Shown here: one piece after another, positions 1-64,000 of the stretch | Numbering within the stretch: the first letter of the stretch is position 1 | Layout of the letters: every line of letters begins with the position of its first letter | Virus record (IMG/VR): IMGVR_UViG_2671180676_000004 | Location: 2,122-66,121 of that record | Source of the DNA: a virus | Taxonomy: Duplodnaviria > Heunggongvirae > Uroviricota > Caudoviricetes | Reading direction: 5' to 3' (one strand) | DNA length: 64,000 nucleotides | The notes under the pieces: model-generated | Database searches by the model: none | Told to the model about the DNA's origin: nothing | The model's input: the letters and a program-made list of their open reading frames with translations, nothing else | Translations under genes and position numbers: made by a program

Positions 1-252
1 ATGGAAAATTTTCAAAGAAAGAGGCTGAAACCAATGGCCTACGTTCTCATTATAGTTTCACTGGCGACGGTAGCCGTTCCAGCCGGCCAGAGCCTTTTGA
101 TGCCGGGTTCATCCATCACCACACCTCCGTCGACGACAATTACCACCACTCCAGTAGAGCGTCCTGTCACTCTGGATGGGATGACGGTGGATGCGATACC
201 TCAAGTTCATCCAGTTACTCAGGATCATGCTGTGACTAAGGCGGTTGTATGA
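1..252 (+). CDS. hypothetical protein with Thr/Pro-rich tail; possibly truncated by window edge
   Basis: ORF begins at window base 1; hydrophobic N-terminal segment followed by TTPPSTTITTTP low-complexity stretch; no family recognised. Confidence 0.2.
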   Translation: MENFQRKRLKPMAYVLIIVSLATVAVPAGQSLLMPGSSITTPPSTTITTTPVERPVTLDGMTVDAIPQVHPVTQDHAVTKAVV

Positions 253-501
253 ACTGGTTTTCAAATCACTTTGGAAAAACTTGGCTGGCGATTCTGGCTT
301 TCATAGCTCTCATGGCCGCCGGTTGGGTATCGAACATTGTAAAACTCGTTTGCTCTGGTGATCTCCAGTTTCAGGCTGGTATGACCTTGGCTCGTGTTGT
401 TGGGATTTTTGTTTTTCCAGTCGGTTCGGTACTTGGTTATTTCTGACGGTTGTTAGTGCATATGCATTGACCGTCTTTTCGTAAGCAATTCATGTAACTA
501 G

Positions 502-516
502 AAAACAACTTGTTTT
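502..516. promoter_or_regulatory. palindromic operator-like site AAAACAA-C-TTGTTTT
   Basis: perfect 7-1-7 inverted repeat 24 bp upstream of ATG 540. Confidence 0.5.
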
Positions 517-539
517 AACAAATAACAAAAGGAAAGCAC

Positions 540-965
540 ATGTTAGGTTTATTCAAAAAGAAAACTCGTAAAGCTGTTATCGAGGTCAAAAAAATGGAGA
601 ACCGAGATGCGGTTGAAGCCACCGTGTGGGGCGCGTACATGATCTCCTATGCCGATGGCACATGCGACGCAAAGGAAATTTCCATTCTTGAGAAAACAAT
701 TGCAGCTCTGCCTGCGTTTTCTCCGTTTGCTGGTGAGATTGCCCAAATGAGCGCCAATATCCGTGCTCAATACGAAGCCTCACCGCGCCGCGCTAATGCC
801 CAGGCTTTACGTGAGCTGGCTGATGTGGCCGGGACTAATGATGCAGTAGATGTACTGTGTCTGTGCCTTGATATTGCCGACCAAGACGGTATTGGCGAAC
901 AAGAAGAGCTGGCCCTGAAAAAGATCGCACAGGCGCTTCAGTTGTCACTGGATGCTTATCTCTAA
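540..965 (+). CDS. TerB-like small acidic protein (tentative)
   Basis: 141-aa ORF; helical acidic protein resembling TerB-domain proteins; preceded by palindrome 502-516 and AGGAAAGCAC immediately before ATG. Confidence 0.35.
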   Translation: MLGLFKKKTRKAVIEVKKMENRDAVEATVWGAYMISYADGTCDAKEISILEKTIAALPAFSPFAGEIAQMSANIRAQYEASPRRANAQALRELADVAGTNDAVDVLCLCLDIADQDGIGEQEELALKKIAQALQLSLDAYL

Positions 966-1123
966 TGCTTGAGAGATTCCGGCTTGTGACCGTCATTGCT
1001 CTTCTGGTGATGGCGGTGTTGGTGGATTTTACGGGAAAGATGATGTCTGTCATTTCTGATGGCGTCCTCATTGGTCTGGCGATCTACTTCGCTTATCCGC
1101 TAGTCCGTAAAGCAACGTGTTAA
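965..1123 (+). CDS. small membrane protein (52 aa)
   Basis: ATG overlaps previous stop (TAATG); one hydrophobic helix (VTVIALLVMAVLV); followed by hairpin at 1128-1145; below the ORF-track length cutoff. Confidence 0.25.
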   Translation: MLERFRLVTVIALLVMAVLVDFTGKMMSVISDGVLIGLAIYFAYPLVRKATC

Positions 1124-1230
1124 TGACAAGGGCCAAATGGCCCTTGTGTTTCGTTGACCGAAATAGAGAGTTTGCACCTTTACGTTTAGCTTGCTCCCCT
1201 TTTATGCCACATCACAATAAAGCCAATAAG

Positions 1231-1245
1231 AAAACAACTTGTTTA
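1231..1245. promoter_or_regulatory. palindromic operator-like site
   Basis: AAAACAA-C-TTGTTTA 18 bp upstream of ATG 1263. Confidence 0.5.
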
Positions 1246-1262
1246 AGCATTAGGAAAAACAC

Positions 1263-1832
1263 ATGTGCAAGAAATGCAAAGCGATAGCTGATGAACAAAA
1301 CGCCTTATTCGAAGAAATGGATGCTAATGAACTGGTCAAAATGTTAGCCATTCTTCGAGGAATAGAAGACGTTTCCATATTTGAGAGAGTGGTTACAGCA
1401 CTTAATTTTGAGTCCACCTTTGAAGAGCCAACTCAGGTTGTAGCTTTAGCACATCATTTCGGTGTTCATTATCTTGCTGAAAAAGAGCGCGCTGATAAGT
1501 TGCAGGCGACTTTGGATATGGTGAGCGAGACTCAACGAACTGATGACACTAACAAGAGTGAGGCGATTATTGCCAGCAAAGATCGTGAAATTGCTGGGCT
1601 TAAATCCTCTCTAACGATGTTGATGTCTGCGTTCAATCTTATATCTTCTCAGGCGGGTTATAAAATGCCATCACTAAACAGCGATGATCCGATGGCCGTT
1701 CGTCAGCTTTTGGGAGCAATGGCCGACCAACTCGACGACACAAAGAGTCGGCTTGAAGACATGATGCGTGAGTTAAGCCATCGACATAACCTCGCAACAC
1801 AGCCACACAAAGCCTTTCAAAGCTCTAATTGA
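1263..1832 (+). CDS. hypothetical protein
   Basis: 189-aa ORF; palindrome 1231-1245 and AGGAAAAACAC before ATG, the same upstream module as at 540 and 62395. Confidence 0.4.
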   Translation: MCKKCKAIADEQNALFEEMDANELVKMLAILRGIEDVSIFERVVTALNFESTFEEPTQVVALAHHFGVHYLAEKERADKLQATLDMVSETQRTDDTNKSEAIIASKDREIAGLKSSLTMLMSAFNLISSQAGYKMPSLNSDDPMAVRQLLGAMADQLDDTKSRLEDMMRELSHRHNLATQPHKAFQSSN

Positions 1833-1887
1833 TCTGATATGGCCGCATGATCGGCCATATTGTGTTGATAAAAAACAAGGATGAAAA

Positions 1888-2169
1888 ATGGCATACGGTA
1901 CAGGGATTTACAACAATAAAGGAATTAACGTTACTGGCTTCCTTACTCCTATTTTTTTTCTTGATCGATTTACTGCGTCATCAGGCTCTAAGACGTACTC
2001 CAATCCGCCACCGGGTAAATCGCTACATGCCGTGTGGTCATTGATGCCTCTTAACAACGACAACTACATTAATTTACCTGTTCCAACAGTTACTATTAAT
2101 GGAAATACGGTTAGTTGGTCAAATTTATATACGGGGCTTGGTTCTTACATATACACATACTGGGGATAA
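1888..2169 (+). CDS. hypothetical protein (low-GC cassette)
   Basis: 93-aa ORF in visibly AT-rich segment; Gly/Asn/Thr-rich, beta-type composition. Confidence 0.3.
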   Translation: MAYGTGIYNNKGINVTGFLTPIFFLDRFTASSGSKTYSNPPPGKSLHAVWSLMPLNNDNYINLPVPTVTINGNTVSWSNLYTGLGSYIYTYWG

Positions 2170-2171
2170 TT

Positions 2172-2786
2172 ATGTTCGGGATGTCAATTACTCAATCAGA
2201 TGGAAGTTTGTGGATGAGTCCAGAATTTACTCCGCAAAATCTGATTAATAAAGGGACAATGTCTACATCTAAAGGTTCTGTTTTTCAAACATCAATCCCA
2301 TCAAACAAATCATGCTTTTTCTTCATAAAAAGCAGTAATAAGGCGAACATGATGTTTATTCATGAGCATAGTAACGGATACAATGCTCTCAGATTGCATC
2401 AGGTAAATGGTAGCCCCGGAACAATAACAGTTTATGCTTTTTCTGATATGGTGTTACCACATTCTGGCTATGGCATTGCCATGTATAACAGCGCAGGCGC
2501 AATGGTGTATCACGGTGAGATGATGCCCCTTGATGCGAAACTTATCACTATTTCTGACCCTCAATTTACAATAGATATGGGGTATCCATGTGCGGTAATG
2601 CCTGCTATGGTTGGGGTATATAACTATAGACGAACCGATTACGACAGACCTGTCTATGTAACAATGACAGGTGCAACTGAAAACCAAGTATATAACGGTC
2701 AATGGTATTCCGGTAATGTCACATGGGATATTAAGAAGATTTATACAAACAAAATTCTGGTGATAAATACCTCCAAGTATGATTAG
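2172..2786 (+). CDS. hypothetical protein (low-GC cassette)
   Basis: ATG at 2172 two bases after preceding stop; 204 aa; Asn/Gly/Tyr-rich; followed by 14-bp-stem hairpin at 2856-2893. Confidence 0.35.
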   Translation: MFGMSITQSDGSLWMSPEFTPQNLINKGTMSTSKGSVFQTSIPSNKSCFFFIKSSNKANMMFIHEHSNGYNALRLHQVNGSPGTITVYAFSDMVLPHSGYGIAMYNSAGAMVYHGEMMPLDAKLITISDPQFTIDMGYPCAVMPAMVGVYNYRRTDYDRPVYVTMTGATENQVYNGQWYSGNVTWDIKKIYTNKILVINTSKYD

Positions 2787-2889
2787 CCAATGCCTTTATT
2801 TGAAGGATTGCCTGTTTATTTCTATTTAGTACCTTTTCATTTTTGAAATAATTGCACCATTAAACAAATCACTTCTTAATGGTGCAATT

Positions 2890-3366
2890 ATGAATACAGC
2901 CCTTTCCATCATCGACGATGCCAACTCAAACACTGCTATCGACTATCGGCAGGAAATGAACGTCATCCACGAAATTGTGGCCGAGTGCGAGAAAGAGATC
3001 GCCTTCATGTATCAGGTACACGACTTCGTTTATGGCGACGAACGCCACAACATGATTAATCGCCTGCTGAGACTAAACCATCGACCAGATGAAGATCGCT
3101 CGCGTTTAAATCGAGGTTGGTTGGATAAAGTCGATCTGGAATGGGTGAAACAGAATATTTGGGCCGAGTACTGGAGGAAGGTCACGGACATGACTAACGT
3201 TTTGCTGATCATGCCAGCTTCCCGTCGTGACGAGTGGTATGAGCAATTTATCGAGGGCAAGCAGGAAGTCATCAAAACTGACAGAACCGGCTATCAGATG
3301 AAGGTTAAAGAGTTCGTTGGTGTACCTGAGTTCAAAGTGGATACAGACATCCCTACGATGGCTTGA
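2890..3366 (+). CDS. hypothetical protein
   Basis: 158-aa ORF; convergent with hsdR, only about 58 bp between the stops. Confidence 0.4.
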   Translation: MNTALSIIDDANSNTAIDYRQEMNVIHEIVAECEKEIAFMYQVHDFVYGDERHNMINRLLRLNHRPDEDRSRLNRGWLDKVDLEWVKQNIWAEYWRKVTDMTNVLLIMPASRRDEWYEQFIEGKQEVIKTDRTGYQMKVKEFVGVPEFKVDTDIPTMA

Positions 3367-3424
3367 TCTGACAGCTATCTGCAAATTGCACAGATATCTG
3401 CCAGATCTGGTTCAGATTAATACA

Positions 3425-6400
3425 CTATATCTGCCCACCTACTCCTTTGAACTTTTCAATAAACGTGACGATTTTCTGGAAAACCGTCTGTTTTTTCGTT
3501 TTATATTGCGGGTTTAACGGACTAAGTTTTGGTAATGTCTCGTTTAATTCTGTGCCATTTTCGGTGGCGTATTCGCGTTTTAAAGACGTGCGAATATAGC
3601 GTTTCGCCGCCTCTTCATTGAGATTTTCTTCTTTAATCAACGCTTCTGCTTCACGTAGCTGTTCGTGTTGAGCAAAGGTAAAGAACGCGTCAATGATGCT
3701 GGCTTTGTCTGGTAAATCATCCAGGTTCGTTTGCTGAATAAAATCGACCACCAGGCCCTCTTTAGCACGGTTCCCTAGGCTTGAACGAATTAAGCGTTTG
3801 ACCTCTTCGATCATTTCGCCCTTGCCTTTATTTTGTCTGTTGTGTTCGAAAATCAGTCCAAGGATATAATCCAGGTTTATTTCCTGAGACTTCAGCAAAT
3901 CGACCTCAAAAACTACGTCATCCCAGTCAGTGGTTGATTTCTCTTTTTTCTCAGCTTCTTTCTCACGGCGCTGCCAGTCGCGAATATCGTTATAGGCAGA
4001 ACGATAATCCTGAATCTTGCGATCAGCAGGGAGACGAATTGTTTGCAATTCAGCGAACTTTTCATCATCCACATAATGTTCTGCTTTGAATTTTTCTACC
4101 GCAACAGGATCGCTAAGATCGATTTGTTGCAGGGCTTTTAGCGTGGCAAATTCATCATAGTTTTGCAGGATGTTCTCGGCACGCAGGTATTCGCCAAACA
4201 GTTTAACGAAGTCTTTCTTCTCTTTTTCACTTTCAATACTGGCAGGGTCAGGGAACCGTTGTTCCAGTTCTGAAACTACTGCCATAAAGCCGCGTTTAGC
4301 TTCACCTGTAGCAGCATCAGTAAAGCCTTCCATATACTCTGCATAACTCTTTTCTAACACTACATTTTTGGTGTTTTTGTCACCAAACAGCGTTATGGCA
4401 TCGATGGTTGAGCGTTCCAGATCGCGGAAAGTGACGATATTACCGAAGGTTTTAGTCGCGTCATAAATGCGGTTGGTACGGGAAAATGCCTGCATCAGGC
4501 CGTGAAAACGCAAGTTTTTATCGACGAATAGCGTGTTTAATGTTGGAGCATCGAAGCCGGTTAAAAACATCCCCACGACGATTAACAAGTCAACATCCTG
4601 ATTTTTAACCCGCTGAGCCAGGTCCCGATAGTAGTTCTGAAAACCCTTGCTATCAGTGCTGAAATTCATTTGAAAATGGTCGTTATACTCACGAATTGCA
4701 GCGTCCAGAAACTCTTTAGCACTGCTGTCCATTGCACTGGTATCAAAAGATTCATCGGATATTTCACCAATGGCATTTTGTTCTTCATTAGCGGCAAAGG
4801 AGAAGATTGTCGCAACACGCAGTGGTTTATAGGTAGCAGATTTATTAGCTGCTTCCTCTTGTAACCGTTTAAACGTCGCGTAATAGGCTTTCGCGGCATC
4901 CACGCTGCTCACTGCCAACATAGCATTAAAACCTTTTGAGCCAGGGAAGGTACGGTGGGTTTTCTGGCGGAAATTATTCAGAATATATTGCGTGATTTCC
5001 TGAATACGCATGGGATGAAGAAACGCCTGCTGATTTTCAGCCGCACTCAGTTTTTTCTCGTCAGTTTCTGTCTCTAAAGACTTAAACTGTGGCCGCACAT
5101 CGTTGTAGTCCACCTTGAATTTGAGCACTTTTTCGTCACGAATCGCATCGGTAATTACATACGAATGCAATTCACGACCAAATACGCTGGCGGTTGTTTC
5201 TGAGCCTAAGGCGTTTTCCGGGAAAATAGGGGTGCCGGTAAAACCAAACTGATAATAACGTTTGAATTTCTTCTTCAGGTTTTTCTGCGCTTCTCCAAAC
5301 TGGCTGCGGTGGCATTCATCAAATATAAACACCACTTGCTGATTATATACAGGCAGGTCGCTTTCTGCTTTCATCAGGTTATTGAGTTTCTGAATAGTAG
5401 TGACGATAATTTTGTTATCGTCCTTATCCAGATTTCGTTTAAGGCCTGCGGTATTTTCCGAGCCGTTGACGCTGTCTGGCGAAAAACGCTGATATTCCTT
5501 CATGGTCTGGTAATCGAGGTCTTTCCTGTCGACCACAAAGAAGACTTTATCAATAAAGTCCAGCTCTGTTGCCAGACGCGCGGCTTTAAAGCTGGTGAGG
5601 GTTTTACCAGAACCGGTAGTGTGCCAGATATACCCACCGCTTTCCGGTTTTGACCAGTTCTTCGCTGTAAAGGAACTCTTAATTTTCCACAGAATGCGCT
5701 CGGTGGCGGCAATCTGGTACGGTCGCATCACCAGTAGCGTCTGACTACTGTCAAAAACGCTGTAGTTCACCAGAACATTCAGCAGAGTATGTTTCTGGAA
5801 AAAGGTAGCGGTAAAGTCTTTGAGGTCTTTAATCAGCGTGTTGTCTGATTTCGCCCAATTCATGGTGAAGTCAAAACTGTTTTTATCGCGCTTTGTGGTG
5901 TTGGCAAAATAACGGGTATCAGTGCCGTTGGAAATGACGAACAGCTGCAGATACTTAAACAGGGAATTTTCGCTGTTAAAACTCTCTTTACTGTAACGAT
6001 GTATCTGGTTGAAAGCCTCACGAATCGCCACCCCGCGTTTTTTTAGTTCGATTTGCACCAGCGGTAAACCATTAACCAGGATCGTGACGTCATAACGGTT
6101 AGCATGAGAACCCGTCTGTTCAAACTGCTGGATAATCTGCACCTTATTGCGCATGAGATTCTTTTTATCTATCAAATAGATGTTCTCAAGTCGCCCGTCG
6201 TCAAAAATAAAGTCGCAGATATAGTCGATATGGATTTTACGGGTTTTATCCAGAATACCATCGCTGGGGTTGTCCAGATACTGCTCCGTGAAGCGCCGCC
6301 ACTCGCTGTCATTAAACATCACACCATTGAGGCTCTGAAGCTGTTCCCGAACATTGGACAGCATTGCCGACTGTGATTTTACGGAAATAAATTCATAACC

Positions 6401-6541
6401 CTGATTCCGCAGGTCCTGAATCAGTTCACGTTCCAGGTCCGATTCGCTCTGGTAGCTGTCGCTTGTTTGCTCAGCTTTGATGTACTTATCAAGGACGATA
6501 AAGTTATTGGATTCAGCAATGGTGTGTGTTTGATGAGTCAT
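3425..6541 (-). CDS. hsdR: type I restriction enzyme R subunit (type IC, EcoR124I-like)
   Basis: 1038-aa ORF; SF2 helicase motifs (TGSGKT Walker A, DECH box); last gene of minus-strand M-S-R order; length typical of type IC HsdR. Confidence 0.9.
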
Positions 6542-6663
6542 AGCGCATCCTTTGTGCCGCCTGGCAAGAGCCGGAAGGGCGTTAAGAGTGACTTCCGGCG
6601 CGTAAAAAAATAGTCTATATACTGACCGGGTGTTAAGGTGGCCCGATCGGTAGCAATGGTCAA

Positions 6664-7902
6664 TTAATTACTGACAGTTTCAGGTTTCGGGAAACTGAAC
6701 AGTAAATCACGGTAGTATTCGTATTGTTTCTGGCGCAACTCGATTTCACGCGGGAGACCTTCGGTGATGGAGTTGGTCAGGGTGTCGAATTTATCGAGCA
6801 GAGCAGATATTCGCTCTTGTTTCTGTTTATCAGGCAATGGCACTGGTAATGTTTTTATAATATCTGCATTCAAGTTACTGACCGACCCGCTATTGATTTT
6901 ACTTTCCCAATAATTTTTCACCTTTTTTGATGAAAGATAGTGATACAGATAATCAGCATTTAATTTTTCACCAAAATTGCTGATTGATGCCCATCCATCA
7001 TGGATAGCTCCGGTTATCCTTAAAATATATGGTCTGCCAAAGCTCATAGAGTTAGAAATGACGAAATCACCGGGGTTCAAGATTCGCGATTTTTGGGCAC
7101 CCTCTGCAGTTATTTTTTGTAAGGTTTTGTCAATGTATTTAGAGCCGGGGATAGTATCTCCGATTTTAATCCATGGGATACCATTTCCTTGTTCAGTAAG
7201 ATAATTAACAATTGGCCTGGGGGATGCCCCACGTTGTATTTTGGCTACTTCTCCCAATGCCTTCCACTCAACCTCACCCTCTTTAAAACTCAGCAACTGG
7301 TCGCGATAGTAGTTGTACTGTTTTTTACGCATGTTAAGCTCAGCGGTAAGCTCAGCGGTAAGTGCAGTAAACTTATCCAGAATCCGAACAATTTCAGACT
7401 GGATGGCAAGGGATTTTCCCGGGGCGCTGGGACAAGGGATGGGTATTTGATAGTTTAAAATTGCATCTTTACTGCCTCGAGGCATCTTTGCCCCTTTAGC
7501 GTGCTGCATACTGTAAGAAAAAAATGAATCCGACGATAATGCATAGTAGAGATATTCTGGACTAATAATTTTTTTACAGTCTGCTAAAATGCGTATAGCA
7601 AGGACATCACCACTGCACCCGCCATTATTCTCCGCCATCCAAACTTTCTTTAAATATGGGCGAATATTACCTAAAAGAATATCACCTGGCTCATAGGCAG
7701 TTAAACGTGCCGTATTAGGCTGATAGGTGGCGTCAATGCGACCGCCTTTATCAGCAAGGAGATTATCAACGCCAACGAATGAAGTGGCATCAAGTTTATC
7801 AGCATCAACTTTGGTTGTTGAATACCCGGCGATATCGCCCACTGCTTTCCACTCAACCTCAACCCCATCCAGCAATTTTTCCAGATAACTCAACTCGCTC
7901 AT
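6664..7902 (-). CDS. hsdS: type I restriction-modification specificity subunit (type IC)
   Basis: 412 aa; two target-recognition domains separated by conserved central region containing TAELTAEL and followed by conserved C-terminal region ending [13 protein letters not shown]; start overlaps hsdM stop. Confidence 0.85.
7337..7360. repeat. 12-bp tandem duplication (2 copies) encoding TAEL-TAEL in hsdS central region
   Basis: AGCTCAGCGGTA repeated at 7337-7348 and 7349-7360. Confidence 0.85.
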
Positions 7903-9461
7903 TTCTGCACCTCGCAGCCTTCAATTTCAGCCACAATCGCATCAATATCTTTACGCAACTGGTCGATTTTGCTGACCGTGGTTTTCAGCTCTGCATTCAA
8001 CTCAGCGATATCGATAATTTCGCGAGTATCTTTCACTTCAACATAGCTGCTCACCGACAGGTTATAGTCATTAGCAACAACAGTCTCAAACGCAACAGAT
8101 TTCGCCAGATGAGCAACATCTTCCTTGCTGGCAAATACCTGCATAATTTTTTCTATATGGGCATCGGTCAGAATGTTGTTGTTAGTCTCTTTTTTGAACA
8201 GTTCGCTGGCATCAATAAACTGAACTTTGGTATCCGTTTTATGTTTAGACAGCACCAGAATATTGACGGCAATGGTGGTGCCAAAGAACAGGTTCGGTGC
8301 CAGTGAAATCACGGTTTCGACATAGTTATTGTCAACCAGATACTGACGGATTTTCTGCTCCGCGCCGCCACGGTAAAAAATGCCCGGGAAGCAGACAATC
8401 GCAGCACGACCTTTGGCAGAAAGATAGTTCAGCGCATGTAATACAAACGCAAAGTCAGCTTTGGATTTGGGGGCCAGAACGCCAGCCGGGGCAAAACGTT
8501 CATCGTTAATCAGCGTCGGGTCATCGCTGCCAATCCATTTCACCGAATACGGCGGGTTAGAAACGATGGCATCAAACGGTTTTTCATCTCTGAAGTGCGG
8601 CTCAGTCAGCGTATTGCCCAGCTTGATATCAAACTTGTCGTAGTTGATGTTGTGCAAAAACATGTTCATACGCGCCAGGTTATAGGTCGTATGGTTGATC
8701 TCCTGACCGAAAAAGCCTTCTTCGATGATGTGGTCATCGAACTGCTTTTTCGCCTGCAACAACAGCGAACCGGAACCTGCTGCCGGGTCGTAGATTTTGT
8801 TAACGTGGGTCTGGCCGTGCATTGCCAATTGTGCAATCAGCTTAGAGACGTGCTGCGGTGTAAAGAACTCGCCGCCTGACTTACCAGCATTCGCGGCATA
8901 GTTAGAAATCAGGAACTCATAGGCATCGCCGAACAGGTCAATCTGATGTTCGTTGAAGTCACCAAGTTTTAACCCTTCAACCCCTTTCAGAACCGCAGCC
9001 AGGCGGGCATTTTTATCTTTAACGGTGTTACCCAGGCGGTTACTGGTGGTATCGAAATCAGCAAACAAACCTTTGATGTCAGCTTCTGAAGGATAACCGT
9101 AAGCAGAACTTTCGATAGCAACGAAGATGCTGTTTAAATCTGCGTTCAGTCTGTCATTGGTATTTGCTTTCGCCGCTACGTTGCAGAAAAGCTGACTGGG
9201 GTAGATGAAGTAGCCTTTAGTTTTGATGGCATCGTCTTTAATGTCATCAGTAATTACGCTGTCATCCAGTTTCGCATAACAGATACTGTCATCACCGGCT
9301 TCAATATAGCTGGAAAAATTTTCGCTGATAAAACGGTAGAAAAGTGCGCCCAGAACGTATTGCTTAAAATCCCATCCATCGACCGAACCCCTGACATCGT
9401 TAGCAATTTGCCAGATTTGACGATGAAGCTCTGCACGTTGTTGAATACTTGTCATTTTCAT
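7899..9461 (-). CDS. hsdM: type I restriction-modification DNA methyltransferase subunit
   Basis: 520 aa; N6-adenine methyltransferase motifs (NPPY at the catalytic site, AdoMet-binding DPAAGSGS); first gene of operon. Confidence 0.9.
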
Positions 9462-10587
9462 CCACTTATTTCAGGCTTATGTAATTGGCGGTGATTCTAC
9501 AGCAACTTGGATGCTTTAGCAGTTCGGACATTAGGCAACGAATGACCTAATTAGAGCTTTTTGGAAAAGCGGTATTGTCGGTGCGATGATAGCTATGTTT
9601 GGGTGCGCGATGGTGCAATACAATGACGGTGAAAAGGTAAGCATCCAGTCTGATGGCTGGTATGGGCTGGATAGCCTGCAAAAAACCGCAGATAAAGCCT
9701 GTCAGCAATATGGAAAGTCTAAAGCCGTATATCAGCATAGCGCGAACGCTAATCCACATCTCGCGCCCGGCACGGGCGTTCAGAACACTATTTGGAAATG
9801 CGAACCATAACGCAGGTTGGCTTTTTACATCTTGGGCCGAATACTGATTCCGCGCTAAGTTGTTTGTGCGGAAGTGACACTGTGGAGCTTAGAAATAGTA
9901 AATACTGGTGGGCAACAAATTGAGCCTTCACACGCTCACCAGCACACACAAAAAATGGTTAAACAGCAAGGGAATTAATATCTCATCGCGACATTAAATA
10001 AGCCAGCGCACGCCTCTGTTTATCACTGACTTGAAAAACCATATCAGAACCACGATGAAGACAATCGCCAGCACTTGGCTAAGAACAGGCGCATTTAAAA
10101 ATGCACTTAGAAACTGAAAAAATACAATCATCAGGGTAATCCTCGTCTAATGTAAAGCTGTGTGCTCTCACGTTGACGTAGAAACCCAACCTCTATATAG
10201 TTGGATTCGGTGAAAGAAAGTCGTTAACGTGAACTTACGGCACATGTTTTCGGTATAAAAATCAGGGAACTGTGAATTCCTTGATGTAGTTGGGGCCTGT
10301 AATGCAGGCCCTATCTATTAATGTCATGATTACATCTCAAATTTTCTCCTTATCATTATTATTTAATAAAATTCAATTAATATAATATCCATTTCCTGTG
10401 TGTGCAAACACAGTATGAGGAAAATGGCCCCGTTGCAAGTGCATAACTTTGTGGATAACTCTGAAGGCGAATTTACATTTCGGCGCACCGCAAGCCAGAT
10501 AAGCTGTGCGCAAAAAGCAATGGGGTGAGAAAAAAACTTTGAAGATATTGCGGCGACTAAATAATAGCCGTTATTCAATTATTCTGG

Positions 10588-10851
10588 ATGGGATTTAATA
10601 TGAACGAATGGAACATAGCAGCCAAAAGCCAGGAAGAAAGGAATAAAGTTAACGTTGACCTGGCTGCCAGGGGGGTTGCCTACAAAGAGCGATTGAACAT
10701 ACCCGTCATAGCGGAACAGGTAGCCCGTGAGCAACCTGAGAACCTGCGCACCTATTTCATGGAACGGCTACGGCACTACCGGCAGTTAAGCCTCCTGCTG
10801 CCAAAAGGAAACGATCCGGTATATCAGAAAGAAGATATAGCCAAAAAATAA
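10588..10851 (+). CDS. hypothetical small protein
   Basis: 87-aa ORF (alternative ATG at 10600) directly upstream of UmuD'-like gene; no family recognised. Confidence 0.3.
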
Positions 10852-10949
10852 CGCGCCACCAGGCGAGCGCAAAGCATCGCGCTATTGCACACTTCAAGCA
10901 TCTTTAATGTATACTGTATGGATAAACAGTACTCTGAGGTGAAAACGCT

Positions 10950-11339
10950 ATGGGCTTCCCTTCTCCTGCGGCGGATTATGCTGAGAGTCGTATTTCTCTT
11001 GATCAGCAGATAATTAGACATCCTTCAGCGACCTACTTCTTGAGGGCAGCTGATAGTCATCATCGTGAGGGAATATTACAGGGTGCATTGCTGGTGGTCG
11101 ATTCCTCACTTACCCCGGTTGATGGTTCTCTGCTTGTATGCGCTCTGGATGGGGAATATCGCGTAAAAAGATACCGGAAGTATCCACGTCAGCATCTGGA
11201 GGATTTGAGAACCGGTAAGAAGGAAGCATTGCCAAAGGATGACGATGGATGCACGGGCAGCAATGCCGTGTTTGGTGTGATCACTCACATTATCAACGAC
11301 GCAAGAAGTGGCGAGTTTGATGATTGTCCCGTGATGTAG
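10950..11339 (+). CDS. UmuD'-like S24-family peptidase, naturally lacking the N-terminal cleavable segment
   Basis: 129 aa beginning M-GFPSPAADY, the sequence that follows the Cys24-Gly25 self-cleavage site in E. coli UmuD; candidate Ser (ADSH) and Lys (RVKRY) dyad positions retained; no umuC partner adjacent. Confidence 0.6.
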   Translation: MGFPSPAADYAESRISLDQQIIRHPSATYFLRAADSHHREGILQGALLVVDSSLTPVDGSLLVCALDGEYRVKRYRKYPRQHLEDLRTGKKEALPKDDDGCTGSNAVFGVITHIINDARSGEFDDCPVM

Positions 11340-11375
11340 GAGAACTGATTAGGCGGTGCAATGCACCGCCTTTTA

Positions 11376-12476
11376 TCACACTGCGCGGAATGCGATCTCG
11401 CCAGGTATTACTTCGCCTTGCCAATACATTTGGGCAGCAACGCGATCTGCGAGGTCACGATAAATAGCCGTAAATTCGCTATCTGGACGACTAATAACGG
11501 TTGGTGTTCCGTTATCCAGATCTTCACGAAGAGAGATATGAAGTGGCATTTGGCCTAACAACTGCGTGTTGTATTTCTCGGCCAGTTTCTGTGCGCCACC
11601 GGTGCCAAAAATTGGCTCGTGATGACCGCAGTTACTGCAAATATGCACACTCATGTTTTCGACGATACCCAGTACCGGCACTTCGACTTTTTCGAACATC
11701 ACAATGCCTTTCTTCGCATCGATCAGCGCGATGTCTTGCGGCGTAGTTACCACAACCGCACCAGTTACAGGAATGTTCTGCGCCAGCGTCAACTGAATAT
11801 CACCAGTGCCCGGCGGCATATCGAGAACGAGATAGTCCAGATCAGGCCATAGAGTTTCCTGCAACATCTGCATCAGCGCCTTGCTGGCCATCGGTCCACG
11901 CCACACCATTGCATTGTCGTCGGTGACCAGATAACCAATAGAGTTGGTTGCCAGGCCATGAGACATGATAGGTGCCATGTGAGTACCGTCCGGTGAGGTT
12001 GGACGTTGGTTTTCCGCGCCCAGCATGGTTGGAATTGATGGACCATAGATATCGGCATCCAAAATACCAACTTTCGCACCTTCAGCAGCCAACGCCAGTG
12101 CCAGGTTTACCGCCGTGGAGGATTTACCCACGCCGCCCTTGCCTGAGCTGACGGCGATAATGTTCTTAACGCCATTAATGCCTGGTTGGTTTTTGACGCG
12201 CTTAAGCGTGGCAATGTTGTACGACAGCTTCCAGTCAATAGCCTTTGCGCCAGTGATACGGAGCAGATCACCACTACATTGCTCTTTCAGGTCTTCAAAA
12301 GGCTTATTCCACACGAAAGGCATGATTAGTTCGACATGCAGTGTGTCATCCATCAACGCAACATGGTGTAACGCTTTAAGCGTAGTCAGGTTGTGTTTCA
12401 GGGTTGGGTGCTGAAAATTAGCCAGCGTACCGGCTACCATTGCTCTCAGGGCATCCGGCGATTTGGACTCGCTCAT
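11376..12476 (-). CDS. apbC: Fe-S cluster carrier ATPase ApbC/Mrp
   Basis: 366 aa; P-loop GKGGVGKS; CxxC pair; divergent from metG as in Escherichia chromosomes. Confidence 0.9.
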   Translation of the reverse strand: MSESKSPDALRAMVAGTLANFQHPTLKHNLTTLKALHHVALMDDTLHVELIMPFVWNKPFEDLKEQCSGDLLRITGAKAIDWKLSYNIATLKRVKNQPGINGVKNIIAVSSGKGGVGKSSTAVNLALALAAEGAKVGILDADIYGPSIPTMLGAENQRPTSPDGTHMAPIMSHGLATNSIGYLVTDDNAMVWRGPMASKALMQMLQETLWPDLDYLVLDMPPGTGDIQLTLAQNIPVTGAVVVTTPQDIALIDAKKGIVMFEKVEVPVLGIVENMSVHICSNCGHHEPIFGTGGAQKLAEKYNTQLLGQMPLHISLREDLDNGTPTVISRPDSEFTAIYRDLADRVAAQMYWQGEVIPGEIAFRAV

Positions 12477-12633
12477 CCCGTCTCCTTTATTTTAATTTGC
12501 GCAATTGTCGCCTTGTAGTGTACTCCAGCTACGACATTTAATCATTTATGAGAAATGCTGTTATCACATGGCAGACATAAGGCCATTTTGTTACTATCAA
12601 GCCCCTTTTCACTACAAAGAAGTAATGCCTACT

Positions 12634-14667
12634 ATGACCCAAGTCGCGAAGAAAATTCTGGTGACGTGCGCGCTGCCGTACGCTAACGGCTCAATCCACC
12701 TCGGCCATATGCTGGAGCACATCCAGGCTGATGTCTGGGTTCGTTACCAGCGAATGCGCGGCCACGAGGTTAATTTCATCTGTGCCGACGATGCCCACGG
12801 TACGCCGATCATGCTGAAAGCACAGCAGCTTGGTATCACACCGGAGCAGATGATTGGCGAAATGAGTCAGGAACACCAGACTGATTTCGCAGGCTTTAAC
12901 ATCAGCTATGACAACTATCACTCGACGCACAGCGAAGAGAACCGTCAGTTGTCTGAGCTTATCTATACTCGCCTGAAAGAGAACGGTTTTATTAAAAACC
13001 GCACTATCTCTCAGTTGTACGACCCGGAAAAAGGCATGTTCCTGCCGGATCGTTTTGTAAAAGGCACCTGCCCGAAATGTAAAGCGCCAGATCAATACGG
13101 CGATAACTGTGAAGTCTGCGGCGCAACATATAGCCCGACTGAATTGATCGAGCCGAAATCGGTGGTTTCTGGCGCTACCCCGGTAATGCGTGATTCCGAA
13201 CACTTCTTCTTTGATCTACCTTCTTTCAGCGAAATGTTGCAGGCATGGACCCGCAGCGGCGCGTTGCAGGAGCAGGTGGCGAACAAAATGCAGGAATGGT
13301 TTGAATCCGGCCTGCAACAGTGGGATATATCCCGCGATGCGCCTTACTTCGGTTTTGAAATTCCGAACGCGCCGGGCAAATATTTCTACGTCTGGCTGGA
13401 CGCGCCGATTGGCTACATGGGTTCCTTCAAGAATCTGTGCGACAAGCGCGGCGATACCACCAGCTTCGATGAATACTGGAAGAAAGACTCCACCGCCGAG
13501 CTGTACCACTTCATCGGTAAAGATATTGTTTACTTCCACAGCCTGTTCTGGCCTGCCATGCTGGAAGGCAGCAACTTCCGCAAGCCGACCAACCTGTTTG
13601 TTCATGGCTATGTGACGGTGAACGGCGCGAAGATGTCCAAGTCTCGCGGCACCTTTATTAAAGCCAGCACCTGGCTGAATCATTTTGACGCTGACAGCCT
13701 GCGTTACTACTACACTGCGAAACTCTCTTCGCGTATTGATGATATCGATCTCAACCTGGAGGATTTCGTTCAGCGTGTGAATGCCGATATCGTTAACAAA
13801 GTGGTTAACCTGGCGTCCCGTAACGCTGGCTTTATCAATAAGCGTTTTGACGGTGTGCTGGCAGGCGAACTGGCTGACCCGCAACTGTATAAAACCTTCA
13901 CTGATGCTGCTGAAGTGATTGGTGAAGCATGGGAAAGCCGCGAATTTGGTAAAGCTATCCGTGAAATCATGGCATTGGCTGACCTGGCTAACCGCTATGT
14001 CGATGAACAGGCTCCGTGGGTGGTGGCGAAGCAGGAAGGACGCGATGCCGATCTGCAGGCGATTTGCTCTATGGGCATTAACCTGTTCCGCGTGCTGATG
14101 ACGTACCTGAAGCCGGTACTGCCGAAACTGACTGAACGTGCAGAAGCATTCCTGAATACAGAACTGACCTGGGATGGTATCCAGCAACCGCTGCTGGGCC
14201 ATAAAGTGAATCCGTTCAAGGCACTGTATAACCGCATCGATATGAAGCAGGTTGAAGCACTGGTGGAAGCATCCAAAGAAGAAGTGAAAGCCACAGCCGC
14301 ACCGGTAACTGGCCCACTGGCTGACGACCCGATTCAGGAAACTATCACCTTTGACGACTTCGCCAAAGTTGACCTGCGCGTGGCGCTGATTGAAAACGCA
14401 GAGTTTGTAGAAGGTTCTGACAAACTGCTTCGCCTGACGCTGGATCTCGGTGGTGAAAAGCGTAATGTCTTCTCAGGCATCCGTTCCGCTTATCCAGATC
14501 CACAGGCACTGATTGGTCGTCACACCATTATGGTGGCTAACCTGGCACCACGTAAAATGCGCTTCGGTATCTCTGAAGGCATGGTGATGGCTGCTGGCCC
14601 CGGCGGGAAAGATATCTTCCTGTTAAGCCCGGATGCTGGTGCTAAACCTGGCCACCAGGTTAAGTAA
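12634..14667 (+). CDS. metG: methionine--tRNA ligase
   Basis: 677 aa from ATG 12634 ([26 protein letters not shown]); HIGH-type and KMSKS motifs; zinc knuckle CPKC...CEVC; C-terminal tRNA-binding domain; intrinsic terminator at 14690-14713. Confidence 0.95.
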
Positions 14668-14689
14668 TTAAACAACCTCTCTTCGCAAT

Positions 14690-14713
14690 GCCCGGCAACA
14701 CGCCGGGCATTTT
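14690..14713 (+). terminator. intrinsic terminator of metG
   Basis: GCCCGGC-aacac-GCCGGGC followed by ATTTT. Confidence 0.7.
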
Positions 14714-14750
14714 CATATAGACACAATCCCTTCTGATTTACACAGTACCT

Positions 14751-14765
14751 AAAACAATTTGTTTT
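14751..14765. promoter_or_regulatory. palindromic operator-like site
   Basis: AAAACAA-T-TTGTTTT, first of a tandem pair after metG terminator. Confidence 0.5.
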
Positions 14766-14801
14766 CTACCTTTTGTTGATGGAGATAATAAACCACATAA
14801 G

Positions 14802-14816
14802 AAAACAACTTGTTTT
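14802..14816. promoter_or_regulatory. palindromic operator-like site
   Basis: AAAACAA-C-TTGTTTT, 13 bp upstream of ATG 14829. Confidence 0.5.
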
Positions 14817-14828
14817 GGAGTGGTTGAA

Positions 14829-15128
14829 ATGTTGAACATTACCCAAGCCTACCAGGTGGCATTGATCAGCTCATCTCATACATCAGAGGAAGATGCTCGC
14901 CGATTCATGATCGCAAGCAATGAGCTGGATTGGGTTTCACAAATTGAGTACGGTTGCATTGTCCACGCCGGGTTACAGGACGATGACTGGAAAGATGAGT
15001 TGCGTCGATATGGTATATCCGAGGGCGCGATTGCGAACATTCAGAAAGTACTTGATGTAGGCTTTGACTCTGTACATTTTGATTGTGGTGCACCGGTCGT
15101 TGAAGGGCTAGAGTGCTGGCAATGGTAA
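14829..15128 (+). CDS. hypothetical protein (first gene after metG)
   Basis: ATG 14829 with GGAG 8 bp upstream; two palindromes (14751-14765, 14802-14816) immediately upstream. Confidence 0.35.
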   Translation: MLNITQAYQVALISSSHTSEEDARRFMIASNELDWVSQIEYGCIVHAGLQDDDWKDELRRYGISEGAIANIQKVLDVGFDSVHFDCGAPVVEGLECWQW

Positions 15129-15164
15129 TCCGGCAATCGCTTCATACTAGACAACGGAGAATTT

Positions 15165-15350
15165 ATGCTTAAAGAAGACTCATATCTACTAAAGGCGCTT
15201 GAAATGCGTGGCGTTGAACCTACAGTGAAAAACGCTCACGATATCTACCTTCAGTTTTCACCGGAGCTGAAACGGTTCATAAATCAATACGGGGTTAATG
15301 ACTCAAGTGTTAAAGCAATGATAGATGATGAATTAGACCATCTCATCTAA
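15165..15350 (+). CDS. hypothetical small protein
   Basis: 61-aa ORF with GGAG upstream. Confidence 0.3.
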   Translation: MLKEDSYLLKALEMRGVEPTVKNAHDIYLQFSPELKRFINQYGVNDSSVKAMIDDELDHLI

Positions 15351-15502
15351 TCGTTTCCTATGATAATGGTTTTCACTTTGAGATTGTTATTTTTCATAGC
15401 TAAAGCTGATGTTTGTGGAAGGTGGATTGATAAACGGATGCGTATTTAGGTTATACAAGTGAGAAAATTGATAATATATAAACGCGATTTTTATGTGATG
15501 GA

Positions 15503-16072
15503 ATGGATGTGATGGAAACCCAGAACCAACAAACAAAACCTCTGAATAACATTTATGCGTGGATTCTAGCGTTCATGCCTTTCTTCTTTGGAGTATCGCC
15601 GGAAGAGTATACCAATTACGCTATTATAATTGGGGGTGTAACTACCATCGGTTTGTTAGTAGCTGACAGAATGGCTCTATCGGAGTCTGGCTGTGAACCA
15701 CCTTCAATTCTATGGGGGGTATTCCTCCTGCCTGTCTATCTCTGGAAGCGCGCGACTATTACAAAAGGCAGCAGAGTGCCATTTATCATAATCGTTGCGT
15801 CGCTGGCTTGGGTTATCTTCATCGGCATCCCACACAAGGACGAGGTTGCTCTTGAAGAAGCAGCCTGCCCTCTCGTGACAACTATTCTGAAAGAGAATAA
15901 CGGTTCGACTGCACCAAAATGTATGAAGGTGACAATAGAGGACAAGGTGACGGATAAGTTCTATAGAGCAACGGCTACACTAGACAATGGTAATGACATT
16001 AACATTACTCTGGAACTTACCGGCGACAGGAACTTCTACGTCCGTGTTCCAAATGTTTATCTGAACAACTAA
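15503..16072 (+). CDS. integral membrane protein
   Basis: 189 aa with 3-4 predicted hydrophobic helices. Confidence 0.4.
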   Translation: MDVMETQNQQTKPLNNIYAWILAFMPFFFGVSPEEYTNYAIIIGGVTTIGLLVADRMALSESGCEPPSILWGVFLLPVYLWKRATITKGSRVPFIIIVASLAWVIFIGIPHKDEVALEEAACPLVTTILKENNGSTAPKCMKVTIEDKVTDKFYRATATLDNGNDINITLELTGDRNFYVRVPNVYLNN

Positions 16073-16189
16073 CGGTTGCAACTCATTGATAATGGCGGTC
16101 ACAATTTGATTCTTTTCTATAAGAATCCGTTGATCGCCACTACTCCCCTTCCATACCCGCAATCACATCCTTAAATATCAATAAGTTAT

Positions 16190-16990
16190 AGTTGTTTATA
16201 CAATCAAGAAAACAACTGAATAACAGATCAACGAAACATCAACGCTTTCACCCGATTTGGTCTAAAAAATTGACGTTTTCACACATCACTGCTTATACCC
16301 GTAATTCTACGCAGCAGACAGCGCCACAGCGTCCAATTTTCACCACAGACGACCCAACACACTACCAACAAAAACACACGCTCAAAATCGTTCCCGTTGC
16401 GTTACATAACCATATAAACAACTTATTTCAGGCATAACAAAACAACTAAATAACACATATGCCATTCCCAAAACAACCAACCTCTTTATGGCAGGCTACC
16501 GAAAAGACCCACCTCTTCTTCCCAGGCTACCGGACAACCAACCTAACTTTCACAGGCAATCCGAAAACATTCATACGCGCGATACCCACGACACGCCATT
16601 ACCCAAACAGCGAAGAAACATCAGAATCACTGAAACCCCAACGAAGCCTGTAACCGCAAGGTTTCTCTCAATCCCAAAAGACACGAAACATAACAATCAC
16701 GGGAAACGCCATTACCCAATACACGAATAACTACAAAAGCCCTTCACGCACTCCAGACAAACAACTCAAACACAATAACGAAAGGAATCGCCCACCTGCC
16801 ATTACTCCATACACGGAGAAGAACAATCACCAAAACGACGAGAACACCCCATAGAAGAACCACCGCAAAACGAACGAAACCATTTACACCGACAGAGAGA
16901 ACAACACGCCCAATTCACCAACAGAAATAGTCGCCGTATAGAACGTTCTGGAAGGAGTGAGCATTAACGCCTATAGAGAGGTTGAGACAG
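16190..16990. repeat. strand-asymmetric A/C-rich non-coding region with degenerate repeats
   Basis: Plus strand almost devoid of G/T runs; recurring units (GCCATTACCCAA..ACA at about 16596, 16709, 16798; CAGGCTACCG at about 16490, 16525); only low-complexity ORFs. Confidence 0.5.
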
Positions 16991-17141
16991 ATAAAACACG
17001 AAGAAAACACAACATGTATAGCGAAGAAGCCAGGTATGTATAAGTGGGGAGGGAAGGAGGGGTGTCGCCTCCTTTTTCGTATTTATTCAACTCCTGATTT
17101 TATCCCCCGTAACACCCCTACGGTCAGCCTTCGGTCCATAC

Positions 17142-17285
17142 AGGGAAAAGGTTGCATCCCGCTACAGAAACGGCTGGGTTGCCTTCGGGGAACGGCTGGA
17201 GGTTTTCAGGGAAACGGTCGAGTTGCCTGTGTGGATTTCGGGAAAAGGCTCGATGCCGGTTCAGGAACGGCGGCGTACCGGTATA
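17142..17285. repeat. iteron-like direct repeat array (about six units of 21-23 bp, core GGGAAACGG)
   Basis: cagGGAAAAGGttgc / cagAAACGGctgg / cgGGGAACGGctgg / cagGGAAACGGtcg / cgGGAAAAGGctcg / cAGGAACGGcgg in head-to-tail arrangement. Confidence 0.55.
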
Positions 17286-17608
17286 GCGTGAGGGAGAGTT
17301 GCGGCTACCCACCTGTAATGTGCGGGAAGAAGAGAGGCGCTCACGTGCAGGCGAACTTACTTACCGCTGGATTCCCTCTGAATGCCCAGCTACAGCGTAA
17401 TTGTGCCAGACAGCCAACGGGTCACAATCGATTTCAGTAGGTTTTCGGGGAGAGGATTATTCTGCCCACCAGCCACCTTCGGCCACTAAATCAGAATAAT
17501 GTAAAAAGTGTACTCGATACTGAACCTGAAAACTCACTGCCAAAACAACATTCACCGGAATAAAATCCTTTTTCGCCTGTGCGTTATTGCGATAATAACA
17601 CCAACGAG

Positions 17609-17623
17609 AAAACAATTTGTTTA
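17609..17623. promoter_or_regulatory. palindromic operator-like site
   Basis: AAAACAA-T-TTGTTTA upstream of ATG 17635. Confidence 0.5.
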
Positions 17624-17634
17624 AGGATTGCTTT

Positions 17635-17964
17635 ATGTTTGCAAATATCGACATCAACCAAATCAAGAAATTAACTCAAAAAGAGTTTGATCAGTTTTAT
17701 GAGTTAGAAGGTTGGTCTTCCACTCTGATCAATTCGCGGTGGGTGCTTGAGCTGATGACTCGTGATGACGCACCTGCTTTGATGATTTGCGACATGGGTG
17801 AAGATGCTGACTTTATGGATATGAGCGAATTTTGTGTGGACACATACAACCGCAGCCAGAAGTACTACTTCACATGCGATAGCGAAAATGACGTGATTTC
17901 TAAGGTCTATCTTCACCTCGTCCAGCATTGGGACGTTCAGGAGTTTCTTGAAGTATTCGAGTAA
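17635..17964 (+). CDS. small acidic protein (candidate DNA-mimic / anti-restriction type, speculative)
   Basis: 110 aa from ATG 17635; strongly acidic (DMGEDADFMDMSEF); palindrome 17609-17623 upstream. Confidence 0.4.
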   Translation: MFANIDINQIKKLTQKEFDQFYELEGWSSTLINSRWVLELMTRDDAPALMICDMGEDADFMDMSEFCVDTYNRSQKYYFTCDSENDVISKVYLHLVQHWDVQEFLEVFE

Positions 17965-18092
17965 CCCCAACCAAAGCCAGCAATGCTGGCTTAATTTCTC
18001 TATAGCCGCAGGGAGGAACCTGCATATCGATCATGCACCTGATCATTATGCTTTGTAGCCGTTTTCTTACTGGTATTATTTACGCCATTGAG

Positions 18093-18107
18093 AAAACAAG
18101 TTGTTTA
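18093..18107. promoter_or_regulatory. palindromic operator-like site
   Basis: AAAACAA-G-TTGTTTA upstream of ATG 18118. Confidence 0.5.
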
Positions 18108-18117
18108 CGGAGTTGTG

Positions 18118-18429
18118 ATGAAAAAATCATTGGTTCTTGGTCTGGACAAAGACCAGAAGAGAAAAGAGAAGCCTGCACTGGTTGCTCAATTAACTTTGCT
18201 AGACATCGTTGCCAATGGAACTTCTATTCGTCTGTTCCGTGAAACAGCGGTGTCTTTCGATAAAAACACCTTTACTCGTTATGTAATGAATGTTCGTCGC
18301 CAGCGTGGAAAAGGATGGGTGGCATTTCAAAGAATGTGGCCGGAACATCAGCTCGAACTGGCCTTGATGGAAGTTAACCGCGTGGCCCAGCAAGAAATTC
18401 AGAGAGCATCAGTGATGGCAATAGCCTGA
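18118..18429 (+). CDS. hypothetical protein
   Basis: ATG 18118; palindrome 18093-18107 upstream; terminator 18464-18492 downstream. Confidence 0.4.
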   Translation: MKKSLVLGLDKDQKRKEKPALVAQLTLLDIVANGTSIRLFRETAVSFDKNTFTRYVMNVRRQRGKGWVAFQRMWPEHQLELALMEVNRVAQQEIQRASVMAIA

Positions 18430-18463
18430 TAATGTGCAAGTGGTAATTAGTCGACAGTACGAC

Positions 18464-18492
18464 AGCCCCGCCATCCTTACGGGGCTTTTTTG
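18464..18492 (+). terminator. intrinsic terminator
   Basis: AGCCCCG..CGGGGCT stem followed by TTTTTTG. Confidence 0.65.
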
Positions 18493-18555
18493 TATTGTAA
18501 GTACATACTTACGATCATAGAATATAAAAATAACCAATACACTACGGAGAGTGAA

Positions 18556-18951
18556 ATGACCGTTAAACGCGAAAAACTGACAGTTGATGTTTACTATGCC
18601 TCTGAAACCGCCGAAGGTAAGAATGTGGCAAAAATCACCGTTGTTACGTACAACACCGAAACTGGTGCCGAAGTCCAGGCCAGTACGATCGTGCGTAAAG
18701 GTGACGCCTCCGGCGGCGAGTACGCGACTCAATACCAGTCCATTCTCGATGCAACTGACCCGCTGCTGCTGAAAATCGAGAACTACTTCCGCCAGGTTGA
18801 TGAAGAGGTGTTTGAAACCATGATGAATATGGTTAACACCGTATTCGCCTCCAGCCTGAACACCAGCACCACCTGGATTGGCCAGTACGGTCTGCGCATT
18901 ACCTCTGGCATTCCTGCCGACACCTTAATCCCTGAAAGCGTATTCGCTTAA
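18556..18951 (+). CDS. hypothetical protein
   Basis: ATG 18556 with GGAG upstream; terminator hairpin 18961-18988 downstream. Confidence 0.4.
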   Translation: MTVKREKLTVDVYYASETAEGKNVAKITVVTYNTETGAEVQASTIVRKGDASGGEYATQYQSILDATDPLLLKIENYFRQVDEEVFETMMNMVNTVFASSLNTSTTWIGQYGLRITSGIPADTLIPESVFA

Positions 18952-18960
18952 TCCTCTTTA

Positions 18961-18988
18961 AATGGCGCGTAAACCGCGCCATTTTATT
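18961..18988 (+). terminator. intrinsic terminator
   Basis: AATGGCGCG-taaac-CGCGCCATT followed by TTATTAT. Confidence 0.6.
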
Positions 18989-18995
18989 ATGCCCG

Positions 18996-19010
18996 ATAAC
19001 AATTTGTTTT
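18996..19010. promoter_or_regulatory. palindromic operator-like site (variant half-site)
   Basis: ATAACAA-T-TTGTTTT upstream of ATG 19069. Confidence 0.4.
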
Positions 19011-19068
19011 CTGCCTTATCAGATTTGTGAAAATGATTTCACTGAAGCAACTTAATAAGGAAACCATC

Positions 19069-19443
19069 ATGGGACTTGATATCTATATCGAGACACAGCC
19101 TAAAAACGATCTGAATAACGAGGCATCCAGAAAGCAGGTTGCTTACTTCCGTAAGTTCAATGCGCTCGTTGGGTGGATGGAGCGCAACGTAGGTGAAGTC
19201 GAAAATTGTGAGCTTTTAGAATTAACGATGAATGACATTTGTCTTCTGAAAGCTCATTTGATGCACATAAACGAAAGCAATTGCGAAGAGTACTTGCCTA
19301 CTCGGGAAGGTTTTTTCTTCGGCAGTCAGGAGTACGACGAAGGTTACTGGCATGACGTGGATAAGCTGAAAAAACTTGTGGAAGACCTGATCAGGAACCA
19401 CGACTTTCACAATAACAGACTGACCTTCTGCGCCTGGTGGTAA
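19069..19443 (+). CDS. hypothetical protein
   Basis: ATG 19069 with AAGGA 7 bp upstream; palindrome 18996-19010 upstream. Confidence 0.4.
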   Translation: MGLDIYIETQPKNDLNNEASRKQVAYFRKFNALVGWMERNVGEVENCELLELTMNDICLLKAHLMHINESNCEEYLPTREGFFFGSQEYDEGYWHDVDKLKKLVEDLIRNHDFHNNRLTFCAWW

Positions 19444-19445
19444 AT

Positions 19446-19589
19446 ATGGGCGATTTCAAGAAACGCCTGAAGGAAAGAGCCGAGATGGTCAGAAAGCAAA
19501 ACGCCTCTTCTGTCATCAGATACGCAAGGCAGTTTAGTCGCAACAACAAATCAGTTGAGGAAAAGATCCTTAGCGTAATCGGTCGATAA
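19446..19589 (+). CDS. small basic protein (47 aa)
   Basis: ATG 3 bp after previous stop; Lys/Arg-rich; followed by hairpin 19595-19618; below ORF-track cutoff. Confidence 0.2.
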   Translation: MGDFKKRLKERAEMVRKQNASSVIRYARQFSRNNKSVEEKILSVIGR

Positions 19590-19625
19590 TTATTAAGGCC
19601 ATCAGCATTGATGGCCTTAAATGAC

Positions 19626-19700
19626 CATCCTGTTTCCCGCAGGCTAAAAACACCAACCTCTTACCTCCAGGCAACCGACAAACCCACCTGTTCCCGTCCG
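19626..19700. repeat. inverted-orientation copies of the GGGAAAC iteron core plus CAGGC-ACCGA element
   Basis: cctGTTTCCCgcagg and cctGTTCCCgtccgg (reverse complement of iteron core); segment AACCAACCTCTT..CAGGC.ACCGA..CCCACCT shared with 16470-16510. Confidence 0.4.
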
Positions 19701-19759
19701 GCTACCGCAACTTTCCACTTTGACGCCTTATTCGTACAACGATAATTAACACCAATAAG

Positions 19760-19774
19760 AAAACAATTTGTTAT
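19760..19774. promoter_or_regulatory. palindromic operator-like site
   Basis: AAAACAA-T-TTGTTAT upstream of ATG 19794. Confidence 0.45.
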
Positions 19775-19793
19775 TTACGATAAGGAATTAATC

Positions 19794-20276
19794 ATGAATT
19801 TTATCGCTACTGTAAACGCACCCGCACATGGCAATATCGCTGTAACGTTCTCTGACATTGAAAAACGAGTACTTGGTGCATGGCGCGACAATGAGACGGT
19901 AGAACTGTCAGCACAAGAAAAATGCATTATTGCACGCGACATCATTGGCAATCGTCGTTACTCGCGGGTATTTGAGAAAGCGTATGTGGTAAATTCTGGA
20001 TTCGGAACGTTCGTCTTTCCGGTGCGCTCCGGGCGATTCTGCCAGTCCAAGCTGATTGAGTTCGCTACGCAGATTTCTGTCTGGATTAAAACTCAATCGT
20101 CGTTCAAATTTTCCGACGATGAAGCAGTATCGCAGGGGATGCGGATCGCCAACAATGCGATTAAATGCAAAAACATTACGTATACCGCTGGCGTTGACAC
20201 ATGGAAACTGTTTTGCGCTAACTTTATGCTGAATGTATACGCAAGCAACCGCATCCACATCCTTGATGGCGTGTAA
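19794..20276 (+). CDS. hypothetical protein
   Basis: 160 aa; palindrome 19760-19774 upstream; hairpin 20285-20302 downstream. Confidence 0.45.
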   Translation: MNFIATVNAPAHGNIAVTFSDIEKRVLGAWRDNETVELSAQEKCIIARDIIGNRRYSRVFEKAYVVNSGFGTFVFPVRSGRFCQSKLIEFATQISVWIKTQSSFKFSDDEAVSQGMRIANNAIKCKNITYTAGVDTWKLFCANFMLNVYASNRIHILDGV

Positions 20277-20324
20277 CTGAGAAGAGGGCCAGAAACGGCC
20301 CTTTATCTATAGCCACCAGCTGCC

Positions 20325-20412
20325 GCAGGGAAATTTTCAGAAACGGCGAGGAACGTATTCATGAGCCGACGGGGAACGGCCAGGATTTTTTCGGGAAACG
20401 GCTGCATTCGCC
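20325..20412. repeat. second iteron-like array (three to four units, core GGGAAACGG)
   Basis: cagGGAAAtttt / cagAAACGGcgagg / cgGGGAACGGccagg / cGGGAAACGGctgc. Confidence 0.5.
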
Positions 20413-20863
20413 TTTATGTAGAAAAAACATCGGGAAGCTGGTGGAATCCAACCAGCGGTTGTCGGACAGGTGAGCGGGGAAAATTATGATGACTTTCGTC
20501 ACCTGAGACATCCAGATTTCTTTCGTAGCATAATTACATACGTGATTAAGTGGTGTGATTATGTGAAAAATCACGCGCACATAATACGCGAGCGGATACG
20601 GAACAAAACAAAATGCCGATCCGCGCCGACAAATAAACGCGGATCATAAAGCAAGACTAAAAGCCAATGATTAACCATACTCTATAGCGCAATATAACGC
20701 GTTTTAAGCGCGTTAATGTGTTAAGTAATGGGTATGTACTGGTAAGGATATAAAAGCGCGTCTATGGCGTTATTTTGGCGCTTATTTTTATGTTGTTGGA
20801 GTGAGTTAAAGACAATAAAAAACGCGCTAATGATGGCGCGTTATGGTGGGAGTATTGGAAACG

Positions 20864-20897
20864 AAAAAAGCGCCCATAGTGGGCGCTCGATTTTATT
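20864..20897. terminator. bidirectional terminator-like hairpin
   Basis: AAAAAA-GCGCCCA-tag-TGGGCGC-tcga-TTTTATTT; same stem reappears inverted at 21364-21382. Confidence 0.55.
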
Positions 20898-21123
20898 TGT
20901 GTAAACTGATTTTAAATCCCATTTCTACAAACGCTTTTAACATTAAAAATATATCAGCGTCGTTCACGTCTGCTTTTTTTCGCTCCTGGTCGCTCAATAA
21001 GTCAATTTTGCGCGTCGTTTCATCTATAAGCTCGACTGCGCGCCCAGCGTAACCAGCGATCCCAGCGATGCGATTAACATAATATTCATTATGGACGTTA
21101 ACGCCAGCGATAAGAACAAACAT
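20893..21123 (-). CDS. hypothetical protein (low-GC cassette)
   Basis: 76 aa; AAGGAG upstream on minus strand; bidirectional terminator-like hairpin 20864-20897 downstream. Confidence 0.35.
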   Translation of the reverse strand: MFVLIAGVNVHNEYYVNRIAGIAGYAGRAVELIDETTRKIDLLSDQERKKADVNDADIFLMLKAFVEMGFKISLHK

Positions 21124-21142
21124 GATTAAGCTCCTTAAAAAA

Positions 21143-21346
21143 TTAAATAGAATTTTGAAGTTTTCCGATTAATGCGCTTAAACGTAAGTATTCACGTTTA
21201 CGCTTGCAATCTCGCTTGCTGTTAAGCAAATCAGAAAACGTAAAATTTAATTGGTCGCGTTGCGCGATCAAATCATCGATTAATTCCAGTTTATAAGCGC
21301 GATACTTTGCGCGATATTCCGCGCGGATCTTGTCATAGCTGACCAT
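21143..21346 (-). CDS. hypothetical basic coiled-coil protein (low-GC cassette)
   Basis: Start taken at ATG 21346 (AAGGAG 8 bp upstream) rather than ORF-track start 21391, which would overlap hairpin 21364-21382. Confidence 0.35.
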   Translation of the reverse strand: MVSYDKIRAEYRAKYRAYKLELIDDLIAQRDQLNFTFSDLLNSKRDCKRKREYLRLSALIGKLQNSI

Positions 21347-21363
21347 TTTTAAAGCTCCTTTAA

Positions 21364-21382
21364 AGCGCCCACTATGGGCGCT
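21364..21382. terminator. hairpin with same stem as 20869-20887
   Basis: GCGCCCA-cta-TGGGCGC, downstream of minus-strand gene 21395-22045. Confidence 0.4.
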
Positions 21383-21394
21383 TGATTCCATTAA

Positions 21395-22045
21395 TTACGC
21401 TTTGAAAGCATCAGCTAAATAATTGTAGAAATCATTTTTAATGAAGCGATATTGCTGAGTACCAGCTTTCGCACTCCCAGCTCCTTTGACTTTTTCAACA
21501 AGTCCAAGACGTTCGCAAAGATTGATCAACTGGTTGGCTTGAGTATAGCCAGCGTCCAATTTAATTTCACACGCTTTTTTAGCTTCATTCATTAAATCGA
21601 AAACAGCGCCATTGGTGAACGTGTCGATCTCGTCGTTAATCATATCGATTAAAGCGAATACACGAGATCCAGACATATCAGCGATGGAATAAACGCATTT
21701 ACCAGATTTAATTGATTTAACCAGATAAACCAGTTTTTCCAGAGAATAACTATTAGTCATTGCATCACGAAAAAATACTTCTGGCGCTTGTTTGCTTGCT
21801 TTAATCGCATAGTAGAAAACAGAGCATAATTTTTCGTCTTCTACTGCGTTTACGACGTTGTTGATGAAGTAAGCAAGTTTAGTGGTCGCAGCTTGCATAT
21901 TTGCTTTGTCTGCTTTAGTGTGCGTACCATTTTTATAATGTTCGTTATATGTTTGAGTTGCCAGATCTGCTTTTTCGCGCAGTTCATCGGATACAATGGA
22001 AGCAGCTTCAATGATGGATTTTTTAGAAATGATAATGTTAGCCAT
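21395..22045 (-). CDS. hypothetical protein with C-terminal winged-helix-like segment (possible DNA-binding / replication-initiator-like)
   Basis: 216 aa; AAGGA upstream; C-terminal LINLCERLGLVEKVKG resembles a winged-helix recognition element; low-GC segment. Confidence 0.35.
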   Translation of the reverse strand: MANIIISKKSIIEAASIVSDELREKADLATQTYNEHYKNGTHTKADKANMQAATTKLAYFINNVVNAVEDEKLCSVFYYAIKASKQAPEVFFRDAMTNSYSLEKLVYLVKSIKSGKCVYSIADMSGSRVFALIDMINDEIDTFTNGAVFDLMNEAKKACEIKLDAGYTQANQLINLCERLGLVEKVKGAGSAKAGTQQYRFIKNDFYNYLADAFKA

Positions 22046-22328
22046 GATAATTTTTCCTTATGTAAATTTAAAATTTATTGTCGTTAGCGTCTTCGCTTTC
22101 GACGAGTTCAATTATCGATACGCGAAAAAAGATTGCAAGTGTTTTTTTAAAATTTTTTGCAGGGATGAAAGTCCTAGAAATAAAAGCGAGATCGTCGAAG
22201 GTGTTCCCTAAATAAATAATCGATTCCGGCTTTCGACCTTATATATATTTAGATTATTTGATTTATAGATATAAAGAAGTGATGTGAAAAATAATAACCG
22301 GACTTAGCCGGTTATTAACCTTATAGAT

Positions 22329-22637
22329 TTATTGAACAGACTCTACAGCCTTACGATTGGTGTCAAATAGCGCATCAACGAACTGTGCCGATGACTCGCT
22401 AGATTCGCAATCCAACATTGCCCGTTCTTCATTTGCCACTTTCTTACACAGTTCCACATTCTCACCTATCGCTTTTCCTGCTTTTACGGCTGCCGAAAAT
22501 TGATACATGCAAACTGATACATTCTGAGACGTTGAGCACACGTCATTCATCAGCGACTGAATGACAGGCTTATAGTCCATTGCATTTGCCGCAACTGAGC
22601 AAAGTAAAAATAATGGTGGTAACAATATCGATTTCAT
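22329..22637 (-). CDS. secreted Cys-containing small protein
   Basis: 102 aa; N-terminal signal peptide (MKSILLPPLFLLCSVAANA); hairpin 22296-22320 downstream. Confidence 0.45.
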   Translation of the reverse strand: MKSILLPPLFLLCSVAANAMDYKPVIQSLMNDVCSTSQNVSVCMYQFSAAVKAGKAIGENVELCKKVANEERAMLDCESSESSAQFVDALFDTNRKAVESVQ

Positions 22638-22640
22638 AAC

Positions 22641-23165
22641 TCAAAAAGGCAAAATTCGTTCAACCCAATCGAACAAAACAACTATTTTTCTACCGTTCTC
22701 GACACGTAGTGTAACCTGACAAGCATCTGCGCCTGCTGACACCCCCTCAATTTCACGGCCATCCGCCATGTACACCCTTATAGATTTGTTTGCTTTGTAG
22801 GCTTGGTTGCAAATTGCAAAAAAATCGCGGCGTGATGGCCGATTATCGACATAATCAGGGTGAACTGTTAGTCGACCTTTGAAATCGTGAGCGATACTGT
22901 CAACCACACCTGATTCAATTGTACTAATGCGTTCAAGTGGGAGCCTTATACGATTTTCTTTGTCAAAAGGGGCTGGGCAAAGGTCAACTTTGTTACGAGA
23001 TGGCATGAGGCCATAAACGTACATGCAAAACGCCTGGCCATCTTCGAGAGTGACCCTTACAGGAATTTGTTCTCTGCGCCAGAACATCAGTAGTTTTTCA
23101 ACGTTAGTGTAATCTCGCGGCCAGAGTTCAGCTTGGATACCGTAGGTAATATCTTTGGTTGTCAT
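22641..23165 (-). CDS. hypothetical protein
   Basis: Start taken at ATG 23165 (MTTKDITYG), 4 bp after lipoprotein gene stop; ORF-track start 23243 would overlap the upstream gene. Confidence 0.4.
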   Translation of the reverse strand: MTTKDITYGIQAELWPRDYTNVEKLLMFWRREQIPVRVTLEDGQAFCMYVYGLMPSRNKVDLCPAPFDKENRIRLPLERISTIESGVVDSIAHDFKGRLTVHPDYVDNRPSRRDFFAICNQAYKANKSIRVYMADGREIEGVSAGADACQVTLRVENGRKIVVLFDWVERILPF

Positions 23166-23169
23166 GTCA

Positions 23170-23592
23170 TCACAGAGTTGTTGGCAGAATGTCGATGTCA
23201 CCAGAATTGCTGGTGAACACCCTGAACGCTTTTGTGTCTCCATTCTTCAGAGTCGTTTCTCGCTCTTGACGAGCGGGGTTTAGAGCACATAAACCTGCAC
23301 CTTCAAGAGATGCACCCACAATTAATTCTCCGGCATTTAAATGGAAAGTCGCTTTTTCGCCTGTAGCCAGTTTTGCGACAGTTTCGCCGTTGATGAAAAT
23401 GGAAGCATCACATCCAGCTCCTACAAAACCTGTGTCTCTCATTACCACCAACGTAGCTGGCGCTGCGCTTTGATACTTGAACACTTTGGCCTGCGGTGCT
23501 GGTTTGGCGTCATGGATTGATATTGGGCGTGATTGGCACGCGGTAAGCATCAACACTGGTAACGTTAGTAGAGGGAGAAGCGAGTATTTCAT
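23170..23592 (-). CDS. lipoprotein
   Basis: Start at ATG 23592: MKYSLLPLLTLPVLMLTAC with lipobox LTAC; 140 aa. Confidence 0.5.
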   Translation of the reverse strand: MKYSLLPLLTLPVLMLTACQSRPISIHDAKPAPQAKVFKYQSAAPATLVVMRDTGFVGAGCDASIFINGETVAKLATGEKATFHLNAGELIVGASLEGAGLCALNPARQERETTLKNGDTKAFRVFTSNSGDIDILPTTL

Positions 23593-23660
23593 GATAGTTT
23601 TAGAACAGAAAGTGAACAGTATGGGAGACTTCATCTTTGTCTCCCTAATTGATAGCGTGA

Positions 23661-23939
23661 TTATTTTAATCTGCTTAATAGCGTTTCGAGATCTTCCTTT
23701 GTCATATTAGAGTTCTCATAGATACGCATGATTTTCTCACGAGTCTTAGCGGAAGCCCCGACAGAAGATATAACCTTGTCAAAGTCGGCCATTGTCAATT
23801 GTTCCAGAATGGTATTTATGACTTCAGCCTTAGACATTTTGATATTTTTTTCTTTTAGTTTCACTTGAAACTTTCCAAGTTTGTCATTGGCCTTATCAGA
23901 CAATGCTACCTGACAATAAGTTGTTTTCTTTTCGCTCAT
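23661..23939 (-). CDS. hypothetical small protein
   Basis: 92 aa, Lys-rich, directly downstream of helicase gene on the same strand. Confidence 0.4.
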   Translation of the reverse strand: MSEKKTTYCQVALSDKANDKLGKFQVKLKEKNIKMSKAEVINTILEQLTMADFDKVISSVGASAKTREKIMRIYENSNMTKEDLETLLSRLK

Positions 23940-23941
23940 AA

Positions 23942-25501
23942 CTAATCTCGTTTCAGAACTCCAAAATCGAATGCTCCATCAATAGGCAATACACCTTCTG
24001 CAAAGCCAGGTGTGGTGTCGATGATGTGTTTTCGCTCATAAGAGTGAGACAACAGGTATTTGTTGCTAATGTCAATGAAATCAGTGATAAAACACACGTT
24101 TGCCTGATTTTTTTTGGCTCGTAAGCCACGACCGACACGCTGCCTCATTTCAACTTCTGCTTTCCCACCACCAGCAAGAATGACCGCACCAACGCTTGGC
24201 ACATCAACACCGACATCCAGAATAGTCGAGCCTATTAAAACATCTATTTCTCCAGACGCTAAACTGTTCAGCTTTGCTTGCCTTGTCGCCTGGTTAGATT
24301 CCCCATAGATGAAGTCAACTCTAAGGCCGGACTCTTTCATCATTTCCATCAGGATTTGCCCGTGGCGTTTAAGACGAACCAGAGTCATACAATTGAGAGA
24401 ATGTTGCTTATAGAGCAATGCTTCGCGAACAATGGCCTCGTTACGTCCCAAATTATACACGATCCCCAACTGATAAGCCTTTTGGTAGGCGGTGCTCATA
24501 CCAACTCTAAAATTGAGGTGTTTGTTGGCAAGTTCGGCCTTGATTCTGGCCTCGTCTGGCTTGTAGGCAACTTTATGATAAAGGAAGTACGGCTTTGCCA
24601 GAATGCCTCGATCAATCAGGTACTTTTCTGTGACTTTAATTTCAATTCGCCCGGCCACCGCCATCAGGCGCATGTTGGCTTCCGTCGAATCCTTCATGAA
24701 CGGCGTGGCTGTAAGCGCCAGACGATAGTCTGCGTTCACACATAATCTGGCGATGTCATAGAAATTTGAGCCTGAAGACTCATGCGCCTCTTCCAGAATA
24801 AGAAGAGAGACACTTGAAAGGAAGCGTTTCACCAACTCCCGACGTTTGAGGTGGTAGCTTTTCTTATCTGGTGTTGCATCGCGTGGTGGTTCTTCGAGGA
24901 AACTTGCAAGAGTTTGAACTGTAGCGACGTTGATATGTCGTGATACCTGGAACTCACCCGAGCCAATGACTCCAACCTTTTGGTCTTTTAACCACGGTTC
25001 GCCATTTTCGGCGCGGTAGTCGATGGATCTCTGGAAGTTTTCGGCCATTTGAAACATCAGAACAGAGCGGGTTGTTAAAAATAATGTCATTCGACCGATA
25101 CGTGCAGCTGCTTTGCAGGCAACGTTAGATTTCCCGCCACCAGTAGCGATCTGCGCAATCATCATTCCCTCTCGAACCAGTGTTTCCACAGTCTGATCCT
25201 GATACGCATAATCAGGATTGTATGGGAATGGGTTAACCGCAGGATTTGGTTTACCAAGCGCCGGGGCTTTGTCTTTGCGGATATGAACACATTTGATGCC
25301 CGCCTTGTTCAAGTTCGCCGCTACAGGCTTGGCAAAGCCAGCAGGGAACGAGTTTTTACTCCAGTTGAACATCGTGCTTGTGCCCTTCCAGTCGCCAGTC
25401 TCGACTTCGTAGCTCAACATCTGTTGCACCATTTGCTTTACCTTGTCATCTGCGCCAGAAATAAGCGCATTAACTGCGTTAGATACAATCCGAACAGTCA
25501 T
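23942..25501 (-). CDS. superfamily-2 DEAD/DEAH-type helicase
   Basis: 519 aa; motif I ATGGGKS, motif II LILEEAH, motif III LTATP, motif VI VGRGLR. Confidence 0.75.
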   Translation of the reverse strand: MTVRIVSNAVNALISGADDKVKQMVQQMLSYEVETGDWKGTSTMFNWSKNSFPAGFAKPVAANLNKAGIKCVHIRKDKAPALGKPNPAVNPFPYNPDYAYQDQTVETLVREGMMIAQIATGGGKSNVACKAAARIGRMTLFLTTRSVLMFQMAENFQRSIDYRAENGEPWLKDQKVGVIGSGEFQVSRHINVATVQTLASFLEEPPRDATPDKKSYHLKRRELVKRFLSSVSLLILEEAHESSGSNFYDIARLCVNADYRLALTATPFMKDSTEANMRLMAVAGRIEIKVTEKYLIDRGILAKPYFLYHKVAYKPDEARIKAELANKHLNFRVGMSTAYQKAYQLGIVYNLGRNEAIVREALLYKQHSLNCMTLVRLKRHGQILMEMMKESGLRVDFIYGESNQATRQAKLNSLASGEIDVLIGSTILDVGVDVPSVGAVILAGGGKAEVEMRQRVGRGLRAKKNQANVCFITDFIDISNKYLLSHSYERKHIIDTTPGFAEGVLPIDGAFDFGVLKRD

Positions 25502-25583
25502 AAACCTCTTTCCTTAGTGCCTTTTGTATGTTATTTGGCTATTATAATAAGTAAGTGATTACTTAGTGGATTGTAGCAATAAA

Positions 25584-26264
25584 ATGGATGTAAAAATCAC
25601 GATTTTGCAGGTTGATGTTGCCAACCTTCGCCCGAATACCTGGAACACCAATTCGGTTGGTGCGCAGAATTTTGAAAAACTGAAAGGTTCTATCGAAAAA
25701 TTGGGCTTTTTTAAGCCAATTTTGGCTCGTGAACTTGAAGATGGATTTTTTGAAATCCTCGGCGGCGAACATCGCTGGCGTGCTGCTATTGAGCAAGGAA
25801 TTTCAACGGTTCCGGTGCTTTCTGTGGGCAAAATTAGCGATGTCGTAGCTAAACAGATGTCACTGGTGGACAACGAGCGATACGGTGAAGACGACCAAAT
25901 CGCATTGCAACGCTTCATTGAAGAAATTCAGTCAGAACTTGACTATCAACTGTCTGAAATCGCCCCGTATGACGACGAAATCTCGATGGTTTTAGCAAAA
26001 GAGGCGGCAATCGACCTTGAAGCACTGGAGGCGTTGTCTCGTGGTAGTGATGAGCCTGTCGATACCGACAAACGAGAGAAAACCGAACGTGTGGGTGCGG
26101 AACATCAGACCATGCGCTTCAAAGTAACTTTCGATGCGTCAGATCGTGTTGCAGAAACCATAAAAAACATCATCAAAGAGCAGGCTATTAACACCGGTAA
26201 TGAAATGGAGAACGCTGGTGAGGCTCTGGTGTGGCTGGTCGACTACTACAAGGAGCGTATGTAA
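25584..26264 (+). CDS. ParB-like nuclease-domain protein 1
   Basis: ATG 25584; ILGGEHRWRAA matches the ParB/Srx arginine-rich box; no obvious HTH domain. Confidence 0.6.
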   Translation: MDVKITILQVDVANLRPNTWNTNSVGAQNFEKLKGSIEKLGFFKPILARELEDGFFEILGGEHRWRAAIEQGISTVPVLSVGKISDVVAKQMSLVDNERYGEDDQIALQRFIEEIQSELDYQLSEIAPYDDEISMVLAKEAAIDLEALEALSRGSDEPVDTDKREKTERVGAEHQTMRFKVTFDASDRVAETIKNIIKEQAINTGNEMENAGEALVWLVDYYKERM

Positions 26265-26932
26265 TGACCAAAAAGTTTGAAATCGTATATCGCGACCCGG
26301 CAGATCTTATTCCCTATGAGATGAATGCCAAAAAGCATGATGAACAGCAGATCCGAGATCTGGCCGCAGCCATTAAAAAGCGCGGATTTGACCAGCCAAT
26401 TACGGTCGATAAGAACGACGTAATTATTACTGGCCACGGCCGCCGTGAGGCTGCAATTTTTGCTGGACTTGAGCGCGTACCGGTTATTGTTCGCGATGAT
26501 CTCAGTGATGACGAGGTTCGTGCGAAGCGCCTTGAAGATAACCGACTTGCCAGCATTGATTACGATGCAATTAAGCTACAGAAAGAGCTTGAGTCGCTTG
26601 TTCTGGACGATATCGAGGTTTTCGGCTTTGAAGAGCGTGAGTTGAATGTTCTCGTTGGCAGTATGACAGAAGAAATGGACACCGACTCGCTAGTTATCGA
26701 TCTTGGCGAAGAAACTAAACGACAGAAGGATGAACACACCGAGATCAGTCGTGAAGTTGCAGCGGAAGAAGTACGTGTTGTCGACGTATTGGGCTTTAAA
26801 ACGCTCCCTGCTGGCTCTGCCATTGTTGTTGGTGATTTGCTTGCCCATATGGAAGAAATGACGGGAGAAAGCGGGGTAGACGCATTTGTGGCATATGCGG
26901 AGAAGATCTCTTCCGGGGAGATGGCTGCATGA
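26264..26932 (+). CDS. ParB-like nuclease-domain protein 2
   Basis: ATG overlaps previous stop (TAATG); ITGHGRREAA ParB-type box; acidic C-terminal half. Confidence 0.6.
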   Translation: MTKKFEIVYRDPADLIPYEMNAKKHDEQQIRDLAAAIKKRGFDQPITVDKNDVIITGHGRREAAIFAGLERVPVIVRDDLSDDEVRAKRLEDNRLASIDYDAIKLQKELESLVLDDIEVFGFEERELNVLVGSMTEEMDTDSLVIDLGEETKRQKDEHTEISREVAAEEVRVVDVLGFKTLPAGSAIVVGDLLAHMEEMTGESGVDAFVAYAEKISSGEMAA

Positions 26933-27594
26933 GCAAATACATCATCAACATATCGTTTCAGACACGCGTAAATAAAACCACGCGCACGTTGGAAATCGCT
27001 GAGTCGTTCGGGCTTGGCCTGGACGAAAAAGAGTGGACGCTTTACGACAATCTGGAGCTGGAAGTGAAGCAGGGCGATGTGGTGTACATCACCGGCCAAT
27101 CCGGTTCCGGCAAATCCGTTGTGCTGCGCGAGTTGCAACGACAGATGAAGGATGAAGGGCTGTCTGTAGCCTCCATCGATGATTTTACCTTCGATAATGA
27201 GGTTAACGTCATCGATCAGTTGGGCAAAACGACCAGTGATGCGCTTGGGTTGTTATCTATGGCTGGTCTGAACGATGCATATCTGTTTGTTCGCAAGCCT
27301 TCTGAAATGTCAGACGGCCAGAAATATCGTCTCAAGATTGCCAAACTGATTGAGTCAGGCGCTAAAGTGTGGGCTGCTGACGAGTTCGGCGCTGTTCTCG
27401 ACCGTGTAACCGCTCAGGTTGTGGCGTCTAACCTCCAGCGTGCCGCGCGAAAGGTTGGTGCGACGGTAATGGTGGCGACGACTCACGAAGACCTGAAGAA
27501 CGCGCTGCGCCCGGATATGCAGATCACCAAGCACTACAAAGAACGCGTGAAGGTGGAATATCACAATGGTAGTCATGATGAGGTCCATTCATGA
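26929..27594 (+). CDS. ABC-type ATPase (nucleotide-binding domain only)
   Basis: 221 aa; Walker A GQSGSGKS, signature-like SDGQKYR, Walker B VWAADEFG, H-loop TTHE; start overlaps previous stop (ATGA). Confidence 0.65.
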   Translation: MSKYIINISFQTRVNKTTRTLEIAESFGLGLDEKEWTLYDNLELEVKQGDVVYITGQSGSGKSVVLRELQRQMKDEGLSVASIDDFTFDNEVNVIDQLGKTTSDALGLLSMAGLNDAYLFVRKPSEMSDGQKYRLKIAKLIESGAKVWAADEFGAVLDRVTAQVVASNLQRAARKVGATVMVATTHEDLKNALRPDMQITKHYKERVKVEYHNGSHDEVHS

Positions 27595-28481
27595 CGGACA
27601 TCATCATTAAACGCTACCGCCCTGAAGAGTTTCCGCGTCATCTGGACTTTCTGGAGCGAATGACTGTTACAAAGGGAACTGTAGAGGACTGGCACGCTCT
27701 TAAGTCGCTTCACTACAAAACAGACGGCAAACCTTTCGCGCCAACTTACTATCGCTGCGAACTTGATGACCGTCTGGTGGGCGTCGTGGTTATGGCTTAC
27801 CCGAAACTACTGTTGGCACCTCGCCACCGCATGTTTCCTAAGTTGAAACCAACCACTAATACCACCGTGGCTAACCAGTACTGGGGTCGGTACGTGAATA
27901 ACAACTTTGCGGTGATCAGTCGCTCAGTTGTGGATACTCAGTATCGTGGCGTAGGCGTCTCTTATCGAATGATTAACCTGGTTAGCAGGATGCATGACCG
28001 GCCAATCATTGAGATCCAGTCCTCGATGAGCAAATACAATCCCTTCGCCATGAAAGCAGGGTTTAAGTTCATCCGCCCTGAGCGACCGAAGAGCTATGAA
28101 AGTGCACTGCGTGTATTCCAGCGCCATTTTCGTTCCGACCCGGGTGATAACGAGGCGATCGTCAAAGAGTTGTTCGCAATGAGCGAGTCTCGTCGTCGCC
28201 GTGCACTGCGTGATCTGGTGGCGGACTACCATAAGAACAGTTCCCTGGCAAAAGCTGGGCGGAATCGTGGCACGACGATTCAGGACATTGCCGACAGTCT
28301 GGTGGACGAGGCCAGCATTGTGAAGTTGCTCAAGGACATTCACAACCTGAGCTTTACGTCTCCGTTGTATGGGGTGTATCGAAACCCTGACTTTGGTCGT
28401 CGACTGCCTGACACGCTGCCACTGCTGGCATTCGACAAACAACCTTTGGATAAACCGTTAGAAATTGCTTTACCGGCATAA
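27591..28481 (+). CDS. GNAT-like acetyltransferase-domain protein with C-terminal extension
   Basis: 296 aa; start overlaps previous stop; QYRGVGVSYRMIN resembles the GNAT acetyl-CoA-binding Q/RxxGxG/A motif. Confidence 0.4.
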   Translation: MTDIIIKRYRPEEFPRHLDFLERMTVTKGTVEDWHALKSLHYKTDGKPFAPTYYRCELDDRLVGVVVMAYPKLLLAPRHRMFPKLKPTTNTTVANQYWGRYVNNNFAVISRSVVDTQYRGVGVSYRMINLVSRMHDRPIIEIQSSMSKYNPFAMKAGFKFIRPERPKSYESALRVFQRHFRSDPGDNEAIVKELFAMSESRRRRALRDLVADYHKNSSLAKAGRNRGTTIQDIADSLVDEASIVKLLKDIHNLSFTSPLYGVYRNPDFGRRLPDTLPLLAFDKQPLDKPLEIALPA

Positions 28482-28490
28482 GGATTTGCC

Positions 28491-28757
28491 ATGACGTTAA
28501 CCGATAAACAAAAGGACATCATCAAAACGCTCAATCTCGGTTATGAGCGAGGTCATCTACTTGATCTGGACGAATTGCTTGAAGTTTTGCCGTACAAGAC
28601 AACCAAGCAAAGTATCCAGTTCTCAATTCGCGCTCTGATAAAAAAGGGGCTTGTGGAGAAAGGGCATACGCGCCAACGCAGTGACAATCGCTATCACCGC
28701 CGAACTCTTGGGTTAACCACTTTAGGTCGAGCCAAAGCGAAGTTACTGGTGATGTAA
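28491..28757 (+). CDS. small putative DNA-binding protein
   Basis: 88 aa, basic C-terminus; followed by about 100-bp inverted repeat 28760-28858. Confidence 0.3.
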   Translation: MTLTDKQKDIIKTLNLGYERGHLLDLDELLEVLPYKTTKQSIQFSIRALIKKGLVEKGHTRQRSDNRYHRRTLGLTTLGRAKAKLLVM

Positions 28758-28759
28758 TC

Positions 28760-28858
28760 GGTCTGGGAGCTTATTTAAAGACCTGCTTCTGTATATATAA
28801 ATAATAAGTAACTTATTAAATATATACGGAAGCAGGCTTAATAAGACATGCCCAGACC
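28760..28858. repeat. about 100-bp imperfect palindrome (long hairpin element, copy 1)
   Basis: outer arms GGTCTGGG / CCCAGACC, inner arms CCTGCTTCTGTATATAT / ATATATACGGAAGCAGG, centre ATAAGTAACTTAT. Confidence 0.6.
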
Positions 28859-28874
28859 TAATTAAACAACCCAG

Positions 28875-28889
28875 AAAACAAGTTGGTTA
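28875..28889. promoter_or_regulatory. palindromic operator-like site (variant)
   Basis: AAAACAA-G-TTGGTTA, first of a tandem pair upstream of terminase genes. Confidence 0.4.
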
Positions 28890-28899
28890 GAAAATGCAG

Positions 28900-28914
28900 T
28901 AAACAAGTTGTTTT
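28900..28914. promoter_or_regulatory. palindromic operator-like site
   Basis: TAAACAA-G-TTGTTTT upstream of ATG 28954. Confidence 0.45.
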
Positions 28915-28953
28915 AGAGCGCATGGACGCGCTCTGTGTGTTTTAGAGGGATCT

Positions 28954-29586
28954 ATGACGGTCGAAAAAGACGAGGTAAAAACTCGCCTGACACCAGCGGA
29001 GTGGGCCGAAGCTGAAGCCAAATGGACGTCAGGCGAATATACACTCTCAAAGCTGGAGGAAGAGTACGGCATTCGTCGTGAAACACTCTCCAGACATTTC
29101 AAAAAGCGAGGATTAGAGAAAGGCGCGGACTCTGTTGGGAAGATGGTTCGTGAGTCTCTTAAATCTGACGCAGAGCTTCGCGCTAAAGCCCGTGCGGAAA
29201 AGATAGAAGAACGTCGTACACGTTATGACGGCTGGGCGTATGCGTTGGGGCAGATGGTGATGGTCGAAGTCACTACGGCCAAACGTGAGGGTAAGCCTTT
29301 AGGGGCGATTGAGGATTCTCTCAAGAGCTTACAGAGAGCCAGTAATACCCTTGCAAAATGCTTTGAAGTTTCGTCCAAAGCATTGGGCATGGATCATGCG
29401 GAAAATGACGAGGAAGAAATTCCGAACCTGGTATTTGGTGAGCTTACGCCTTCCCAGGTGGCGAAATTACGTCAGGAAGACGACGAGCCTGAAATCATCG
29501 ATGACGAATTGCTTGAGACGTTGGAAGAAGAAGCTCTAAGCGAATTTGATGCGACAGATGATGGAAGTGAAGGGGAGGACGAATAA
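28954..29586 (+). CDS. terminase small subunit (putative)
   Basis: 210 aa directly upstream of and overlapping terminase large subunit; acidic C-terminus; two palindromes (28875-28889, 28900-28914) upstream. Confidence 0.5.
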   Translation: MTVEKDEVKTRLTPAEWAEAEAKWTSGEYTLSKLEEEYGIRRETLSRHFKKRGLEKGADSVGKMVRESLKSDAELRAKARAEKIEERRTRYDGWAYALGQMVMVEVTTAKREGKPLGAIEDSLKSLQRASNTLAKCFEVSSKALGMDHAENDEEEIPNLVFGELTPSQVAKLRQEDDEPEIIDDELLETLEEEALSEFDATDDGSEGEDE

Positions 29587-30842
29587 TGGCAATCCCGTCC
29601 TCGCTCAGTCTTGTGCAACTGCATTCTGGACAGATGAAAGTCTTCCAGTCTCCGCATCGATTTAAAGTTGTTTGTGCTGGTCGACGCTGGGGAAAATCCC
29701 GGTTGTCGATCTCCACTATTATTCGTGCGGCGGCAAAGGAAAAAAAGCAAAGGGTCTGGTATGTCGCTCCTACTTACCAGATGGCTCGCCAGATTTTGTG
29801 GGACGATCTACAGGAAGTTCTGCCTCGTAAGTGGGTTAGGAAAAAGAACGACACCACGATGACAATCGTGTTGAAGAACGGTTCGGAGATCGCCCTCAAA
29901 GGTGCTGATAAGCCTGACACTCTGCGCGGCGTAGCGTTGCATTTTGTAGTGCTTGATGAATTTCAGGATATGAAGGCTGACACCTGGTACAAGGTGTTAC
30001 GACCTACTCTTTCATCGACACGCGGCGGTGCACTGATCATTGGTACGCCAAAAGGTTTCTCGGAATTTCACAAACTGTGGACTATAGGCCAGAACGTAGA
30101 GCTGCAAAGAAAGGGACAGTGGAAGAGCTGGCAGTTTGTAACTGCCGATTCTCCGTTTGTGCCTACGGCGGAAATTGAAGCTGCTAAGAACGATATGGAC
30201 CCGAAATCGTTCGCTCAGGAGTACCTGGCGAGCTTTGAGAACATGTCCGGGCGCGTTTACTACCCGTTCGATCGTAACGTGCATGTAAAACCGCTTCAGT
30301 TCAACCCTCGGTTGCCTATATGGGTAGGGCAGGACTTCAACATTGACCCGATGTCTTCAGTAATTTTGCAACCTCAGCCAAATGGTGAGCTATGGGCAAT
30401 TGATGAATTGGTGCTCTTTTCCTCTAACACGGCAGAGGTTTGTGATGAGCTTGAGAGACGCTTCTGGCGCTGGAAATCACAGATAACGGTATTTCCAGAT
30501 CCGGCAGGTGCTTATCGCCAACATGCTCGCGGGGAGTCTGACGTCGACATATTCAAAGAGAAGGGATTCTTACGTGTCGATTATTCGAAAAAGCACCCGC
30601 CAATTGCGGATCGTGTTAATGCTGTTAACCGAATGCTGATGACCGCATCTGGAGATATCCGGTTGTATATCGATCCGAAGTGCAAGCATTTGATTGATTC
30701 ACTGGAAAAAGTCATCTACAAGCCTGGAACACGAGATATGGATAAGACAGGTGGCATTGAGCATAGTGCAGACGCATTGGGCTATCCAGTACATCGTAGG
30801 TATCCAGTCAAAAACCGTGTTATTCTTGGTGGTTCTCGATAG
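29586..30842 (+). CDS. terminase large subunit
   Basis: 418 aa; Walker A-like CAGRRWGKS; Walker B-like VVLDEF; position before portal. Confidence 0.85.
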   Translation: MAIPSSLSLVQLHSGQMKVFQSPHRFKVVCAGRRWGKSRLSISTIIRAAAKEKKQRVWYVAPTYQMARQILWDDLQEVLPRKWVRKKNDTTMTIVLKNGSEIALKGADKPDTLRGVALHFVVLDEFQDMKADTWYKVLRPTLSSTRGGALIIGTPKGFSEFHKLWTIGQNVELQRKGQWKSWQFVTADSPFVPTAEIEAAKNDMDPKSFAQEYLASFENMSGRVYYPFDRNVHVKPLQFNPRLPIWVGQDFNIDPMSSVILQPQPNGELWAIDELVLFSSNTAEVCDELERRFWRWKSQITVFPDPAGAYRQHARGESDVDIFKEKGFLRVDYSKKHPPIADRVNAVNRMLMTASGDIRLYIDPKCKHLIDSLEKVIYKPGTRDMDKTGGIEHSADALGYPVHRRYPVKNRVILGGSR

Positions 30843-30868
30843 GTAAGTAATTATCTAAGGTTATTCAA

Positions 30869-32443
30869 ATGGAATTGAACGACAAACAAATTAAGGATCT
30901 GGTGGCGCGACGCCACCCGGAATACGAAAAGAAAAAAGAACATTGGGACTTCCTCGCCAGCACTTACGCTGGCGGGCGTGGTTGGTTTACAGACAATATC
31001 TTTCGTTACTTTAAAGAGGGAGATCAGGAGTTTAAGGAGCGAGTTGAACGTGCTTATCGCTTCAACCACACTCGTGAGGTGGTAAACCTCATCAACAAAT
31101 ATCTCTTTAAAGAAGACATTCATAGAAATATCGAAGAGGCACCAGAGCAGATCCGCAATTTCTGGAAACGTGCGACTCGCCAGAATGCCTCTATTGACTC
31201 ATTTATGGCCGCTATTGATTTGCAGTCGTCTATTTACGGTCGCATATGGGTTGTTGTCGATAGCACGATGAGTGGTGATGTTGAGTCAGTAGCTGACGAG
31301 AAAAAGAAAGATGCTCGCGCCTACGCCTACTGGATTTCACCTCAGCAAATGCTGGATGTGGCATGGGACGACGACGGGAATATGTTGTGGGCGTTAATTG
31401 TGGAAGTCGCTCGTGATGACGCAGATCCTTTTACTTCTACAGGTCAGGAATACCAACGTTATCGTCTGTGGACACAAAACGAGTGGTATCTGTTCCGTGA
31501 GGAAGTGAAGAAGGGCGCTGGTGGAGCAGGTCGCCGTCAGGCAAAAGTTATTTTAGAGGATAGCGGTGAGCATAATCTCGGCGTAGTTCCTGTGTTTCCT
31601 GTTGATTGTATTGGAGAAAGTGAATCACCGTATTTCAGCCCATCGTTGATCGATGATATCGCTTATCTTGATCGTGCGGTTGCAAACTATCTGTCAAACC
31701 TTGATGCCATTATTCAGGATCAGACATTTAGCCAGTTGGCTATACCGGTACAGTCGCTTTTACCTGGTGATGAAAACCACACTAAAGTGCTTGAAATGGG
31801 CACAAAGCGAGTCTTCACCTACGATTCTGAAGGTGGAAACCAGCCGTTTTATCTGTCACCAGACCCGAAACAAGCTCAGATGATCATCACTACGATTAAG
31901 ACGGTGATTAACGAAATCTACCATTCAGTTGGTGTAGCTGGTGAGCGAACGAAGCAGGACAACGCACAGGGAATCGATAATTCATCTGGTGCCGCAAAAA
32001 TGTATGACTTCCAGCGTGTAAATAGCTTGCTTGTCACAAAAGCAGAGCGTCTGGAAAGGGCTGAACGCCAAATCATGCTACTGGTTGCGAAATGGATGGG
32101 GGTAGATCTGGACGAAGACCACTCTTTAATTGCGTATCCAGAAAGTTTCGATATTCGTGGCCTTACTGATGAATTTTCTGTTGCCGAGAAACTGTCATTA
32201 CTTCAGGCACCGGACTCTGTACGTCGTCACCAGATGGAAATGCTTATTGAGAAGATTTTCCCGAACATTACTGAGGCGATGAAAAAGGAATTTGATAAAG
32301 ATCTCTTGAATTTTCCTCCAAAAAATGATCTAAATACCCTTGAAAATAAGTCAGTACTTACTTATGATCGTGGTGCAGCCCAAGAAAGCGGGCAAGATCA
32401 ACCCCGAGGGAATGGGGACTCATCTACTCAAGAGAACGAGTGA
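30869..32443 (+). CDS. portal protein
   Basis: 524 aa following terminase; size and position typical of siphovirus portal. Confidence 0.7.
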   Translation: MELNDKQIKDLVARRHPEYEKKKEHWDFLASTYAGGRGWFTDNIFRYFKEGDQEFKERVERAYRFNHTREVVNLINKYLFKEDIHRNIEEAPEQIRNFWKRATRQNASIDSFMAAIDLQSSIYGRIWVVVDSTMSGDVESVADEKKKDARAYAYWISPQQMLDVAWDDDGNMLWALIVEVARDDADPFTSTGQEYQRYRLWTQNEWYLFREEVKKGAGGAGRRQAKVILEDSGEHNLGVVPVFPVDCIGESESPYFSPSLIDDIAYLDRAVANYLSNLDAIIQDQTFSQLAIPVQSLLPGDENHTKVLEMGTKRVFTYDSEGGNQPFYLSPDPKQAQMIITTIKTVINEIYHSVGVAGERTKQDNAQGIDNSSGAAKMYDFQRVNSLLVTKAERLERAERQIMLLVAKWMGVDLDEDHSLIAYPESFDIRGLTDEFSVAEKLSLLQAPDSVRRHQMEMLIEKIFPNITEAMKKEFDKDLLNFPPKNDLNTLENKSVLTYDRGAAQESGQDQPRGNGDSSTQENE

Positions 32444-32464
32444 TAAGTAACAAAGGGAATTTTT

Positions 32465-33352
32465 ATGAAACTGTGGCAAATGCTTTTGGCCCGTCGTGGT
32501 CTGATGGATGTTGCTGAAGCGCATGAGCGTGGGGGCGCTGGCGGTGTAGCTGCTGATAATGAGCAGAGTACACAAGATCCTGACAAGCAGGGTGAACAAA
32601 AAGAGCAGCCGAAGGGTGATGACGAATACGCTGGCATGACTCATGAAGAGTTACTGGCCGAACTTCGCAAAACCAAGAAAGCTGGTGCTGAACTGCTGAA
32701 AGAGAACATGAAGCGCAAAGAGAAAGAGCGCACATTGGCCGATCAGCTTGCTCAGTACGGTGAAATCGACCCGGCGCGTGCTCGCCAGCTTTTAGAAGCT
32801 GAACAGGCCGCAGAAAACGCACGTCGTGAGGCGGAGCAAGCTGAACTGGAGCGTCGTGGTGAGTTCGATGCTGTTAAAAAACAGATGATCGAAGCACACC
32901 AGGCAGAGCTGGCACAGCGTGACGAACGTTATGCAGCACTGGAAAGTGAAAACGCATCACTGAAATCTCAATTAGTCGAGATGACCGTGGGCGCTTCCTT
33001 CAGTAACTCTCTCTTCCTACGTGACAAAGTTCTGATGACTCCGGCAAAAGCCCGCGTGATCTACGGTTCTCATTTTGAAGTGGGTGAAGACGGTAGCGTA
33101 GTGGGTTATGACAAACCGGCAGGTCATAAAGAACGAGCTGTTCTGGTTGACGGTGAAGGTAAGCCGTTGCCGTTTGAATCCGCGATTGAACGCATTGTGC
33201 GGGCAGATCCGGAAGCTGACGCATTGATGCGTAGCGAAGCCAAGCAGGGTGTAGGCTCACATTCCAAATCGACCTACACAATATCCCAACCGAAGAACAA
33301 GTCGACTATGGATAAGTTGGCCTCCGGTCTGGGGAAAATTGGACTTAAGTAA
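32465..33352 (+). CDS. scaffolding protein (putative)
   Basis: 295 aa, highly charged Ala/Glu/Lys/Arg-rich predicted coiled coil between portal and capsid genes. Confidence 0.5.
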   Translation: MKLWQMLLARRGLMDVAEAHERGGAGGVAADNEQSTQDPDKQGEQKEQPKGDDEYAGMTHEELLAELRKTKKAGAELLKENMKRKEKERTLADQLAQYGEIDPARARQLLEAEQAAENARREAEQAELERRGEFDAVKKQMIEAHQAELAQRDERYAALESENASLKSQLVEMTVGASFSNSLFLRDKVLMTPAKARVIYGSHFEVGEDGSVVGYDKPAGHKERAVLVDGEGKPLPFESAIERIVRADPEADALMRSEAKQGVGSHSKSTYTISQPKNKSTMDKLASGLGKIGLK

Positions 33353-33377
33353 CATCTAAATCAAAGGGAATTGATAG

Positions 33378-34253
33378 ATGCCATTACTGCGTGAAGAAGC
33401 TGAAAAGCTGTCTAACAACGAACTTGAACAGGGCGTGATTGAAACCATCATCGATCGCGATGACCTGTTTGCCATCCTGCCTTTTATGAAAATTACTTCA
33501 AAGGCATATCTGTACAACCGTGAAAAAACGCTGAGTGAAGCTACCTTCATCGACGTTAACGACACCATCCCGGAAGGTGCAGCAACCTTCGAAGAATGCG
33601 TTGCGAAACTGCGTATTCTGGCTGGTGACGTAGACGTTGATAAATTCCTGGCAACCACTATGGCCGACACCAATAACCAGTTGGCTATTCAGGTTCGTCA
33701 GAAAGTTAAAGGTCTGGCTCGTGCGTTCCGTCGCAATCTGATTTTGGGTGACTCCAGCACCAACAACAAAGCGTTTGACGGCATTCCACGCCTGATGCAC
33801 GCAGATCAGAAGATCGATATCGCCGGTGCATCTATGACTTTCTCTATGTTCGACGAACTGGTCGATGCGGTGAAAGATCTTGGTGCTGACTGCATCATGA
33901 TGCGTTCAGAGCACCTTCGTGCTTACCGTGCGCTGCTGCGTACAGTAAACGTAGGTCCGTCTGAAATCATGATGGAGAACTTCGGTCGTCCGATGCTGTG
34001 TCATAACGGCGTTCCGTTCATCATCAACGACTTCATCCCGACTGATTCTGGCAAAGCAAGCATCTACTGCTTGCATCTGTCAGAAGAGAACGGCGTTACT
34101 GGTCTGTATGGCGGCGATAACGCAGGTATCGTTGTTGAAAACATTGGTACTGTACAGAACAAAGACGCAGTACGTACCCGTGTGAAGTGGTACTGCTCTC
34201 TGGCGAATAAGCACGATAAGGCTATCGCTGCACTGACCAATGTAAAAATTTAA
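33378..34253 (+). CDS. major capsid protein
   Basis: 291 aa after scaffold; strong intrinsic terminator 34285-34313 downstream, as expected for a highly expressed capsid gene. Confidence 0.65.
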   Translation: MPLLREEAEKLSNNELEQGVIETIIDRDDLFAILPFMKITSKAYLYNREKTLSEATFIDVNDTIPEGAATFEECVAKLRILAGDVDVDKFLATTMADTNNQLAIQVRQKVKGLARAFRRNLILGDSSTNNKAFDGIPRLMHADQKIDIAGASMTFSMFDELVDAVKDLGADCIMMRSEHLRAYRALLRTVNVGPSEIMMENFGRPMLCHNGVPFIINDFIPTDSGKASIYCLHLSEENGVTGLYGGDNAGIVVENIGTVQNKDAVRTRVKWYCSLANKHDKAIAALTNVKI

Positions 34254-34284
34254 TCAGTGTAGTAGATAAGTAGTTATCTATGTT

Positions 34285-34313
34285 AAAGGGTGGGCTATAC
34301 GCCCACCCTTTTT
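34285..34313 (+). terminator. intrinsic terminator after major capsid gene
   Basis: AAAGGGTGGGC-tatac-GCCCACCCTTT followed by TTG. Confidence 0.7.
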
Positions 34314-34326
34314 GTAGGAGCGAGAA

Positions 34327-35247
34327 ATGCCAGAACAAAAGATGAAGATTACGGAAGAGGCATTTTCGGATTTTACGGGGCATATGTGCCGTGCCGGATT
34401 TACCAATTCTATCTCCGATGAACCTTTAACCGAGCGGCAACAAAGTCAGCTATCTGCTTGTTTGCAGGCGGTTCCCCTCTCCCAATCCGTAAACATAACC
34501 CCGGCTTCACCGTCAGTTTTGGTTGGGAAAACTGTTCAACTTAGTGCAGGTATTAGTATGGGTAAGAGTGCCAGTTCATTCACCTGGAAGTCAGCCAATG
34601 ACCAAATTGCAACCGTTAACGGCACTGGATTAGTAACTGGCGTAGCACCAGGCAAAGTAAAAATTACTGCAACTGATCAGGAAACCCAGCTTTCCGCTTC
34701 AGTGGAAGTCACCGTAAATCCGGTAGCCGTTCAATCCGTAACGGTAACGCCAGAATCAACGTCTGTTGAGAAAGGGAAATCAGTCAGTCTGAAAGCGAAT
34801 GTTCAGCCGTCAAATGCGACGAATAAGGCTGTTACCTGGTCTTCCAAAAATGAAGATAAGGCAACGGTAGACCAGAGCGGGAACGTTACTGGTGTAGAAG
34901 TTGGCACTGCGACGATTGAGATCGTTTCCCAAGATGGCAGCAAAAAGGCAACTGCAACGGTGGAAGTAACTGCGCCTGTTGTGGCTGTTACCGGCGTCGA
35001 AATCGACCCAAATAGCACAACCGTTGAGGCAAACAAAACTGTTCAGCTGACAGCAAATGTCGAGCCGGCAGGAGCCACAAATAAAACCGTTACTTGGGAA
35101 TCCAAAAATACCGAGTTTGCAACGGTTGACAGCGAAACCGGTGTTGTAACTGGTGTTGCGGCTGGTACTGCCACAATCGAGGTTACTACCCAAGATGGTA
35201 GCCACAAAGCGACAGCAACTGTAGAAGTTACTGCCGCACAGGAATAA
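34327..35247 (+). CDS. Ig-like (Big_2-type) domain protein, likely capsid decoration
   Basis: 306 aa with four tandem repeats of about 80 aa carrying the pattern VTGV..GTATIEV. Confidence 0.6.
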   Translation: MPEQKMKITEEAFSDFTGHMCRAGFTNSISDEPLTERQQSQLSACLQAVPLSQSVNITPASPSVLVGKTVQLSAGISMGKSASSFTWKSANDQIATVNGTGLVTGVAPGKVKITATDQETQLSASVEVTVNPVAVQSVTVTPESTSVEKGKSVSLKANVQPSNATNKAVTWSSKNEDKATVDQSGNVTGVEVGTATIEIVSQDGSKKATATVEVTAPVVAVTGVEIDPNSTTVEANKTVQLTANVEPAGATNKTVTWESKNTEFATVDSETGVVTGVAAGTATIEVTTQDGSHKATATVEVTAAQE

Positions 35248-35291
35248 CCGATATTGGGCGGCTTTCGCCGCCCAAGTGGAGAGAAAGCGTT

Positions 35292-35726
35292 ATGAAACCA
35301 GCAAAAATTGTTTTATTAGAACCGCAATTTTCCGGTTATTCGGGAATGCTGTGTGGCGTTCAGTTCGAGAACGGGGTATCCGTAGCGGAGTTGCCTTTTA
35401 TCGATCAGCAGAGGATTTGTGCTTCAATGCGAGCGTCAACAGTAGAGGGCAAAAATGTTTCTCCGTCTGCCGCATACAGTGATCGTGGTGAATTGACAGC
35501 AGACCTGATTACCGAGCCAGCAGCGCCTGACATTGTGCCAATGAAACGTGGGACACCAGATGAACCGGCCAAACAGATCCAGACTTTCACACGAGAAGAG
35601 CTGGAGTCAATTGCAGACAACGAAGGTATTGCCGGTCTACGAGTTATTGGTAATCAGGTTGGTGTCAAAGCGAAAGGAATTGTCGAAATGATTGACGGCA
35701 TCCTGAAAGCACAAGGCGGTGAGTAA
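35292..35726 (+). CDS. head-tail connector-region protein (hypothetical)
   Basis: position in morphogenesis operon only. Confidence 0.3.
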   Translation: MKPAKIVLLEPQFSGYSGMLCGVQFENGVSVAELPFIDQQRICASMRASTVEGKNVSPSAAYSDRGELTADLITEPAAPDIVPMKRGTPDEPAKQIQTFTREELESIADNEGIAGLRVIGNQVGVKAKGIVEMIDGILKAQGGE

Positions 35727-36559
35727 TGGCGCAGATCGACTCGTATCGTAGCGGTGAAGCTGTTTCTCTTTCATTTGCCTTCAACGTGCTGGATATCGAA
35801 TCTGCCACCTACACAGTAAAGGACAGCACCGGGGCTATTCTCGTTGATGGCGAGCCGCTAGAAATTACCATCGGTCAAATGTCGATTCCGGTTGTCGTGT
35901 CGGCTGAATATAACCAGCTCTCTGAGAAAGAGCGAGATCTGCGGTACGTCATTGTGAAGGCTGTTGCATCGGGTCTGACGCATGAAGAGCGGCAAATGTA
36001 TGTTCTGCTGAATAGTTTTGAACTGTCGATACCAGAACAGTCGTTTGCAACTGTCGCTGATGCTCAAATGCAGGCGATCGATATGCTGAATGGGGACACT
36101 TTGCTGTCGGATGGTGAAGGCTTAATGCGCAAGCGTCTCATTGAGGCTACCAGACGAATTAAAACTTTACCGTTCTCAATCCGCAAAATTCTACGTATCG
36201 ACTTTGACCGATACGATCGCCCTCAAAATATGCTGAATGTGTATGACATTCCGTGGGGAGCAGATGGAGCGTACCGGCATGATTTAGTCGATTGGGAAAA
36301 GATGACGCAGGAGAAGTTTGAAGAGTTCCCTGACTACTTCAAAGAAGCGTTGATGCTTGCCGTTGTCAACGAAGCGTGTGAGATCGCAAATGGCAATGAT
36401 GTAGCCGCAGCACGAGAGGATGGCATTTTGTCAGAGTCCATCGGTGAAACAACCAACATGTACCGTACCGGTAAAGCTGCAAACGTGCATGTGGCTCGTA
36501 GTACCTGGCGCTTGCTGGTCAGTTACATCAACAACCGTATGATTGTTCGCCGTGCGTAA
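35726..36559 (+). CDS. hypothetical structural protein
   Basis: 277 aa, start overlaps previous stop; position only. Confidence 0.3.
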   Translation: MAQIDSYRSGEAVSLSFAFNVLDIESATYTVKDSTGAILVDGEPLEITIGQMSIPVVVSAEYNQLSEKERDLRYVIVKAVASGLTHEERQMYVLLNSFELSIPEQSFATVADAQMQAIDMLNGDTLLSDGEGLMRKRLIEATRRIKTLPFSIRKILRIDFDRYDRPQNMLNVYDIPWGADGAYRHDLVDWEKMTQEKFEEFPDYFKEALMLAVVNEACEIANGNDVAAAREDGILSESIGETTNMYRTGKAANVHVARSTWRLLVSYINNRMIVRRA

Positions 36560-36638
36560 CGCCAGTCGCATTATTTACTTTTGGTCGAAAGGTTTTTTGG
36601 CCAGTAATGAGAGCGACCGACAACAACAGGGAGAGAGC

Positions 36639-36983
36639 ATGAATATTTCATGGCAAACAGAAATTGCGATCTACCGCTTTGGCGCAAAGAACGTTTACGG
36701 TGAGGCGCAATTACAATTCGTCAGGAAGACGAATGTCGGCGTGGTTAAGTTCGAACAGAGTAATGAGAAATCGTCAGTTCGTGCTGATAGCTCTGGTAGT
36801 CGTGGTAAGGCGAGTCTGGAGCTGTTTGATGCTGTGTTAGTTGTCCCTTTAGAAGCGGCTGTACAACTTGATGATGTACTGATCCTTGAAGGTCAAAAAT
36901 TAAAGGTGTCCAGTGTTCATCGCCGCTGGGGGCTACGAGGAAGACCTGGGCATCTTGAAGTAGGGGCGAATATATGGGTCTGA
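36639..36983 (+). CDS. head-tail joining protein (hypothetical)
   Basis: ATG 36639 with AGGGAGAG upstream; position only. Confidence 0.3.
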   Translation: MNISWQTEIAIYRFGAKNVYGEAQLQFVRKTNVGVVKFEQSNEKSSVRADSSGSRGKASLELFDAVLVVPLEAAVQLDDVLILEGQKLKVSSVHRRWGLRGRPGHLEVGANIWV

Positions 36984-37447
36984 AATACGATGCGCATCAG
37001 TTCAAACGTGCGGGGAATAGACTCAACAACAGCCAGAAAGCATTTAAGCGATATCTTATTCGGGACATGGAAAAGCTGGCGCGTTTGGTTGAGCGCCTCA
37101 GCCGTGCAATGGCCCCGCTGGAAACCGGATCTCTGGAGACAGCCATCTTTGCCAGGGTGATTAAAGAAGGTTATTCAGGGCTGCGTATTGAGCTTTCTGT
37201 GTCTGGAGCAAAACCACGTCAGGGGCATCCGGGCGTAGAAGTAGGTGACTATGCTAAGTACATGGAGCTGGGTAAATACCGACTCGGTTATCTTTCTCGA
37301 ATGAAGAACGTGACAAACCCACCAATTGCCGGTGTTAAACCCCGTGTTGGGCCACACTTTCTGGAAAGAGCGGTGGAAATTAGCGAGAAGCAGTTCTCAG
37401 AAGCGATTCTTGAGGCTGCCAGAAAAGCCGGATTTACGAGAGGTTAA
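36974..37447 (+). CDS. head-tail / tail completion protein (hypothetical)
   Basis: 157 aa, overlapping starts typical of the late operon. Confidence 0.3.
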   Translation: MGLKYDAHQFKRAGNRLNNSQKAFKRYLIRDMEKLARLVERLSRAMAPLETGSLETAIFARVIKEGYSGLRIELSVSGAKPRQGHPGVEVGDYAKYMELGKYRLGYLSRMKNVTNPPIAGVKPRVGPHFLERAVEISEKQFSEAILEAARKAGFTRG

Positions 37448-37448
37448 T

Positions 37449-37832
37449 GTGTTTATTGAAGCGTTTGCAAGTTTGATGCAGAAGGCAAAGATTGGCACGG
37501 TCGGGACTGACATTTTCTGTCACTACTTGCCTGCCAATGTGAAATCTGGCGTCCTGCTTATTAACCCAAATACCGGTATCAGCATCGATCATGAGCTACA
37601 GGGCTTTTATCACGAATCATTCACAATCATTGTGCGTGGTTCGTCAATTACTACGACGGTTGAGAAAGCCAATAAAATCATTGAGATGTTTCCAGTAGAG
37701 GAAACGGAATCTGGTGGTGTTTATTTTCGACTTGTACGACCGATGGCGATGCCAATCATTTATCCCAAAAATGATGGGGCATTAATAGAAGCAGGCATTC
37801 CTGTTGAATTTGCTGGCTATTTATTGAATTAA
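37449..37832 (+). CDS. tail completion-type protein (hypothetical)
   Basis: GTG 37449 directly after previous stop; position only. Confidence 0.25.
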   Translation: MFIEAFASLMQKAKIGTVGTDIFCHYLPANVKSGVLLINPNTGISIDHELQGFYHESFTIIVRGSSITTTVEKANKIIEMFPVEETESGGVYFRLVRPMAMPIIYPKNDGALIEAGIPVEFAGYLLN

Positions 37833-37906
37833 CTCAATTGGTAAGTATATACTTACTATTAGCGCAATGAATGCGTAGAATTAACGGAAAAAGGAGTTTT
37901 CCATCA

Positions 37907-38653
37907 ATGTCTAATACCCATGTAAAAAACATCAAACTTGGTGCCTGTAAGGTGTCGTTTGGTGGTGTGGATTTGGGTTACACCAAAGGTGGTGTTCAGG
38001 TTGAAGTAGCCACTGAAACGCTGAAAGTCACCGTCGATCAGTTGGGGCAGACCGTAATTTCCGAATTAGTTCAGGGGCGCAACATTACCATCACCGCGCC
38101 TCTGGCTGAGTCTGTACTCCAAAACATGGTTGACCTGATGCCTGGTTCTACTCTGAGCGAAGATGACAACTCTGTCACGATCACATCTGCACAGGGCGTT
38201 AACCTGATTGATGTGGCGAAGGAGCTGGTTCTGACTCCGCAGGACACCACCGACTATGTGTTGACCATCCCGAAAGCGGCAACCGCGGGCAACTTCACTA
38301 TGACCTACCAGTCTGATGATGTTCGTGTGTTCTCTGTTCAGTTCAGCGCATACCCGGATGATGAAGGCGTTCTGGGCAAAATGAGCGGTCCTAAACCGGT
38401 AAAAACTGTGTCGATCTCACCGGAATCTCCAACCGTAAAAGCTGGAGAAACTGTGCAACTGACAGCCGAAATCACTCCAGCTGATGCCGCAGACAAAACC
38501 GGTGTTTGGGAATCCGAAGACCAGGAAAAGGCCACGGTAGATCAAACGGGTCTTGTGCGCGGTGTGGCGCAGGGTACTGCAAACATCTCCTTCACCAGCA
38601 ATAGCGGTTCTAAGAAGGCTACTAAGTCAGTAACGATTAACTCCGCAGATTAA
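37907..38653 (+). CDS. major tail protein with C-terminal Ig-like domain
   Basis: ATG 37907 with AAGGAG 9 bp upstream; C-terminal Big_2-like repeat (VTGV..GTA.I); terminator 38666-38693 downstream. Confidence 0.65.
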   Translation: MSNTHVKNIKLGACKVSFGGVDLGYTKGGVQVEVATETLKVTVDQLGQTVISELVQGRNITITAPLAESVLQNMVDLMPGSTLSEDDNSVTITSAQGVNLIDVAKELVLTPQDTTDYVLTIPKAATAGNFTMTYQSDDVRVFSVQFSAYPDDEGVLGKMSGPKPVKTVSISPESPTVKAGETVQLTAEITPADAADKTGVWESEDQEKATVDQTGLVRGVAQGTANISFTSNSGSKKATKSVTINSAD

Positions 38654-38665
38654 TCAGTAATTAAG

Positions 38666-38693
38666 CAGAGGCTCAGGATGAGCCTCTCTTTTA
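38666..38693 (+). terminator. intrinsic terminator after major tail gene
   Basis: AGAGGCTCA-gga-TGAGCCTCT followed by CTTTT. Confidence 0.6.
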
Positions 38694-38708
38694 AAAGGAT
38701 TTTAACCA

Positions 38709-39026
38709 ATGACCAAATTACTCGATCTCGATTCCATTCTGCCTCCGAAGAAAAGCATCAAATTTGGCGGTCAGGAATATCCCATCGTTGAAATGACGGT
38801 AGGTCTGTTCGTTTCCATCAAGCAGATGGAAGGCAAAGATCTCATGAACATGTCTCCTGTTGAGCAAGTGACAGCTTATGCAGATCTGGTTCGTAAGGTT
38901 ATCCCTTCAGTACCTGACGAAGTTCTTGAAAAACTGACTGTTCCGCAACTCCAGCAGATCTTCACCTTCGCTATGGAAGTGATTGATGAAGAAAACGAAA
39001 AAGCGGCTGGCGAAGGGGCAAAGTAA
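38709..39026 (+). CDS. tail assembly chaperone (gpG-like)
   Basis: 105-aa acidic protein immediately upstream of tape measure gene. Confidence 0.55.
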   Translation: MTKLLDLDSILPPKKSIKFGGQEYPIVEMTVGLFVSIKQMEGKDLMNMSPVEQVTAYADLVRKVIPSVPDEVLEKLTVPQLQQIFTFAMEVIDEENEKAAGEGAK

Positions 39027-39106
39027 TTTCCCGCGATGAATCCGGGACAAGGACCGTCTCAATAGATCTCGGATTCTATTTCAGTCGTGTAGTTGCTCAC
39101 TACGCC

Positions 39107-39376
39107 GTGTCGCCATTAGAGCTACTGAACGTTCCTCTCACGATGTTCTGGATGCTCAGTCGCAATATAGACCGTCTGCGTGCGGAAGAGGATGTCCGCA
39201 ACTTACAAGTCGCTCGTGCGTCCCAGGCGGATGGCGAGGCTGTGAAGGCGTTCATGGAGGGTTTGCAACTCAGGATTGGAAGACCAGTCGTAACAGATAA
39301 AGTCTACGATCCAAGCCAGGATAAGGCAGACCCTGACGCCAAAGAGCAACTGATGCAAATATTTGGCAGAGGATGA
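39107..39376 (+). CDS. tail assembly chaperone extension (gpT-like; probable frameshift product with 38709-39026)
   Basis: -1 frame relative to upstream ORF; this frame is open from 38990; likely expressed as a G-T fusion rather than from its own start. Confidence 0.35.
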   Translation: MSPLELLNVPLTMFWMLSRNIDRLRAEEDVRNLQVARASQADGEAVKAFMEGLQLRIGRPVVTDKVYDPSQDKADPDAKEQLMQIFGRG

Positions 39377-42300
39377 CAAGGGAATGTCACAAAACGTAGA
39401 GTTTATCCTGTCGCTGGAAGACAAACAGTTTACAGCGTCAATCGATCGTGCGGGGAAACTGCTTACTCGATTTGGTGAGCAGGTAACAAAGCCTGCTCAA
39501 AAAATCCAAACCTTTGAACGCTCTTTGGGTTCGGTCGCCCGTATCATGGGCGTTCTGGAAAGCAAGCTCGATTCTACGGCAGATAAACTACAGGATGTAG
39601 CTGCCGGTTTTGAGCTTGCTTCAGATGCTACGCGTAAAATGCGTGGCAACATCACCAGCCTCAATTCTGGTCTTAAAGCCCTGATTGAGCGCGTCGATAC
39701 GACAACTTCTTCAGTAGATAAACTCACCGCGTCATTACGTAAAGTGCAATCAGAGCTAAATGATTTCTCTGATTGGGCGACCTATGCAAGCAAAAGCGCA
39801 AGCCGCTTTGGTACGGAGGTCAAAGAAGCCTCTGCGTCCGTGAGTGGCATGAATACGCGCCTTAATACCACGACGAAGCGACTCAGTAATTGGGGTGTCA
39901 CAACGAGTCAGGCTGCCGAGGGACTGAAAAAGGTTCGTGAGCAGATGGACGAAGTTATCGGACGTCAGCAACTGATTAGCAAGCCGGTACGCGTTCGTAC
40001 ATCTGGAAGTGGCGATGGTGGTAGCGGGCGGCGTAGCGGCGCTTCTGGCCATAGCGGTAAAAGTAACGAAGGAGGTATGTTCTCTGGCCTTCGTGGCAAC
40101 ATTTTCCTGCTTGGCGAGATCGGAGATGCAGCCAGAACGGTTACTGACATAATGTTTGGGTGGCAGAAGCCTATTGTTGAAGCTGCGGCCGAAATGGAAC
40201 GTATGCGGGTGATGCTTCGAGGGTTGAATAAGGAGAAGTCCAACCCGGGCCAGGCTGCCGCTGATGATATGAAGTACATCGTAGACATGGCGCAAAATGC
40301 GCCGTTCGCGATGCAGGCGTTAACAGATTCCTTCGTGAAGTTTCGTTCTGCTGGCTTAGATCCAACCGATGGTTCTCTGAAGGCGCTGGTGGACTCCGTT
40401 GCTCGTTTTGGTGGTGATAGTGAGCTGTTGAAACGTGCGGCTGTGGCCGTTCAGCAGATGTCCGGTAAGGGCGTTGTGTCAATGGAAGAGCTACGTCAGC
40501 AATTAGGTGAAGCCGTTCCTAACGCGATGCAGGCAATGGCAGACGCCGCAGGCATCACTATGGGGGAACTGACTAAAGCCGTTGCCAGCGGTACGGTTGA
40601 GGCAAAACAGGCGTTGTCTCTGATGTTTGTTGGTCTGCGTGCGGAGAATGAGAACGCAGCGAAAGACATGATGCAAACCTACACAGGTGCGCTGGCACAA
40701 CTTCAGACCTCATTTACGCTATTTGCAGATCGTGTTGGTCAGGCCGGATATCTGGATTCTCTATCAAAGGGGATGAAAGAACTGGCTTCAATCATGAATA
40801 GCGCGGAAGGGATTTCGTTTGCCAATTCTTTAGGTTCGGGGTTAACGACGGCAATCGATGGGTTGCGTCAGCTTGCTCAATGGTTAGCAAAGAACCAAGA
40901 GTTGGTAATTAATCTCGGTAAGGTTGTGGCCGCGATGGTTGCGTTCAAACTGATGCGAGCAGGGGTCATGGGGGTAGTTGGCGCTGGCAGCCAGATGGTT
41001 AGCACCTTTGCCACGATGGCGACCGCTATACAGACTCCATTTAACCTCGGCGCTACAGCAGTAACTCGATTCAATCGTGCGGCACGTATGGGGCTGGCTC
41101 CGATCCCCTCTCTTATTTTCGCCATCCGTGGGGCGATTACGGGGCTTAAAGGCGCTTTTGCAGGATTAACGGCGTTCATTGCGGCAAACCCTATAGGGGC
41201 AGCATTTACAGTCGCCACTGTAGCTGTTGCTGGCCTAATCACGTACATGACCATGCTCCGCAGCGAAACTTCAAAGGTCGTTGACGAGATTAGGAAAATA
41301 CCAGAGGCGATGACGGCGGCCAAACGTGCACAAATGGCCGACCGCGCAGAAAAGCTCGAAAAGCAGATTCTTGCTGATCAACGAGCATTAAAAACTGGTG
41401 AGGGTGTTAATTACGTATCTAACTCTGCCGGTGTTATTACTCACAAAGAGTCGAAGGCTGACATCGAAGCACGCCTGAAAAAAAATCAGGAGGAGTATCA
41501 AAAGATAACCGGCACGATAGCTCTTGGTGACGGCGCTGTAGCAAAGCGTTTGGCTAAAGAGGCTGCCGAATCTCAGATTGAGAAAATTCGAGCGGAAAAC
41601 CAGATTTTCGCGGCAACATTCGTGAAAGCCCGGCAAGAGGCTCTGGATAAGATCCAGAAAATCAATGATGACGGTTCACTTTCAGATGACGAAAAGAACA
41701 AGCTATTGGCACCGTTACGTGAAACGGTAAACAAAAGCTATCTGGAGCCTGCGCAAAAACTGGTTGATTCACTTTCTTCTCGTAAGAATGCGACCGAGAA
41801 GCAAATTGCGACTCTTAATGATCAGCTTGAAAAAGCCAAAAAGGATGGAAATACCGAGCAGATCCAGAAACTGCAAGGCAGTATTCGTGGTTATCAGGAG
41901 CATTTGGAAGCCGTTGCTCAGGAGCTGACTCAGGCAGAGTTCGAGAGAGATAACGCGGCCAAAACTGGTAAGGGCGTAATGTCAAACCAGGGGACTGTTC
42001 TTGGGTTAGGTACAACTGATAAAGCTGCTCAGAAGGCGCTGGCGCAATATATGCGAAACCAGATGGATTCTGCGACTTATCAACGTACTTTGCCTGACGG
42101 CACTCCGATGATGGACTTCGAAGGTAAGCCGATTATTGGGCCTAAACAACTCAAGACGCAGCTTAATTTGCAGAAAGCATCCAGTGCCAGCTCTCTGGAG
42201 AAAATGAGCGATGAAGAGCGTGCCGCAGCCATTGCCGCACTTACTAAAGCTCGTGAACAGGATGCCGCAGCCGCCGAGAAAGCAGCCCAACGATCAGCTA

Positions 42301-43955
42301 ATGCCTCGCAGCGTGCGGCCAAGAAAGAACAGGCAGCGCAACAGAAACTGGCGGCCGGATATCAGAAGGCTCTGGATAAAGCCGATCAGCTTATGGGGCA
42401 AATGGGTGAAAGCTCTAAGGCTACGGTATCGTTTGATCAGTCTCTTCGCGATACAACAAAATCGCTAACTGATTTGGCTAATGCGATTCCTAACGAGTTC
42501 ATCACTCAAGAGATGATCGACAAGGCGAAAAAACGTCTTGAAGACCTCAAAAATGCGACACCTGAATATCGCGAGATGTTTAATCGCCGCAATGTTGAGC
42601 AGATGATCTCCACTTGGGCACCGGAGGCGGATTCCATTATTAGTGCTGGCTATACGCCATCTCGCGAAGAGAAAGTTGCTGATTTCGAAGACACCTACAA
42701 CCGCAATCTCAAAGCGTTGATAGAACTTCGTGATAAGGCGTCTGATCCTAAAGTTGTGGCGCTTTATACAAAGAAAATCAATCAACTGATTGCTGCTGGC
42801 AATACCGCGCTTATTAAAGAGACGGGGACTGCGACGCAGAAGTTGGCACTGGAATACGAAAACCTGGCAGAGCAGGTCGAAAGCACCTGGACTGATTTGT
42901 TTAGTGGCTTAACTGATGTCCTGACTGATTTCGTTATTAACGGGAAGATGAGCTTCTCCAGCCTATCTCAGTCCATTTTGAAAGATATCACCAATATGGT
43001 CGTGAAGTCGCAGATCACGCTGCCTCTAATGAACATGTTGGGGATGGGAACCACCGCAGCTGGTAGTTCACAGAGTGGCAATTTGCTGACCGGGGTTGCT
43101 TCTGCCGTTGCCAATCAAGGTGTACGAATGGGCAACACTGTTAATGGCGACAAGTCGGTAGGAGAAGCCACGAAGGAGACGTCCAGTTCGGTAACTGGAT
43201 TGGGGCAAACAACACAGCAGACCACCAGCGCAATTGGCACAGCAACAAATGCGATTGGTAGCTGGGTATCGGGGCTATTTGATAGCACCGAAGCCAAAGA
43301 TGCTGAGACAAAAGCAGTGAAGGACTCCATCTTCTCGATGCAGAATCTCAGCTCTGTTACCGGCGCTCTGTCAGCCGCGTTTGCAATGCTTGGAGCTAAT
43401 GCTTCCGGCTCTGGTAATAAGTGGTTGAATTTCGGCGCGACAGTTGCATCTGGTTTGGTTTCAGTATGGGCTGGTGGTGGATTCGATGGATTGATGTCCG
43501 GTTCTTCTGGCTCAACTTCCGGGTTCAACAATCTGACCAGTTCTGCTGCCGATGGCACGAATGGTATTCCTGCAATTCCGAAGTTTGCAAATGGTGGCAT
43601 ATTCGGAAAAGACGGCGTGATCCCGCTCCGGGCATACCAGAAAGGCGGTATCGCCAACTCACCTCAATTGGCGTTGTTTGGGGAAGGCGATATGAATGAG
43701 GCGTATGTTCCATTGCCTGATGGTCGAACAATCCCTGTAACGCTCAGTACCGATGGTATGAGTGGAGGAGGAAATGTTCTTTCTCCGGTATCAATTGAGA
43801 TCAACGTCCATAGTGACGGTAGCACAACTGAATCCGGCGATACAGAAAGCATATGGAACAATGCCGCTCAACGGATGAAAGCAATCGCGCTTGAGACTAT
43901 CGCTCAAGAGAAACGCCCTGGCGGATCACTCAACCCAAACACTCAACGTAACTAA
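39363..43955 (+). CDS. tape measure protein
   Basis: 1530 aa, helical N-terminal half, Gly/Ser-rich C-terminal region; position after G/T chaperones. Confidence 0.85.
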   Translation: MAEDDKGMSQNVEFILSLEDKQFTASIDRAGKLLTRFGEQVTKPAQKIQTFERSLGSVARIMGVLESKLDSTADKLQDVAAGFELASDATRKMRGNITSLNSGLKALIERVDTTTSSVDKLTASLRKVQSELNDFSDWATYASKSASRFGTEVKEASASVSGMNTRLNTTTKRLSNWGVTTSQAAEGLKKVREQMDEVIGRQQLISKPVRVRTSGSGDGGSGRRSGASGHSGKSNEGGMFSGLRGNIFLLGEIGDAARTVTDIMFGWQKPIVEAAAEMERMRVMLRGLNKEKSNPGQAAADDMKYIVDMAQNAPFAMQALTDSFVKFRSAGLDPTDGSLKALVDSVARFGGDSELLKRAAVAVQQMSGKGVVSMEELRQQLGEAVPNAMQAMADAAGITMGELTKAVASGTVEAKQALSLMFVGLRAENENAAKDMMQTYTGALAQLQTSFTLFADRVGQAGYLDSLSKGMKELASIMNSAEGISFANSLGSGLTTAIDGLRQLAQWLAKNQELVINLGKVVAAMVAFKLMRAGVMGVVGAGSQMVSTFATMATAIQTPFNLGATAVTRFNRAARMGLAPIPSLIFAIRGAITGLKGAFAGLTAFIAANPIGAAFTVATVAVAGLITYMTMLRSETSKVVDEIRKIPEAMTAAKRAQMADRAEKLEKQILADQRALKTGEGVNYVSNSAGVITHKESKADIEARLKKNQEEYQKITGTIALGDGAVAKRLAKEAAESQIEKIRAENQIFAATFVKARQEALDKIQKINDDGSLSDDEKNKLLAPLRETVNKSYLEPAQKLVDSLSSRKNATEKQIATLNDQLEKAKKDGNTEQIQKLQGSIRGYQEHLEAVAQELTQAEFERDNAAKTGKGVMSNQGTVLGLGTTDKAAQKALAQYMRNQMDSATYQRTLPDGTPMMDFEGKPIIGPKQLKTQLNLQKASSASSLEKMSDEERAAAIAALTKAREQDAAAAEKAAQRSANASQRAAKKEQAAQQKLAAGYQKALDKADQLMGQMGESSKATVSFDQSLRDTTKSLTDLANAIPNEFITQEMIDKAKKRLEDLKNATPEYREMFNRRNVEQMISTWAPEADSIISAGYTPSREEKVADFEDTYNRNLKALIELRDKASDPKVVALYTKKINQLIAAGNTALIKETGTATQKLALEYENLAEQVESTWTDLFSGLTDVLTDFVINGKMSFSSLSQSILKDITNMVVKSQITLPLMNMLGMGTTAAGSSQSGNLLTGVASAVANQGVRMGNTVNGDKSVGEATKETSSSVTGLGQTTQQTTSAIGTATNAIGSWVSGLFDSTEAKDAETKAVKDSIFSMQNLSSVTGALSAAFAMLGANASGSGNKWLNFGATVASGLVSVWAGGGFDGLMSGSSGSTSGFNNLTSSAADGTNGIPAIPKFANGGIFGKDGVIPLRAYQKGGIANSPQLALFGEGDMNEAYVPLPDGRTIPVTLSTDGMSGGGNVLSPVSIEINVHSDGSTTESGDTESIWNNAAQRMKAIALETIAQEKRPGGSLNPNTQRN

Positions 43956-43997
43956 CTATCGACTGCCCCGACCGGGGCAGTCTCACAAGGATGTGAG

Positions 43998-44333
43998 ATG
44001 GAAAGACAAACGTTTAATTGGTATCCAGATTACGAATCTGAAAAAAGCGTAAAACCGAATGTAACGGTACTTAATTTTGGTGATGACTACGAGCAGCGAC
44101 AGGCTCAAGGTCTTAATCGTATTAAAGAAGAATGGTCGTTAACCTTTACCAGATCATACAACGAAATTAATGCAATCGATGACTTCCTGACTGAGCGATC
44201 AGGCGTTGAATCGTTCTATTGGGTTAATCCAAGAGGCAAGCAGATTGTAGTTGTATGTGACAGTCATACGGTCAAGCGATATCAGGGGCACTGTGTCTTA
44301 ACTGCTACATTCAGACAAGTATTTGAGGCTTAA
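43998..44333 (+). CDS. minor tail protein (gpM-like)
   Basis: 111 aa; position and size in lambda-like M-L-K-I-J order. Confidence 0.65.
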   Translation: MERQTFNWYPDYESEKSVKPNVTVLNFGDDYEQRQAQGLNRIKEEWSLTFTRSYNEINAIDDFLTERSGVESFYWVNPRGKQIVVVCDSHTVKRYQGHCVLTATFRQVFEA

Positions 44334-44415
44334 GTATCTGGATAAGTAAGTACTAATCTACTATCATTGTGGCGCTGACAGGATGTTAGCGCCTACTTAT
44401 TTCAAGGATGAAACA

Positions 44416-45114
44416 ATGGGAATTAAAGCTGATATTCAGAGCTTATCTCCCTCTGCACTCATTGAGTTGTTCGTACTGGATATGTCGAACACAACTTCAG
44501 GGGGGAAGCTATTCTTCCACGCCGGAACAAACGAACTGATGCAACCGGTCGTCTGGCAAGGGGTGACATACGAGCCGTGGCCAATCAAAGCATCAGGCTT
44601 TGACAAAACGGGCCAGGGAACGTTGCCACGTCCAAAAATTCAGGTATCGAACTTTGCCGGAACCGTCTCTGCGGAAGTTCAGGCGAACGACGATCTTGTT
44701 GGCTGCCGCATTATTCGCAAGATGACGCTGGCTCGCTTCCTCGATGCCGTTAATTTTAAAGACGGCAACCCAACAGCAGATCCAAACCAACATTTCCCGG
44801 ATGAAATGTGGTTTATCGAACAGAAAACTCTCGAAACTCATCAGGTTGTCGAGTTTGAATTGTCCAGTGTGTTCGATTTGATGGGGGTGCAACTGCCGTA
44901 TCGTCAGATCATTAAAAACACCTGCCCGTGGAAATACCGAGGGCCAGAATGCGGCTATACCGGTCCATATTTCGACAAAAATAACCAGCAGACGTCTATG
45001 TCTGGTGCGGATTACTGCACAAAACGTTATGACGCCTGTAATGCGCGTCGGAATTATTTTGCCGACGGTGTGATCCATTTTGGCGGATTTATTGGAGCTA
45101 CGCGGTATGGGTAA
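44416..45114 (+). CDS. minor tail protein (gpL-like)
   Basis: ATG 44416 with AAGGA upstream; conserved Cys cluster near C-terminus. Confidence 0.65.
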   Translation: MGIKADIQSLSPSALIELFVLDMSNTTSGGKLFFHAGTNELMQPVVWQGVTYEPWPIKASGFDKTGQGTLPRPKIQVSNFAGTVSAEVQANDDLVGCRIIRKMTLARFLDAVNFKDGNPTADPNQHFPDEMWFIEQKTLETHQVVEFELSSVFDLMGVQLPYRQIIKNTCPWKYRGPECGYTGPYFDKNNQQTSMSGADYCTKRYDACNARRNYFADGVIHFGGFIGATRYG

Positions 45115-45904
45115 TAAAGCAATCCCTGAGCTTGGCTCTGACGTTATGCAGCAAATCTATCTCTGCGCCATAAATCGCTACCCTAATGAAGCGTGTGGCT
45201 TTCTGGTTAGAACTAATGGCGACAAATATCGCTTTATGGAAGCGCGGAATGTTTCGGAGAACCCGCAGAACACTTTTGTAATGCACGTTGACGACATTAT
45301 GGCGGCAGAGGATGCGGGTGATGTTATCGCAATCTGGCATTCACATACTGATGAATCAGCAGAAGCATCTGATGCCGATCGTGCAGGCTGCGAAGCGACG
45401 GAAGTTCCGTGGATGATTCTGGCTATTCGCAAGAATGTTGAGGGAGATGCCCCTTTCCATTTTAGCGAGATGAATGTGATCACACCTGATGGTTTCGAAA
45501 TGCCATACCTGGGTAGACCGTATGTATTTGGCGTATTCGATTGCTGGATGTTGTGTCGGGACTATTTGAAGCGTGAGTTTAACGTCGAGCTTAACCCGAA
45601 CGCACACCTGCATATTCCATCGTGGTACACCGGCGATAACGACATTCTCGACCAGAACTACCGAAACGAAGGGTTGGTACGGCTTGCGCCTGGAACAGAG
45701 CCTCAACGTGGGGACGTCTTCTTTATTCAATACGGGAAAATGCCAGATCACTGCGCGGTTTATATCGGTGATGGAATGATTCTTCATCACCAGATCGACC
45801 GTCTTAGTTGTCGTGCTTATTACGGCGGAATGTATCAGAAACATACGACGCATCACTTGCGTCACAGAGACTTGCTCAAGGGAGATGAGACGTGTCTGAG
45901 TTAG
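45107..45904 (+). CDS. tail assembly protein (gpK-like; MPN/JAMM plus NlpC/P60-type domains)
   Basis: ATG 45107 overlapping previous stop; HSHTDESAEASDADR JAMM-like motif; Cys/His pair (FDCW...HH) in C-terminal half. Confidence 0.65.
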   Translation: MGNKAIPELGSDVMQQIYLCAINRYPNEACGFLVRTNGDKYRFMEARNVSENPQNTFVMHVDDIMAAEDAGDVIAIWHSHTDESAEASDADRAGCEATEVPWMILAIRKNVEGDAPFHFSEMNVITPDGFEMPYLGRPYVFGVFDCWMLCRDYLKREFNVELNPNAHLHIPSWYTGDNDILDQNYRNEGLVRLAPGTEPQRGDVFFIQYGKMPDHCAVYIGDGMILHHQIDRLSCRAYYGGMYQKHTTHHLRHRDLLKGDETCLS

Positions 45905-46485
45905 TTCATGTGCAGCTTGGCGGACCTATGGCTAAACATTTTGGTCGCCACTGGCATCTAAAGGTGCGCAATACAAAACAGGCTCTGGATTTAATTGAAG
46001 CCAACAAGCCTGGGTTTAAAGCATGGATGAAGCGCAATATCAAAACCTATGACAGTTACCACATCCAGATCACCAATAAACAGGGCCACAAGTGGTCTGT
46101 TGACGAAAGTGAATATCAGATGATGGGGCAGTCTGACAACATTGCCAAAATCCGCATTACACCTGTTCCGCGAGGAAGCGGTGGATCTGCTTTTGGGTGG
46201 TTTCAGACGGTAGTAGGGGCCGCTTTGTTGGTTGTATCGGCGGTAGTGATGCCTGCTTTAGCACCTCTCGGTTTGTCACTGATGATGGGCGGCATATCAC
46301 AAATCATATCGCCGCAAGCCACTAACGAAAGTGTGAGACAGGCAGATAACTCGAACTCTTATTATTTCGACGGCCCTCAAAATACAGAAAACCAGGGCAA
46401 CCCAGTACAACTTATCTATGGCGAGGAAATTCTGGTTGGCTCACAGGTTGTGAGTTCTTCAATCACGATTGACCAGCTAATGTAA
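45892..46485 (+). CDS. tail assembly protein (gpI-like)
   Basis: 197 aa with hydrophobic C-terminal half; position before J. Confidence 0.6.
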   Translation: MSELVHVQLGGPMAKHFGRHWHLKVRNTKQALDLIEANKPGFKAWMKRNIKTYDSYHIQITNKQGHKWSVDESEYQMMGQSDNIAKIRITPVPRGSGGSAFGWFQTVVGAALLVVSAVVMPALAPLGLSLMMGGISQIISPQATNESVRQADNSNSYYFDGPQNTENQGNPVQLIYGEEILVGSQVVSSSITIDQLM

Positions 46486-46496
46486 ACAAGGATTTT

Positions 46497-49400
46497 TTGA
46501 ACATGGAACAGTTCAAGAAGAAAAAGCTACCGCTGTTTATTGCCGGTGCGGGTGGTAAAAAAAGCAGCAAAAGCTCCAGCCGTACACCGGTTGAAGCCGA
46601 CGATACCGTAAATTCTCGTGCAATGGCCGCTATCCTCGATCTTCTTGGGGAAGGGGTAATTGGCGGCTTAGTAAATGGCGCAAGATCTATTTTTATCGAC
46701 GATCTGCCGATTGTAAATGAAGACGGTTCCTCCAACTTCAGCGGAATCACATGGGATTTTCGCGACGGTTCACAAGACCAGACTCCAATGTCTGGCTTTG
46801 ATTTCGTTGAAACGCCTAAATCCGTCAATATCCAGTTAAAAAAAACACATTATGTAACGGTTTCAATCGATAACGATGAAGCTGATCGGGTTCGTGTCAT
46901 CATGAAGTTTCCTTCTTTGCGAAGCATAGATAAAAAAACTGGTGACACGAACGGTACGACTGTTGAGTACAAGTTCCAGATAGCAAATGGCGACTCAACA
47001 TTTGTAGATGTGGTCGCGGAAGGTGAAAAAAGCGTTGGCATTAAGCTAACAGCAAAGAAGACCGGCGTTTATTACCGTAGCTACGAGCTGAAGCTGCCTA
47101 AGCCTGGACGCGCATACAAGGTTCGTGTAGTCCGTATTACCGATGATAACAGTAGCCAGTATCTCTATAACGATACATGGGTGGATTCAATCGGGGAAAT
47201 TGTCGATACACCGATGAACTATCCAAACTCTGTTTTGGTTGGATTGAAGGTAAACTCTGAGCAATTCGGCAGCACCATGCCATCTCGCTCTTATCTGGTG
47301 CGTGGCCTAAAAATTCGAGTACCTTCAAACTATAACGAGTCCAGTAACACTTACGCTGGGGTATGGGATGGTACTTTTAAGCTGTTGTCTTCTTCGAACC
47401 CCGCGTGGATTCTCTTTGATTTGCTGACCAATGCTCGATATGGCCTTGGTCAGTATGTGTCGGAATCTATGATTGACCTTGGCCAGTTGTACCAGATTGG
47501 TCGATATTGTGACGAAGAGGTCGATGATGGCTTTGGTGGCAAAGAGAAACGCTTTGCAATCAATACGCAGATCACCAGTCGACAGGACGCATACCGGCTA
47601 ATTCAGGATATTGCTGGAGCATTCCGCGGCATGGTGTTTTGGGCTGGTGGGATGGTTAACATCATGCAGGATAGCCCATCAGATCCGGTAATGATGTTTA
47701 CCAACTCCAACGTCAAAGATGGATTGTTTACCTATAAAGGTTCTGCGCGTAAAGATCGCCCATCCGTTGCGCTCGTAACCTACAACAACAAGGAGGACGG
47801 TTATAAGCAAAACATCGAGTACGTCGAAGATCAGGACGCAATGCGCCGTTATGGTGAGCGTAAAACAGAAGTCGTAGCATTTGGCTGTACAAGCCGAGGG
47901 CAGGCTCACCGAGTTGGTTTGTGGCTTTTATATACCGCCAGAATGGAGTCGGATGTAATTACATTTACTGCCGGCTTAGACGCGTCATTTCTGATGCCTG
48001 GTGAAACCGTTCTGATTCAGAACAAATATCGCGCAGGCAAACGTAACTCAGGTCGAATTGTGGCGTTTACCAAAAACAGCGTCACACTCGATGCGCCTGT
48101 GTCGTTAGCCAAAGGCGGCTGCTTTATTCGAATACTGAATAAGGAAGGCAAAATCGTTGAACGCGATGTTCTTGAAACTGGCGAAAATATAACAAAAGTT
48201 ACGTTTTCAAAAGCCCTGTCTTCGGCTGAAACGCCTGTTTTGAACGGCGTCTGGACTATTACAGAACCAGACCTCGAACCTATGCGCGTTCGCATCGTTA
48301 ACATCGCGCAGGGGGAAACGCCGGGTAGCTTTGACATCACCGCTGTTGAGAACAATCCGTCTAAATATGAGGCGATCGACAATGGTGCAACGCTTATCCC
48401 TCAAAATACGACGGTATTGGACCCGACTTACTCCAAGCCGTCTAATTTGCAAATCACCGAAGGGACTTATCTCTCAAGCCCTGGCAACCTGTCAGTAAAA
48501 CTGACTGCAACATGGGAAGGGAAATCTCCAGAGTATTGGATCAGTTGGCGACGTTCTGATGAAAACAATGTATCGAACTGGCAATCGGCGCGTGTAACCG
48601 AAGAGCAATACGAAATCGTTAATGTTGCGGAGAATGGACGCTACGACTTCCAGCTGTATGCGGTTTCATTCAACGGTAAAAAAACAGAGATTATCAGTAC
48701 CGTTTATCAGGTGCTGGGCACAATGACACCGCCAGATGCCCCAACGTCATTAACGGCCGTTGGAGACTATCGTAATGTGATACTGAATTGGGTTAATCCA
48801 GATTCGGTAGACCTTGATCACATTAATGTTTACGCATCCCAGACCAACAATCTGGATACGGCGAAACTGATCGCAGAGTCTGCAAGCACCACCTTTACAC
48901 ATGCTGGTCTTGGGGATAGCGAAACGTGGTATTACTGGGTTCGAGCATCGAACAAGCGAGGTATGTTAAGTCCTCCGAACTCAAACTTGGGTACAGAGGC
49001 GACAACTCGCGATGTACTGTCGTTCCTGACTGGCAAAATTACATCTTCCGAGCTTGGTCAGGCTCTGCTTGAGGACATCAACAGCAAAGTCTCTCAAGAA
49101 GCAGTTGACGAGTTAAATGAGCATATCAACCAGAGCGTCGAATCTTTGGAGGGGTCGGTAAACGACGTTAAGGAAGATATAGCTGAATTAGATAAGCAGT
49201 TCAGCGATAACCTCGCGGATTTTGAAATAAAATTCAACGAGCGTAGCGATGCTTTGGAGAACGCACAAACCGAGCTTAAAGGTGAGGTTTCGGCAACGAT
49301 CGACAAGGTCAATGAAGCGTTTGAAAAAATTGATGCTACTGATGCTGCAATTGTTGAAATCGAAAACACCGTATCTGAACACGATAAAGCTCTCGCTAAT

Positions 49401-51230
49401 ACAGTCGAGGCAATAAAGGCTGCAAGAGATGAAGCGGCGGCTCTTATTGCTAAGGAAAGCGAGGCTCGTGTTGAAGGCGATGCTGCAAACGCTAAACAAT
49501 TGGAAGTGTTGCAGTCAACGGTAGAGGAAAGCTCCGCTGCCGTTGAAGAAATGAAAAAGACGGTTGCAGAGGTCGATCGTGCAAGTGCAGAACTGACTAC
49601 GAACATTGAGGCTTTGGCCAAAACAAATATTGACCTGGCTCTTCGTCAAGATGAAGACCAGCACAAGCAGATGGTCAATAACGCGAAGATCGCAACAACA
49701 CAGAAAACCTTTGCTGATGATATGTCTGCAATGGCCACGAAGGTTGAGGAAATTCGCGTAGAAATTGGCGAAGACATTAAGGCCAGTATTCTGGAAGAGT
49801 CCACCGCTCGTGCCGATGGCGATGAAGCGTTGGCAAAGCGTGTCACTCAGCTGCAATCTAAGTTTGAAGGAGATATCAGCGCGGCGATTAGTACAGAGCA
49901 GGAGGCTCGTACATCTGCCGATGAAGCTCTGACGACACAGATCACTCAGCTTGAGTCGAAAGTAAGCAACGATATCGTCGCAGCTATTAAGGAAGAGCAA
50001 GAAGCCCGAGCAACGGAAGATTCGGCTCTGGCAAGCCAGATCACCCAACTTCAGGCAAAGGTTGATGATGATATTTCTGCTGCAATACGTAGTGAGCAGG
50101 AGGCCCGAGCAAGCGGGGACTCTGCGTTAGCCAAACAAATAAACCAGCTTCAGTCAAAGGTTGACGGTGATATATCCGCGGCCATCACTCAGGAGCAGGA
50201 GGCCAGAGCAAGTGCTGACCAGGCGCTCTCACGAGAAATTAACAGCCTGCGAGCACAAACCGGAACTGATATTGCCGCAGCGGTTGCTGTAGAGACAAAA
50301 GCAAGGACTGATGCCGATAGTGCATTGTCTACCCAGATTACGTCTCTTACAGCAAAAGCTAATGATCTCGAGGCGTCTCTTGCCAGAGAAACAACGGCTC
50401 GTGCAGATGGTGATACCGCTTTAACAAAAGAGGTTTCAAGTTTAAAAGCACAGACAGCGAAAGATATTAGTGCGGCCGTTGCAGTTGAAACGCAGGCTCG
50501 AACTGATGCTGACTCGGCGTTGTCGTCTCAGATCACCAAGCTGACCTCTCAATACAAAGAGGATATTAAAGCGGCTGTAGCAACCGAAACGAAAACGCGT
50601 ACAGAGCAAGATGCTGCATTGGCGACTCAAATCACAAACTTAGAGTCTCAAACGGCAGCCAACATTTCCGCGGCGGTCACAACTGAAACGACAGCGAGAA
50701 CGCAGGCAGATAATGCTCTGAGTGGGCGAATCGATACTCTGAAAGCAGAGGTGAATGGAAATACCGCGACAATTCAACAGCAGGCAACAGCTATTGCTGA
50801 TACCAACAAAAAAGTGTCAACCGCGTGGACGTTGAAAATGGAGACTTCAACGAGCGGAGGGCAGAAGTATATTGCCGGTATTGCGCTTGGTATTGACACC
50901 ACTGGGCTATCTCAGTTTTTGGTTCAGGCGGACAGGTTTGGTTTGGTCAACTCTGTTAACGGGAAGATCACAACGCCATTTGTTATCGAAAACAGTATCG
51001 CCTATATGAATGGAGCGTATATCAAGGATGGCACAATCACCAATGCAAAAGTAGGCGATCTGCAATCTACCAATTTTGTTAGCGGTAGATCTGGATGGCG
51101 GTTCGGCAAAAATGGAACGCTTGAGATCAACGGTAATAGCGGCGGCAATGGGCGATTGGTTATAAATGGTCAGCGGATTGACGTTTATGACGATAACAAC
51201 GTCCTACGAGTAAGAATTGGCCGTCTGTGA
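46497..51230 (+). CDS. host specificity / central tail fibre protein (gpJ-like)
   Basis: 1577 aa; position after I; internal array of about ten 33-aa repeats; C-terminal distal domain. Confidence 0.85.
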   Translation: MNMEQFKKKKLPLFIAGAGGKKSSKSSSRTPVEADDTVNSRAMAAILDLLGEGVIGGLVNGARSIFIDDLPIVNEDGSSNFSGITWDFRDGSQDQTPMSGFDFVETPKSVNIQLKKTHYVTVSIDNDEADRVRVIMKFPSLRSIDKKTGDTNGTTVEYKFQIANGDSTFVDVVAEGEKSVGIKLTAKKTGVYYRSYELKLPKPGRAYKVRVVRITDDNSSQYLYNDTWVDSIGEIVDTPMNYPNSVLVGLKVNSEQFGSTMPSRSYLVRGLKIRVPSNYNESSNTYAGVWDGTFKLLSSSNPAWILFDLLTNARYGLGQYVSESMIDLGQLYQIGRYCDEEVDDGFGGKEKRFAINTQITSRQDAYRLIQDIAGAFRGMVFWAGGMVNIMQDSPSDPVMMFTNSNVKDGLFTYKGSARKDRPSVALVTYNNKEDGYKQNIEYVEDQDAMRRYGERKTEVVAFGCTSRGQAHRVGLWLLYTARMESDVITFTAGLDASFLMPGETVLIQNKYRAGKRNSGRIVAFTKNSVTLDAPVSLAKGGCFIRILNKEGKIVERDVLETGENITKVTFSKALSSAETPVLNGVWTITEPDLEPMRVRIVNIAQGETPGSFDITAVENNPSKYEAIDNGATLIPQNTTVLDPTYSKPSNLQITEGTYLSSPGNLSVKLTATWEGKSPEYWISWRRSDENNVSNWQSARVTEEQYEIVNVAENGRYDFQLYAVSFNGKKTEIISTVYQVLGTMTPPDAPTSLTAVGDYRNVILNWVNPDSVDLDHINVYASQTNNLDTAKLIAESASTTFTHAGLGDSETWYYWVRASNKRGMLSPPNSNLGTEATTRDVLSFLTGKITSSELGQALLEDINSKVSQEAVDELNEHINQSVESLEGSVNDVKEDIAELDKQFSDNLADFEIKFNERSDALENAQTELKGEVSATIDKVNEAFEKIDATDAAIVEIENTVSEHDKALANTVEAIKAARDEAAALIAKESEARVEGDAANAKQLEVLQSTVEESSAAVEEMKKTVAEVDRASAELTTNIEALAKTNIDLALRQDEDQHKQMVNNAKIATTQKTFADDMSAMATKVEEIRVEIGEDIKASILEESTARADGDEALAKRVTQLQSKFEGDISAAISTEQEARTSADEALTTQITQLESKVSNDIVAAIKEEQEARATEDSALASQITQLQAKVDDDISAAIRSEQEARASGDSALAKQINQLQSKVDGDISAAITQEQEARASADQALSREINSLRAQTGTDIAAAVAVETKARTDADSALSTQITSLTAKANDLEASLARETTARADGDTALTKEVSSLKAQTAKDISAAVAVETQARTDADSALSSQITKLTSQYKEDIKAAVATETKTRTEQDAALATQITNLESQTAANISAAVTTETTARTQADNALSGRIDTLKAEVNGNTATIQQQATAIADTNKKVSTAWTLKMETSTSGGQKYIAGIALGIDTTGLSQFLVQADRFGLVNSVNGKITTPFVIENSIAYMNGAYIKDGTITNAKVGDLQSTNFVSGRSGWRFGKNGTLEINGNSGGNGRLVINGQRIDVYDDNNVLRVRIGRL
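49780..50750. repeat. tandem 99-bp (33-aa) coding repeats inside gpJ-like gene
   Basis: about ten units of the form E(Q/T)(E/K)AR(A/T)..D.AL..QIT.L..K...DI.AA(I/V), mostly exactly 33 aa long. Confidence 0.75.
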
Positions 51231-51323
51231 TGGTGGAAAAAAAATTTTATATCGGTAAAAATAGGTAAGTATTTACTTAATGGCGGACAAGGATAACCCG
51301 CCAAATCAAGGAGCATATTCAAC

Positions 51324-54300
51324 ATGTGGTACAGGGAAGGTACTATCACATTTACACAGGGTAGCAATACTCTGGTTGGGGCAGGGACAGCCTGGAACGT
51401 AACAGCTAATGGTGTGTTGCCGGGGATGATCGTCATTGGCCCCGACAATAAGCTGTATGAGATCAAGCGCGTAATAAGCGATACGAATATTGTTCTCTCA
51501 GAACCTTATACCGGCGAAACTCAGTCTGAGGTTCCGTGCCGAATCATTACGACCTATGAAGGCGACTTAACACAGTTTAGCGCGCGCTTTACAGCACTAA
51601 TGTCGCGTATGTCGGCTGATTCCAAGTCTATGCGCAGTTGGTTGACTGCTCTGGATGAGGTGACAATCGAGCGTGAAGACGGTACAGAAGTAACCGTTAA
51701 GCCGCTAATGCAGATCGTCAACGAGCACAACGAAAACGTTGAGTGGTATAAAAATAACACTGACGCGATTGATGCTGCTGGCGACAAAGCTCGTGAGGCG
51801 GCGGCCAGTGCTGCCGCAGCAGCAGAAAGCGCCAATACCGCTGGAGAAAAAGCCTCTCAAGCGTCTCAAAGTGCATCCGCTGCGGCATCCTCACAAAGTG
51901 CCGCAAGTGCGAGTGCAACTGCTGCGAAAAAATCTGAAACGAATGCCGCAGCGTCACAACAATCAGCAGCCACTTCTGCATCCACCGCGACCACGAAAGC
52001 GTCAGAAGCTGCCACCTCAGCCCGGGATGCGGCGGCCTCAAAAGAGGCAGCGAAATCATCAGAAACGAGCGCAGCCTCGAGCGCCAGTAATGCCGCTTCC
52101 TCGGCAACGGCGGCAGGAAATTCCGCGAAGGCGGCAAAAACGTCCGAGACGAACGCCAGGTCTTCTGAAACGGCAGCGGGACAGAGCGCCTCGGCTGCGG
52201 CAGGCTCAAAAACAGCGGCTGCGTCGTCTGCCAGTGCCGCGTCAACAAGTGCCGGGCAGGCCTCAGCCAGTGCCACCGCCGCCGGAAAATCGGCAGAAAG
52301 TGCCGCATCGTCTGCTTCAACAGCCACAACGAAGGCTGGCGAAGCCACTGAACAGGCCAGCGCAGCAGCGAGGTCTGCTTCCGCAGCGAAGACATCCGAA
52401 ACGAACGCGAAAGCGTCGGAAACCCGTGCAGAATCCTCAAAAACGGCAGCCGCATCGTCCGCCAGTTCGGCAGCGTCATCGGCATCATCGGCGTCTGCTT
52501 CAAAAGATGAGGCGACCAGACAAGCGTCCGCAGCGAAGGGCAGCGCCACGACAGCATCCACGAAAGCAACAGAGGCGGCAGGCAGTGCGACGGCAGCATC
52601 TCAGAGCAAAACTGCTGCTGAATCCGCTGCGACCCGTGCGGAAGCTGCTGCTGATCGTGCTGAAGAGATTGCCGGTGCAGTTGCGATGGAAGATGCAAGC
52701 CTTACCACCAAAGGTGTTGTGAAACTTAGCAGTGCTGTCGACAGCACCAGTGAATCTTTAGCCGCGACACCAAAAGCAGTTAAGACCGCATATGATAATG
52801 CTGAAAAACGACTACAGAAGGATCAGAATGGTGCTGATATCCCCGACAAGGGCCGCTTCCTGAATAACATTAATGTTTACAGCAAAGGTGAAGTGGATCA
52901 GAAAAAGGGGATGCGATACGTTGTGGTCAATGCCCCGGCGGGTGTCCAGGAAGGTAAATATTATCCGTTAGTGATAAAAAGGAATGACAGCCATCGGGCA
53001 TCCCGCGTTGTCATTTCAACGCCAAGTCGCACAGCTAATCACAGAATGAATAACTGTGAGTTTAATGGTTTTGTTTGCGCAGGCGGCTGGACGGACCGGG
53101 GTAGCTATGCCTGTGGTATGTTCTGGGCTTATTCATCATCGGAACGCGCTATTCATTCCATTCTGATGAGTAATAAAGGCGATACCGTAGACAGCGTATT
53201 CTATATAGAAGGTGGGGCATTTCCCGTAGAGGTCTTTTTAGAAGAAGGACTTTCTGTTACTGCTCCTGCTTCTGATTATGTTGTTGCTGAAACGACTTAT
53301 AAATTTGGCGCAACTGATCCTTATTCTGAATCAGTTGCGGTAAATTTAATTTTAGATTTTAAACAAGGTAATGGATTTTATAGTTCGTATCCTGTTTTGA
53401 GTAAGTCAGACATTAGCGGTAATAAGGTTTACGCTAATGATGAAGTTATTGTCCGTAGTCAGAATGCGTTAAGGATGATTGCTGGCGATTACGGTGTCAT
53501 ATGGCGAAATGATGGAGCAAATACTTACTTGCTCATGACTGATAAAGGCGACCAGTACGGTGGCTGGAACGGTCTTCGACCATTTGCAGTAAATAACGCA
53601 ACAGGTGAAGTGACGATCAATACACCACTTAATTCTCCAAAAGGGGTTAAGGGGAACTCTGATACAGCTACGAAACTTCAGACTGCAAGAAAAATATCCG
53701 GTGTTCCATTTGATGGCTCTACTGATATCACTTTAACCGCCGCGCATGTTGCCGCTTTCGCAAGAAGAGCAACAGGGTCATATGCTGATGCTGATGGCGG
53801 CGTGCCGTGGAATGCTGAATCTGGTGCTTATAATGTAACTAGAACGGGCGACAGTTATATTCTTGCCAACTTTTATACTGGTGTAGGTAGTTGCCGTACG
53901 CTTCAAATTAAGGCTCACTATAAAAATGGTGGGTTGTTTTATCGTTCATCTCGCGATGGAAGTGGTTTTGAAAGTGGTTGGGAGCAGGTTTACACGACTG
54001 GATTTAGACCTCAGCCGGCTGATATAAACGCACCAACCGCTGCCGCCGGATGGTTAAATAGTGGTAACGGAACAGCATTTACGACTGCTCAGTTTATAAC
54101 GTGGCTAAATAATCAGGGTGCATTTTCAAACAAATATTGGATTGCACGGTGCTCATGGACTTACGCCAACAATAATTATATAGACGACACTGGATGTGGC
54201 AGGATCGATCTATCTGGTTCCGTGATTGAGGTGTTTAGTAATAAGTCAACAAGCCACTACACTATTCGTGTTACAACGACAACAACATCGGGCCATGGTG

Positions 54301-55613
54301 GTGTTAATAATGCGGAGTTTATTTATGTGTACAATGGCAGTGATTACTCGCCAGGCTGGCGTCGTTCTTATAATACTAGAAACAAACCAACAGCTTCTGA
54401 TGTAGGAGCATTATCGCTTTCTGGAGGAGCGTTAACTGGCGGATTAACTGCTGCTGGCGAGATTATTTCAAAATCGGCGAATGGTCTGCGCATTGCCTAC
54501 GGAAACTACGGATTCTTTATCCGAAACGATGGTTCAAGCACATACTTCATGTTGACCGATTCGGGTAACAGCCTGGGAACCTATAATAGTTTAAGGCCGC
54601 TTATCATTAACAATGCCAATGGTGCTGTTAGGATCGGTAATGGACTCAATGTTACTGGCGGCATCAATGGTAGTTTGGACGGTAATGCTTCAACAGCTAC
54701 GAAGTTGCAAACAGCGAGAAACATCAATGGTGTTAAGTTTGATGGTTCAGGCGATATCAATATTAATACATTGGTATCTCGTGGCCGAGTTACGGCGTTA
54801 AGCGGCTCTACTCAAGGCACTGCTGGCATTCAAATGTATGAGGCGTACAACAATAGCTACCCGACCATGTATGGCAACGTATTGCACATGAAAGGTGCGA
54901 GTGCTGCTGGTGAGGGAGAGTTGCTTATTGGCTGGAGTGGTACGAGCGGTGCACATGCGCCAGTTTTCATTCGCTCACGAAGAGATAACACAGGTGCGGC
55001 ATGGTCAGCGTGGGCGCAGGTATATACCGCTAAGGATTCAATCCCTGGTGTGAATACAACTGGTAATCAGAACACTACTGGTAATGCCGCAACCGCCACA
55101 AAATTGCAGACAGCAAGGAAAATTGCTGGTGTGGCATTTGATGGCTCTGCCGATATAACTTTGACTGCGGCTAACCTTAATGCTTACACGAAAACAGAGG
55201 TAACAAACCTTCTAAGTTCCTATGTGAAGAGCAGTGCTCTTCCAAGCATGACTGTGCGAACTTCCTCTGTTTCAGGTGGGGATATGGGCATGAGCTTGTC
55301 CGCATTCATTAGCCACCTAAAATCAAATGGGGCGTTTAGCAAAAGTTATTGGATTGGCTTTGGCGATGCTATGGGATTCAATGCTGGCAGTATCAACAAT
55401 ATAACGGGATTTGGTGCTGTAGAATTAGCAGAATCTATAATCGAAGTTTTTAATCTACCTAACGGTGATTATACAATTCGTTTAACAACGTCACATAAAG
55501 CTGACTACGGTGGAGTTACAAACGCAATCCTCGTTTATCACTACCGTAGTAATAGAAGTCCGTCAGGTCAATGGCTGAAATTTGCAGGTACTGTTGGGGC
55601 AACAAGTAACTGA
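51324..55613 (+). CDS. side tail fibre protein
   Basis: 1429 aa; 300-aa Ala/Ser-rich low-complexity region; three copies of ATKLQTARxIxGVxFDGSxDI motif in C-terminal half. Confidence 0.8.
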   Translation: MWYREGTITFTQGSNTLVGAGTAWNVTANGVLPGMIVIGPDNKLYEIKRVISDTNIVLSEPYTGETQSEVPCRIITTYEGDLTQFSARFTALMSRMSADSKSMRSWLTALDEVTIEREDGTEVTVKPLMQIVNEHNENVEWYKNNTDAIDAAGDKAREAAASAAAAAESANTAGEKASQASQSASAAASSQSAASASATAAKKSETNAAASQQSAATSASTATTKASEAATSARDAAASKEAAKSSETSAASSASNAASSATAAGNSAKAAKTSETNARSSETAAGQSASAAAGSKTAAASSASAASTSAGQASASATAAGKSAESAASSASTATTKAGEATEQASAAARSASAAKTSETNAKASETRAESSKTAAASSASSAASSASSASASKDEATRQASAAKGSATTASTKATEAAGSATAASQSKTAAESAATRAEAAADRAEEIAGAVAMEDASLTTKGVVKLSSAVDSTSESLAATPKAVKTAYDNAEKRLQKDQNGADIPDKGRFLNNINVYSKGEVDQKKGMRYVVVNAPAGVQEGKYYPLVIKRNDSHRASRVVISTPSRTANHRMNNCEFNGFVCAGGWTDRGSYACGMFWAYSSSERAIHSILMSNKGDTVDSVFYIEGGAFPVEVFLEEGLSVTAPASDYVVAETTYKFGATDPYSESVAVNLILDFKQGNGFYSSYPVLSKSDISGNKVYANDEVIVRSQNALRMIAGDYGVIWRNDGANTYLLMTDKGDQYGGWNGLRPFAVNNATGEVTINTPLNSPKGVKGNSDTATKLQTARKISGVPFDGSTDITLTAAHVAAFARRATGSYADADGGVPWNAESGAYNVTRTGDSYILANFYTGVGSCRTLQIKAHYKNGGLFYRSSRDGSGFESGWEQVYTTGFRPQPADINAPTAAAGWLNSGNGTAFTTAQFITWLNNQGAFSNKYWIARCSWTYANNNYIDDTGCGRIDLSGSVIEVFSNKSTSHYTIRVTTTTTSGHGGVNNAEFIYVYNGSDYSPGWRRSYNTRNKPTASDVGALSLSGGALTGGLTAAGEIISKSANGLRIAYGNYGFFIRNDGSSTYFMLTDSGNSLGTYNSLRPLIINNANGAVRIGNGLNVTGGINGSLDGNASTATKLQTARNINGVKFDGSGDININTLVSRGRVTALSGSTQGTAGIQMYEAYNNSYPTMYGNVLHMKGASAAGEGELLIGWSGTSGAHAPVFIRSRRDNTGAAWSAWAQVYTAKDSIPGVNTTGNQNTTGNAATATKLQTARKIAGVAFDGSADITLTAANLNAYTKTEVTNLLSSYVKSSALPSMTVRTSSVSGGDMGMSLSAFISHLKSNGAFSKSYWIGFGDAMGFNAGSINNITGFGAVELAESIIEVFNLPNGDYTIRLTTSHKADYGGVTNAILVYHYRSNRSPSGQWLKFAGTVGATSN
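51780..52700. repeat. Ala/Ser-rich low-complexity coding region of side tail fibre
   Basis: recurrent KTSETNA / SASAAA units; generates spurious long ORFs in other frames and on the opposite strand. Confidence 0.7.
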
Positions 55614-55803
55614 TTTAGACATTATTTATATGGCTGTGAGGTTTAAAATGCGATCTCACAGCCGCAATCATAGGGATATATTAGTGAGTTACTAGATACG
55701 AATTTGAACAGCCGTTAAACGGTATATACATAGATAGGTAAGTATATACCTATAATTGAAAGGAGAAGTGTGATATAAATCCGCCATCCCGATTTGACTT
55801 TTC

Positions 55804-56139
55804 ATGGAGGAAAACATGTCGAACGAGATGGCGGGCGTTACAACAGAGCAAGTTGAGCGTATAGCCGCGATCGTTGCTCGGGAGGTTGTTGGCAAATTAG
55901 GTAAAGAGCTACGTGAAGAAATTGGCCAGGAGGTCAATGATCAGCTGAAAACCTACTTTGGTGATATGACCCCGGCGCAACATAGTATTCAACACTCCAA
56001 TCTGGACAAACTCCTTAACCGGTTAGATTCCATCTCAAGTGGGTTCTTTGGCGGCATTGTTTCTAAAATAACGTCGTTCATTATTACCGCACTGCTTTTG
56101 GGGTTAGCCGCGTATGGCGTAAAAAGTGGACTGCAATAA
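55804..56139 (+). CDS. membrane protein, holin candidate
   Basis: 111 aa with single C-terminal transmembrane helix; first gene of lysis-type cassette. Confidence 0.3.
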   Translation: MEENMSNEMAGVTTEQVERIAAIVAREVVGKLGKELREEIGQEVNDQLKTYFGDMTPAQHSIQHSNLDKLLNRLDSISSGFFGGIVSKITSFIITALLLGLAAYGVKSGLQ

Positions 56140-56152
56140 CAGGAGATCAAGG

Positions 56153-56845
56153 ATGAAGACTCCGAGAGGCATTCGTAATAATAACCCCGGTAATCTTGAT
56201 AAAGGATCACCGTGGCAAGGTCTGGTTGCGAATCCAGACGAACCGCGCTTTTGCACGTTTAAAGACCCTGTTTGGGGGATTCGTGCGCTGGCGGTGACTC
56301 TAATTACCTACCACGATAAACGTCGCGCAAAAGACGGCACAAGTATCGATACCATTCGTGAAGTTATTGAACGCTGGGCACCGCCGAATGAAAACAATAC
56401 TGACGCCTACATTAATGAGGTGTCTAAAGCCGTTGGTGTAACCGCAGACATGATCATCGATCTGCATGATTACGACATCCTTCGACCTTTGGTTGAGGCA
56501 ATCATTCGCCACGAGAATGGCCGAGGCCCGCTAAAAACGCTGAACACCTGGTATGCGGCAGAAGTTATTGAGGAAGGTCTGCGTCGAGCTGGCGTTGTTA
56601 AGCCGGTGAAAACCGTGAAGGCTGTTCCTGTAACTAAAGAAACCGCAGGCGCAACTGTTACAGCAGGTATTGGTCTGGCGCAGCTGGCCGATGTTATGCC
56701 GCAGGTTTCCGCTGCTATGGATAAAGCACAAGGTCATATCTCTAGCGGGGATACAGTACGCATCATCTTCGGTATTGCCACTATTGTTGTGGCAGGATTC
56801 ATTGCCTGGTCGCAGGTAAGAAAACATCAGAAAGGGATGGTCTAA
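56153..56845 (+). CDS. putative endolysin / cell-wall-active protein with C-terminal membrane anchor
   Basis: ATG 56153 with AGGAG upstream; conserved-looking N-terminal motif GIRNNNPGNL; C-terminal hydrophobic helix; sits between holin candidate and spanins. Confidence 0.35.
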   Translation: MKTPRGIRNNNPGNLDKGSPWQGLVANPDEPRFCTFKDPVWGIRALAVTLITYHDKRRAKDGTSIDTIREVIERWAPPNENNTDAYINEVSKAVGVTADMIIDLHDYDILRPLVEAIIRHENGRGPLKTLNTWYAAEVIEEGLRRAGVVKPVKTVKAVPVTKETAGATVTAGIGLAQLADVMPQVSAAMDKAQGHISSGDTVRIIFGIATIVVAGFIAWSQVRKHQKGMV

Positions 56846-56846
56846 T

Positions 56847-57098
56847 ATGCTAGGCAGCCTGATGACAAAGCTAAAAGTTGCTTTGATTACGCTGGCTGCC
56901 GTTCTTTTCGTTCTTGTCGGCGCTTACACGATGGGCGGGAATGCGGCGCGACGAGCAATGGAAGAGAAGGCAAAACAGGAAGACAGAAAACGACTTCAAA
57001 GCACAGTGGAAGTGGTGAATGAGACGAGCAATAAAATACGTCAGAAAGATGCTTCTGCCGTTCATCGTGAGTTGTATGATAAGTGGGTGCGTCATTAA
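56847..57098 (+). CDS. i-spanin (Rz-like)
   Basis: 83 aa, N-terminal transmembrane helix then charged helical region; overlaps lipoprotein gene in another frame. Confidence 0.5.
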   Translation: MLGSLMTKLKVALITLAAVLFVLVGAYTMGGNAARRAMEEKAKQEDRKRLQSTVEVVNETSNKIRQKDASAVHRELYDKWVRH

Positions 57099-57234
57099 AC
57101 CACAAACCGCCAGCGTATTGTTCTGCGATGGAGCTGGGCCTATCTATATCAGCAATAATGATGTGATGACCGAAGAAACCGAACGCCAAATCCTTTTTCA
57201 CAATACGATGGGAGAGAGAGTTTGCGGTTGGTGA
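57019..57234 (+). CDS. o-spanin (Rz1-like lipoprotein)
   Basis: 71 aa in a different frame overlapping Rz-like gene; signal peptide with lipobox ISGC. Confidence 0.5.
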   Translation: MRRAIKYVRKMLLPFIVSCMISGCVIKPQTASVLFCDGAGPIYISNNDVMTEETERQILFHNTMGERVCGW

Positions 57235-57265
57235 TGCGAAGTTCCCCTCACTTGAGGGGAGTACA

Positions 57266-57787
57266 TTATTCTTCGAACAATTTTTCGATAGATTTTGTAG
57301 GATAGAACAAAGAACGCTCGTTGTTACCAACCAGCTGGATAAAGCCTAAACTTTTATAAAACGCCTTGGCTTTGTCATTTAACGCCTCAACGAAAAGTCC
57401 ATGAATGCCTACAGCAAGAGATGCATTGTACACAACGCGCATTGCATGTGTTACAAGCATTGAGCCAAATCCTTGACCTTGAAGGGACTTGTCCAAAGCC
57501 AGCCTACCCAAAGTAACACTTGGAACATTCCGATAAGGTACCTTCTTTTGCTGGCTTCTTGAAGGTAAGGACTCCTTTTCAAAGCAGCTGCCTGACAAAG
57601 TGTAATACCCTAACACTTTTGGTCTGTCTTCTTTCGTGAAAAGCACATAAGCGCGAAGAATTTTTCCCTCATGCTGCCTTTTTAAGTGGTTGGTTAAAAA
57701 GGCATTTAGTGATTCTTCACCGCAATCAAAACCATTCAAATCATAATCTTTCTCTCCAGAGAAAATTTCTATCTTTATATTATCCAC
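57266..57787 (-). CDS. GNAT-family toxin (TacT/AtaT-type aminoacyl-tRNA acetyltransferase)
   Basis: 173 aa; GNAT motif QGQGFGSMLV; immediately downstream of DUF1778-type antitoxin gene. Confidence 0.75.
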   Translation of the reverse strand: MDNIKIEIFSGEKDYDLNGFDCGEESLNAFLTNHLKRQHEGKILRAYVLFTKEDRPKVLGYYTLSGSCFEKESLPSRSQQKKVPYRNVPSVTLGRLALDKSLQGQGFGSMLVTHAMRVVYNASLAVGIHGLFVEALNDKAKAFYKSLGFIQLVGNNERSLFYPTKSIEKLFEE

Positions 57788-57794
57788 GAGTAAA

Positions 57795-58103
57795 CTACTC
57801 CATGCTTTTCAGACGATCAGCAGCTCGTTTCAGCTTGTCGTTCGGTGCCGGAGGATTGCTTATAGCGTCCATAACCAGATTCCAGGATTCTTCATTCAGA
57901 ACTAGTCTACGGTGTTGCTCTATAACTTTCACGGCACGTTCAGATGCACTGCTAACCATAAACTGAGTAATGCTCTGGTTAGACATTGCGGCAGCTTCCT
58001 CGATGATGCTTTTATCGTCATCGGTTAATCTCAAATCGATGCGCTGCTTTTTTAGTGCTGACATGTATTCCTCCTGATGGCCGTGATGTAGGAAGGCCAT
58101 CAA
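57795..58103 (-). CDS. DUF1778-type (TacA-like) antitoxin
   Basis: About 90-100 aa (real start may be internal ATG at 58064); RHH-like N-terminus KKQRIDLRLTDDDK; classic partner of GNAT toxins. Confidence 0.7.
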   Translation of the reverse strand: MMAFLHHGHQEEYMSALKKQRIDLRLTDDDKSIIEEAAAMSNQSITQFMVSSASERAVKVIEQHRRLVLNEESWNLVMDAISNPPAPNDKLKRAADRLKSME

Positions 58104-58333
58104 TCTCCTCTGTTCAAACTGAGTTTTCGACTCAAAAATTACTTTAAAAGGCTATAGCCCATTACGTGTGCATTATCAAATTGTGTACGGCATATCACCG
58201 TACTTGTAATATAGAGGTCATTGTTACTTTTTTCAACAGACAAATACAAGCTATGATTGCCAATTGTTAATCACAACCTACCATTTAACCTTTACACCGC
58301 AGCCGTAGGCATTTAGGCTATATCACATATAAG

Positions 58334-58348
58334 AAAACAAGTTGTTTC
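58334..58348. promoter_or_regulatory. palindromic operator-like site
   Basis: AAAACAA-G-TTGTTTC upstream of parA ATG 58383. Confidence 0.5.
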
Positions 58349-58382
58349 AGACGATAATTATATACGCAAAGGGAACTCTCCA

Positions 58383-59051
58383 ATGACCAAGATCTTTGTG
58401 GTTGGCGGCACAAAGGGCGGGCCTGGCAAATCCACCGTTGCCCAGCAAATTGCCGTTTGCCTGAAAGTCAAAAAGAAGAAGAAGGTTTATATTACCGATA
58501 TAGATATTCAGCGCACGACAACGAGCTGGTGTGAAGACCGTCGACAGAACGAAGACCTTGAGCTGATTCCTTTTGCATACGTTCAGGATGACATCATTAA
58601 GCACCTAAAATCGCTTCAGGGTAGAGCTGAGTTTGTAGTGGTAGATGCTGGTGGCTTCGACTCCGAAATTCAGCGACAAGCGATGCTGATGGCTGACGTT
58701 ATCATTATCCCGCTGCGTCCTAAGCGTCGTGATTTGAAATCTTTACGTGACATCGATCCTATTATCGACAATGTTCGCAATGTAAACGATAAAGTGAAGG
58801 TCCGCGCGGTCATGAACCAGTGCCCGGCTTTGCCATCACAAGTGTCTCGCATTCTGGCGGCTAAAGAGATTGTCGAGACGTTTGGCATCGAGTCTGCGCC
58901 AGTCAATCTATATAACCGCAACGTCTACGATGATGCGGAAGAGTCTGGTCGTTCTATCTTCGAAATGACCGGTAGCGAGCGCGACAAAAAGGCGGAAGCC
59001 GAGTTTGAAGAATTTGTAGATTATCTGTTGAGTCTGGAGGAAGAAGAATAA
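58383..59051 (+). CDS. parA: ParA-family partition ATPase (small, type Ib)
   Basis: 222 aa; deviant Walker A GGTKGGPGKST; palindrome 58334-58348 upstream. Confidence 0.8.
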   Translation: MTKIFVVGGTKGGPGKSTVAQQIAVCLKVKKKKKVYITDIDIQRTTTSWCEDRRQNEDLELIPFAYVQDDIIKHLKSLQGRAEFVVVDAGGFDSEIQRQAMLMADVIIIPLRPKRRDLKSLRDIDPIIDNVRNVNDKVKVRAVMNQCPALPSQVSRILAAKEIVETFGIESAPVNLYNRNVYDDAEESGRSIFEMTGSERDKKAEAEFEEFVDYLLSLEEEE

Positions 59052-59410
59052 TGTCCATGAAAATGGGTGACCTAGCAAAGCGCAAAGAGCCTGATGCACC
59101 GGCTAAGAACACAACTCCTTTGCGCCAACCAGTCAGACCACAAGGACGCCCGACTCGTGGCAAAGAGAAAATTAAAAGCCGCACCATGTCACTGGAAGAC
59201 GAATACTTCGAGCTTCTGGAAATGATGAAGTTTATCCCTCGTTTCGAGAAGTTCACCCGCTCTGATGTGATTCGTGCTGCTATTTTCCATCTGGCAGAGA
59301 AGTCGCCGCAGGAAATCGAGGATATCGTGAAACTTAACGAGGCGATCACTGCTGCCGACGTCACGATGCGTACCGATGAAATCAAACGCGAGTTGATGAA
59401 GAAAGGTTAA
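59051..59410 (+). CDS. small partition partner protein (ParG/RHH-like, tentative)
   Basis: 119 aa, basic disordered N-terminus, start overlaps parA stop; terminator 59418-59442 downstream. Confidence 0.45.
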   Translation: MSMKMGDLAKRKEPDAPAKNTTPLRQPVRPQGRPTRGKEKIKSRTMSLEDEYFELLEMMKFIPRFEKFTRSDVIRAAIFHLAEKSPQEIEDIVKLNEAITAADVTMRTDEIKRELMKKG

Positions 59411-59417
59411 TTTTATT

Positions 59418-59442
59418 GAGGTGCTGCTTGGCACCTCTTTCT
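59418..59442 (+). terminator. intrinsic terminator after partition operon
   Basis: GAGGTGC-tgcttg-GCACCTC followed by TTTCT. Confidence 0.5.
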
Positions 59443-59454
59443 ATAGGTTCCCTA

Positions 59455-60174
59455 ATGCTCTACAAATATATTGGAAGTGAAGATTCGCAAAAAGTGTTAC
59501 GTAACCTCAAACGGTTTGTAGAGGACGGCACTATCTCTGCTAGCGCACCTTCTTCATTCAACGACCCATCAGAGTTCAAAGTTTCGATAACGATGGGAGG
59601 TACAGAAGTGGAGCGCCGGAAACACTTTGAAGACAATGGATGTAAGGATTTTTCCTTTGAAGACTGGGATGCTGTAGCTCCTGAAGCTGCAAAATCGTTG
59701 GCTGTGGATTTGCGGAAAGAATCATTAGGGGCTTTTGGTGTGGTGTGCTTGTCACCAAACGAAGATAACATCTTGATGTGGTCACATTACTCAGTGTCGC
59801 ATAAAGGTTTCTGCATAGGCTTTGATGATGATTTTGTTACCTCTATTGAGGGGTATCACAGCTTTGATAATGTGAAATATATACCTTCTGTTCCCGTGTT
59901 CGATGAAGTTACAGATGAGTTTAAGGTACTTTTTGATAAGCTCTTTTTCTACAAGCACGAATGCTGGAAATATGAGGAAGAACAAAGGGTTATTACTAAA
60001 AAAATAGGCGCTCAGGCATTTGATAAGAAATATATTAGAGAGATCATTCTTGGACATAACGTTTCTCCTGAAGTAGAAGAATATGCCCGGACACAGCTAG
60101 ACACGAGCATCGAGGTTTACAAAATGAGTACACCTGATGATGGTTATCTTCTTGTCAAAGAAAAGCTGAAGTAG
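59455..60174 (+). CDS. hypothetical protein (low-GC cargo gene 1)
   Basis: ATG 59455 after terminator hairpin; motifs FNDPSEF and MWSHYSVSHKGFCIGF; family not confidently recognised (possibly DUF2971-like). Confidence 0.4.
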   Translation: MLYKYIGSEDSQKVLRNLKRFVEDGTISASAPSSFNDPSEFKVSITMGGTEVERRKHFEDNGCKDFSFEDWDAVAPEAAKSLAVDLRKESLGAFGVVCLSPNEDNILMWSHYSVSHKGFCIGFDDDFVTSIEGYHSFDNVKYIPSVPVFDEVTDEFKVLFDKLFFYKHECWKYEEEQRVITKKIGAQAFDKKYIREIILGHNVSPEVEEYARTQLDTSIEVYKMSTPDDGYLLVKEKLK

Positions 60175-60240
60175 CTCCAGACTTTCCTCAAATGATTATG
60201 TTGGGCGCTTTTCTTATTGAACTGGTTAGTGAGGCTAATA

Positions 60241-61413
60241 ATGGATTTGTTCTCAACCAAAATAGCAAAAAACAAGCTGCACGAATCTTTTAAACAGATT
60301 TATCAAGATAATACATATGCTCCAGTAAGAGAAGTGATACAGTCGTGGGGGCGTGGGTTACTGGAGCGTAGCGGTGAGCAGACTAAATTCGTTAAAGAGT
60401 TTCAGACAACCTTCAATTCCGCCTTATGGGAATTGTATCTGAACGAAATGTTTATTCGTCTCGATTATTCTGTCGACTACACAAAAGACAGTCCCGATTT
60501 CTGTGTTACTACACCGTCAGGCTACCAGTTTAACGTCGAAGCTGTGATATCAGATCGGCCACATAATCCACCTGCAGGTGCTCTTTTTAGCGAATTAAAA
60601 TTCAAACATCAATCAACGCTAAAATTAATCGGAAAAATCAAAGACAAACATGATCTTTTTACAGGAGTTAATGGCAAAAAATTCCCGTACTCTACGATGT
60701 CTCATGTAGTTAATAAGCCGTTTGTTCTGGCGCTTGCACCCTTTGACTCCGATTTATCATTGTCTCAAAATAACACAATCATCAATCGAGTGTTGTTTGG
60801 CATTGAGGAACCTACCACCAGAAATTTGGTGACTGGCAGCCAAACTAAAGTTACCTCAATCAAAAAGAATGAAGACGTTGAAATTCCATTAGGTATATTT
60901 ACTAACGACTCATATAAAGAAATAAGTGCGGTTATTTTCTCCACCACCGGCACTTTTGGAAAAGCCGTGGTTCAAAGCGGTATCGGTAGATATGTAAGGT
61001 CAACACGATATCGAGCCATTGATGTGAATGATTTCATCGCCAATGAAGGGATGAAAAACGAGGGAAAGCACACACAAAGGATAGGACCTGATCATTTCAT
61101 CACTACATATCGGCATTTTTTAAATAACGAAGTCACTGGTGCGGATATTGTAGTTTGTCATTCCACTGCTCATGAAGAGACGCACTTTGACGGCCTTCAT
61201 ATTTACTACAATCCTTTTGCGACAGTGCCACTGGACAGAAATATTTTCTTCCCCCCAGAGATAACTCATAATTTTTACGATATGGAAAAAGAACAGTCTG
61301 TTCAGAATCATCCTGATGGAGCGCTGGTATCTAGACAGGTTTTTGAACCAACTAGAGCACATTTTAGGTATATCATGAAACATTGGTTTCCAGGCTTTCT
61401 AAAAGATGTTTAA
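60241..61413 (+). CDS. hypothetical protein (low-GC cargo gene 2)
   Basis: ATG 60241 with GAGG upstream; 390 aa; followed by long hairpin 61439-61492 plus T-run. Confidence 0.4.
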   Translation: MDLFSTKIAKNKLHESFKQIYQDNTYAPVREVIQSWGRGLLERSGEQTKFVKEFQTTFNSALWELYLNEMFIRLDYSVDYTKDSPDFCVTTPSGYQFNVEAVISDRPHNPPAGALFSELKFKHQSTLKLIGKIKDKHDLFTGVNGKKFPYSTMSHVVNKPFVLALAPFDSDLSLSQNNTIINRVLFGIEEPTTRNLVTGSQTKVTSIKKNEDVEIPLGIFTNDSYKEISAVIFSTTGTFGKAVVQSGIGRYVRSTRYRAIDVNDFIANEGMKNEGKHTQRIGPDHFITTYRHFLNNEVTGADIVVCHSTAHEETHFDGLHIYYNPFATVPLDRNIFFPPEITHNFYDMEKEQSVQNHPDGALVSRQVFEPTRAHFRYIMKHWFPGFLKDV

Positions 61414-61438
61414 GCATCCTGCTGGTTGAATTTGGAAC

Positions 61439-61492
61439 CTGCTTCTGTATATAAATACTAAGTTACTTATTATTATTTATACGGAAGCAGGT
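61439..61492. repeat. long hairpin element, copy 2 (same arms as 28782-28836)
   Basis: CCTGCTTCTGTATATA ... TATACGGAAGCAGG with centre TAAGTTACTTA, followed by TCTTTTTCT. Confidence 0.6.
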
Positions 61493-61601
61493 CTTTTTCT
61501 ATGCCAACTTCCCAGACACATTCCCTTCCGTTTCCACTTCCAAAAACTGCCACCAGTCGCTATCATCCGCTCATTGCAATAAGTAAGTAACTACCTATCT
61601 G

Positions 61602-62351
61602 GTGAGCCACATGAGCCAAATCTTTTTTGATACCATTGACAACGACCAGTACGACTTCATGACAGAGTGGAATACCGCTGTTATGGACAAGTGGGTCGCT
61701 GAAAACATTGGTTTGTCGCGCTGCAAAGACGAGGCTGAACTCTTCGAGACGAAGTGGTTTGATTACCGCGATATGCATCCTCTCATGGCCACCTGTCTGT
61801 TTACGGAGGCGTACAAACGTCAGTACTCAAATATCATGCTGACGCACGGTCGCGAACACTTTGAAACAGCTCCGTTCACCACCGGGTTAAAACGCCTGCC
61901 TTATCAGGAGTTGTCGACTGCCAATAAAACGTCGCTATGGAAAGCACGCCAGTTTGCTGATCGCTATTGCTGTTCATACGACTACTTTATCTCCACGGTT
62001 CTTTCCGCAGCTGCACGGCGTCTGTGGGACAAGTTGCCGCGCCCACAGCATTTATGGCAGCCAGAACTGATTGAGATATTCGAAGAGAAATTATCCAGAC
62101 GCGCAACAACCCGTCTGGATGACTCTCTGGTTAGCTTTAAGCATATGGGAGACATGCAGTTCAACCCGATTCAGGAAAGCTATTTTGAGTGGATTCTGGA
62201 GCGTTTGCGCATCATCCCCCGCAGCAAGCGCATACGCGCAATTTTCTCTGCTATCTGGCTAATGGAAATCGTTCCAGAGCGCCTTATTTCCGCCCACTTT
62301 CCAGAAGAACTGGAAGAAGCACGGCGGTTTATTGATCCCCTATCTAATTAA
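61602..62351 (+). CDS. hypothetical protein (replication-region)
   Basis: 249 aa directly upstream of DnaB-like helicase. Confidence 0.4.
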   Translation: MSHMSQIFFDTIDNDQYDFMTEWNTAVMDKWVAENIGLSRCKDEAELFETKWFDYRDMHPLMATCLFTEAYKRQYSNIMLTHGREHFETAPFTTGLKRLPYQELSTANKTSLWKARQFADRYCCSYDYFISTVLSAAARRLWDKLPRPQHLWQPELIEIFEEKLSRRATTRLDDSLVSFKHMGDMQFNPIQESYFEWILERLRIIPRSKRIRAIFSAIWLMEIVPERLISAHFPEELEEARRFIDPLSN

Positions 62352-62361
62352 CTAATACTAG

Positions 62362-62376
62362 AAAACAATTTGTTTA
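62362..62376. promoter_or_regulatory. palindromic operator-like site
   Basis: AAAACAA-T-TTGTTTA; the surrounding 40 bp is near-identical to the region upstream of ATG 540. Confidence 0.5.
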
Positions 62377-62394
62377 AAAAACAAAGGAAAGCAC

Positions 62395-63735
62395 ATGACC
62401 GAACTTTGCCATACAGGACGCGGGCTGTCCGAAGAGTTTGATGAAGATTTCCAGAACAGACTGACGGCATATTTTTGTCGTGATCACGAGTTTCTTACTC
62501 GTGCGGGAGATCTGGTTGTGCCTAGCCAATTTGCCAATGCGGCCAATGCCATATTGGTTAATATGGTTTCGGGCTATTACCGTATGTACAAGAGCGCGCC
62601 TTCTTCATCTGCGATTCTGGATATGCTTAAGCGCGCGAAACGCGATAAGACCATCCGTGAGGAACTCTTCCCGGATGTTGTTGCTGCGTTTAAGCGCATC
62701 CTTGCAGAAAAATTGTCTGATACCTCGTACATGGTTGACCAGGTATCCACATTCGCAAAAAGTGTAGCGTTTGATGATGCTCTGATTAAAGCTGCTGAAC
62801 TGAAAGAGAAGGGCGACTTTCAGGGGGCGATGGCAATCATGGCCAAGGTTCAGCAGATAGGCTCGAACGAAGCGACCGGAATCTATGACTACTACACCTC
62901 CGCAAGTGAGCGATTGAAAGCGCGTGAATATGAGGCTTCAGAGGAGTATGTGCCAAACAGCATTACAACTGGACTCCCTCTGCTCGATAGGTTGCTGTAC
63001 CAAAAAGGCTGGGCGAAGCGTGAAATGGTGCTCTTCATGGGGTTCGCTAAATCCGGCAAATCGACCGCAATGGGTGAGTTTTCCATAAACGCAACGCTTG
63101 CTGGCTACAATGTTCTGTATCTCTCGCTGGAGGTTCACACCACCATTTTATCCGACCGTTTTGATGCAAGATTGTCGGAGACAGAAATGTCCAAGCTGGT
63201 GGAACGGCGCGATGAGGTTCATCGTAAGTTGGCAGAGTTGGGAGCCACGAAGGGGATTGGTAGTTTGTGGGTGGTTGAGCGTCCGTCAGGAAGTATGTCA
63301 CCGGCAGATCTGGACCGTATGCTTAACAGCATGAAAGCCAACGGCATGGTGCCTGACATGGTTGTTGTCGACTACGCAGATTTGATGCGTGCCAGTTATG
63401 ACCTTCGTGATGATCGCGCCAACATTCGTAGTATCTACACCGATTTACGTGCTCTTTATGACAAGCATAACGTTGCTGGGATCACGGCATCGCAGACAAA
63501 CCGTGAAGGTGGCGCGTCAGAAGTTGCCACAATGATGCACGCTGCCGACAACATCGAAAAAGTACGTATTGCTGACCTGGTAATAACGATCAACAAAACC
63601 GAAGAAGAAGAAGCGAAAGGAGAGGCTCGTCTCTACTTTGCTGGTTCACGTAACCAGCAGGGAGGGATCAGCATTCGCGTTAAACAAAACCTCGAACAAA
63701 TGCGCTTCATTGAGCGAATCTTAGACGTTACCTAA
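62395..63735 (+). CDS. DnaB-like replicative helicase
   Basis: 446 aa; Walker A GFAKSGKST, Walker B VVVDYADLM; palindrome 62362-62376 and AGGAAAGCAC before ATG; terminator 63742-63764 downstream. Confidence 0.6.
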   Translation: MTELCHTGRGLSEEFDEDFQNRLTAYFCRDHEFLTRAGDLVVPSQFANAANAILVNMVSGYYRMYKSAPSSSAILDMLKRAKRDKTIREELFPDVVAAFKRILAEKLSDTSYMVDQVSTFAKSVAFDDALIKAAELKEKGDFQGAMAIMAKVQQIGSNEATGIYDYYTSASERLKAREYEASEEYVPNSITTGLPLLDRLLYQKGWAKREMVLFMGFAKSGKSTAMGEFSINATLAGYNVLYLSLEVHTTILSDRFDARLSETEMSKLVERRDEVHRKLAELGATKGIGSLWVVERPSGSMSPADLDRMLNSMKANGMVPDMVVVDYADLMRASYDLRDDRANIRSIYTDLRALYDKHNVAGITASQTNREGGASEVATMMHAADNIEKVRIADLVITINKTEEEEAKGEARLYFAGSRNQQGGISIRVKQNLEQMRFIERILDVT

Positions 63736-63741
63736 AAAATA

Positions 63742-63764
63742 AGCGTGGAGAACGCCTCCACGCT
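63742..63764 (+). terminator. terminator-like hairpin after DnaB-like gene
   Basis: AGCGTGGAG-aacg-CCTCCACGCT. Confidence 0.45.
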
Positions 63765-64000
63765 TGATTCATTGGTGAAACAACTTTTCTTTTGCCAAAC
63801 CACAAAAGAAAACACATGAGCCTTTATGTTATATCAACATTTAGGTTGGTCACAATATTGCCTGTTAAAAGTGGAATTATCGTGAGCGAGCTGAAAGAGC
63901 TAATTACCGAATTAGATTTTGAACAATGGTTGGACACTGAAGGTATCATTTATCGGCGCGGAGGCGTGAGTGCTCGCGGTTGTCACGAACGGTGCAATAG

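Follow-up and report, generated by a model that had tools for sequence, protein, structure and literature searches.

The apbC-metG pair in the cargo region of a probable SSU5-like phage-plasmid of Escherichia

The whole of the 64-kb stretch of viral DNA analyzed here (hereafter the window) is very probably a contiguous piece of a ~111-kb circular SSU5-like phage-plasmid of Escherichia, with positions 3370-14747 representing its cargo, built stepwise from separate modules; the apbC-metG pair was captured once, and metG has been gene-converted by the host. The cargo consists of three modules with separate histories: an EcoR124-type hsdMSR cassette, P1-like hot/humD genes, and apbC-metG (Table 1). 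A first-pass annotation had placed an hsd locus together with apbC and metG within 3425-14720, and we find this gene content as stated, with full-length Pfam architectures for hsdR, hsdS, hsdM, apbC and metG. Four explanations had been offered for it: capture of about 11 kb of chromosome by a phage-plasmid, a chromosomal insertion that was later rearranged, two related elements flanking core genes, and a chimeric contig. Only the first stands, in amended form, and is partly supported.

Identity of the element and limits of its cargo

The window is colinear with, and about 100% identical to, the circular plasmid pUTAK-6-1 (NZ_CP157149.1, 111,466 bp), with 100% identity and exact colinearity across 3300-14800 and 39001-63983. 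The annotation of this twin plasmid includes terminase, portal, tape measure and tail genes. The flanks of the cargo match phages Cyrano and CMS-2020a at 96-98% identity and SSU5 at about 80%; over about 24 kb of backbone the values are 97-98% for Cyrano/CMS-2020a and 79-81% for SSU5 and Klebsiella relatives. Backbone synteny that includes the structural module, together with an extrachromosomal plasmid state, places the element among the SSU5-like phage-plasmids. Members of this group (Salmonella phage SSU5, pHCM2, E. coli pLF82, which is phage Cyrano, and pECOH89) have a colinear backbone of 80-98% identity, and share with the window's element siphovirus structural genes, ParB-like genes, palindromic upstream modules, extrachromosomal maintenance and a size of about 110 kb (PMC9928086; PMC3999498). 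Cyrano makes virions, as seen by qPCR and electron microscopy, responds to induction with ciprofloxacin and has a copy number of 5.5 per cell (PMC9928086). The element studied here may also produce infectious virions.

A survey of 5,426 complete E. coli genomes placed the terminase-portal backbone in 237 of them, at 245 places on plasmids and at none on chromosomes. The junction between metG and the backbone is unbroken in 198 of the 5,426 independently finished genomes and is also found in about 188 PLSDB plasmids and in phage records, and both cargo junctions are present in dozens of complete circular plasmids. While repeat-induced misjoins are conceivable, as every E. coli chromosome has metG and apbC, a misassembly that joined chromosomal apbC-metG to phage-plasmid sequence would have to explain all of these occurrences, and the same junction in a second phage-plasmid lineage. 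In addition, the chromosomal flanks are absent, and the plasmid carries an allele of its own, with 88% identity to the chromosome across the pair and 83% in apbC. The recurrence of the junction and the lack of chromosomal backbone copies rule out both chimerism and a chromosomal island, and the probability of a chimeric contig is close to nil.

The same low probability applies to a stretch of chromosome lying between two related integrated elements, or to a chromosomal insertion that was subsequently rearranged. The first-pass annotation correctly reported that tRNA genes and obvious attachment repeats are lacking: no tRNA genes occur in the 64-kb window, and a direct-repeat search at the two cargo junctions returned none that were convincing. 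This absence can be cited for such readings, and it also fits an extrachromosomal phage-plasmid, since such an element needs neither. Against integrated elements stand the colinearity of the window with a circular 111-kb plasmid, the zero chromosomal places of the backbone, and the absence from the window of yehE and the DUF4132 gene, the chromosomal neighbors of apbC-metG. The pair does not lie in a native chromosomal locus; homology ends at the two stop codons, beyond which neither the terminators nor the flanks are related.

The phage-plasmid backbone on both sides of the cargo is marked by a palindrome. The motif AAAACAANTTGTTTT, with at most one mismatch, occurs 11 times in the window (at 502, 1231, 14751, 14802, 17609, 18093, 18996, 19760, 28900, 58334 and 62362) where 0.03 occurrences are expected, and 0 of 100 shuffles reached 11. 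Each copy lies 3-54 nt upstream of a start codon on the + strand. This bears out the earlier observation that genes to the left of hsdR and to the right of metG share a palindromic upstream module, and the window motif search found no copy inside 3425-14720.

Table 1. Features of the cargo region and its flanks (positions in the window)
Feature	Position	Strand	Basis or remark
Left phage-plasmid backbone	1..3366	+	Small genes incl. TerB/TciA-like 540-965 and ORF 1263-1832; 96-97% to Cyrano and CMS-2020a over 1-3370; annotated in pUTAK-6-1
Palindromic module AAAACAACTTGTTTT	502..516	.	Upstream of gene at 540; motif search
Second left palindrome copy	1231-1245	.	Upstream of gene at 1263
5' remnant of backbone DUF4942 DNA methyltransferase gene, 158 aa	2890..3366	+	Gene cut by cargo junction
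Left cargo junction	3364..3424	.	About 55 nt of unassigned sequence between methylase breakpoint and hsdR stop codon; side-by-side comparison with Cyrano and P1-like phage 673R5
Type IC (EcoR124-family) R-M cassette with upstream region, order hsdM-hsdS-hsdR	3425..9560	-	Pfam, PDB 2w00 alignment, P1-like phage identity
hsdR	3425-6541	-	Full-length Pfam architecture
hsdS	6664-7902	-	Full-length Pfam architecture
hsdM	7899-9461	-	Full-length Pfam architecture
P1-like SOS/replication accessory module	9938..11339	+	82-83% to P1 lxr-humD-hot region
hot, DNA polymerase III theta homologue	10600-10851	+	Pfam DNA_pol3_theta
Predicted LexA box TACTGTATGGATAAACAGTA	10912-10931	+	Read from sequence
humD, UmuD'-like S24 peptidase	10950-11339	+	Pfam Peptidase_S24
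Hairpin between convergent humD and apbC, probable terminator	11351..11371	.	-18.9 kcal/mol (+), -19.0 (-); z = -5.7, -4.6
apbC (mrp), Fe-S cluster carrier ATPase, phage-plasmid-specific allele, 366 aa	11376..12476	-	Pfam NUBPL/ParA (PF10609), E = 2e-102
metG core promoter (-10 TACTAT) and 5' leader	12587..12633	+	Conserved; pairwise alignment with E. coli chromosome
metG, methionyl-tRNA synthetase, 677 aa, intact	12634..14667	+	Pfam tRNA-synt_1g, Anticodon_3, tRNA_bind
Candidate metG gene-conversion tract	13462..13733	+	1 mismatch/272 nt vs E. coli chromosomal allele
metG terminator hairpin followed by UUUU	14687..14711	+	-19.1 kcal/mol, z = -5.6
Right cargo end, conserved backbone resumes	14748..14816	.	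Palindromic modules 14751-14765, 14802-14816; motif search
First backbone gene after metG, DUF5983 protein	14829..15128	+	Pfam DUF5983

The cargo occupies a variable interval between a truncated DNA-methylase gene and the first palindrome-bearing gene of the resuming backbone. Cyrano and SSU5 carry different cargo at this interval, and their homology to the window ends at 3364-3370. The methylase gene is intact at 561 aa in both (CYRAN_90 and SSU5_095), and a Pfam search with the 158-aa remnant gave no match. SSU5 lacks apbC-metG, hot/humD and hsd, the same interval being filled by other genes; Cyrano has humD-apbC-metG, but its methylase is whole and Ea22-like genes stand where the window has hsd. 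On the right, homology to SSU5 restarts at 14748. The earlier estimate that element sequence begins within about 40 bp of the metG terminator holds, in that the hairpin is real and the start of the first palindrome lies 40 nt downstream. This end with its palindromes is conserved in a second lineage of phage-plasmids, PP2, and the DUF5983 gene also comes next after metG in both PP2 and Cyrano.

The hsd and hot/humD modules

The hsd cassette encodes HsdM, HsdS and an HsdR with an EcoR124-type C-terminal domain, the subunits of a type IC system. HsdR aligns with EcoR124I HsdR (PDB 2w00) over residues 1-1038 with 2260 bits, and the Pfam domains found in the cassette are EcoR124_C, T1R_D3-like, SWI2_SNF2, HSDR_N, N6_Mtase, HsdM_N and Methylase_S. 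With EcoR124I/II of plasmid R124 the cassette shares an HsdR that aligns along its whole length (1038 aa), the hsdM-hsdS-hsdR order and the EcoR124_C domain; the carrier here is instead a phage-plasmid. All the hsd ORFs are intact, and restriction and modification activity is predicted. The cassette is 95-96% identical to those of the P1-like phages phi456 and vB_EcoM-673R5, in which it lies between pmgS and phd-doc; neither Cyrano nor SSU5 has it. In its central part, hsdS departs from the copies in P1-like phages, which probably means a different recognition sequence. We propose that the cassette is swapped among co-resident P1-like and SSU5-like phage-plasmids, that its insertion cut short the methylase gene, and that it would shield the lysogen from foreign DNA.

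The second module resembles the hot-humD (lxr) region of bacteriophage P1, with 82-83% nucleotide identity and the same components, namely an S24 peptidase of the UmuD' type behind a LexA box and an adjacent theta homologue. It is a P1-type hot/humD module, probably under LexA control. It differs from P1 in its setting, an SSU5-like backbone in which it adjoins apbC. Cyrano-type relatives have humD in common with the window but lack this hot segment; the window becomes homologous again to Cyrano, CMS-2020a and PhiR41_1 at 10897-10910. The humD homologue of Cyrano, CYRAN_98, rises from log2 7.4 to 12.3 across LF82 transcriptome conditions.

These relationships bear on the extent of the capture. 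The first-pass annotation had, in one of its alternatives, counted the hsd locus with the captured chromosome; hsd, hot and humD are instead mobile-element genes and not core genes, the cassette being EcoR124-type, drawn from the plasmid/phage-plasmid gene pool and common to P1-like phages. The idea of capture by a phage-plasmid is thus upheld, but not the 11-kb extent, as the chromosome-like part is limited to the 3.3 kb of apbC-metG (11380-14668), the sole stretch that matches E. coli chromosomes. That hsd, hot, humD, apbC and metG arrived together on about 11 kb of chromosome in one recent event is very improbable. In favor of such an event, the genes lie side by side and type I R-M systems often reside on chromosomes. 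However, the hsd cassette has the counterparts described above in P1-like phages, in another context there, and hot and humD are P1-like; Cyrano, CMS-2020a and PhiR41_1 have humD-apbC-metG without this hsd cassette; and E. albertii p3RM15113 and lineage PP2 have apbC-metG alone in common.

A single capture of apbC-metG and later conversion of metG

The backbone of PP2 is 75-81% identical, and apbC, metG, the terminator, the palindromes and the DUF5983 gene follow in the same order; the terminator stem carries a compensatory G-C to A-U change. apbC of PP1 and PP2, the two phage-plasmid lineages, forms one clade, with bootstrap values of 99-100 for nucleotides and 83 for protein. This clade is sister to Escherichia with a bootstrap of 92 for all nucleotide positions, 35 for codon positions 1+2 and 20 for protein, in trees that are neighbor-joining only and in which both phage-plasmid apbC branches are long, making long-branch attraction possible. 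The ApbC proteins of PP1 and PP2 also have in common an N-terminal deletion of 3 aa and several further derived residues, and this indel, the residues and the common junction argue against long-branch attraction. apbC-metG was captured once, long ago. An ancestor of the Escherichia SSU5-like phage-plasmids very probably took the divergent pair from a chromosome of the Escherichia lineage, and the captured piece now ends at the two stop codons. Neither hairpin bounding the pair has a chromosomal counterpart: that between humD and apbC has no homology to the sequence downstream of chromosomal apbC, and that behind metG has none to what follows metG in E. coli. By this comparison the metG terminator is the element's own and not chromosomal. 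Between the genes, the region 12477-12586, outside the metG promoter and leader, has diverged from E. coli.

The two genes have since evolved differently. ApbC retains the motifs of the ApbC/Mrp proteins in both lineages (the deviant Walker A SGKGGVGKS, and CxxC as CSNCG) and is about 94% identical in amino acids to its E. coli counterpart, with a dS of 1.40 and a dN/dS of 0.027. In E. coli, apbC has a GC3 of 0.62, which drops to 0.53 in PP1 and to 0.43 in PP2; that of metG is steady (0.60-0.61 on the element versus 0.63 in E. coli). apbC evolves fast and has diverged together with the element, its base composition moving toward that of the backbone. The MetRS has the class I motifs of the E. 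coli type in all alleles (HLGH at residue 22, KMSKS at residue 333), and metG is 99.0% identical to E. coli metG in amino acids and about 94% in nucleotides, with a dN/dS of 0.016. Judging from this identity, the enzyme should be able to charge tRNA and to complement a metG mutant.

The longest exact runs in the candidate conversion tract of metG are 167 and 104 nt. Low-mismatch patches differ in position between alleles, and tracts identical to a chromosome reach 344 nt. Within PP1, metG (94.7-96.3% identity) is more varied than apbC (97.1-98.6%). In maximum chi-squared tests of seven PP1 alleles against two chromosomal references, which show mosaicism and not the direction or time of exchange, five of the seven had 0/300 permutations as extreme, and the remaining two had p values of 0.013 and 0.037. 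A look for reverse flow in one chromosome, KE47, was uninformative. This mosaic of chromosome-like tracts indicates recurrent gene conversion of the phage-plasmid metG. RecA-type conversion with the resident chromosomal metG would keep the element's copy host-like and yield mosaic alleles.

We consider it unlikely that metG has stayed host-like through slow evolution (codon bias) or re-capture of the whole gene. The dS of metG is below that of apbC in all chromosomal comparisons, and whole-gene replacement would also make the two genes discordant. The rate difference, however, accounts for a metG/apbC dS ratio of about 0.6 (0.56-0.70 in chromosomal pairs), and not for the 0.17-0.24 of pairs that include a phage-plasmid. 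Nor does it explain the differing tract positions, the significant breakpoints or the greater polymorphism of metG within PP1. The 3' junction of metG and its terminator are kept in PP1 and PP2, so any replacement must have been internal, which is homologous recombination anyway.

Selection, expression and possible roles

In at least two phage-plasmid lineages that diverged deeply, the two genes have remained intact under purifying selection. Among seven phage-plasmid alleles, 199 polymorphic codons of metG are synonymous-only and 13 change an amino acid; for apbC these numbers are 63 and 2, and neither gene has a stop codon in any of the seven. The low dN/dS of metG is weaker evidence of direct selection than that of apbC, because conversion from a selected chromosomal donor could keep metG intact. 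In LF82, the ApbC homologue CYRAN_99 is expressed 9-fold over the prophage background, and the Cyrano apbC homologue is on the list of morons expressed in the lysogen (PMC9928086). Expression of the metG homologue CYRAN_100 is low (about 16 units), a value that depends on how reads were split between plasmid and chromosomal copies.

It is distinctly improbable that the pair are neutral passengers that benefit neither element nor host. Such a reading could draw on the weak metG transcription in LF82, on SSU5 and Klebsiella relatives that thrive without the pair, and on one plasmid, pAMPD01, with a fragmented metG. Against it, the ORFs are whole in PP2 and in 7/7 sampled PP1 alleles although apbC dS exceeds 1.4, and apbC, which has no conversion tracts, nevertheless has a dN/dS of 0.03-0.07. 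Phage-plasmids of E. coli, E. fergusonii and S. sonnei have a protein identical to this ApbC in their annotation (WP_000004356.1). Of about 216-237 E. coli elements, 198 keep the pair while the adjoining cargo turns over, and even a 62-kb derivative has kept it. We infer instead a dosage or back-up auxiliary function: MetRS would be transcribed from its own retained promoter, and the pair would supply the lysogen, and probably the replicating phage, with extra wild-type Met-tRNA charging and Fe-S cluster delivery.

A further-reaching possibility, which we hold to be rather unlikely, is that the plasmid metG serves an essential chromosomal gene as a standing partner in recombination, continually importing and perhaps exporting host sequence, that its multicopy wild-type back-up may mask costly chromosomal variants, and that ApbC has an element-specific role. 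If true, phage-plasmids would shuttle housekeeping alleles between strains and species, since they infect E. coli, E. albertii, E. fergusonii and Shigella; costly chromosomal metG variants, such as antibiotic-tolerance alleles, would be maskable; and ApbC would be the fast-evolving, directly selected partner.

The pair resembles phage morons and auxiliary metabolic genes in that the genes are host-derived, lie in a variable region, have a terminator at each end and have kept at least the metG promoter. It differs from them in that the cargo includes an essential housekeeping gene that doubles the host's copy and brings no new trait, and in that metG evolves in concert with the host gene. Aminoacyl-tRNA synthetases are also encoded by giant viruses and huge (jumbo) phages, and a full-length, motif-complete class I MetRS on a virus genome is common ground with them. 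The carrier here, however, is a temperate phage-plasmid of ~110 kb, the enzyme matches that of the host at 99% identity and trades sequence with the host copy, and it arrived along with its chromosomal neighbor apbC. Any match to MetRS was found in 28 of 50,697 phage records, and those outside this group either belong to jumbo or metagenomic phages, are short and unannotated (2.5-80 kb), or resemble host DNA.

Identity of the element and structure of its cargo region

Comparison with finished replicons revealed that positions 3300-14800 are 100% identical to plasmid pUTAK-6-1 of E. coli UTAK-6 (NZ_CP157149.1), a circular, non-mobilizable molecule of 111,466 bp, and that positions 39001-63983 match it at 100% in exactly colinear position. 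In the left (1-3370) and right (14700-39000) flanks, identity is 96-98% to the Escherichia phages Cyrano and CMS-2020a and drops to approximately 80% for Salmonella phage SSU5 and Klebsiella relatives. Cyrano is plasmid pLF82 in E. coli LF82, where it is present at approximately 5.5 copies per cell and is released as virions, with ciprofloxacin acting as an inducer (PMC9928086). Among 5,426 complete E. coli genomes, 237 contain the terminase-portal segment of the window; all 245 occurrences are on plasmids and none is on a chromosome. Colinearity with a circular plasmid, together with the plasmid-only occurrence of the conserved phage-plasmid genes (the backbone), therefore establishes that the window is an unbroken piece of an extrachromosomal phage-plasmid of the SSU5-like group.

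The first-pass annotation had described apbC, metG and an hsd locus (3425-14720) bracketed by mobile-element genes, and our ORF and Pfam analysis agrees with that gene content. Its suggestion that the contig might be chimeric can be dismissed, as the junction of metG with the backbone is unbroken in 198 complete E. coli genomes; the suggestion that the core genes are chromosome lying between two elements is equally untenable given the plasmid-only backbone. It is the distribution of the pair, with this junction in 198 genomes and a common site in most elements of the lineage, that settles these rival readings, and the seeming paradox of bracketed core genes has an ordinary explanation.

The palindromic module AAAACAANTTGTTTT on which the bracketing was based is genuine: 11 copies with at most one mismatch were found versus 0.03 expected, none within 3425-14720. 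All copies precede a + strand start codon, at a distance of 3-54 nt, and most have a GATAAT-like hexamer approximately 14 nt upstream. The backbone genes concerned, among them the one at 28954 immediately before the terminase-portal genes, have the module between this hexamer and their ribosome-binding site. As SSU5 contains the module at least eight times in 25 kb, it is a family-wide regulatory signature of the SSU5-like backbone, and is probably an operator for a regulator of the element. The boundaries of the cargo coincide with it. A different motif, the inverted repeat ATAATTGCACCATTAA ... TTAATGGTGCAATTAT, overlaps the start codon of a truncated methylase gene.

The metG terminator hairpin is likewise real, being far more stable than shuffled sequence; a consensus terminator scan missed both this hairpin and the one between humD and apbC, and folding supports the two of them. 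As first reported, the window contains no tRNA genes, and Rfam returned no matches over it. A search of positions 1-22000 for direct and inverted repeats also agreed with the reported lack of attachment repeats, finding nothing at the junctions and only weak pairs of 22-30 nt at 70-81% identity (e.g. 6299/14500, 8995/14695 and 2785/13954).

Positions of features in the window
Feature	Position	Description
hsdM-hsdS-hsdR cassette	3425-9560	hsdR stop codon to ~100 nt upstream of hsdM
P1-like lxr-hot-humD region	9938-11339	82-83% identity to P1
LexA box	10912-10931	Consensus, by sequence reading
apbC-metG	11376-14667	Third part of the cargo
metG terminator hairpin	14687-14711	-19.1 kcal/mol
AAAACAANTTGTTTT, left of cargo	502, 1231	Motif search, at most 1 mismatch
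AAAACAANTTGTTTT, right of cargo	14751, 14802, 17609, 18093, 18996, 19760, 28900, 58334, 62362	Motif search
ATAATTGCACCATTAA ... TTAATGGTGCAATTAT	2848-2863 / 2876-2891	Perfect 16-nt inverted repeat, 12-nt spacer
Region without annotated CDS in pUTAK-6-1	16073-17634	~1.5 kb
C/A-rich stretch	16.2-16.95 kb	+ strand, nearly G-free; GC skew -0.35, AT skew +0.31
ACC(A/C)ACCT-N10-CAGGCTACCG repeats	16470-16566, 19618-19711	Three copies each, spacing ~30 nt
AAAGCGCCCATAGTGGGCGCT hairpins	20863-20887 / 21364-21388	GC-rich, near-identical, ~500 nt apart

Homology to the Cyrano/SSU5 backbone ends at 3364-3370, within a DUF4942 DNA-methyltransferase gene that encodes 561 aa in Cyrano and SSU5 and of which 158 aa are left in the window. 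SSU5 homology restarts at 14748, exactly at the first palindrome. In SSU5 and Cyrano the same interval holds different genes, including the remainder of the methylase and Eaa/Ea22-like genes. The sequence comparisons indicate that this 11-kb region is mosaic cargo and not a chromosomal block. The P1-like phages phi456 and vB_EcoM-673R5 carry the hsd cassette between pmgS and phd-doc, at 95-96% identity to the window. The window HsdR aligns end to end with EcoR124I HsdR (PDB 2w00; 2260 bits) and contains the EcoR124_C domain. This likeness and the match to P1-like phages therefore make the cassette a type IC system of the EcoR124 family, drawn from the plasmid/phage-plasmid gene pool, that would restrict incoming DNA. 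The middle part of the cargo holds a theta homologue and a UmuD'-like gene and is a P1-like module whose humD and hot genes would respond to SOS. Within the cargo, similarity to Cyrano, CMS-2020a and PhiR41_1 is limited to the part rightward of 10897-10910. The cargo left of apbC is variable among relatives, with humD in most; a 62-kb E. albertii derivative has GNAT and polysaccharide-deacetylase genes there, and PP2, a second, diverged Escherichia lineage with apbC-metG, has BOF and hok genes.

Origin and distribution of the apbC-metG pair

The first-pass annotation had also considered capture of about 11 kb of chromosome by a phage-plasmid. The phage-plasmid part of this proposal holds, but the match to all 5,426 E. 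coli genomes is confined to 11380-14668, at approximately 88% identity. Beyond both stop codons, including both terminators, the sequence is unrelated to the chromosomal flanks (yehE and a DUF4132 gene), and between the two genes only 47 nt are conserved, containing the metG -10 element and leader. These comparisons show that apbC-metG is the only chromosome-derived cargo and that it was not recently copied. A search of GTDB species representatives for a closer chromosomal donor returned Escherichia as the best at 88% nucleotide identity over the pair (87.6-88.4%), followed by Citrobacter (approximately 85%) and Salmonella (83%). One representative, 'Enterobacter hormaechei B56' (CP170191.1), has an E. 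coli-type apbC-metG locus at a JC distance of 0.02-0.03 from E. coli, and its database label is doubtful. The KE47 chromosome, the one with unusually high similarity (90.3%), was considered as a case of reverse flow from plasmid to chromosome and proved to be just a divergent E. coli allele.

PLSDB contains 188 plasmids with the pair at a minimum identity of 95%; their hosts are E. coli, E. albertii, E. fergusonii and Shigella, and nearly all are approximately 110 kb and non-mobilizable. A 1-kb probe across the metG/backbone junction is intact in approximately 3.6% of the complete E. coli genomes (198/5,426), and 216 E. coli records contain the terminase-portal segment with no less than 95% identity; thus most elements of the window's lineage (PP1) carry apbC-metG at the same site. 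One element, pAMPD01 (NZ_CP058309.1), has a shortened apbC and a metG annotated as a series of small ORFs, the result either of genuine pseudogene formation or of indel errors in the assembly.

Searching 5.8 billion proteins with ApbC returned only the element's own protein in the 95-100% range, a result that is uninformative about the donor because the set is clustered at 90%. The search also returned an 'E. coli' ApbC of 366 aa whose identity to the window protein is only 81%, which led to PP2. The backbone of the PP2 contigs has only 75-81% identity to the window. Besides apbC and metG, these contigs have in common with the window the terminator, the two palindromes and the DUF5983 gene; the terminator stems of PP1 and PP2 differ by a compensatory G-C to A-U change. 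Neighbour-joining, for which the long apbC branches make long-branch attraction a concern, placed PP1 and PP2 apbC in one clade (bootstrap 99-100 for nucleotides, 83 for protein) that is sister to Escherichia (92 with all nucleotide positions, 35 with codon positions 1+2, 20 for protein). Both ApbC proteins share a 3-residue N-terminal deletion and the derived residues VWNKPFE, K(Y/H)NTQ, DLDNG and AQMYWQ. The indel and the junction common to PP1 and PP2 favour one ancient capture that predates their split.

The PP2 sequences come from E. coli TPA assemblies (e.g. DAFUVE010000025.1) and represent a deeply diverged Escherichia SSU5-like lineage. Also beside their apbC-metG are IS605-type OrfB/TnpB, Rpn-family transposase-like, cytochrome c peroxidase, cytochrome b562 and hsdS genes.

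Opposite fates of apbC and metG

Synonymous divergence revealed that metG of the elements is three- to four-fold less diverged than the linked apbC predicts.

Synonymous divergence of apbC and metG
Comparison	apbC dS	metG dS	Ratio (metG dS / apbC dS)
E. coli - Escherichia sp. E1V33 (chromosomes)	0.54	0.30	0.56
E. coli - Salmonella (chromosomes)	1.35	0.94	0.70
PP1 - E. coli	1.40	0.33	0.24
PP1 - PP2	1.71	0.29	0.17

The GC3 of apbC falls from 0.62 in E. coli to 0.53 in PP1 and 0.43 in PP2, a drift toward the backbone range of 0.41-0.51, and that of element metG is unshifted at 0.60-0.61. At the protein level PP2 ApbC has evolved approximately five times faster than chromosomal ApbC (dN 0.137 vs 0.025). 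Within PP1 the order is reversed, with metG alleles at 94.7-96.3% identity and apbC alleles at 97.1-98.6%. Mismatch profiles revealed chromosome-like patches of metG that differ in position among alleles: the window allele has a single mismatch to a chromosomal allele in 272 nt (13462-13733), and that of Shigella sonnei matches a chromosome perfectly over 344 nt and is chromosome-like at 42 of 49 informative sites between metG nt 333 and 1275. Maximum chi-squared tests indicated clustering of such sites, five of seven having no equally extreme permutation in 300 and the other two giving p = 0.013 and 0.037. MetG amino-acid states track the same tracts as the nucleotides.

A slow rate of metG evolution alone fails to explain the dS ratios, the GC3 contrast and the mosaic tracts. 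Recurrent homologous gene conversion between plasmid and chromosomal metG is the simplest explanation; apbC, approximately 83% identical to its chromosomal counterpart, seems to have become too diverged for such conversion.

Constraint, expression and further features

Both genes look functional and are under purifying selection. MetG (677 aa) is 99.0% identical to its E. coli counterpart and retains HLGH, KMSKS and the C-terminal tRNA-binding domain; ApbC (366 aa) is about 94% identical and retains Walker A and CxxC. The dN/dS values versus E. coli are 0.016 for metG and 0.027 for apbC. Across seven PP1 alleles neither gene contains a stop codon, and polymorphic codons are synonymous-only at 199 positions in metG and 63 in apbC, with amino-acid changes at 13 and 2, respectively. 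One ApbC protein accession is common to elements from three species. Part of the integrity of metG could be due to conversion from a selected donor, so direct selection on the element is better supported by apbC.

In LF82 the ApbC homologue is among the listed lysogen-expressed morons, at 9-fold above background, and the metG homologue is weakly transcribed. Across the conditions of the LF82 transcriptome table, the humD homologue (CYRAN_98) increases from log2 7.4 to 12.3, apbC (CYRAN_99) is steady at approximately log2 6-6.7, and metG (CYRAN_100) is low and drops from log2 4.2 to approximately 3. We propose that MetRS would be made in lysogens from its own retained promoter at plasmid copy number, and that the pair would add wild-type Met-tRNA charging and Fe-S delivery, possibly as a dosage or back-up benefit for the lysogen or for phage replication. 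A drug- or toxin-insensitive MetRS is unlikely because there are no element-specific substitutions: the 'plasmid-type' residues T112, T275, T276 and I442 have the same states in Salmonella and Citrobacter. That ApbC serves as a ParA-like partition ATPase is also unlikely, since SSU5 and its Klebsiella relatives are stably maintained without it.

Host-derived morons and virus-encoded aminoacyl-tRNA synthetases are known kinds, and the element, its EcoR124 type IC cassette and hot/humD all belong to known families; what is unusual is the evolutionary twist. MetRS is rare in phages (28 of 50,697 records with a match), and the matches outside the SSU5-like group are jumbo or metagenomic phages, short unannotated records and host-DNA-like records. 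Two candidates for convergent metG capture were discarded: 'Acinetobacter phage MD-2021a' (CAKLQF020000011.1) is a chromosomal contig with dcd, pfs, mrp, metG and emrB, and 'Pseudomonas phage Y5' (OQ572407.1), whose metG is host-like, is flagged UNVERIFIED and carries no annotation. The apbC and metG genes of these elements are already annotated in GenBank, and the ApbC homologue is tabled among the Cyrano morons as a 'septum site-determining protein' (PMC9928086); a full-text literature search found no published discussion of metG or apbC on SSU5-like elements or phage-plasmids.

About 3.6% of finished E. coli genomes have second, multicopy, intact MetRS and Fe-S carrier genes on a phage-plasmid. 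The pair offers a clean natural case of captured neighbours with opposite fates, one diverging with the element and the other in concerted evolution with the host gene. It can serve to study the sequence-divergence limits of element-chromosome recombination, and bears on the benefit of translation genes to temperate phages. With 83-96% identity to their chromosomal counterparts, the additional copies can confuse read mapping, SNP calling and core-genome typing at metG and apbC, and can lead to plasmid contigs being misclassified as chromosome or chromosome contigs as plasmid.

Elsewhere in the window, the region lacking annotated CDS is weakly conserved in SSU5 (67%) and gave no matches with TRF or Rfam; it could contain iterons or an origin, or a non-coding RNA. 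The stretches at 10179-10214 and 19618-19711 were grouped with it. The AAAGCGCCCATAGTGGGCGCT hairpins flank small - strand ORFs and look like duplicated terminators.

Follow-up and report, generated by a model that had tools for sequence, protein, structure and literature searches.

A two-copy TAEL linker in the HsdS subunit of a type IC restriction-modification system on a probable SSU5-family phage-plasmid

The window, i.e. the entire stretch of 64,000 nucleotides of viral DNA analyzed here, carries the three hsd genes of a type I restriction-modification system on its minus strand in the order hsdM-hsdS-hsdR; the short overlap of hsdM and hsdS couples the translation of hsdS to that of hsdM (Table 1). 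The hsdS gene has already been annotated in RefSeq. Membership of the type IC family rests on sequence, complementation and antibody cross-reaction, of which sequence was the criterion applied here. Both large subunits are homologous to those of EcoR124, because HsdR aligned with EcoR124 HsdR over 1038 of 1038 residues (2260 bits) and HsdM with the EcoR124 M protein over all 520 of 520 residues (1156 bits), while the EcoR124_C domain is present at HsdR. The HsdS protein carries two Methylase_S domains (Pfam), and the solved structure that matches it best is that of the EcoR124 specificity subunit (PDB 7bst_A, E 4e-82). The alignment with 7bst_A displayed near-identity in the N-terminal, central and C-terminal conserved regions, whereas both target recognition domains (TRDs) have diverged. 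Tetra-amino-acid repeats (TAEL, LEAT, SEAL or TSEL) in the central region are regarded as a hallmark of type IC HsdS proteins (PMC10030836), and the window protein combines the three conserved regions with the sequence TAELTAEL at this place. Hence, the end-to-end matches of hsdM and hsdR, the conserved regions of HsdS and the gene layout indicate an intact type IC system. The promoter-like site between hsdS and hsdR may perhaps represent a separate hsdR promoter; in the promoter and terminator scan of the hsd locus, promoter-like sites were no more common than in shuffled sequences.

Table 1. Features of the hsd locus in the window and expanded TAEL arrays in chromosomal E. coli hsdS genes (positions in the last three lines refer to the loci named there)
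Feature	Position	Strand	Remarks
hsdR, restriction/translocase/nuclease subunit	3425..6541	-	1038 aa; Pfam HSDR_N, SWI2_SNF2, T1R_D3-like, EcoR124_C
hsdS-hsdR intergenic region	6542..6663	-	122 bp; one promoter-like site, 6636..6607
hsdS, type IC specificity subunit	6664..7902	-	412 aa; start overlaps hsdM stop by 4 nt
C-terminal conserved region, helix D2, with stop codon	6664..6822	-	~residues 361-412; identical to EcoR124 HsdS in alignment
TRD2, C-terminal target recognition domain	6823..7260	-	~residues 215-360; approximate boundaries; diverged from EcoR124
Central conserved region, helix D1 of coiled coil, holds repeat	7261..7446	-	~residues 153-214, approximate; stretch identical to EcoR124 HsdS in alignment
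12-bp tandem repeat	7335..7362	-	coding-strand unit ACCGCTGAGCTT, 2.3 copies; encodes TAELTAEL
TRD1, N-terminal target recognition domain	7447..7845	-	~residues 20-152; approximate boundaries; diverged from EcoR124
hsdM, N6-adenine methyltransferase subunit	7899..9461	-	520 aa; Pfam N6_Mtase + HsdM_N
Chromosomal E. coli hsdS, 8 TAEL units	L002 1565-1660
Chromosomal E. coli hsdS, 5 TAEL units	L003 1564-1623
Chromosomal E. coli hsdS, 4 TAEL units	L004 1564-1611

The exact 12-bp tandem duplication that had been predicted at 7337-7360 was borne out, with positions 7337-7348 and 7349-7360 of the plus strand both reading AGCTCAGCGGTA. The periodic tract recognized by Tandem Repeats Finder is slightly longer (period 12, 100% match). 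Read in frame on the minus strand, the unit corresponds to the codons ACC GCT GAG CTT and gives rise to TAELTAEL at HsdS residues 182-189; these codons occupy 7336-7359, so that 7337-7360 represents the identical tract with a shift of one base. The 12-bp unit of hsdS is the same as the DNA unit of EcoR124, the latter read off mutagenesis primers quoted in PMC10644984. No second exact tandem duplication of 8-15-bp units exists in the 64 kb, and chance would yield 0.005 such duplications per window according to shuffles and 0.004 according to an analytic estimate. The only other tandem array found by Tandem Repeats Finder in the whole window is situated at 30618-30645 within the open reading frame 29586..30842 (14-bp unit, 2.0 copies, 85% match). 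Regarding the protein, the distance from F to the RKKQY motif, read from the sequence, comprises 13 residues in helix D1 with its two TAEL copies compared to 17 in helix D2, i.e. both helices would be of equal length with three TAEL copies.

Two small length differences were observed elsewhere in close relatives of the window HsdS. The near-identical protein P0002 (414 aa) contains an additional EG, giving KEGEGEV at the site where the window protein has KEGEV (residues 207-211, ~7270-7284). The corresponding window DNA, GAGGGT GAGGTT, forms an imperfect 6-bp tandem, and the KEGEV site may thus be a second small slippage-prone spot directly after helix D1. Protein P0003 (407 aa), encoded on the metagenome contig OOCO01000339.1 (L006), is devoid of the TRD1 residues ADCKK (107-111; ~7570-7584 in the window) and otherwise identical.

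The element carrying this locus was compared over positions 1-12000 and 28900-44000 of the window. Positions 1-12000 are 100% identical to the E. coli plasmid pUTAK-6-1 (111 kb, non-mobilizable), and 35 plasmids cover at least 80% of the same segment at 96-98% identity, with the matches breaking at the TRDs where hsdS was compared directly. The structural genes at 28900-44000 share 98-99% identity with the Escherichia phages CMS-2020a and Cyrano and 81% with Salmonella phage SSU5. Together, the plasmid match and the structural-gene identities identify the replicon, as far as judged from sequence, as an SSU5-family phage-plasmid of E. coli. The occurrence of restriction-modification systems on SSU5-type phage-plasmids has been reported earlier (bioRxiv 10.1101/2025.09.12.675607). 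The window also harbors the host-like genes apbC (11376-12476) and metG (12505-14667), and, as annotated in RefSeq for the identical plasmid, the region separating the hsd genes from apbC contains two genes, one DNA polymerase III theta-like (10588-10851), the other coding for an S24 (UmuD/LexA-like) peptidase (10950-11339).

The functional meaning of the TAEL repeat is well documented for the prototype, and EcoR124I and EcoR124II have been known since 1989 to owe their different spacers to the number of repeats. The statement in the original prediction that these two enzymes possess two versus three TAEL repeats, whose number sets the spacer, is accurate, because EcoR124I with two copies recognizes GAA N6 RTCG and EcoR124II with three copies GAA N7 RTCG (PMC3874165). 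The change between the two was put down to unequal crossing-over at the 12-bp repeat, three copies are also found in EcoDXXI and EcoprrI, and hybrids with altered repeat number showed targets shifted as predicted (PMC3874165). The methylated adenines are located 7 nt apart with two TAEL copies and 8 nt apart with three (PMC3874165). It is this distance, and not the N-number as written, that is fixed by the copy number. Hence, the refutation initially proposed for the repeat, namely a methylation motif whose spacer does not match the two-repeat state, needs to be reworded. [quoted passage not shown]

A comparison of repeat copy number in related strains had been suggested, and variation was indeed found across the family. 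Among the 114 nearest relatives with a scorable repeat, 108 contain two copies, four contain three and two contain one copy; the one-copy alleles adjoin full-length hsdM and hsdR genes. The central region was detected in 1216 records of complete E. coli genomes. The copy number in these records was inferred from the alignment spans as record span minus query span, a measure that was verified by fetching four loci, in which arrays of 8, 5, 4 and 3 units were confirmed. An even-step sample of 60 of the 1216 records comprised 32 two-copy, 25 three-copy and one five-copy arrays as well as two partial matches, corresponding to ~55% two-copy and ~43% three-copy records. A census by BLAST identity bands with synthetic one-, two- and three-copy queries was dropped, because alignments split at large gaps and identity therefore stays high at any copy number. 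Longer arrays exist in E. coli, with at least 16 five-copy, at least six four-copy and at least two eight-copy records. The IMG/VR contigs with these flanks include 18 two-copy and six three-copy cases and no array of four or more copies. The census with one genome per species yielded a single match, Mixta tenebrionis with two copies, which is too few to be useful. Both the two-copy and the three-copy state are common among intact loci, and the TAEL repeat is a conserved feature of the whole family that is not special to the window.

Direct evidence for gain and loss of units came from six natural cases, in which alleles are identical outside the repeat and differ in copy number (1/2, 2/3 and one 3/4/5 series). 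Four isogenic pairs, 100% identical on either side of the repeat, are found among the proteins, P0010 (three copies) with P0006 (two), P0017 (one) with P0012 (two), P0021 (three) with P0019 (two), and P0082 (one) with P0036 (two); a fifth pair stems from IMG/VR, L010 with two and L017 with three copies. Modules of the window protein are involved in several of them: P0010, P0017 and P0082 carry its TRD1, L010 and L017 its TRD2. The remaining series consists of the E. coli loci L005, L004 and L003 with three, four and five copies, respectively, and flanks that are 100% identical over 220 bp upstream and 1500 bp downstream. L004 and L005 share an IS3 insertion, hence the unit change occurred inside one lineage. 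The hsdS repeat is thus an in-gene tandem repeat with a unit number that changes in isogenic relatives, a feature also of contingency loci. In L032 (3664-7227), a one-copy TAEL allele with the window TRD1 was found beside a Phd antitoxin/Fic-domain gene pair and other phage-like genes, and L032 may be a P1-like phage-plasmid.

In contrast to the family, the window allele itself appears invariant. Its exact protein sequence (P0121) is present on 40 contigs with two copies, and the closest variants P0001, P0002 and P0003 are all two-copy, differing by a point change, the EG insertion or the five-residue TRD1 deletion. A pattern anchored in its own TRD1 and TRD2 and designed to match one to three copies gave no match in viral contigs and one contig, with two copies, in metagenomes, too few matches for variants to show up. 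In total, two copies occur in all occurrences found of the window allele, i.e. ~47 contigs, one complete plasmid (NZ_CP157149.1) and one metagenome contig (L006). Accordingly, the comparison of related strains showed a copy number that varies family-wide and stays at two in every occurrence found of this allele, so that the variation typical for a contingency locus was seen among the relatives and in none of the window-allele occurrences. The idea that gain or loss of a unit shifts the specificity is supported by the natural changes in isogenic family alleles, but a copy-number variant of the window allele was not found.

Of the 120 protein clusters nearest to the window protein, 69 contain its TRD1 half (94-100% identical), combined with many different TRD2 partners and with one, two or three TAEL copies. 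Its TRD2 half was found in 28 of these clusters and is located behind two copies in L010 and three in L017. HsdS is strongly modular, and TRD shuffling appears to be a bigger source of specificity diversity than the repeat number.

We consider it very probable that the tract in helix D1 represents the canonical TAEL linker of an EcoR124-family HsdS, in its two-copy state within an intact locus, which sets the spacer of the target and switches unit number rarely, on an evolutionary scale; the link between copy number and spacer is here taken from the literature, while the repeat, its frame, the family, the intact operon and the natural gain and loss of units were read from the sequences at hand. 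According to this model, each 12-bp unit would move the two TRDs apart by four residues, slightly more than a helical turn, and the linker length would determine the distance between the half-sites of the bipartite target, with 7 nt between the methylated adenines at two copies and 8 nt at three. Misalignment of the two identical units, either by replication slippage or by unequal crossing-over, would lead to in-frame gain or loss of one unit, making D1 four residues longer or shorter and the spacer one base longer or shorter, with both half-sites kept. The two units and 4 nt of additional periodicity provide ~16 nt of out-of-register homology, hence the switching rate should be low in a two-unit array. 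From the general behaviour of short-repeat misalignment we infer that RecA-independent slippage would be no less likely than unequal crossing-over, the mechanism named in the literature. The six lineages that changed copy number with unchanged flanks imply that repeat units are gained or lost at a rate at least roughly equal to the substitution rate summed over the flanks, far above the substitution rate per site. The window allele probably behaves like the rest of the EcoR124 family in this respect, with rare switching on an evolutionary scale, and its invariance and small array argue against fast phase variation, for which no evidence emerged.

The expanded arrays permit a somewhat different view. 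All three inspected arrays of more than three copies are situated in damaged loci, in which hsdM is annotated without its N-terminus or IS1 or IS3 is inserted in hsdS. These examples, only three in number, suggest that selection holds working systems at two or three copies, and array expansion may follow inactivation of the locus. Together with the six copy-number changes without flanking substitution, the arrays of four, five and eight units in the inspected damaged loci could be taken to mean that the TAEL array is much more mutable than its two-copy look implies, with purifying selection keeping working systems at two or three copies, a reading that we regard as rather unlikely. If the array was that mutable, phage-plasmids could make spacer-shifted specificities often enough to matter against sibling elements and phages.

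A more far-reaching alternative would be a true contingency locus, at which high-frequency switching in clonal populations provides bet-hedging of the phage-plasmid versus other phages or sibling elements. Classical contingency loci contain many more repeat units than the two present in the window, and this reading is also difficult to reconcile with an allele that is invariant in all of the occurrences listed above. It could be argued in its favor that the copy number shifted in six natural cases while up to 1.7 kb of flanking sequence stayed free of substitutions, so that unit indels arise no more slowly than substitutions accumulate across those flanks, and that expansions to 4, 5 and 8 units are known; however, the inspected expanded arrays sit in loci with IS insertions or truncated hsdM, for which relaxed selection is a better explanation than programmed switching. 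Altogether, a contingency locus is very unlikely.

The opposite assumption, that the repeat is only a constant structural element of the coiled coil without practical role in specificity change, and that a unit change in the window allele would result in an inactive or self-toxic enzyme, seems highly improbable as well. The invariance of the window allele would agree with it, and tolerance of the helix register is not obvious, because the two-copy D1 is already 4 residues shorter than D2 and it is unclear how the coiled coil accommodates the length change (PMC3874165). However, EcoR124I/II and the EcoDXXI hybrids were active at both linker lengths (PMC3874165), intact loci commonly show either two or three copies, and the TRD1 and TRD2 modules of the window occur with other copy numbers in intact operons. 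Finally, chance or an assembly artefact as origin of the repeat is practically ruled out by the chance expectation of ~0.005 per window, the identical tract in an independent complete plasmid and 40 contigs, and its conservation across the family.

Returning to the reading as canonical linker, the window repeat is the long-known defining linker of type IC enzymes in its common two-copy state, with nothing unusual in itself and with a mechanism that was already known. A one-unit change would nevertheless provide the restriction system of the phage-plasmid with a new target while its DNA-reading domains remain unchanged, and the new target would alter which incoming DNA is cut as well as the methylation pattern of the host and the phage-plasmid. 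The present analysis makes modest additions to this picture, namely the copy-number census, in which one-, four-, five- and eight-copy alleles are rare, and the natural isogenic pairs, which show that the switch recurs in the wild.

The known systems closest to the window locus include the type IC prototype EcoR124I/EcoR124II from plasmid R124. Gene order is the same, HsdR (1038 aa) and HsdM (520 aa) align over their entire length, the conserved regions of HsdS are near-identical, the 12-bp unit ACCGCTGAGCTT occurs in both, and the copy number of two corresponds to EcoR124I. However, both TRDs differ from those of EcoR124, hence the half-sites and thereby the target differ, and the carrier is probably an SSU5-family phage-plasmid instead of plasmid R124. 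EcoDXXI and EcoprrI belong to the same family and follow the same TAEL linker principle, but they have three copies compared to two in the window (PMC3874165). EcoprrI has, moreover, prrC inserted in its operon, whereas the window locus is without prrC and only 122 bp separate hsdS from hsdR. In the type IC system NgoAV of N. gonorrhoeae, the number of a tetra-amino-acid repeat likewise sets an N6 or N7 spacer, as confirmed by PacBio sequencing (PMC6789123); it differs from the window system in the repeat, LEAT instead of TAEL, in the host, and in the additional use of a homopolymer frameshift that truncates HsdS. Finally, phase-variable type I hsdS genes driven by simple sequence repeats (Atack et al., PMC7383803) resemble the window gene in having a tandem repeat between the TRDs that can alter specificity. 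These loci display long simple-sequence tracts, high switching rates and mostly frameshifts, whereas the window hsdS has two 12-bp units, an in-frame change and no within-allele variation in the occurrences found.

Follow-up and report, generated by a model that had tools for sequence, protein, structure and literature searches.

A gene for a lone UmuD'-like protein, which begins at the very position where UmuD of E. coli is cut and has no umuC gene beside it, raises the question of what such a protein could do for the mobile element that carries it. The gene, humD, lies at positions 10950-11339 on the plus strand of a 64,000-nucleotide stretch of viral DNA (the window) and encodes, from an ATG start codon, a UmuD'-like protein of 129 amino acids that is devoid of an N-terminal arm. 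In the ORF translation the product opens with MGFPSPAADYAESRISLDQQ, and the start, M-GFPSPAADY, coincides with the site of the cut in E. coli UmuD (Cys24|Gly25). Upstream of the ATG the frame reads ...TVL*GENAM, with a TGA located four codons ahead and with no ATG, GTG or TTG codon between this TGA and the humD start, so that an in-frame start further upstream is ruled out and the arm cannot be restored. Direct reading of the sequence identified a Shine-Dalgarno motif, GAGG, at 10937-10940 (plus strand), 9 nt 5' of the ATG. The MGFPSP start is present in 106 of the 120 close HumD homologues, most of which are 126-130 amino acids long. In comparison to humD of phage P1, dN/dS was estimated to be 0.055 (dS 0.83); the gene is under purifying selection. 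Minus-strand ORFs that overlap humD (e.g., 10824-11021) had no support and were set aside.

The protein matched the NCBIfam equivalog model for HumD, NF051876, along its entire length (positions 1-129 of a 129-position model) with a score of 217.7 bits (cutoff 120, E = 3.8e-65), and it scored 86.6 bits against the UmuD subfamily model PRK10276, which is below the cutoff of 110. The sole Pfam match was to the Peptidase_S24 family, PF00717 (39.8 bits versus a cutoff of 23.3, E = 4e-10), and the label in PHROGs is "UmuD-like protein." Sequence identity was 91% to P1 HumD and 99% to the homolog in phage Cyrano. RefSeq entries for near-identical copies use the name HumD. In the plasmid pUTAK-6-1, the sequence of which is 100% identical to window positions 10300-11400, the copy is labelled only "S24 family peptidase." Judged by these matches, the 129-amino-acid protein belongs to the known HumD family and is not a new orphan. 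The first-pass annotation, which had described the gene as an orphan, was thus correct in that umuC is missing, but not in the sense of a novel gene, since the family is both named and characterized. The humD gene studied here is an ordinary copy of a phage gene first described in P1, the product of which has the same length of 129 amino acids, the same M-G-F-P-S-P start and the same C-terminal tail.

We aligned HumD to UmuD from E. coli K-12, with which it shares 44% identity over the part that runs from Gly25 to the C-terminus, and to solved UmuD' structures. In these alignments, Met1-Gly2 of HumD correspond to Cys24-Gly25 of UmuD, while Ser36 and Lys73 correspond to the catalytic dyad residues Ser60 and Lys97, with a local serine motif of A-D-S-H where the canonical form in UmuD is G-D-S-M. 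The UmuD-type arm with its Ala/Cys-Gly scissile bond was found neither in the alignment nor in the upstream frame. Three of the proposals made in the first-pass annotation are supported by these results: that the protein starts at the cleavage position (Gly2 on Gly25), that it represents a pre-activated UmuD'-like form with no cleavable arm (the in-frame TGA four codons upstream) and that the serine and the lysine of the dyad are retained (Ser36/Lys73, motif ADSH). The alignments to UmuD confirm the truncation point and the presence of Ser36 and Lys73, with no upstream start that would bring the arm back.

Residues 2-118 matched the UmuD' structure 1umu in the PDB (E = 6.8e-23), and the best solved relatives were all UmuD' structures (1umu, 1i4v, 8gmt, and 1ay9), as compared to a far weaker match to the solved catalytic domains of LexA. 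Based on the match to 1umu and the PF00717 score, HumD is predicted to adopt the fold of the S24 catalytic domain. The AlphaFold2 model, which was built from a family alignment of 70 sequences, was unusable (mean pLDDT 45.6, pTM 0.35), and the fold assignment therefore rests on the 44% identity to solved UmuD'. A repressor of the LexA/CI type was considered and rejected, because the 129 residues comprise the S24 domain alone and no N-terminal DNA-binding domain; the match to the lexA model TIGR00498 (29 bits, cutoff 110.95) covers the C-terminal domain only.

HumD thus has the S24 fold in common with UmuD/UmuD', the accessory subunit of Pol V in E. coli, and like umuD it is likely to be regulated by LexA, as suggested by a predicted LexA box. 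In contrast to UmuD, it lacks the 24-residue arm and the Cys-Gly cleavage site, it is not encoded in an operon with umuC, and it contains a 4-residue insertion ahead of the last strand as well as an acidic C-terminal extension of 10 residues. The UmuD-like proteins MucA, ImpA, SamA, and RumA are similar to HumD in that they are SOS-controlled accessory proteins located on mobile elements, in this case plasmids and ICEs. However, these four are arm-bearing precursors that require RecA*-dependent cleavage and are encoded in operons with their own UmuC-like polymerase (PMC7092418), unlike HumD.

The structural region of the window shares 95-98% identity with the Escherichia phages CMS-2020a, PhiR41_1 and Cyrano. 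Its identity to SSU5, a Salmonella phage, is about 81%, and the region surrounding humD has its best matches among E. coli plasmids with a size of about 110 kb. These matches identify the window as an SSU5-like E. coli phage-plasmid rather than P1. A literature search for SSU5 together with UmuD returned no paper. DNA homologous to P1 was identified in two blocks, one at 9937-10836 (upfM to hot, 81%) and the other at 10901-11338 (the LexA box and humD, 85%), with homology ending at the humD stop codon. In the GenBank record for P1, the order is hot, LexA site, humD, and the site is described as a "LexA binding site in the regulatory region of lxr and humD." The P1 locus resembles the one studied here in that a LexA box is located at the equivalent place, hot is located upstream and umuC is absent. 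They differ in that the divergent, LexA-regulated gene lxr (573 bp; positions 3540-4112 of the P1 locus, L002), which separates hot from humD in P1, is missing here, where only about 65 bp (10836-10901) are left. They also differ downstream of humD, where P1 has phd-doc and the window a captured apbC-metG pair, and in the carrier, which is P1 in one case and an SSU5-like phage-plasmid in the other.

The captured pair, located at 11376-14667 directly after humD, consists of chromosome-like second copies of apbC/mrp and metG. The apbC/mrp copy is encoded on the minus strand and is 95% identical to the K-12 protein (about 89% at the nucleotide level), while the metG copy encodes 677 amino acids from an ATG at 12634 and is 99% identical to the K-12 protein. 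The divergent arrangement is the same as on the E. coli chromosome, and Cyrano and plasmids of about 110 kb contain the pair as well. It is unusual for a phage-plasmid to carry a full methionyl-tRNA synthetase. In Cyrano, humD is followed by apbC and metG as in the window, but hot is absent. Just upstream of hot and humD, at 3425-9461 on the minus strand, we identified a complete type I restriction-modification system with genes for HsdR (1038 aa), HsdS (412 aa) and HsdM (520 aa). According to the P1 record, the flanks of the hot-humD region in that phage resemble DNA found beside plasmid hsd loci (EcoDXXI, R124/3). A tRNA scan and an Rfam scan of the window returned no hits. The part of pUTAK-6-1 that extends beyond the window (loci L012 and L013) encodes DnaE, a 3'-5' exonuclease, RecA, NrdAB, thymidylate synthase (ThyA), DfrA51, a DNA ligase, four tRNAs and an AbiGi-like protein.

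The ORF ahead of humD (10588-10851, plus strand) had been noted in the first-pass annotation as a small gene of unknown function. The ORF exists, but its function can be assigned: the product matched the Pfam family PF06440, DNA_pol3_theta (107.6 bits, cutoff 34.6), the NCBIfam theta model PRK10969 (97.4 bits, cutoff 97) and PHROG 1105, and it is 88% identical to Hot of P1. [quoted passage not shown]" The comparison with hot of P1 yielded a dN/dS of 0.11. In P1, Hot (Chikova and Schaaper, 2005; structures with epsilon) is encoded at the same position relative to humD, and no notable difference was observed; the start in RefSeq, which is the second ATG at 10600 and gives 83 amino acids, corresponds to the "alternative start" in the P1 record. 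Hot is documented to replace theta and to stabilize epsilon (PMC2528190). Together with DnaE and the exonuclease of pUTAK-6-1, the hot gene makes up an alpha/epsilon-like/theta set, and Hot may work with the polymerase core of the element itself.

A search for LexA boxes, a check proposed in the first-pass annotation, identified TACTGTATGGATAAACAGTA at 10912-10931 (no strand assigned), upstream of humD, as a strong predicted site. It differs from the LexA consensus TACTGTATATATATACAGTA by three mismatches, all within the central spacer, has no equal elsewhere in the 64-kb window (0 expected from 100 shuffles) and aligns with the annotated humD/lxr LexA site in P1 and with the site in Cyrano. 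Predicted LexA boxes also precede HumD relatives with identities as low as 50-70%, namely those of an N15-like Klebsiella phage-plasmid, a P2-like Citrobacter prophage and two other prophage ends. A sigma-70 promoter-like site for humD (TGCACA, an 18-nt spacer and TATACT; 10886-10915, plus strand) matches the consensus at 9 of 12 positions in a scan that scores consensus matches only and that recovered four such sites in the region versus 2.5 expected from shuffles. The -10 hexamer of this site, TATACT, overlaps with the LexA box. Immediately 3' of the hot stop codon, the consensus scan recovered a GC-rich hairpin at 10852-10871 (minus strand) that resembles a terminator only when read on the minus strand; it occupies the place of the divergent lxr gene in P1, which is absent here. 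Another terminator-like hairpin, at 11351-11374 on the plus strand, consists of a GC-rich stem of 9 bp and an AAU loop followed by UUUU, and is located between the convergent humD and apbC genes. Its predicted folding energy is -21.6 kcal/mol (z = -4.98), and none of 200 shuffled sequences was as stable. A second match to CTGT-N8-ACAG, CTGTTCCGTGAAACAG at 18232-18247, is probably not a LexA box, because the spacer is rich in G and C and chance alone can account for two matches of this kind (18 of 100 shuffles).

A hidden umuC partner for humD was ruled out by tblastn searches with K-12 UmuC, which gave no hit in the 64-kb window (best E = 0.27), in the remainder of pUTAK-6-1 or in the other loci examined; the first-pass annotation, which had noted that no umuC-like gene is located nearby, holds for all of these sequences. 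The lack of such a partner is the rule for the HumD family and no peculiarity of this copy. In every context examined (P1, N15-like, P2-like, SSU5-like, and P22-like), the relatives of HumD were found in temperate phages or phage-plasmids, with LexA boxes upstream and no umuC.

The P1 protein has been studied experimentally. P1 HumD reportedly dimerizes and binds both E. coli UmuC and RecA filaments, and is said to restore UV mutagenesis and survival when it replaces UmuD', and mutagenesis in recA430 lexA(Def) cells. Its expression is also said to be poor, and good complementation to require a high-copy plasmid, which suggests that bulk mutagenesis may not be its natural role. P1 HumD has been published as a functional homolog of UmuD' with a supporting role in SOS mutagenesis (McLenigan et al., 1999, J Bacteriol 181:7005), its ability to complement UmuD' is also described elsewhere (PMC7092418), and the entry for humD in the P1 GenBank record reads "DNA repair; functionally complements E. 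coli UmuD'."

The best explanation for the locus, to which we assign a probability of roughly 0.85, is that it represents a P1-type hot-humD module in which HumD is a pre-processed form of UmuD' that serves the UmuC protein of the host after DNA damage. This explanation draws on the published account of P1, transferred to the present protein by the 91% identity. Under this model, humD would be repressed by LexA and derepressed upon DNA damage, and dimers of HumD, already in the UmuD' form, would assemble with host UmuC, RecA and ATP into a Pol V-like translesion polymerase. Since HumD would be made in its pre-processed form, the slow RecA*-dependent cleavage of UmuD would be bypassed, giving an advantage in timing. 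Damaged DNA, whether of the element or of the host, could then be replicated more readily, while Hot, from the gene just upstream, would bind and stabilize the epsilon proofreading subunit. As found, this humD is one more copy of a gene characterized in 1999 and matters little in itself; what it adds is a case in which the hot-humD module of P1 has moved into an unrelated SSU5-like lineage with a DnaE, an exonuclease and a RecA of its own. Besides the poor expression of P1 HumD, two observations are counterpoints to the host-UmuC model. One is that the element, unlike P1, encodes its own DnaE, 3'-5' exonuclease and RecA, which makes other partners possible. The other is that HumD has a conserved acidic tail for which the UmuD' model offers no explanation.

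The tail comprises residues 122-129, EFDDCPVM (codons at 11315-11336, plus strand), and has no counterpart in UmuD. As [GA]EFDDCPV[MI], it is nearly invariant in the 120 close homologs. Beyond these, we examined the representatives of clusters at 50% identity obtained in an exhaustive search (P0121-P0269), of which 74 proteins were usable and were classified as arm-bearing if at least 8 residues precede GFPSPA (n = 45) and as arm-less if they start with M-[GA]-F-P-S-P (n = 29). Related tails (GEFDDTPF, DEFDEIPCI, FEFDERPCI, and others) were identified in 10 of the 29 arm-less and in none of the 45 arm-bearing representatives, counted with a regular expression that was written after the data had been seen. 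Counted from the C-terminus, the tail is in register with the tip of E. coli SSB, MDFDDDIPF, which is a resemblance only.

The same proteins were used to examine the conservation of the Ser-Lys dyad. Among 122 aligned sequences (the 120 close homologs, mostly with identities of at least 67%, the query and K-12 UmuD), the position equivalent to Ser60 is occupied by Ser in 77, Thr in 43 and Ala in 2, and the preceding Asp is variable, while the Lys equivalent to Lys97 is kept in 119. The G-D-S-M motif has turned into x-[ST]-H-[FYH] in the close HumD homologs. In the set of representatives, both Ser and Lys are kept in 41 of the 45 arm-bearing proteins, usually as G-[DE]-S-M, versus none of the 29 arm-less proteins (Fisher p = 1.3e-16), a comparison in which the query's own cluster, which keeps both residues, is excluded from the 29, fragments or mis-called genes are probably present among the representatives, and the alignment is imperfect around a one-residue gap, although the motif strings still plainly show the loss of G-D-S-M. 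The pattern implies that peptidase chemistry is not needed in the arm-less lineage, and because the arm-less relatives lose the dyad, Ser36 and Lys73 of the present protein are probably vestigial or structural rather than catalytic.

A doubtful but conceivable reading of these patterns is that the arm-less HumD-like proteins constitute a distinct lineage of non-catalytic "pseudo-peptidases," in which the tail, [DE]-F-D-D-x-P-x-[MIF], is a new interaction handle. The tail would then mimic the C-terminus of SSB and dock onto proteins that bind the SSB tip or, alternatively, contact RecA or UmuC. If true, phages would possess a way of assembling or directing translesion synthesis that is not available to chromosomal UmuD'. 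The decay of the dyad and the SSB-like tail are modest leads, which could explain why a lone UmuD' gene is so frequent in temperate phages.

The first-pass annotation had suggested that the protein could be a regulator of host translesion synthesis or SOS, or a decoy. Such a modulator would titrate host UmuC, UmuD or RecA filaments, e.g., by forming HumD/UmuD heterodimers, and would thereby damp or retime SOS mutagenesis or the UmuD-dependent checkpoint of the host to the benefit of the element. The lack of a cognate umuC, the conserved acidic tail in the family and the divergent arrangement of humD with dinI, which codes for a modulator of RecA filaments, under shared LexA boxes in other elements are in line with this idea. 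We nevertheless consider it improbable, since the only experimental data, which concern the 91%-identical P1 HumD, report positive complementation of UmuD', and the options of a regulator or decoy have less support than the positive role, together with host UmuC, that is described in the literature.

It is likewise improbable that HumD in SSU5-like phage-plasmids works mainly with DnaE, the 3'-5' exonuclease, Hot and RecA of the element, e.g., by tuning its Pol III-like core on damaged templates, and not with host UmuC. UmuD and UmuD' bind the alpha, epsilon and beta subunits of Pol III, which agrees with such a role, as does the presence in pUTAK-6-1 of genes for NrdAB, ThyA and ligase besides dnaE, the exonuclease gene, recA, hot and humD. 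However, humD is also present in P1, N15-like and P2-like phages, P1 is reported to lack a polymerase of its own (PMC2528190), and Cyrano keeps humD in the absence of hot. This distribution indicates that the gene is not dependent on a polymerase encoded by the element.

Far less probable is an active S24 peptidase that acts in trans and, as part of a heterodimer, cuts, e.g., UmuD or LexA of the host or the repressor of a phage. Cleavage of UmuD can be intermolecular, and both Ser36 and Lys73 are present in this HumD; the Lys is shared by 119 of the 122 aligned sequences. Against this stand the substitutions of the nucleophile (Ser 77, Thr 43, and Ala 2 of 122), the loss of G-D-S-M and the dyad counts in the representatives (0 of 29 arm-less versus 41 of 45 arm-bearing), which indicate that catalysis is not conserved in the arm-less lineage. 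Finally, although both umuC and the arm are missing, the notion that humD is a decaying, 5'-truncated and functionless remnant of a umuDC operon is effectively refuted by the conservation data, with a dN/dS of 0.055 relative to P1 humD, the M-G-F-P-S-P start in 106 of 120 homologs, a Shine-Dalgarno motif, promoter-like site and LexA box of its own and a curated equivalog family, NF051876, all speaking against it.

The divergent humD-dinI arrangement across LexA boxes was observed in P2-like and N15-like elements (L005, 7439-8390; L008, 7682-8384; L017, 5762-6390), and in two of these lineages humD is preceded by an overlapping ORF of 79-80 amino acids with no Pfam match. In L008, positions 7682-14557 contain a mirror-image duplication with the order dinI-humD-sopB-sopA followed by sopA-sopB-humD-dinI, for which one possibility is an assembly fold-back. 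This element may be an N15-like linear phage-plasmid, and a related locus, L010, encodes a protelomerase (TelK).

Follow-up and report, generated by a model that had tools for sequence, protein, structure and literature searches.

A conserved A/C-rich non-coding tract of SSU5-like phage-plasmids, tentatively read as a one-way barrier to transcription

Results and Discussion

A conserved non-coding element beside variable cargo genes

We report the analysis of a strand-asymmetric tract of about 800 bp in a window of 64,000 nucleotides of viral DNA (IMGVR_UViG_2671180676_000004:2122-66121; all positions are counted from its first letter). On the whole, the tract is a conserved non-coding element that is previously undescribed; no paper describing the region was found in the literature. 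We tentatively explain it, with a probability of roughly 0.35, as an untranslated Rho-loading barrier to rightward transcription, placed at the junction between cargo genes and operator-controlled downstream genes that are presumably early genes. The involvement of Rho, the insulating purpose and the role of the conserved motifs are parts of this explanation that we infer.

The region 16100-17500 matches the E. coli plasmid pUTAK-6-1 at 99.9% identity, Escherichia phage Cyrano (pLF82) at 98% and Salmonella phage SSU5 at about 68%. The near-identity to the first two and the homology to the third indicate that the window is part of an SSU5-like phage-plasmid. Among complete E. coli genomes, 243 of 5,426 are positive for the region, with 248 matches that are all plasmid-borne, and 836 plasmids in PLSDB match it, belonging to Klebsiella, Escherichia, Enterobacter, Salmonella, Citrobacter and Cronobacter. 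From viral contigs, 45 loci were collected by a conserved 26-mer and 60 further ones by the downstream protein. The collected loci sort into three clades (E. coli, Salmonella/Enterobacter and Klebsiella), and the scan of viral contigs with the downstream protein for more distant relatives gave the same three clades only.

In an alignment of 10 representatives, cross-clade homology begins sharply at 16083, directly past the stop codon of the upstream gene, and leftward of this position lie unrelated, variable cargo genes. The conserved non-coding element, which extends from 16083 to about 17630, is longer than the tract described in the initial annotation. In Cyrano, the conserved block likewise begins at the stop codon of CYRAN_102. 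All clades are laid out alike, with ~800 bp of skewed sequence and then ~250 bp of G-rich sequence, and the flanking genes are directed into the tract at most inspected loci. For the genes downstream, the only matches are to PHROGs of unknown function, Pfam giving none, and no initiator gene adjoins the tract. The features along the element and its paralogue are as follows.

16083-16140, unstranded: left boundary block, where cross-clade homology starts once the variable upstream gene has ended; within it lie GTTGAY boxes, GATTCTT/AAGAATC as a 7-bp inverted repeat (16108-16114 / 16121-16127) and CGTTGATCGCC, which is invariant (16128-16138)
16200-16305, plus strand: most conserved block, with 60-76% invariant columns; it holds the operator half-site AAGAAAACAAC (16206-16216), two TCAACG direct repeats 11 bp apart (16228-16233 and 16239-16244), GATTTGGTCT (16254-16263) and, on the plus strand, a promoter-like TTGACG (16270-16275), an 18-nt spacer and TATACC (16294-16299)
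16300-16950, plus strand: core A/C-rich tract, unstructured, C>G, with few start codons or Shine-Dalgarno sequences in the plus sense
16413-16428, unstranded: operator-like palindrome TAAACAAnTTGTTTT, with a conserved island at 16415-16424
16461: weaker fourth copy, GCCATTCC, of the ~30-nt motif GCCATTACYYMATAYRCGGAGAAVAAC
16468-16559, plus strand: three 31-nt tandem units (CCACCTCTT..CAGGCTACCGAAAAGA), paralogous to three units at 19640-19710
16595-16826, plus strand: three copies of the ~30-nt motif GCCATTACYYMATAYRCGGAGAAVAAC (16595, 16708, 16798)
16931-16943, unstranded: conserved island GTCGCCGTATAGA, where the skewed tract ends on its 3' side
17039-17087, plus strand: conserved TATAAG, polypurine run and hairpin
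17141-17285, unstranded: G-rich direct-repeat array (GGGAAAAGG / GAAACGG every 21-31 bp), adjoined by an AT-rich segment and lying outside the tract as first described
17588-17634, plus strand: functional-looking promoter/operator module of the first downstream gene, with TGCGATAAT, an extended -10 and GATAAT (17591-17596)
19590-19795, plus strand: intact paralogue of the tract unit, with a terminator hairpin, three 31-nt units, promoter, operator, Shine-Dalgarno sequence and gene start

Several of these features vary between clades. SSU5 and Klebsiella have the palindrome TAAACAAnTTGTTTT in full, and the copy of this window (ATAAACAACTTATTT) is degenerate. The hairpin is terminator-like in the E. 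coli clade, where a 10-pair stem (17051-17077) is followed by TTTTTCGTATTTATT; in the other clades a purine/pyrimidine hairpin is possible with a poorer U-tail. Its covariation is not cleanly scorable, the homopurine/homopyrimidine arms allowing several registers. The block 16270-16299 may be active as a promoter, perhaps an activator-dependent one; its -10 element TATACC lacks the final T and fails a consensus promoter scan. The G-rich array is distinct from the iterons of RepB (see below) and has a paralogue at about 20320-20410; its plus-sense RNA is less well folded than shuffled sequence (z +2.2). In the module of the first downstream gene, the operator AGAAAACAATTTGTT lies at 17607-17621 and the ATG at 17635.

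Composition, coding potential and RNA folding

In 200-nt windows across the 64 kb, the mean A+C content is 0.50 (sd 0.048), and the tract is the sole place where it exceeds 0.68. Per 100 nt, A+C amounts to 0.68-0.77 over 16301-16900, and the plus strand of 16300-16920 consists of A (0.396), C (0.329), G (0.127) and T (0.148). The extreme strand asymmetry seen in the initial annotation is real, and with its ~800 bp and its unique A+C skew the tract does exceed a plain promoter region in length and bias; the description of the plus strand as almost purely A and C captures a strong bias but overstates its purity, G and T together making up about 27%.

The tract is non-coding. The PGAP annotation of a 99.9%-identical plasmid has no gene in 16073-17635 (the upstream gene ends at 16072 and the next starts at 17635), and the short ORFs that depositors have annotated in the tract vary in position and strand from record to record. 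No reading frame is conserved between clades, the homologous translations holding stops and frame changes. Codons rich in A and C leave long stop-free stretches, of up to 219 codons in one locus (L030). On the plus strand, ATG, GTG and TTG together occur at 4.8/kb in the tract against 52/kb in the window, an about tenfold depletion, and Shine-Dalgarno-like words at 3.2/kb against 8.7/kb. The suggestion of a decayed gene for a repeat protein, which would have been of low complexity and rich in Pro/Thr/Gln/Asn, draws on those stop-free stretches and on some of the depositor-annotated ORFs, but it is rejected here with next to no probability left to it, since the ORFs are inconsistent in position and strand, stops and frame shifts interrupt them, no frame is kept across clades, PGAP calls none, and the repeat units are homologous to non-coding promoter modules.

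As RNA, the plus sense of the tract is exceptional. The four least-structured plus-sense 200-nt windows of the 64 kb all fall within 16201-17000, with -19 to -23 kcal/mol against -52 ± 9.5 kcal/mol, while minus-sense RNA of 16201-17000 has about average folding energy. This lack of structure is a matter of composition: the 791-nt plus-sense RNA gives z 0.03 against shuffles, and the minus sense, with z 1.7, does not surpass its shuffles either. Rfam gives no match at gathering thresholds in the whole window, and over 16000-17700 at E<=5 it gives one chance match only (E=2). A described structured ncRNA family is accordingly rejected, since Rfam gives no match and the RNA folds no more stably than expected from its composition. 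Of the untranslated RNA proposed in the initial annotation, what stands is that RNA transcribed rightward from the tract would be untranslated and unstructured; against a functional RNA are the missing structure and Rfam signals and the 0 fpkm over the first half of the tract in lysogens. The evidence fits a terminated or degraded RNA better than a stable functional one.

Conservation across clades and selection on the skew

The comparison with homologous elements shows that the tract, its skew and its repeats are kept in the three clades, above shuffled controls. A+C lies at 0.64-0.77 in the tract of every clade, and 13 invariant islands (>=9 nt) recur about every 100 bp across the three clades, with 16200-16300 as the most conserved part; in the left boundary block the islands are 16114-16124 and 16128-16138 (10-representative alignment). 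Tract identity is 0.76 against 0.63 ± 0.018 in dinucleotide shuffles for one comparison and 0.71 against 0.63 ± 0.019 for the other (z 7.4 and 4.2), where low complexity inflates the raw identity and the real signal consists of the islands and the retained composition. Four-fold sites of three neighbouring genes are 34-40% identical between E. coli and SSU5 in all three comparisons and, against Klebsiella, 52% and 67% identical for two genes; such sites look near-saturated in two of the three genes. The sites of the tract that vary between clades are still 51-66% A/C, and among polarised polymorphisms in the E. coli clade (n=52) the rates of change are 0.082 for each G/T site and 0.069 for each A/C site. 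Near-equal polymorphism rates, together with A and C kept through turnover, argue for selection on one strand, and the skew looks, weakly given the few polymorphisms, to be kept by such selection rather than by mutational bias. A mutational (deamination) origin of the skew is rejected on the absence of a strong polymorphism bias (n=52) and on the many transversions among the changes that separate the tract from its parent module (see below). A replication-related skew is rejected as well, because the plasmid-wide GC skew merely tracks gene orientation.

Repeats derived from a promoter/operator module

The two repeat units named in the initial annotation are found again, GCCATTAC at 16595, 16708 and 16798 and CAGGCTACCG at 16492 and 16523. 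The pattern GCCATTMCYC has 4 matches in the window, 3 of them within the tract, against 0.43 expected, and GCCATT is the sole 6-mer above dinucleotide shuffles in all three clades (z 8.6-14). A repeat search yields the three 31-nt tandem units at 16468-16559, mutually 65-74% identical, together with three 29-nt units at spacings of 113 and 90 nt; as Tandem Repeats Finder has nothing for the tract, the repeats are degenerate. The periodicity of ~100 bp noted before is real, and its units are degenerate copies of a local promoter/operator module.

This module is seen intact at 19590-19795, where near-copies of CAGGCTACCG are found at 19668 and 19698, 30 nt apart, followed by TTGACG (19720-19725), GATAAT (19741-19746), the palindrome AGAAAACAATTTGTT (19758-19772) and ATG (19794). 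The region aligns collinearly with 16440-16640 in all three clades. In the alignment, the tract motif GCCATTAC..CGGAGAAGAAC corresponds to GCGATAAT..CGAGAAAACAA of the module, and the motif GCCATTACYYMATAYRCGGAGAAVAAC to GCGATAAT..GAGAAAACAA, that is, to a disabled -10 box plus the left operator half. In the tract copies, the -35 and -10 promoter hexamers are destroyed and the G/T-rich right operator half is missing, with many transversions among the module-to-tract changes; what the copies retain are A/C-rich portions and a number of motifs that resemble binding sites. From these alignments, the tract appears to be built by tandem duplication of the local module, and, as the disabled copies are kept across clades, the disabling seems to be ancient and maintained.

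The palindrome AGAAAACAAYTTGTT is dispersed, with 28 matches against 6.6 expected. Its usual place is after a -10-like box and ahead of a start codon, and the DnaB-like helicase gene is among those it precedes; the module from which the tract repeats stem is probably protein-bound. In phage P1, the dispersed C1 operators let one repressor act on many scattered promoters. The palindrome recalls these operators in recurring at many genes, each time past the -10 box and ahead of the start codon, whereas its sequence is unrelated to the P1 operator and the sites in the tract are mostly half-sites or disabled, with one degenerate full site.

Rho-type features and expression

The tract resembles the known Rho-dependent terminators and rut sites (lambda tR1; the bubble terminators of E. 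coli and Salmonella; PMC6144790; RhoTermPredict, PMC6407284) in giving an untranslated, unstructured, C-rich and G-poor RNA, in its uninterrupted C>G bubble, in its CA/AAC/ACA/CAC enrichment and in its place behind expressed genes. With bubbles defined over 78 nt as in Nadiras et al. 2018 (PMC6144790), the C>G bubble extends from 16023 to 16980, and its area, 15188 %xbp, is the largest on either strand and 2.5 times the next (99th percentile of the window 3166). In vitro, all tested templates with a bubble >78 bp or an area >700 %xbp gave Rho-dependent termination, and %C, %CA, %AAC, %ACA and %CAC are among the most class-differentiating descriptors (PMC6144790). The same five are 2-3.5 times enriched in the tract, and they would seem to point towards termination. 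Within the bubble, [(YC)N9-13]4 motifs number 2 in this copy against 11.5 in shuffles (P about 0.02), and 10-19 in the copies of SSU5, Klebsiella and one further locus (L045); YC spacing thus gives no excess over composition as a sign of selection, this copy alone deviating while SSU5 and Klebsiella are as expected. Three features expected of a rut site are thus present: an uninterrupted C>G bubble on the non-template strand that exceeds the required length of about 80 nt, [(YC)N9-13]4 motifs inside it, and an RNA predicted to be ribosome-free and weakly structured. It differs from the ~80-nt Rho loading site in being about ten times longer and strongly U-depleted, and from Rho-dependent terminators in that its sequence, assembled from promoter-module repeats, is conserved between genera and has a hairpin after it.

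Expression was taken from the LF82 study's re-analysis of GSE154648 on the Cyrano genome, in which values are given as log2(fpkm+5); the coverage profiles of Gally are strand-resolved in that study, and the strand setting of the gene counts is not stated. At the level of genes, in one strain and with annotated features that cover the first half of the tract only, CYRAN_102, the cargo gene ending where the conserved element begins, has 45-59 fpkm in lysogens (about 52), while CYRAN_103, an annotated ORF that spans the tract's first half from 111 nt past the stop of CYRAN_102 onward, has 0 fpkm in both LB lysogen replicates. In macrophages, CYRAN_103 has among the lowest values at every time point, even as neighbouring genes rise. 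No intrinsic terminator is predicted between CYRAN_102 and CYRAN_103. A loss of signal in the absence of such a terminator would be expected at a Rho-dependent terminator; here it is seen in gene-level counts of one strain, and it comes earlier than such a terminator would lead one to expect.

A possible one-way barrier to transcription

The barrier would work as follows. RNA polymerase leaving the cargo genes on the plus strand would enter ~800 nt that can be neither translated nor folded, where few start codons and Shine-Dalgarno sequences, together with the inability of A and C to pair with each other, would leave the RNA naked. Being C-rich and G-poor throughout, this RNA would be a preferred substrate for Rho loading; Rho would then dislodge the polymerase while it is still within the tract, leaving an exposed RNA tail for exonucleases to shorten. 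A possible backstop in the E. coli clade is the hairpin with its U-run (17051-17087).

Natural variants and neighbouring genes bear on this reading in both directions. In a variant that has lost tract and array (L091), the longest adjacent upstream ORFs, which are mechanical and uncalled, lie on the opposite strand; nothing would then read in, and the variant counts for the barrier. In another variant (L083) most of the tract is gone even though a plus-strand gene upstream is directed towards it, which counts against the barrier. From 14820 onward, the genes that precede the tract in this window share their operator with the downstream genes, so the need for an insulator between them is not obvious. 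The 13 islands ~100 bp apart and the conserved GCCATTAC motif are far more than Rho loading would require. In addition, the Cyrano RNA-seq drop, from ~52 to 0 fpkm in gene-level counts of one strain, is complete 111 nt past the stop codon, ahead of the most skewed part of the tract; it is earlier than expected, which weakens the barrier reading.

Alternative explanations

A function at the level of DNA, with the tract as a protein-site scaffold, a spacer or an easily single-stranded zone, is possible though unlikely in our estimate. The tract would here act with the AT-rich segment and the G-rich array (17090-17285), for example in a lytic origin or in a repressive or looping complex. Such a function would accommodate conserved islands about every 100 bp, repeats that stem from operator/promoter modules and are presumably protein-bound, an adjoining iteron-like array (21-31-bp spacing) with its AT-rich stretch, the phage-plasmid's own enzymes for replication and for R-loop processing (a DnaB-like helicase, Pol III alpha, RNase HI and a UvsW-like helicase), and the fact that neither single strand is foldable in a region that is transcriptionally silent in lysogens. 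Protein binding to double-stranded DNA, however, leaves unexplained why a strand-specific skew is held through turnover, no initiator gene is adjacent and the downstream genes are of no known function. The proposal in the initial annotation of a protein-binding array associated with replication is not supported in the sense intended there: RepB, with at least 18 copies of its own iteron TATGCTGTCAGCGGT on its flanks, lies about 75 kb away, and this iteron is unrelated to the tract. The repeats do come from a module that is probably protein-bound. A replication iteron array is rejected on these two grounds, the different repeats and the distant initiator gene, although a separate lytic initiator may exist. 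The tract shares with iteron arrays (P1 oriR/incA, lambda ori) the direct repeats in non-coding replicon DNA beside an AT-rich stretch, whereas its units are 30-31 nt at an irregular 90-140 bp spacing, and iterons need no strand skew. An R-loop origin is rejected too: with nearest-neighbour parameters from the literature, hybrid-minus-duplex energies are ordinary in the tract in both directions, and the downstream G-rich array alone is mildly favourable (about 2 sd). A 111.7-kb E. coli plasmid has IS1 inside the tract at about 16835, and two viral contigs are without the tract. The persistence of such variants shows that the tract is not needed for plasmid maintenance, which excludes a maintenance role but not a lytic one; truncated tract remnants beside IS elements in large Klebsiella IncFIB/HI1B plasmids are uninformative.

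Somewhat less likely again is a regulated long ncRNA of ~780 nt, running rightward from the 16270-16299 block, perhaps under an activator acting through the two TCAACG repeats, to the 17051-17087 hairpin, silent in lysogens and made at establishment or in lytic growth, which would act in trans as an unstructured decoy for a binder of single-stranded RNA such as Rho or for G/U-rich host sRNAs such as GcvB. The promoter-like look of the block at the 5' edge, whose standing as the most conserved part it would account for, and the terminator-like hairpin at the 3' edge agree with it, as do the one-strand selection on composition, the lack of structure specific to the plus sense, and the conserved motifs with A/C-rich spacers, which resemble multi-site sponge RNAs. 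Set against it are the 0 fpkm in lysogens, the values among the lowest at all macrophage time points, the poor -10 element, the lack of an Rfam match or of structure beyond composition, the absence of (ARN)4 motifs for the distal face of Hfq, and the published in-vitro rule (PMC6144790), by which such a transcript is predicted to be terminated by Rho itself. Moreover, the related 31-nt units at 19.6 kb lie behind a terminator and upstream of a promoter and would be untranscribed there. The more specific proposal of a structureless ~780-nt A/C-rich decoy, made from the activator-dependent promoter at establishment or in early lytic growth only, that soaks up Rho, another factor binding single-stranded RNA or G/U-rich host sRNAs has, in our judgement, only a slight chance of being right. 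Among known sponges, CrcZ (Hfq/Crc) and CsrB (CsrA) are likewise long and non-coding, with a short repeated motif and weak structure; the tract differs from them in having no (ARN)4, rare GGA, no Rfam match, no conserved motif-presenting hairpins and silence in lysogens. An Hfq/Crc- or CsrA-type sponge is rejected on an (ARN)4 count of 0, GG dinucleotides at 1.6% and 0 fpkm in lysogens. A type III toxin-antitoxin system of the ToxI kind, with ~36-nt near-identical tandem repeats, a terminator and a toxin, is rejected in the same way, as there are just three 31-nt units of 65-74% identity; Tandem Repeats Finder detects no array, and for the downstream genes Pfam gives no match and PHROGs only families of unknown function.

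Finally, the tract may be a functionless by-product, that is, a set of duplicated and decayed promoter modules with an inherited A/C-rich composition. We consider this improbable, a little more so than the ncRNA as a whole. A+C already makes up at least 70% of the intact parent module (19636-19720), the copies carry disabled promoter hexamers, and the tract is dispensable in a few natural variants; but 13 islands are kept while neighbouring four-fold sites look near-saturated in two of three genes, identity exceeds that of dinucleotide shuffles (z 7.4 and 4.2), and length, unit order and skew are the same in about 836 plasmids of several genera.

Implications

SSU5-like phage-plasmids are common in clinical Enterobacteriaceae, and their changing cargo, including resistance genes, directly adjoins the tract; position 16083 is a precise junction that is useful when annotating cargo hotspots. 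If the decoy reading were true, termination or post-transcriptional control would be shifted cell-wide in favour of the phage-plasmid, making the tract an RNA counterpart of proteins that inhibit Rho, such as P4 Psu, and under either the RNA-decoy or the lytic-origin reading it would add a new regulatory element to a phage family that has been little studied. If instead the tract is an orientation-specific Rho barrier, arbitrary expressed cargo would be tolerated without switching on the repressed early genes, and the phage-plasmids would carry an unusually large and conserved Rho-dependent insulator made from recycled promoter modules.

Natural variation of the non-coding region

The conserved A/C-rich tract is itself found in altered forms. 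In L057 (the E. coli plasmid NZ_CP083480.1), IS1 lies inside the tract at about window 16835, while two viral contigs (L083 and L091) carry other sequence in place of the tract, or of the tract and the array together. Truncated copies of about 700 bp are present in large Klebsiella IncFIB/IncHI1B plasmids (L055 and L056), where their neighbours are IS elements together with genes for DUF262 proteins and for type I restriction-modification.

Right of the tract, the loci L010 and L042 diverge from the others near window-equivalent 17116 and near 17320, respectively, and the two junctions share a similar sequence, GTCAACGCCAAGAT..TTGGCC, possibly the end of an insertion or a point at which recombination recurs. 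Phage SSU5 (L002, about 6180-6650) has an additional minus-strand gene, SSU5_110, inserted after the G-rich array and ahead of the conserved promoter/operator that serves the downstream genes; insertions can therefore be accommodated in the right half of this non-coding region too.

G-rich arrays and Chi sites

The G-rich direct repeats form two paralogous arrays, one on either side of the small-gene block 17635-20276:

17141-17285, first G-rich array
20320-20410, second G-rich array

Units of both are GGGAAAAGG, GGGGAACGGC and GGGAAACGG at a spacing of 21-31 bp, with no relationship to the iterons of RepB. Counted directly in the sequence, GGA occurs about 9 times per 210 nt in the first array. 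The plus-sense RNA of the arrays folds more poorly than shuffled sequences.

Several copies of the Chi octamer GCTGGTGG are located in non-coding DNA adjoining these arrays. On the whole, the window holds 13 copies against 1.3 expected, or one per 4.9 kb, which is similar to the density in the E. coli chromosome.

Chi octamer sites in the window
11090, 13457, 17466, 20313, 20437, 24168, 31517
40385, 43222, 43470, 47643, 58647, 63195

A 61-aa ORF at window 15165-15350 has a weak, sub-cutoff Pfam match (E 0.006), confined to residues 2-18, to the RecBCD inhibitor gp5.9 of phage T7. This match is suggestive because Chi is enriched in the window, and is not reliable as an assignment of the ORF to gp5.9-type inhibitors.

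A metG and apbC pair

Among the genes of the phage-plasmid is also a full-length metG, for methionyl-tRNA synthetase, adjoining an apbC/mrp-type iron-sulfur carrier gene:

12505-14667 and upstream, minus strand, metG and the apbC/mrp-type gene

PGAP gives the same gene names in the near-identical plasmid, and Cyrano and PhiR41_1 have both genes too. Expression of apbC in lysogens of LF82 is about 9 times background, whereas that of metG is only weak.

A dispersed candidate operator and the replicon

The palindrome AGAAAACAAYTTGTT (AAACAA-N-TTGTTT) has 28 matches in the window when as many as 3 mismatches are allowed, where 6.6 would be expected, and usually stands between a -10-like box and a start codon, including upstream of the DnaB-like helicase gene.

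Example palindrome sites in the window
500, 1229, 14749, 14800, 17607, 18091
18994, 19758, 28873, 28898, 58332, 62360

The palindrome looks like the operator of one regulator acting over many scattered promoters, which presumably constitute an early class. A single regulator with many dispersed promoters resembles phage P1, the palindrome being the candidate operator here. The replicon of pUTAK-6-1 (L009) is P1-like in layout as well: its initiator gene, of the RepB family, is flanked on either side by copies of the iteron TATGCTGTCAGCGGT, about 18 in all:

12811-12952 of pUTAK-6-1, iteron cluster
14046-14599 of pUTAK-6-1, iteron cluster
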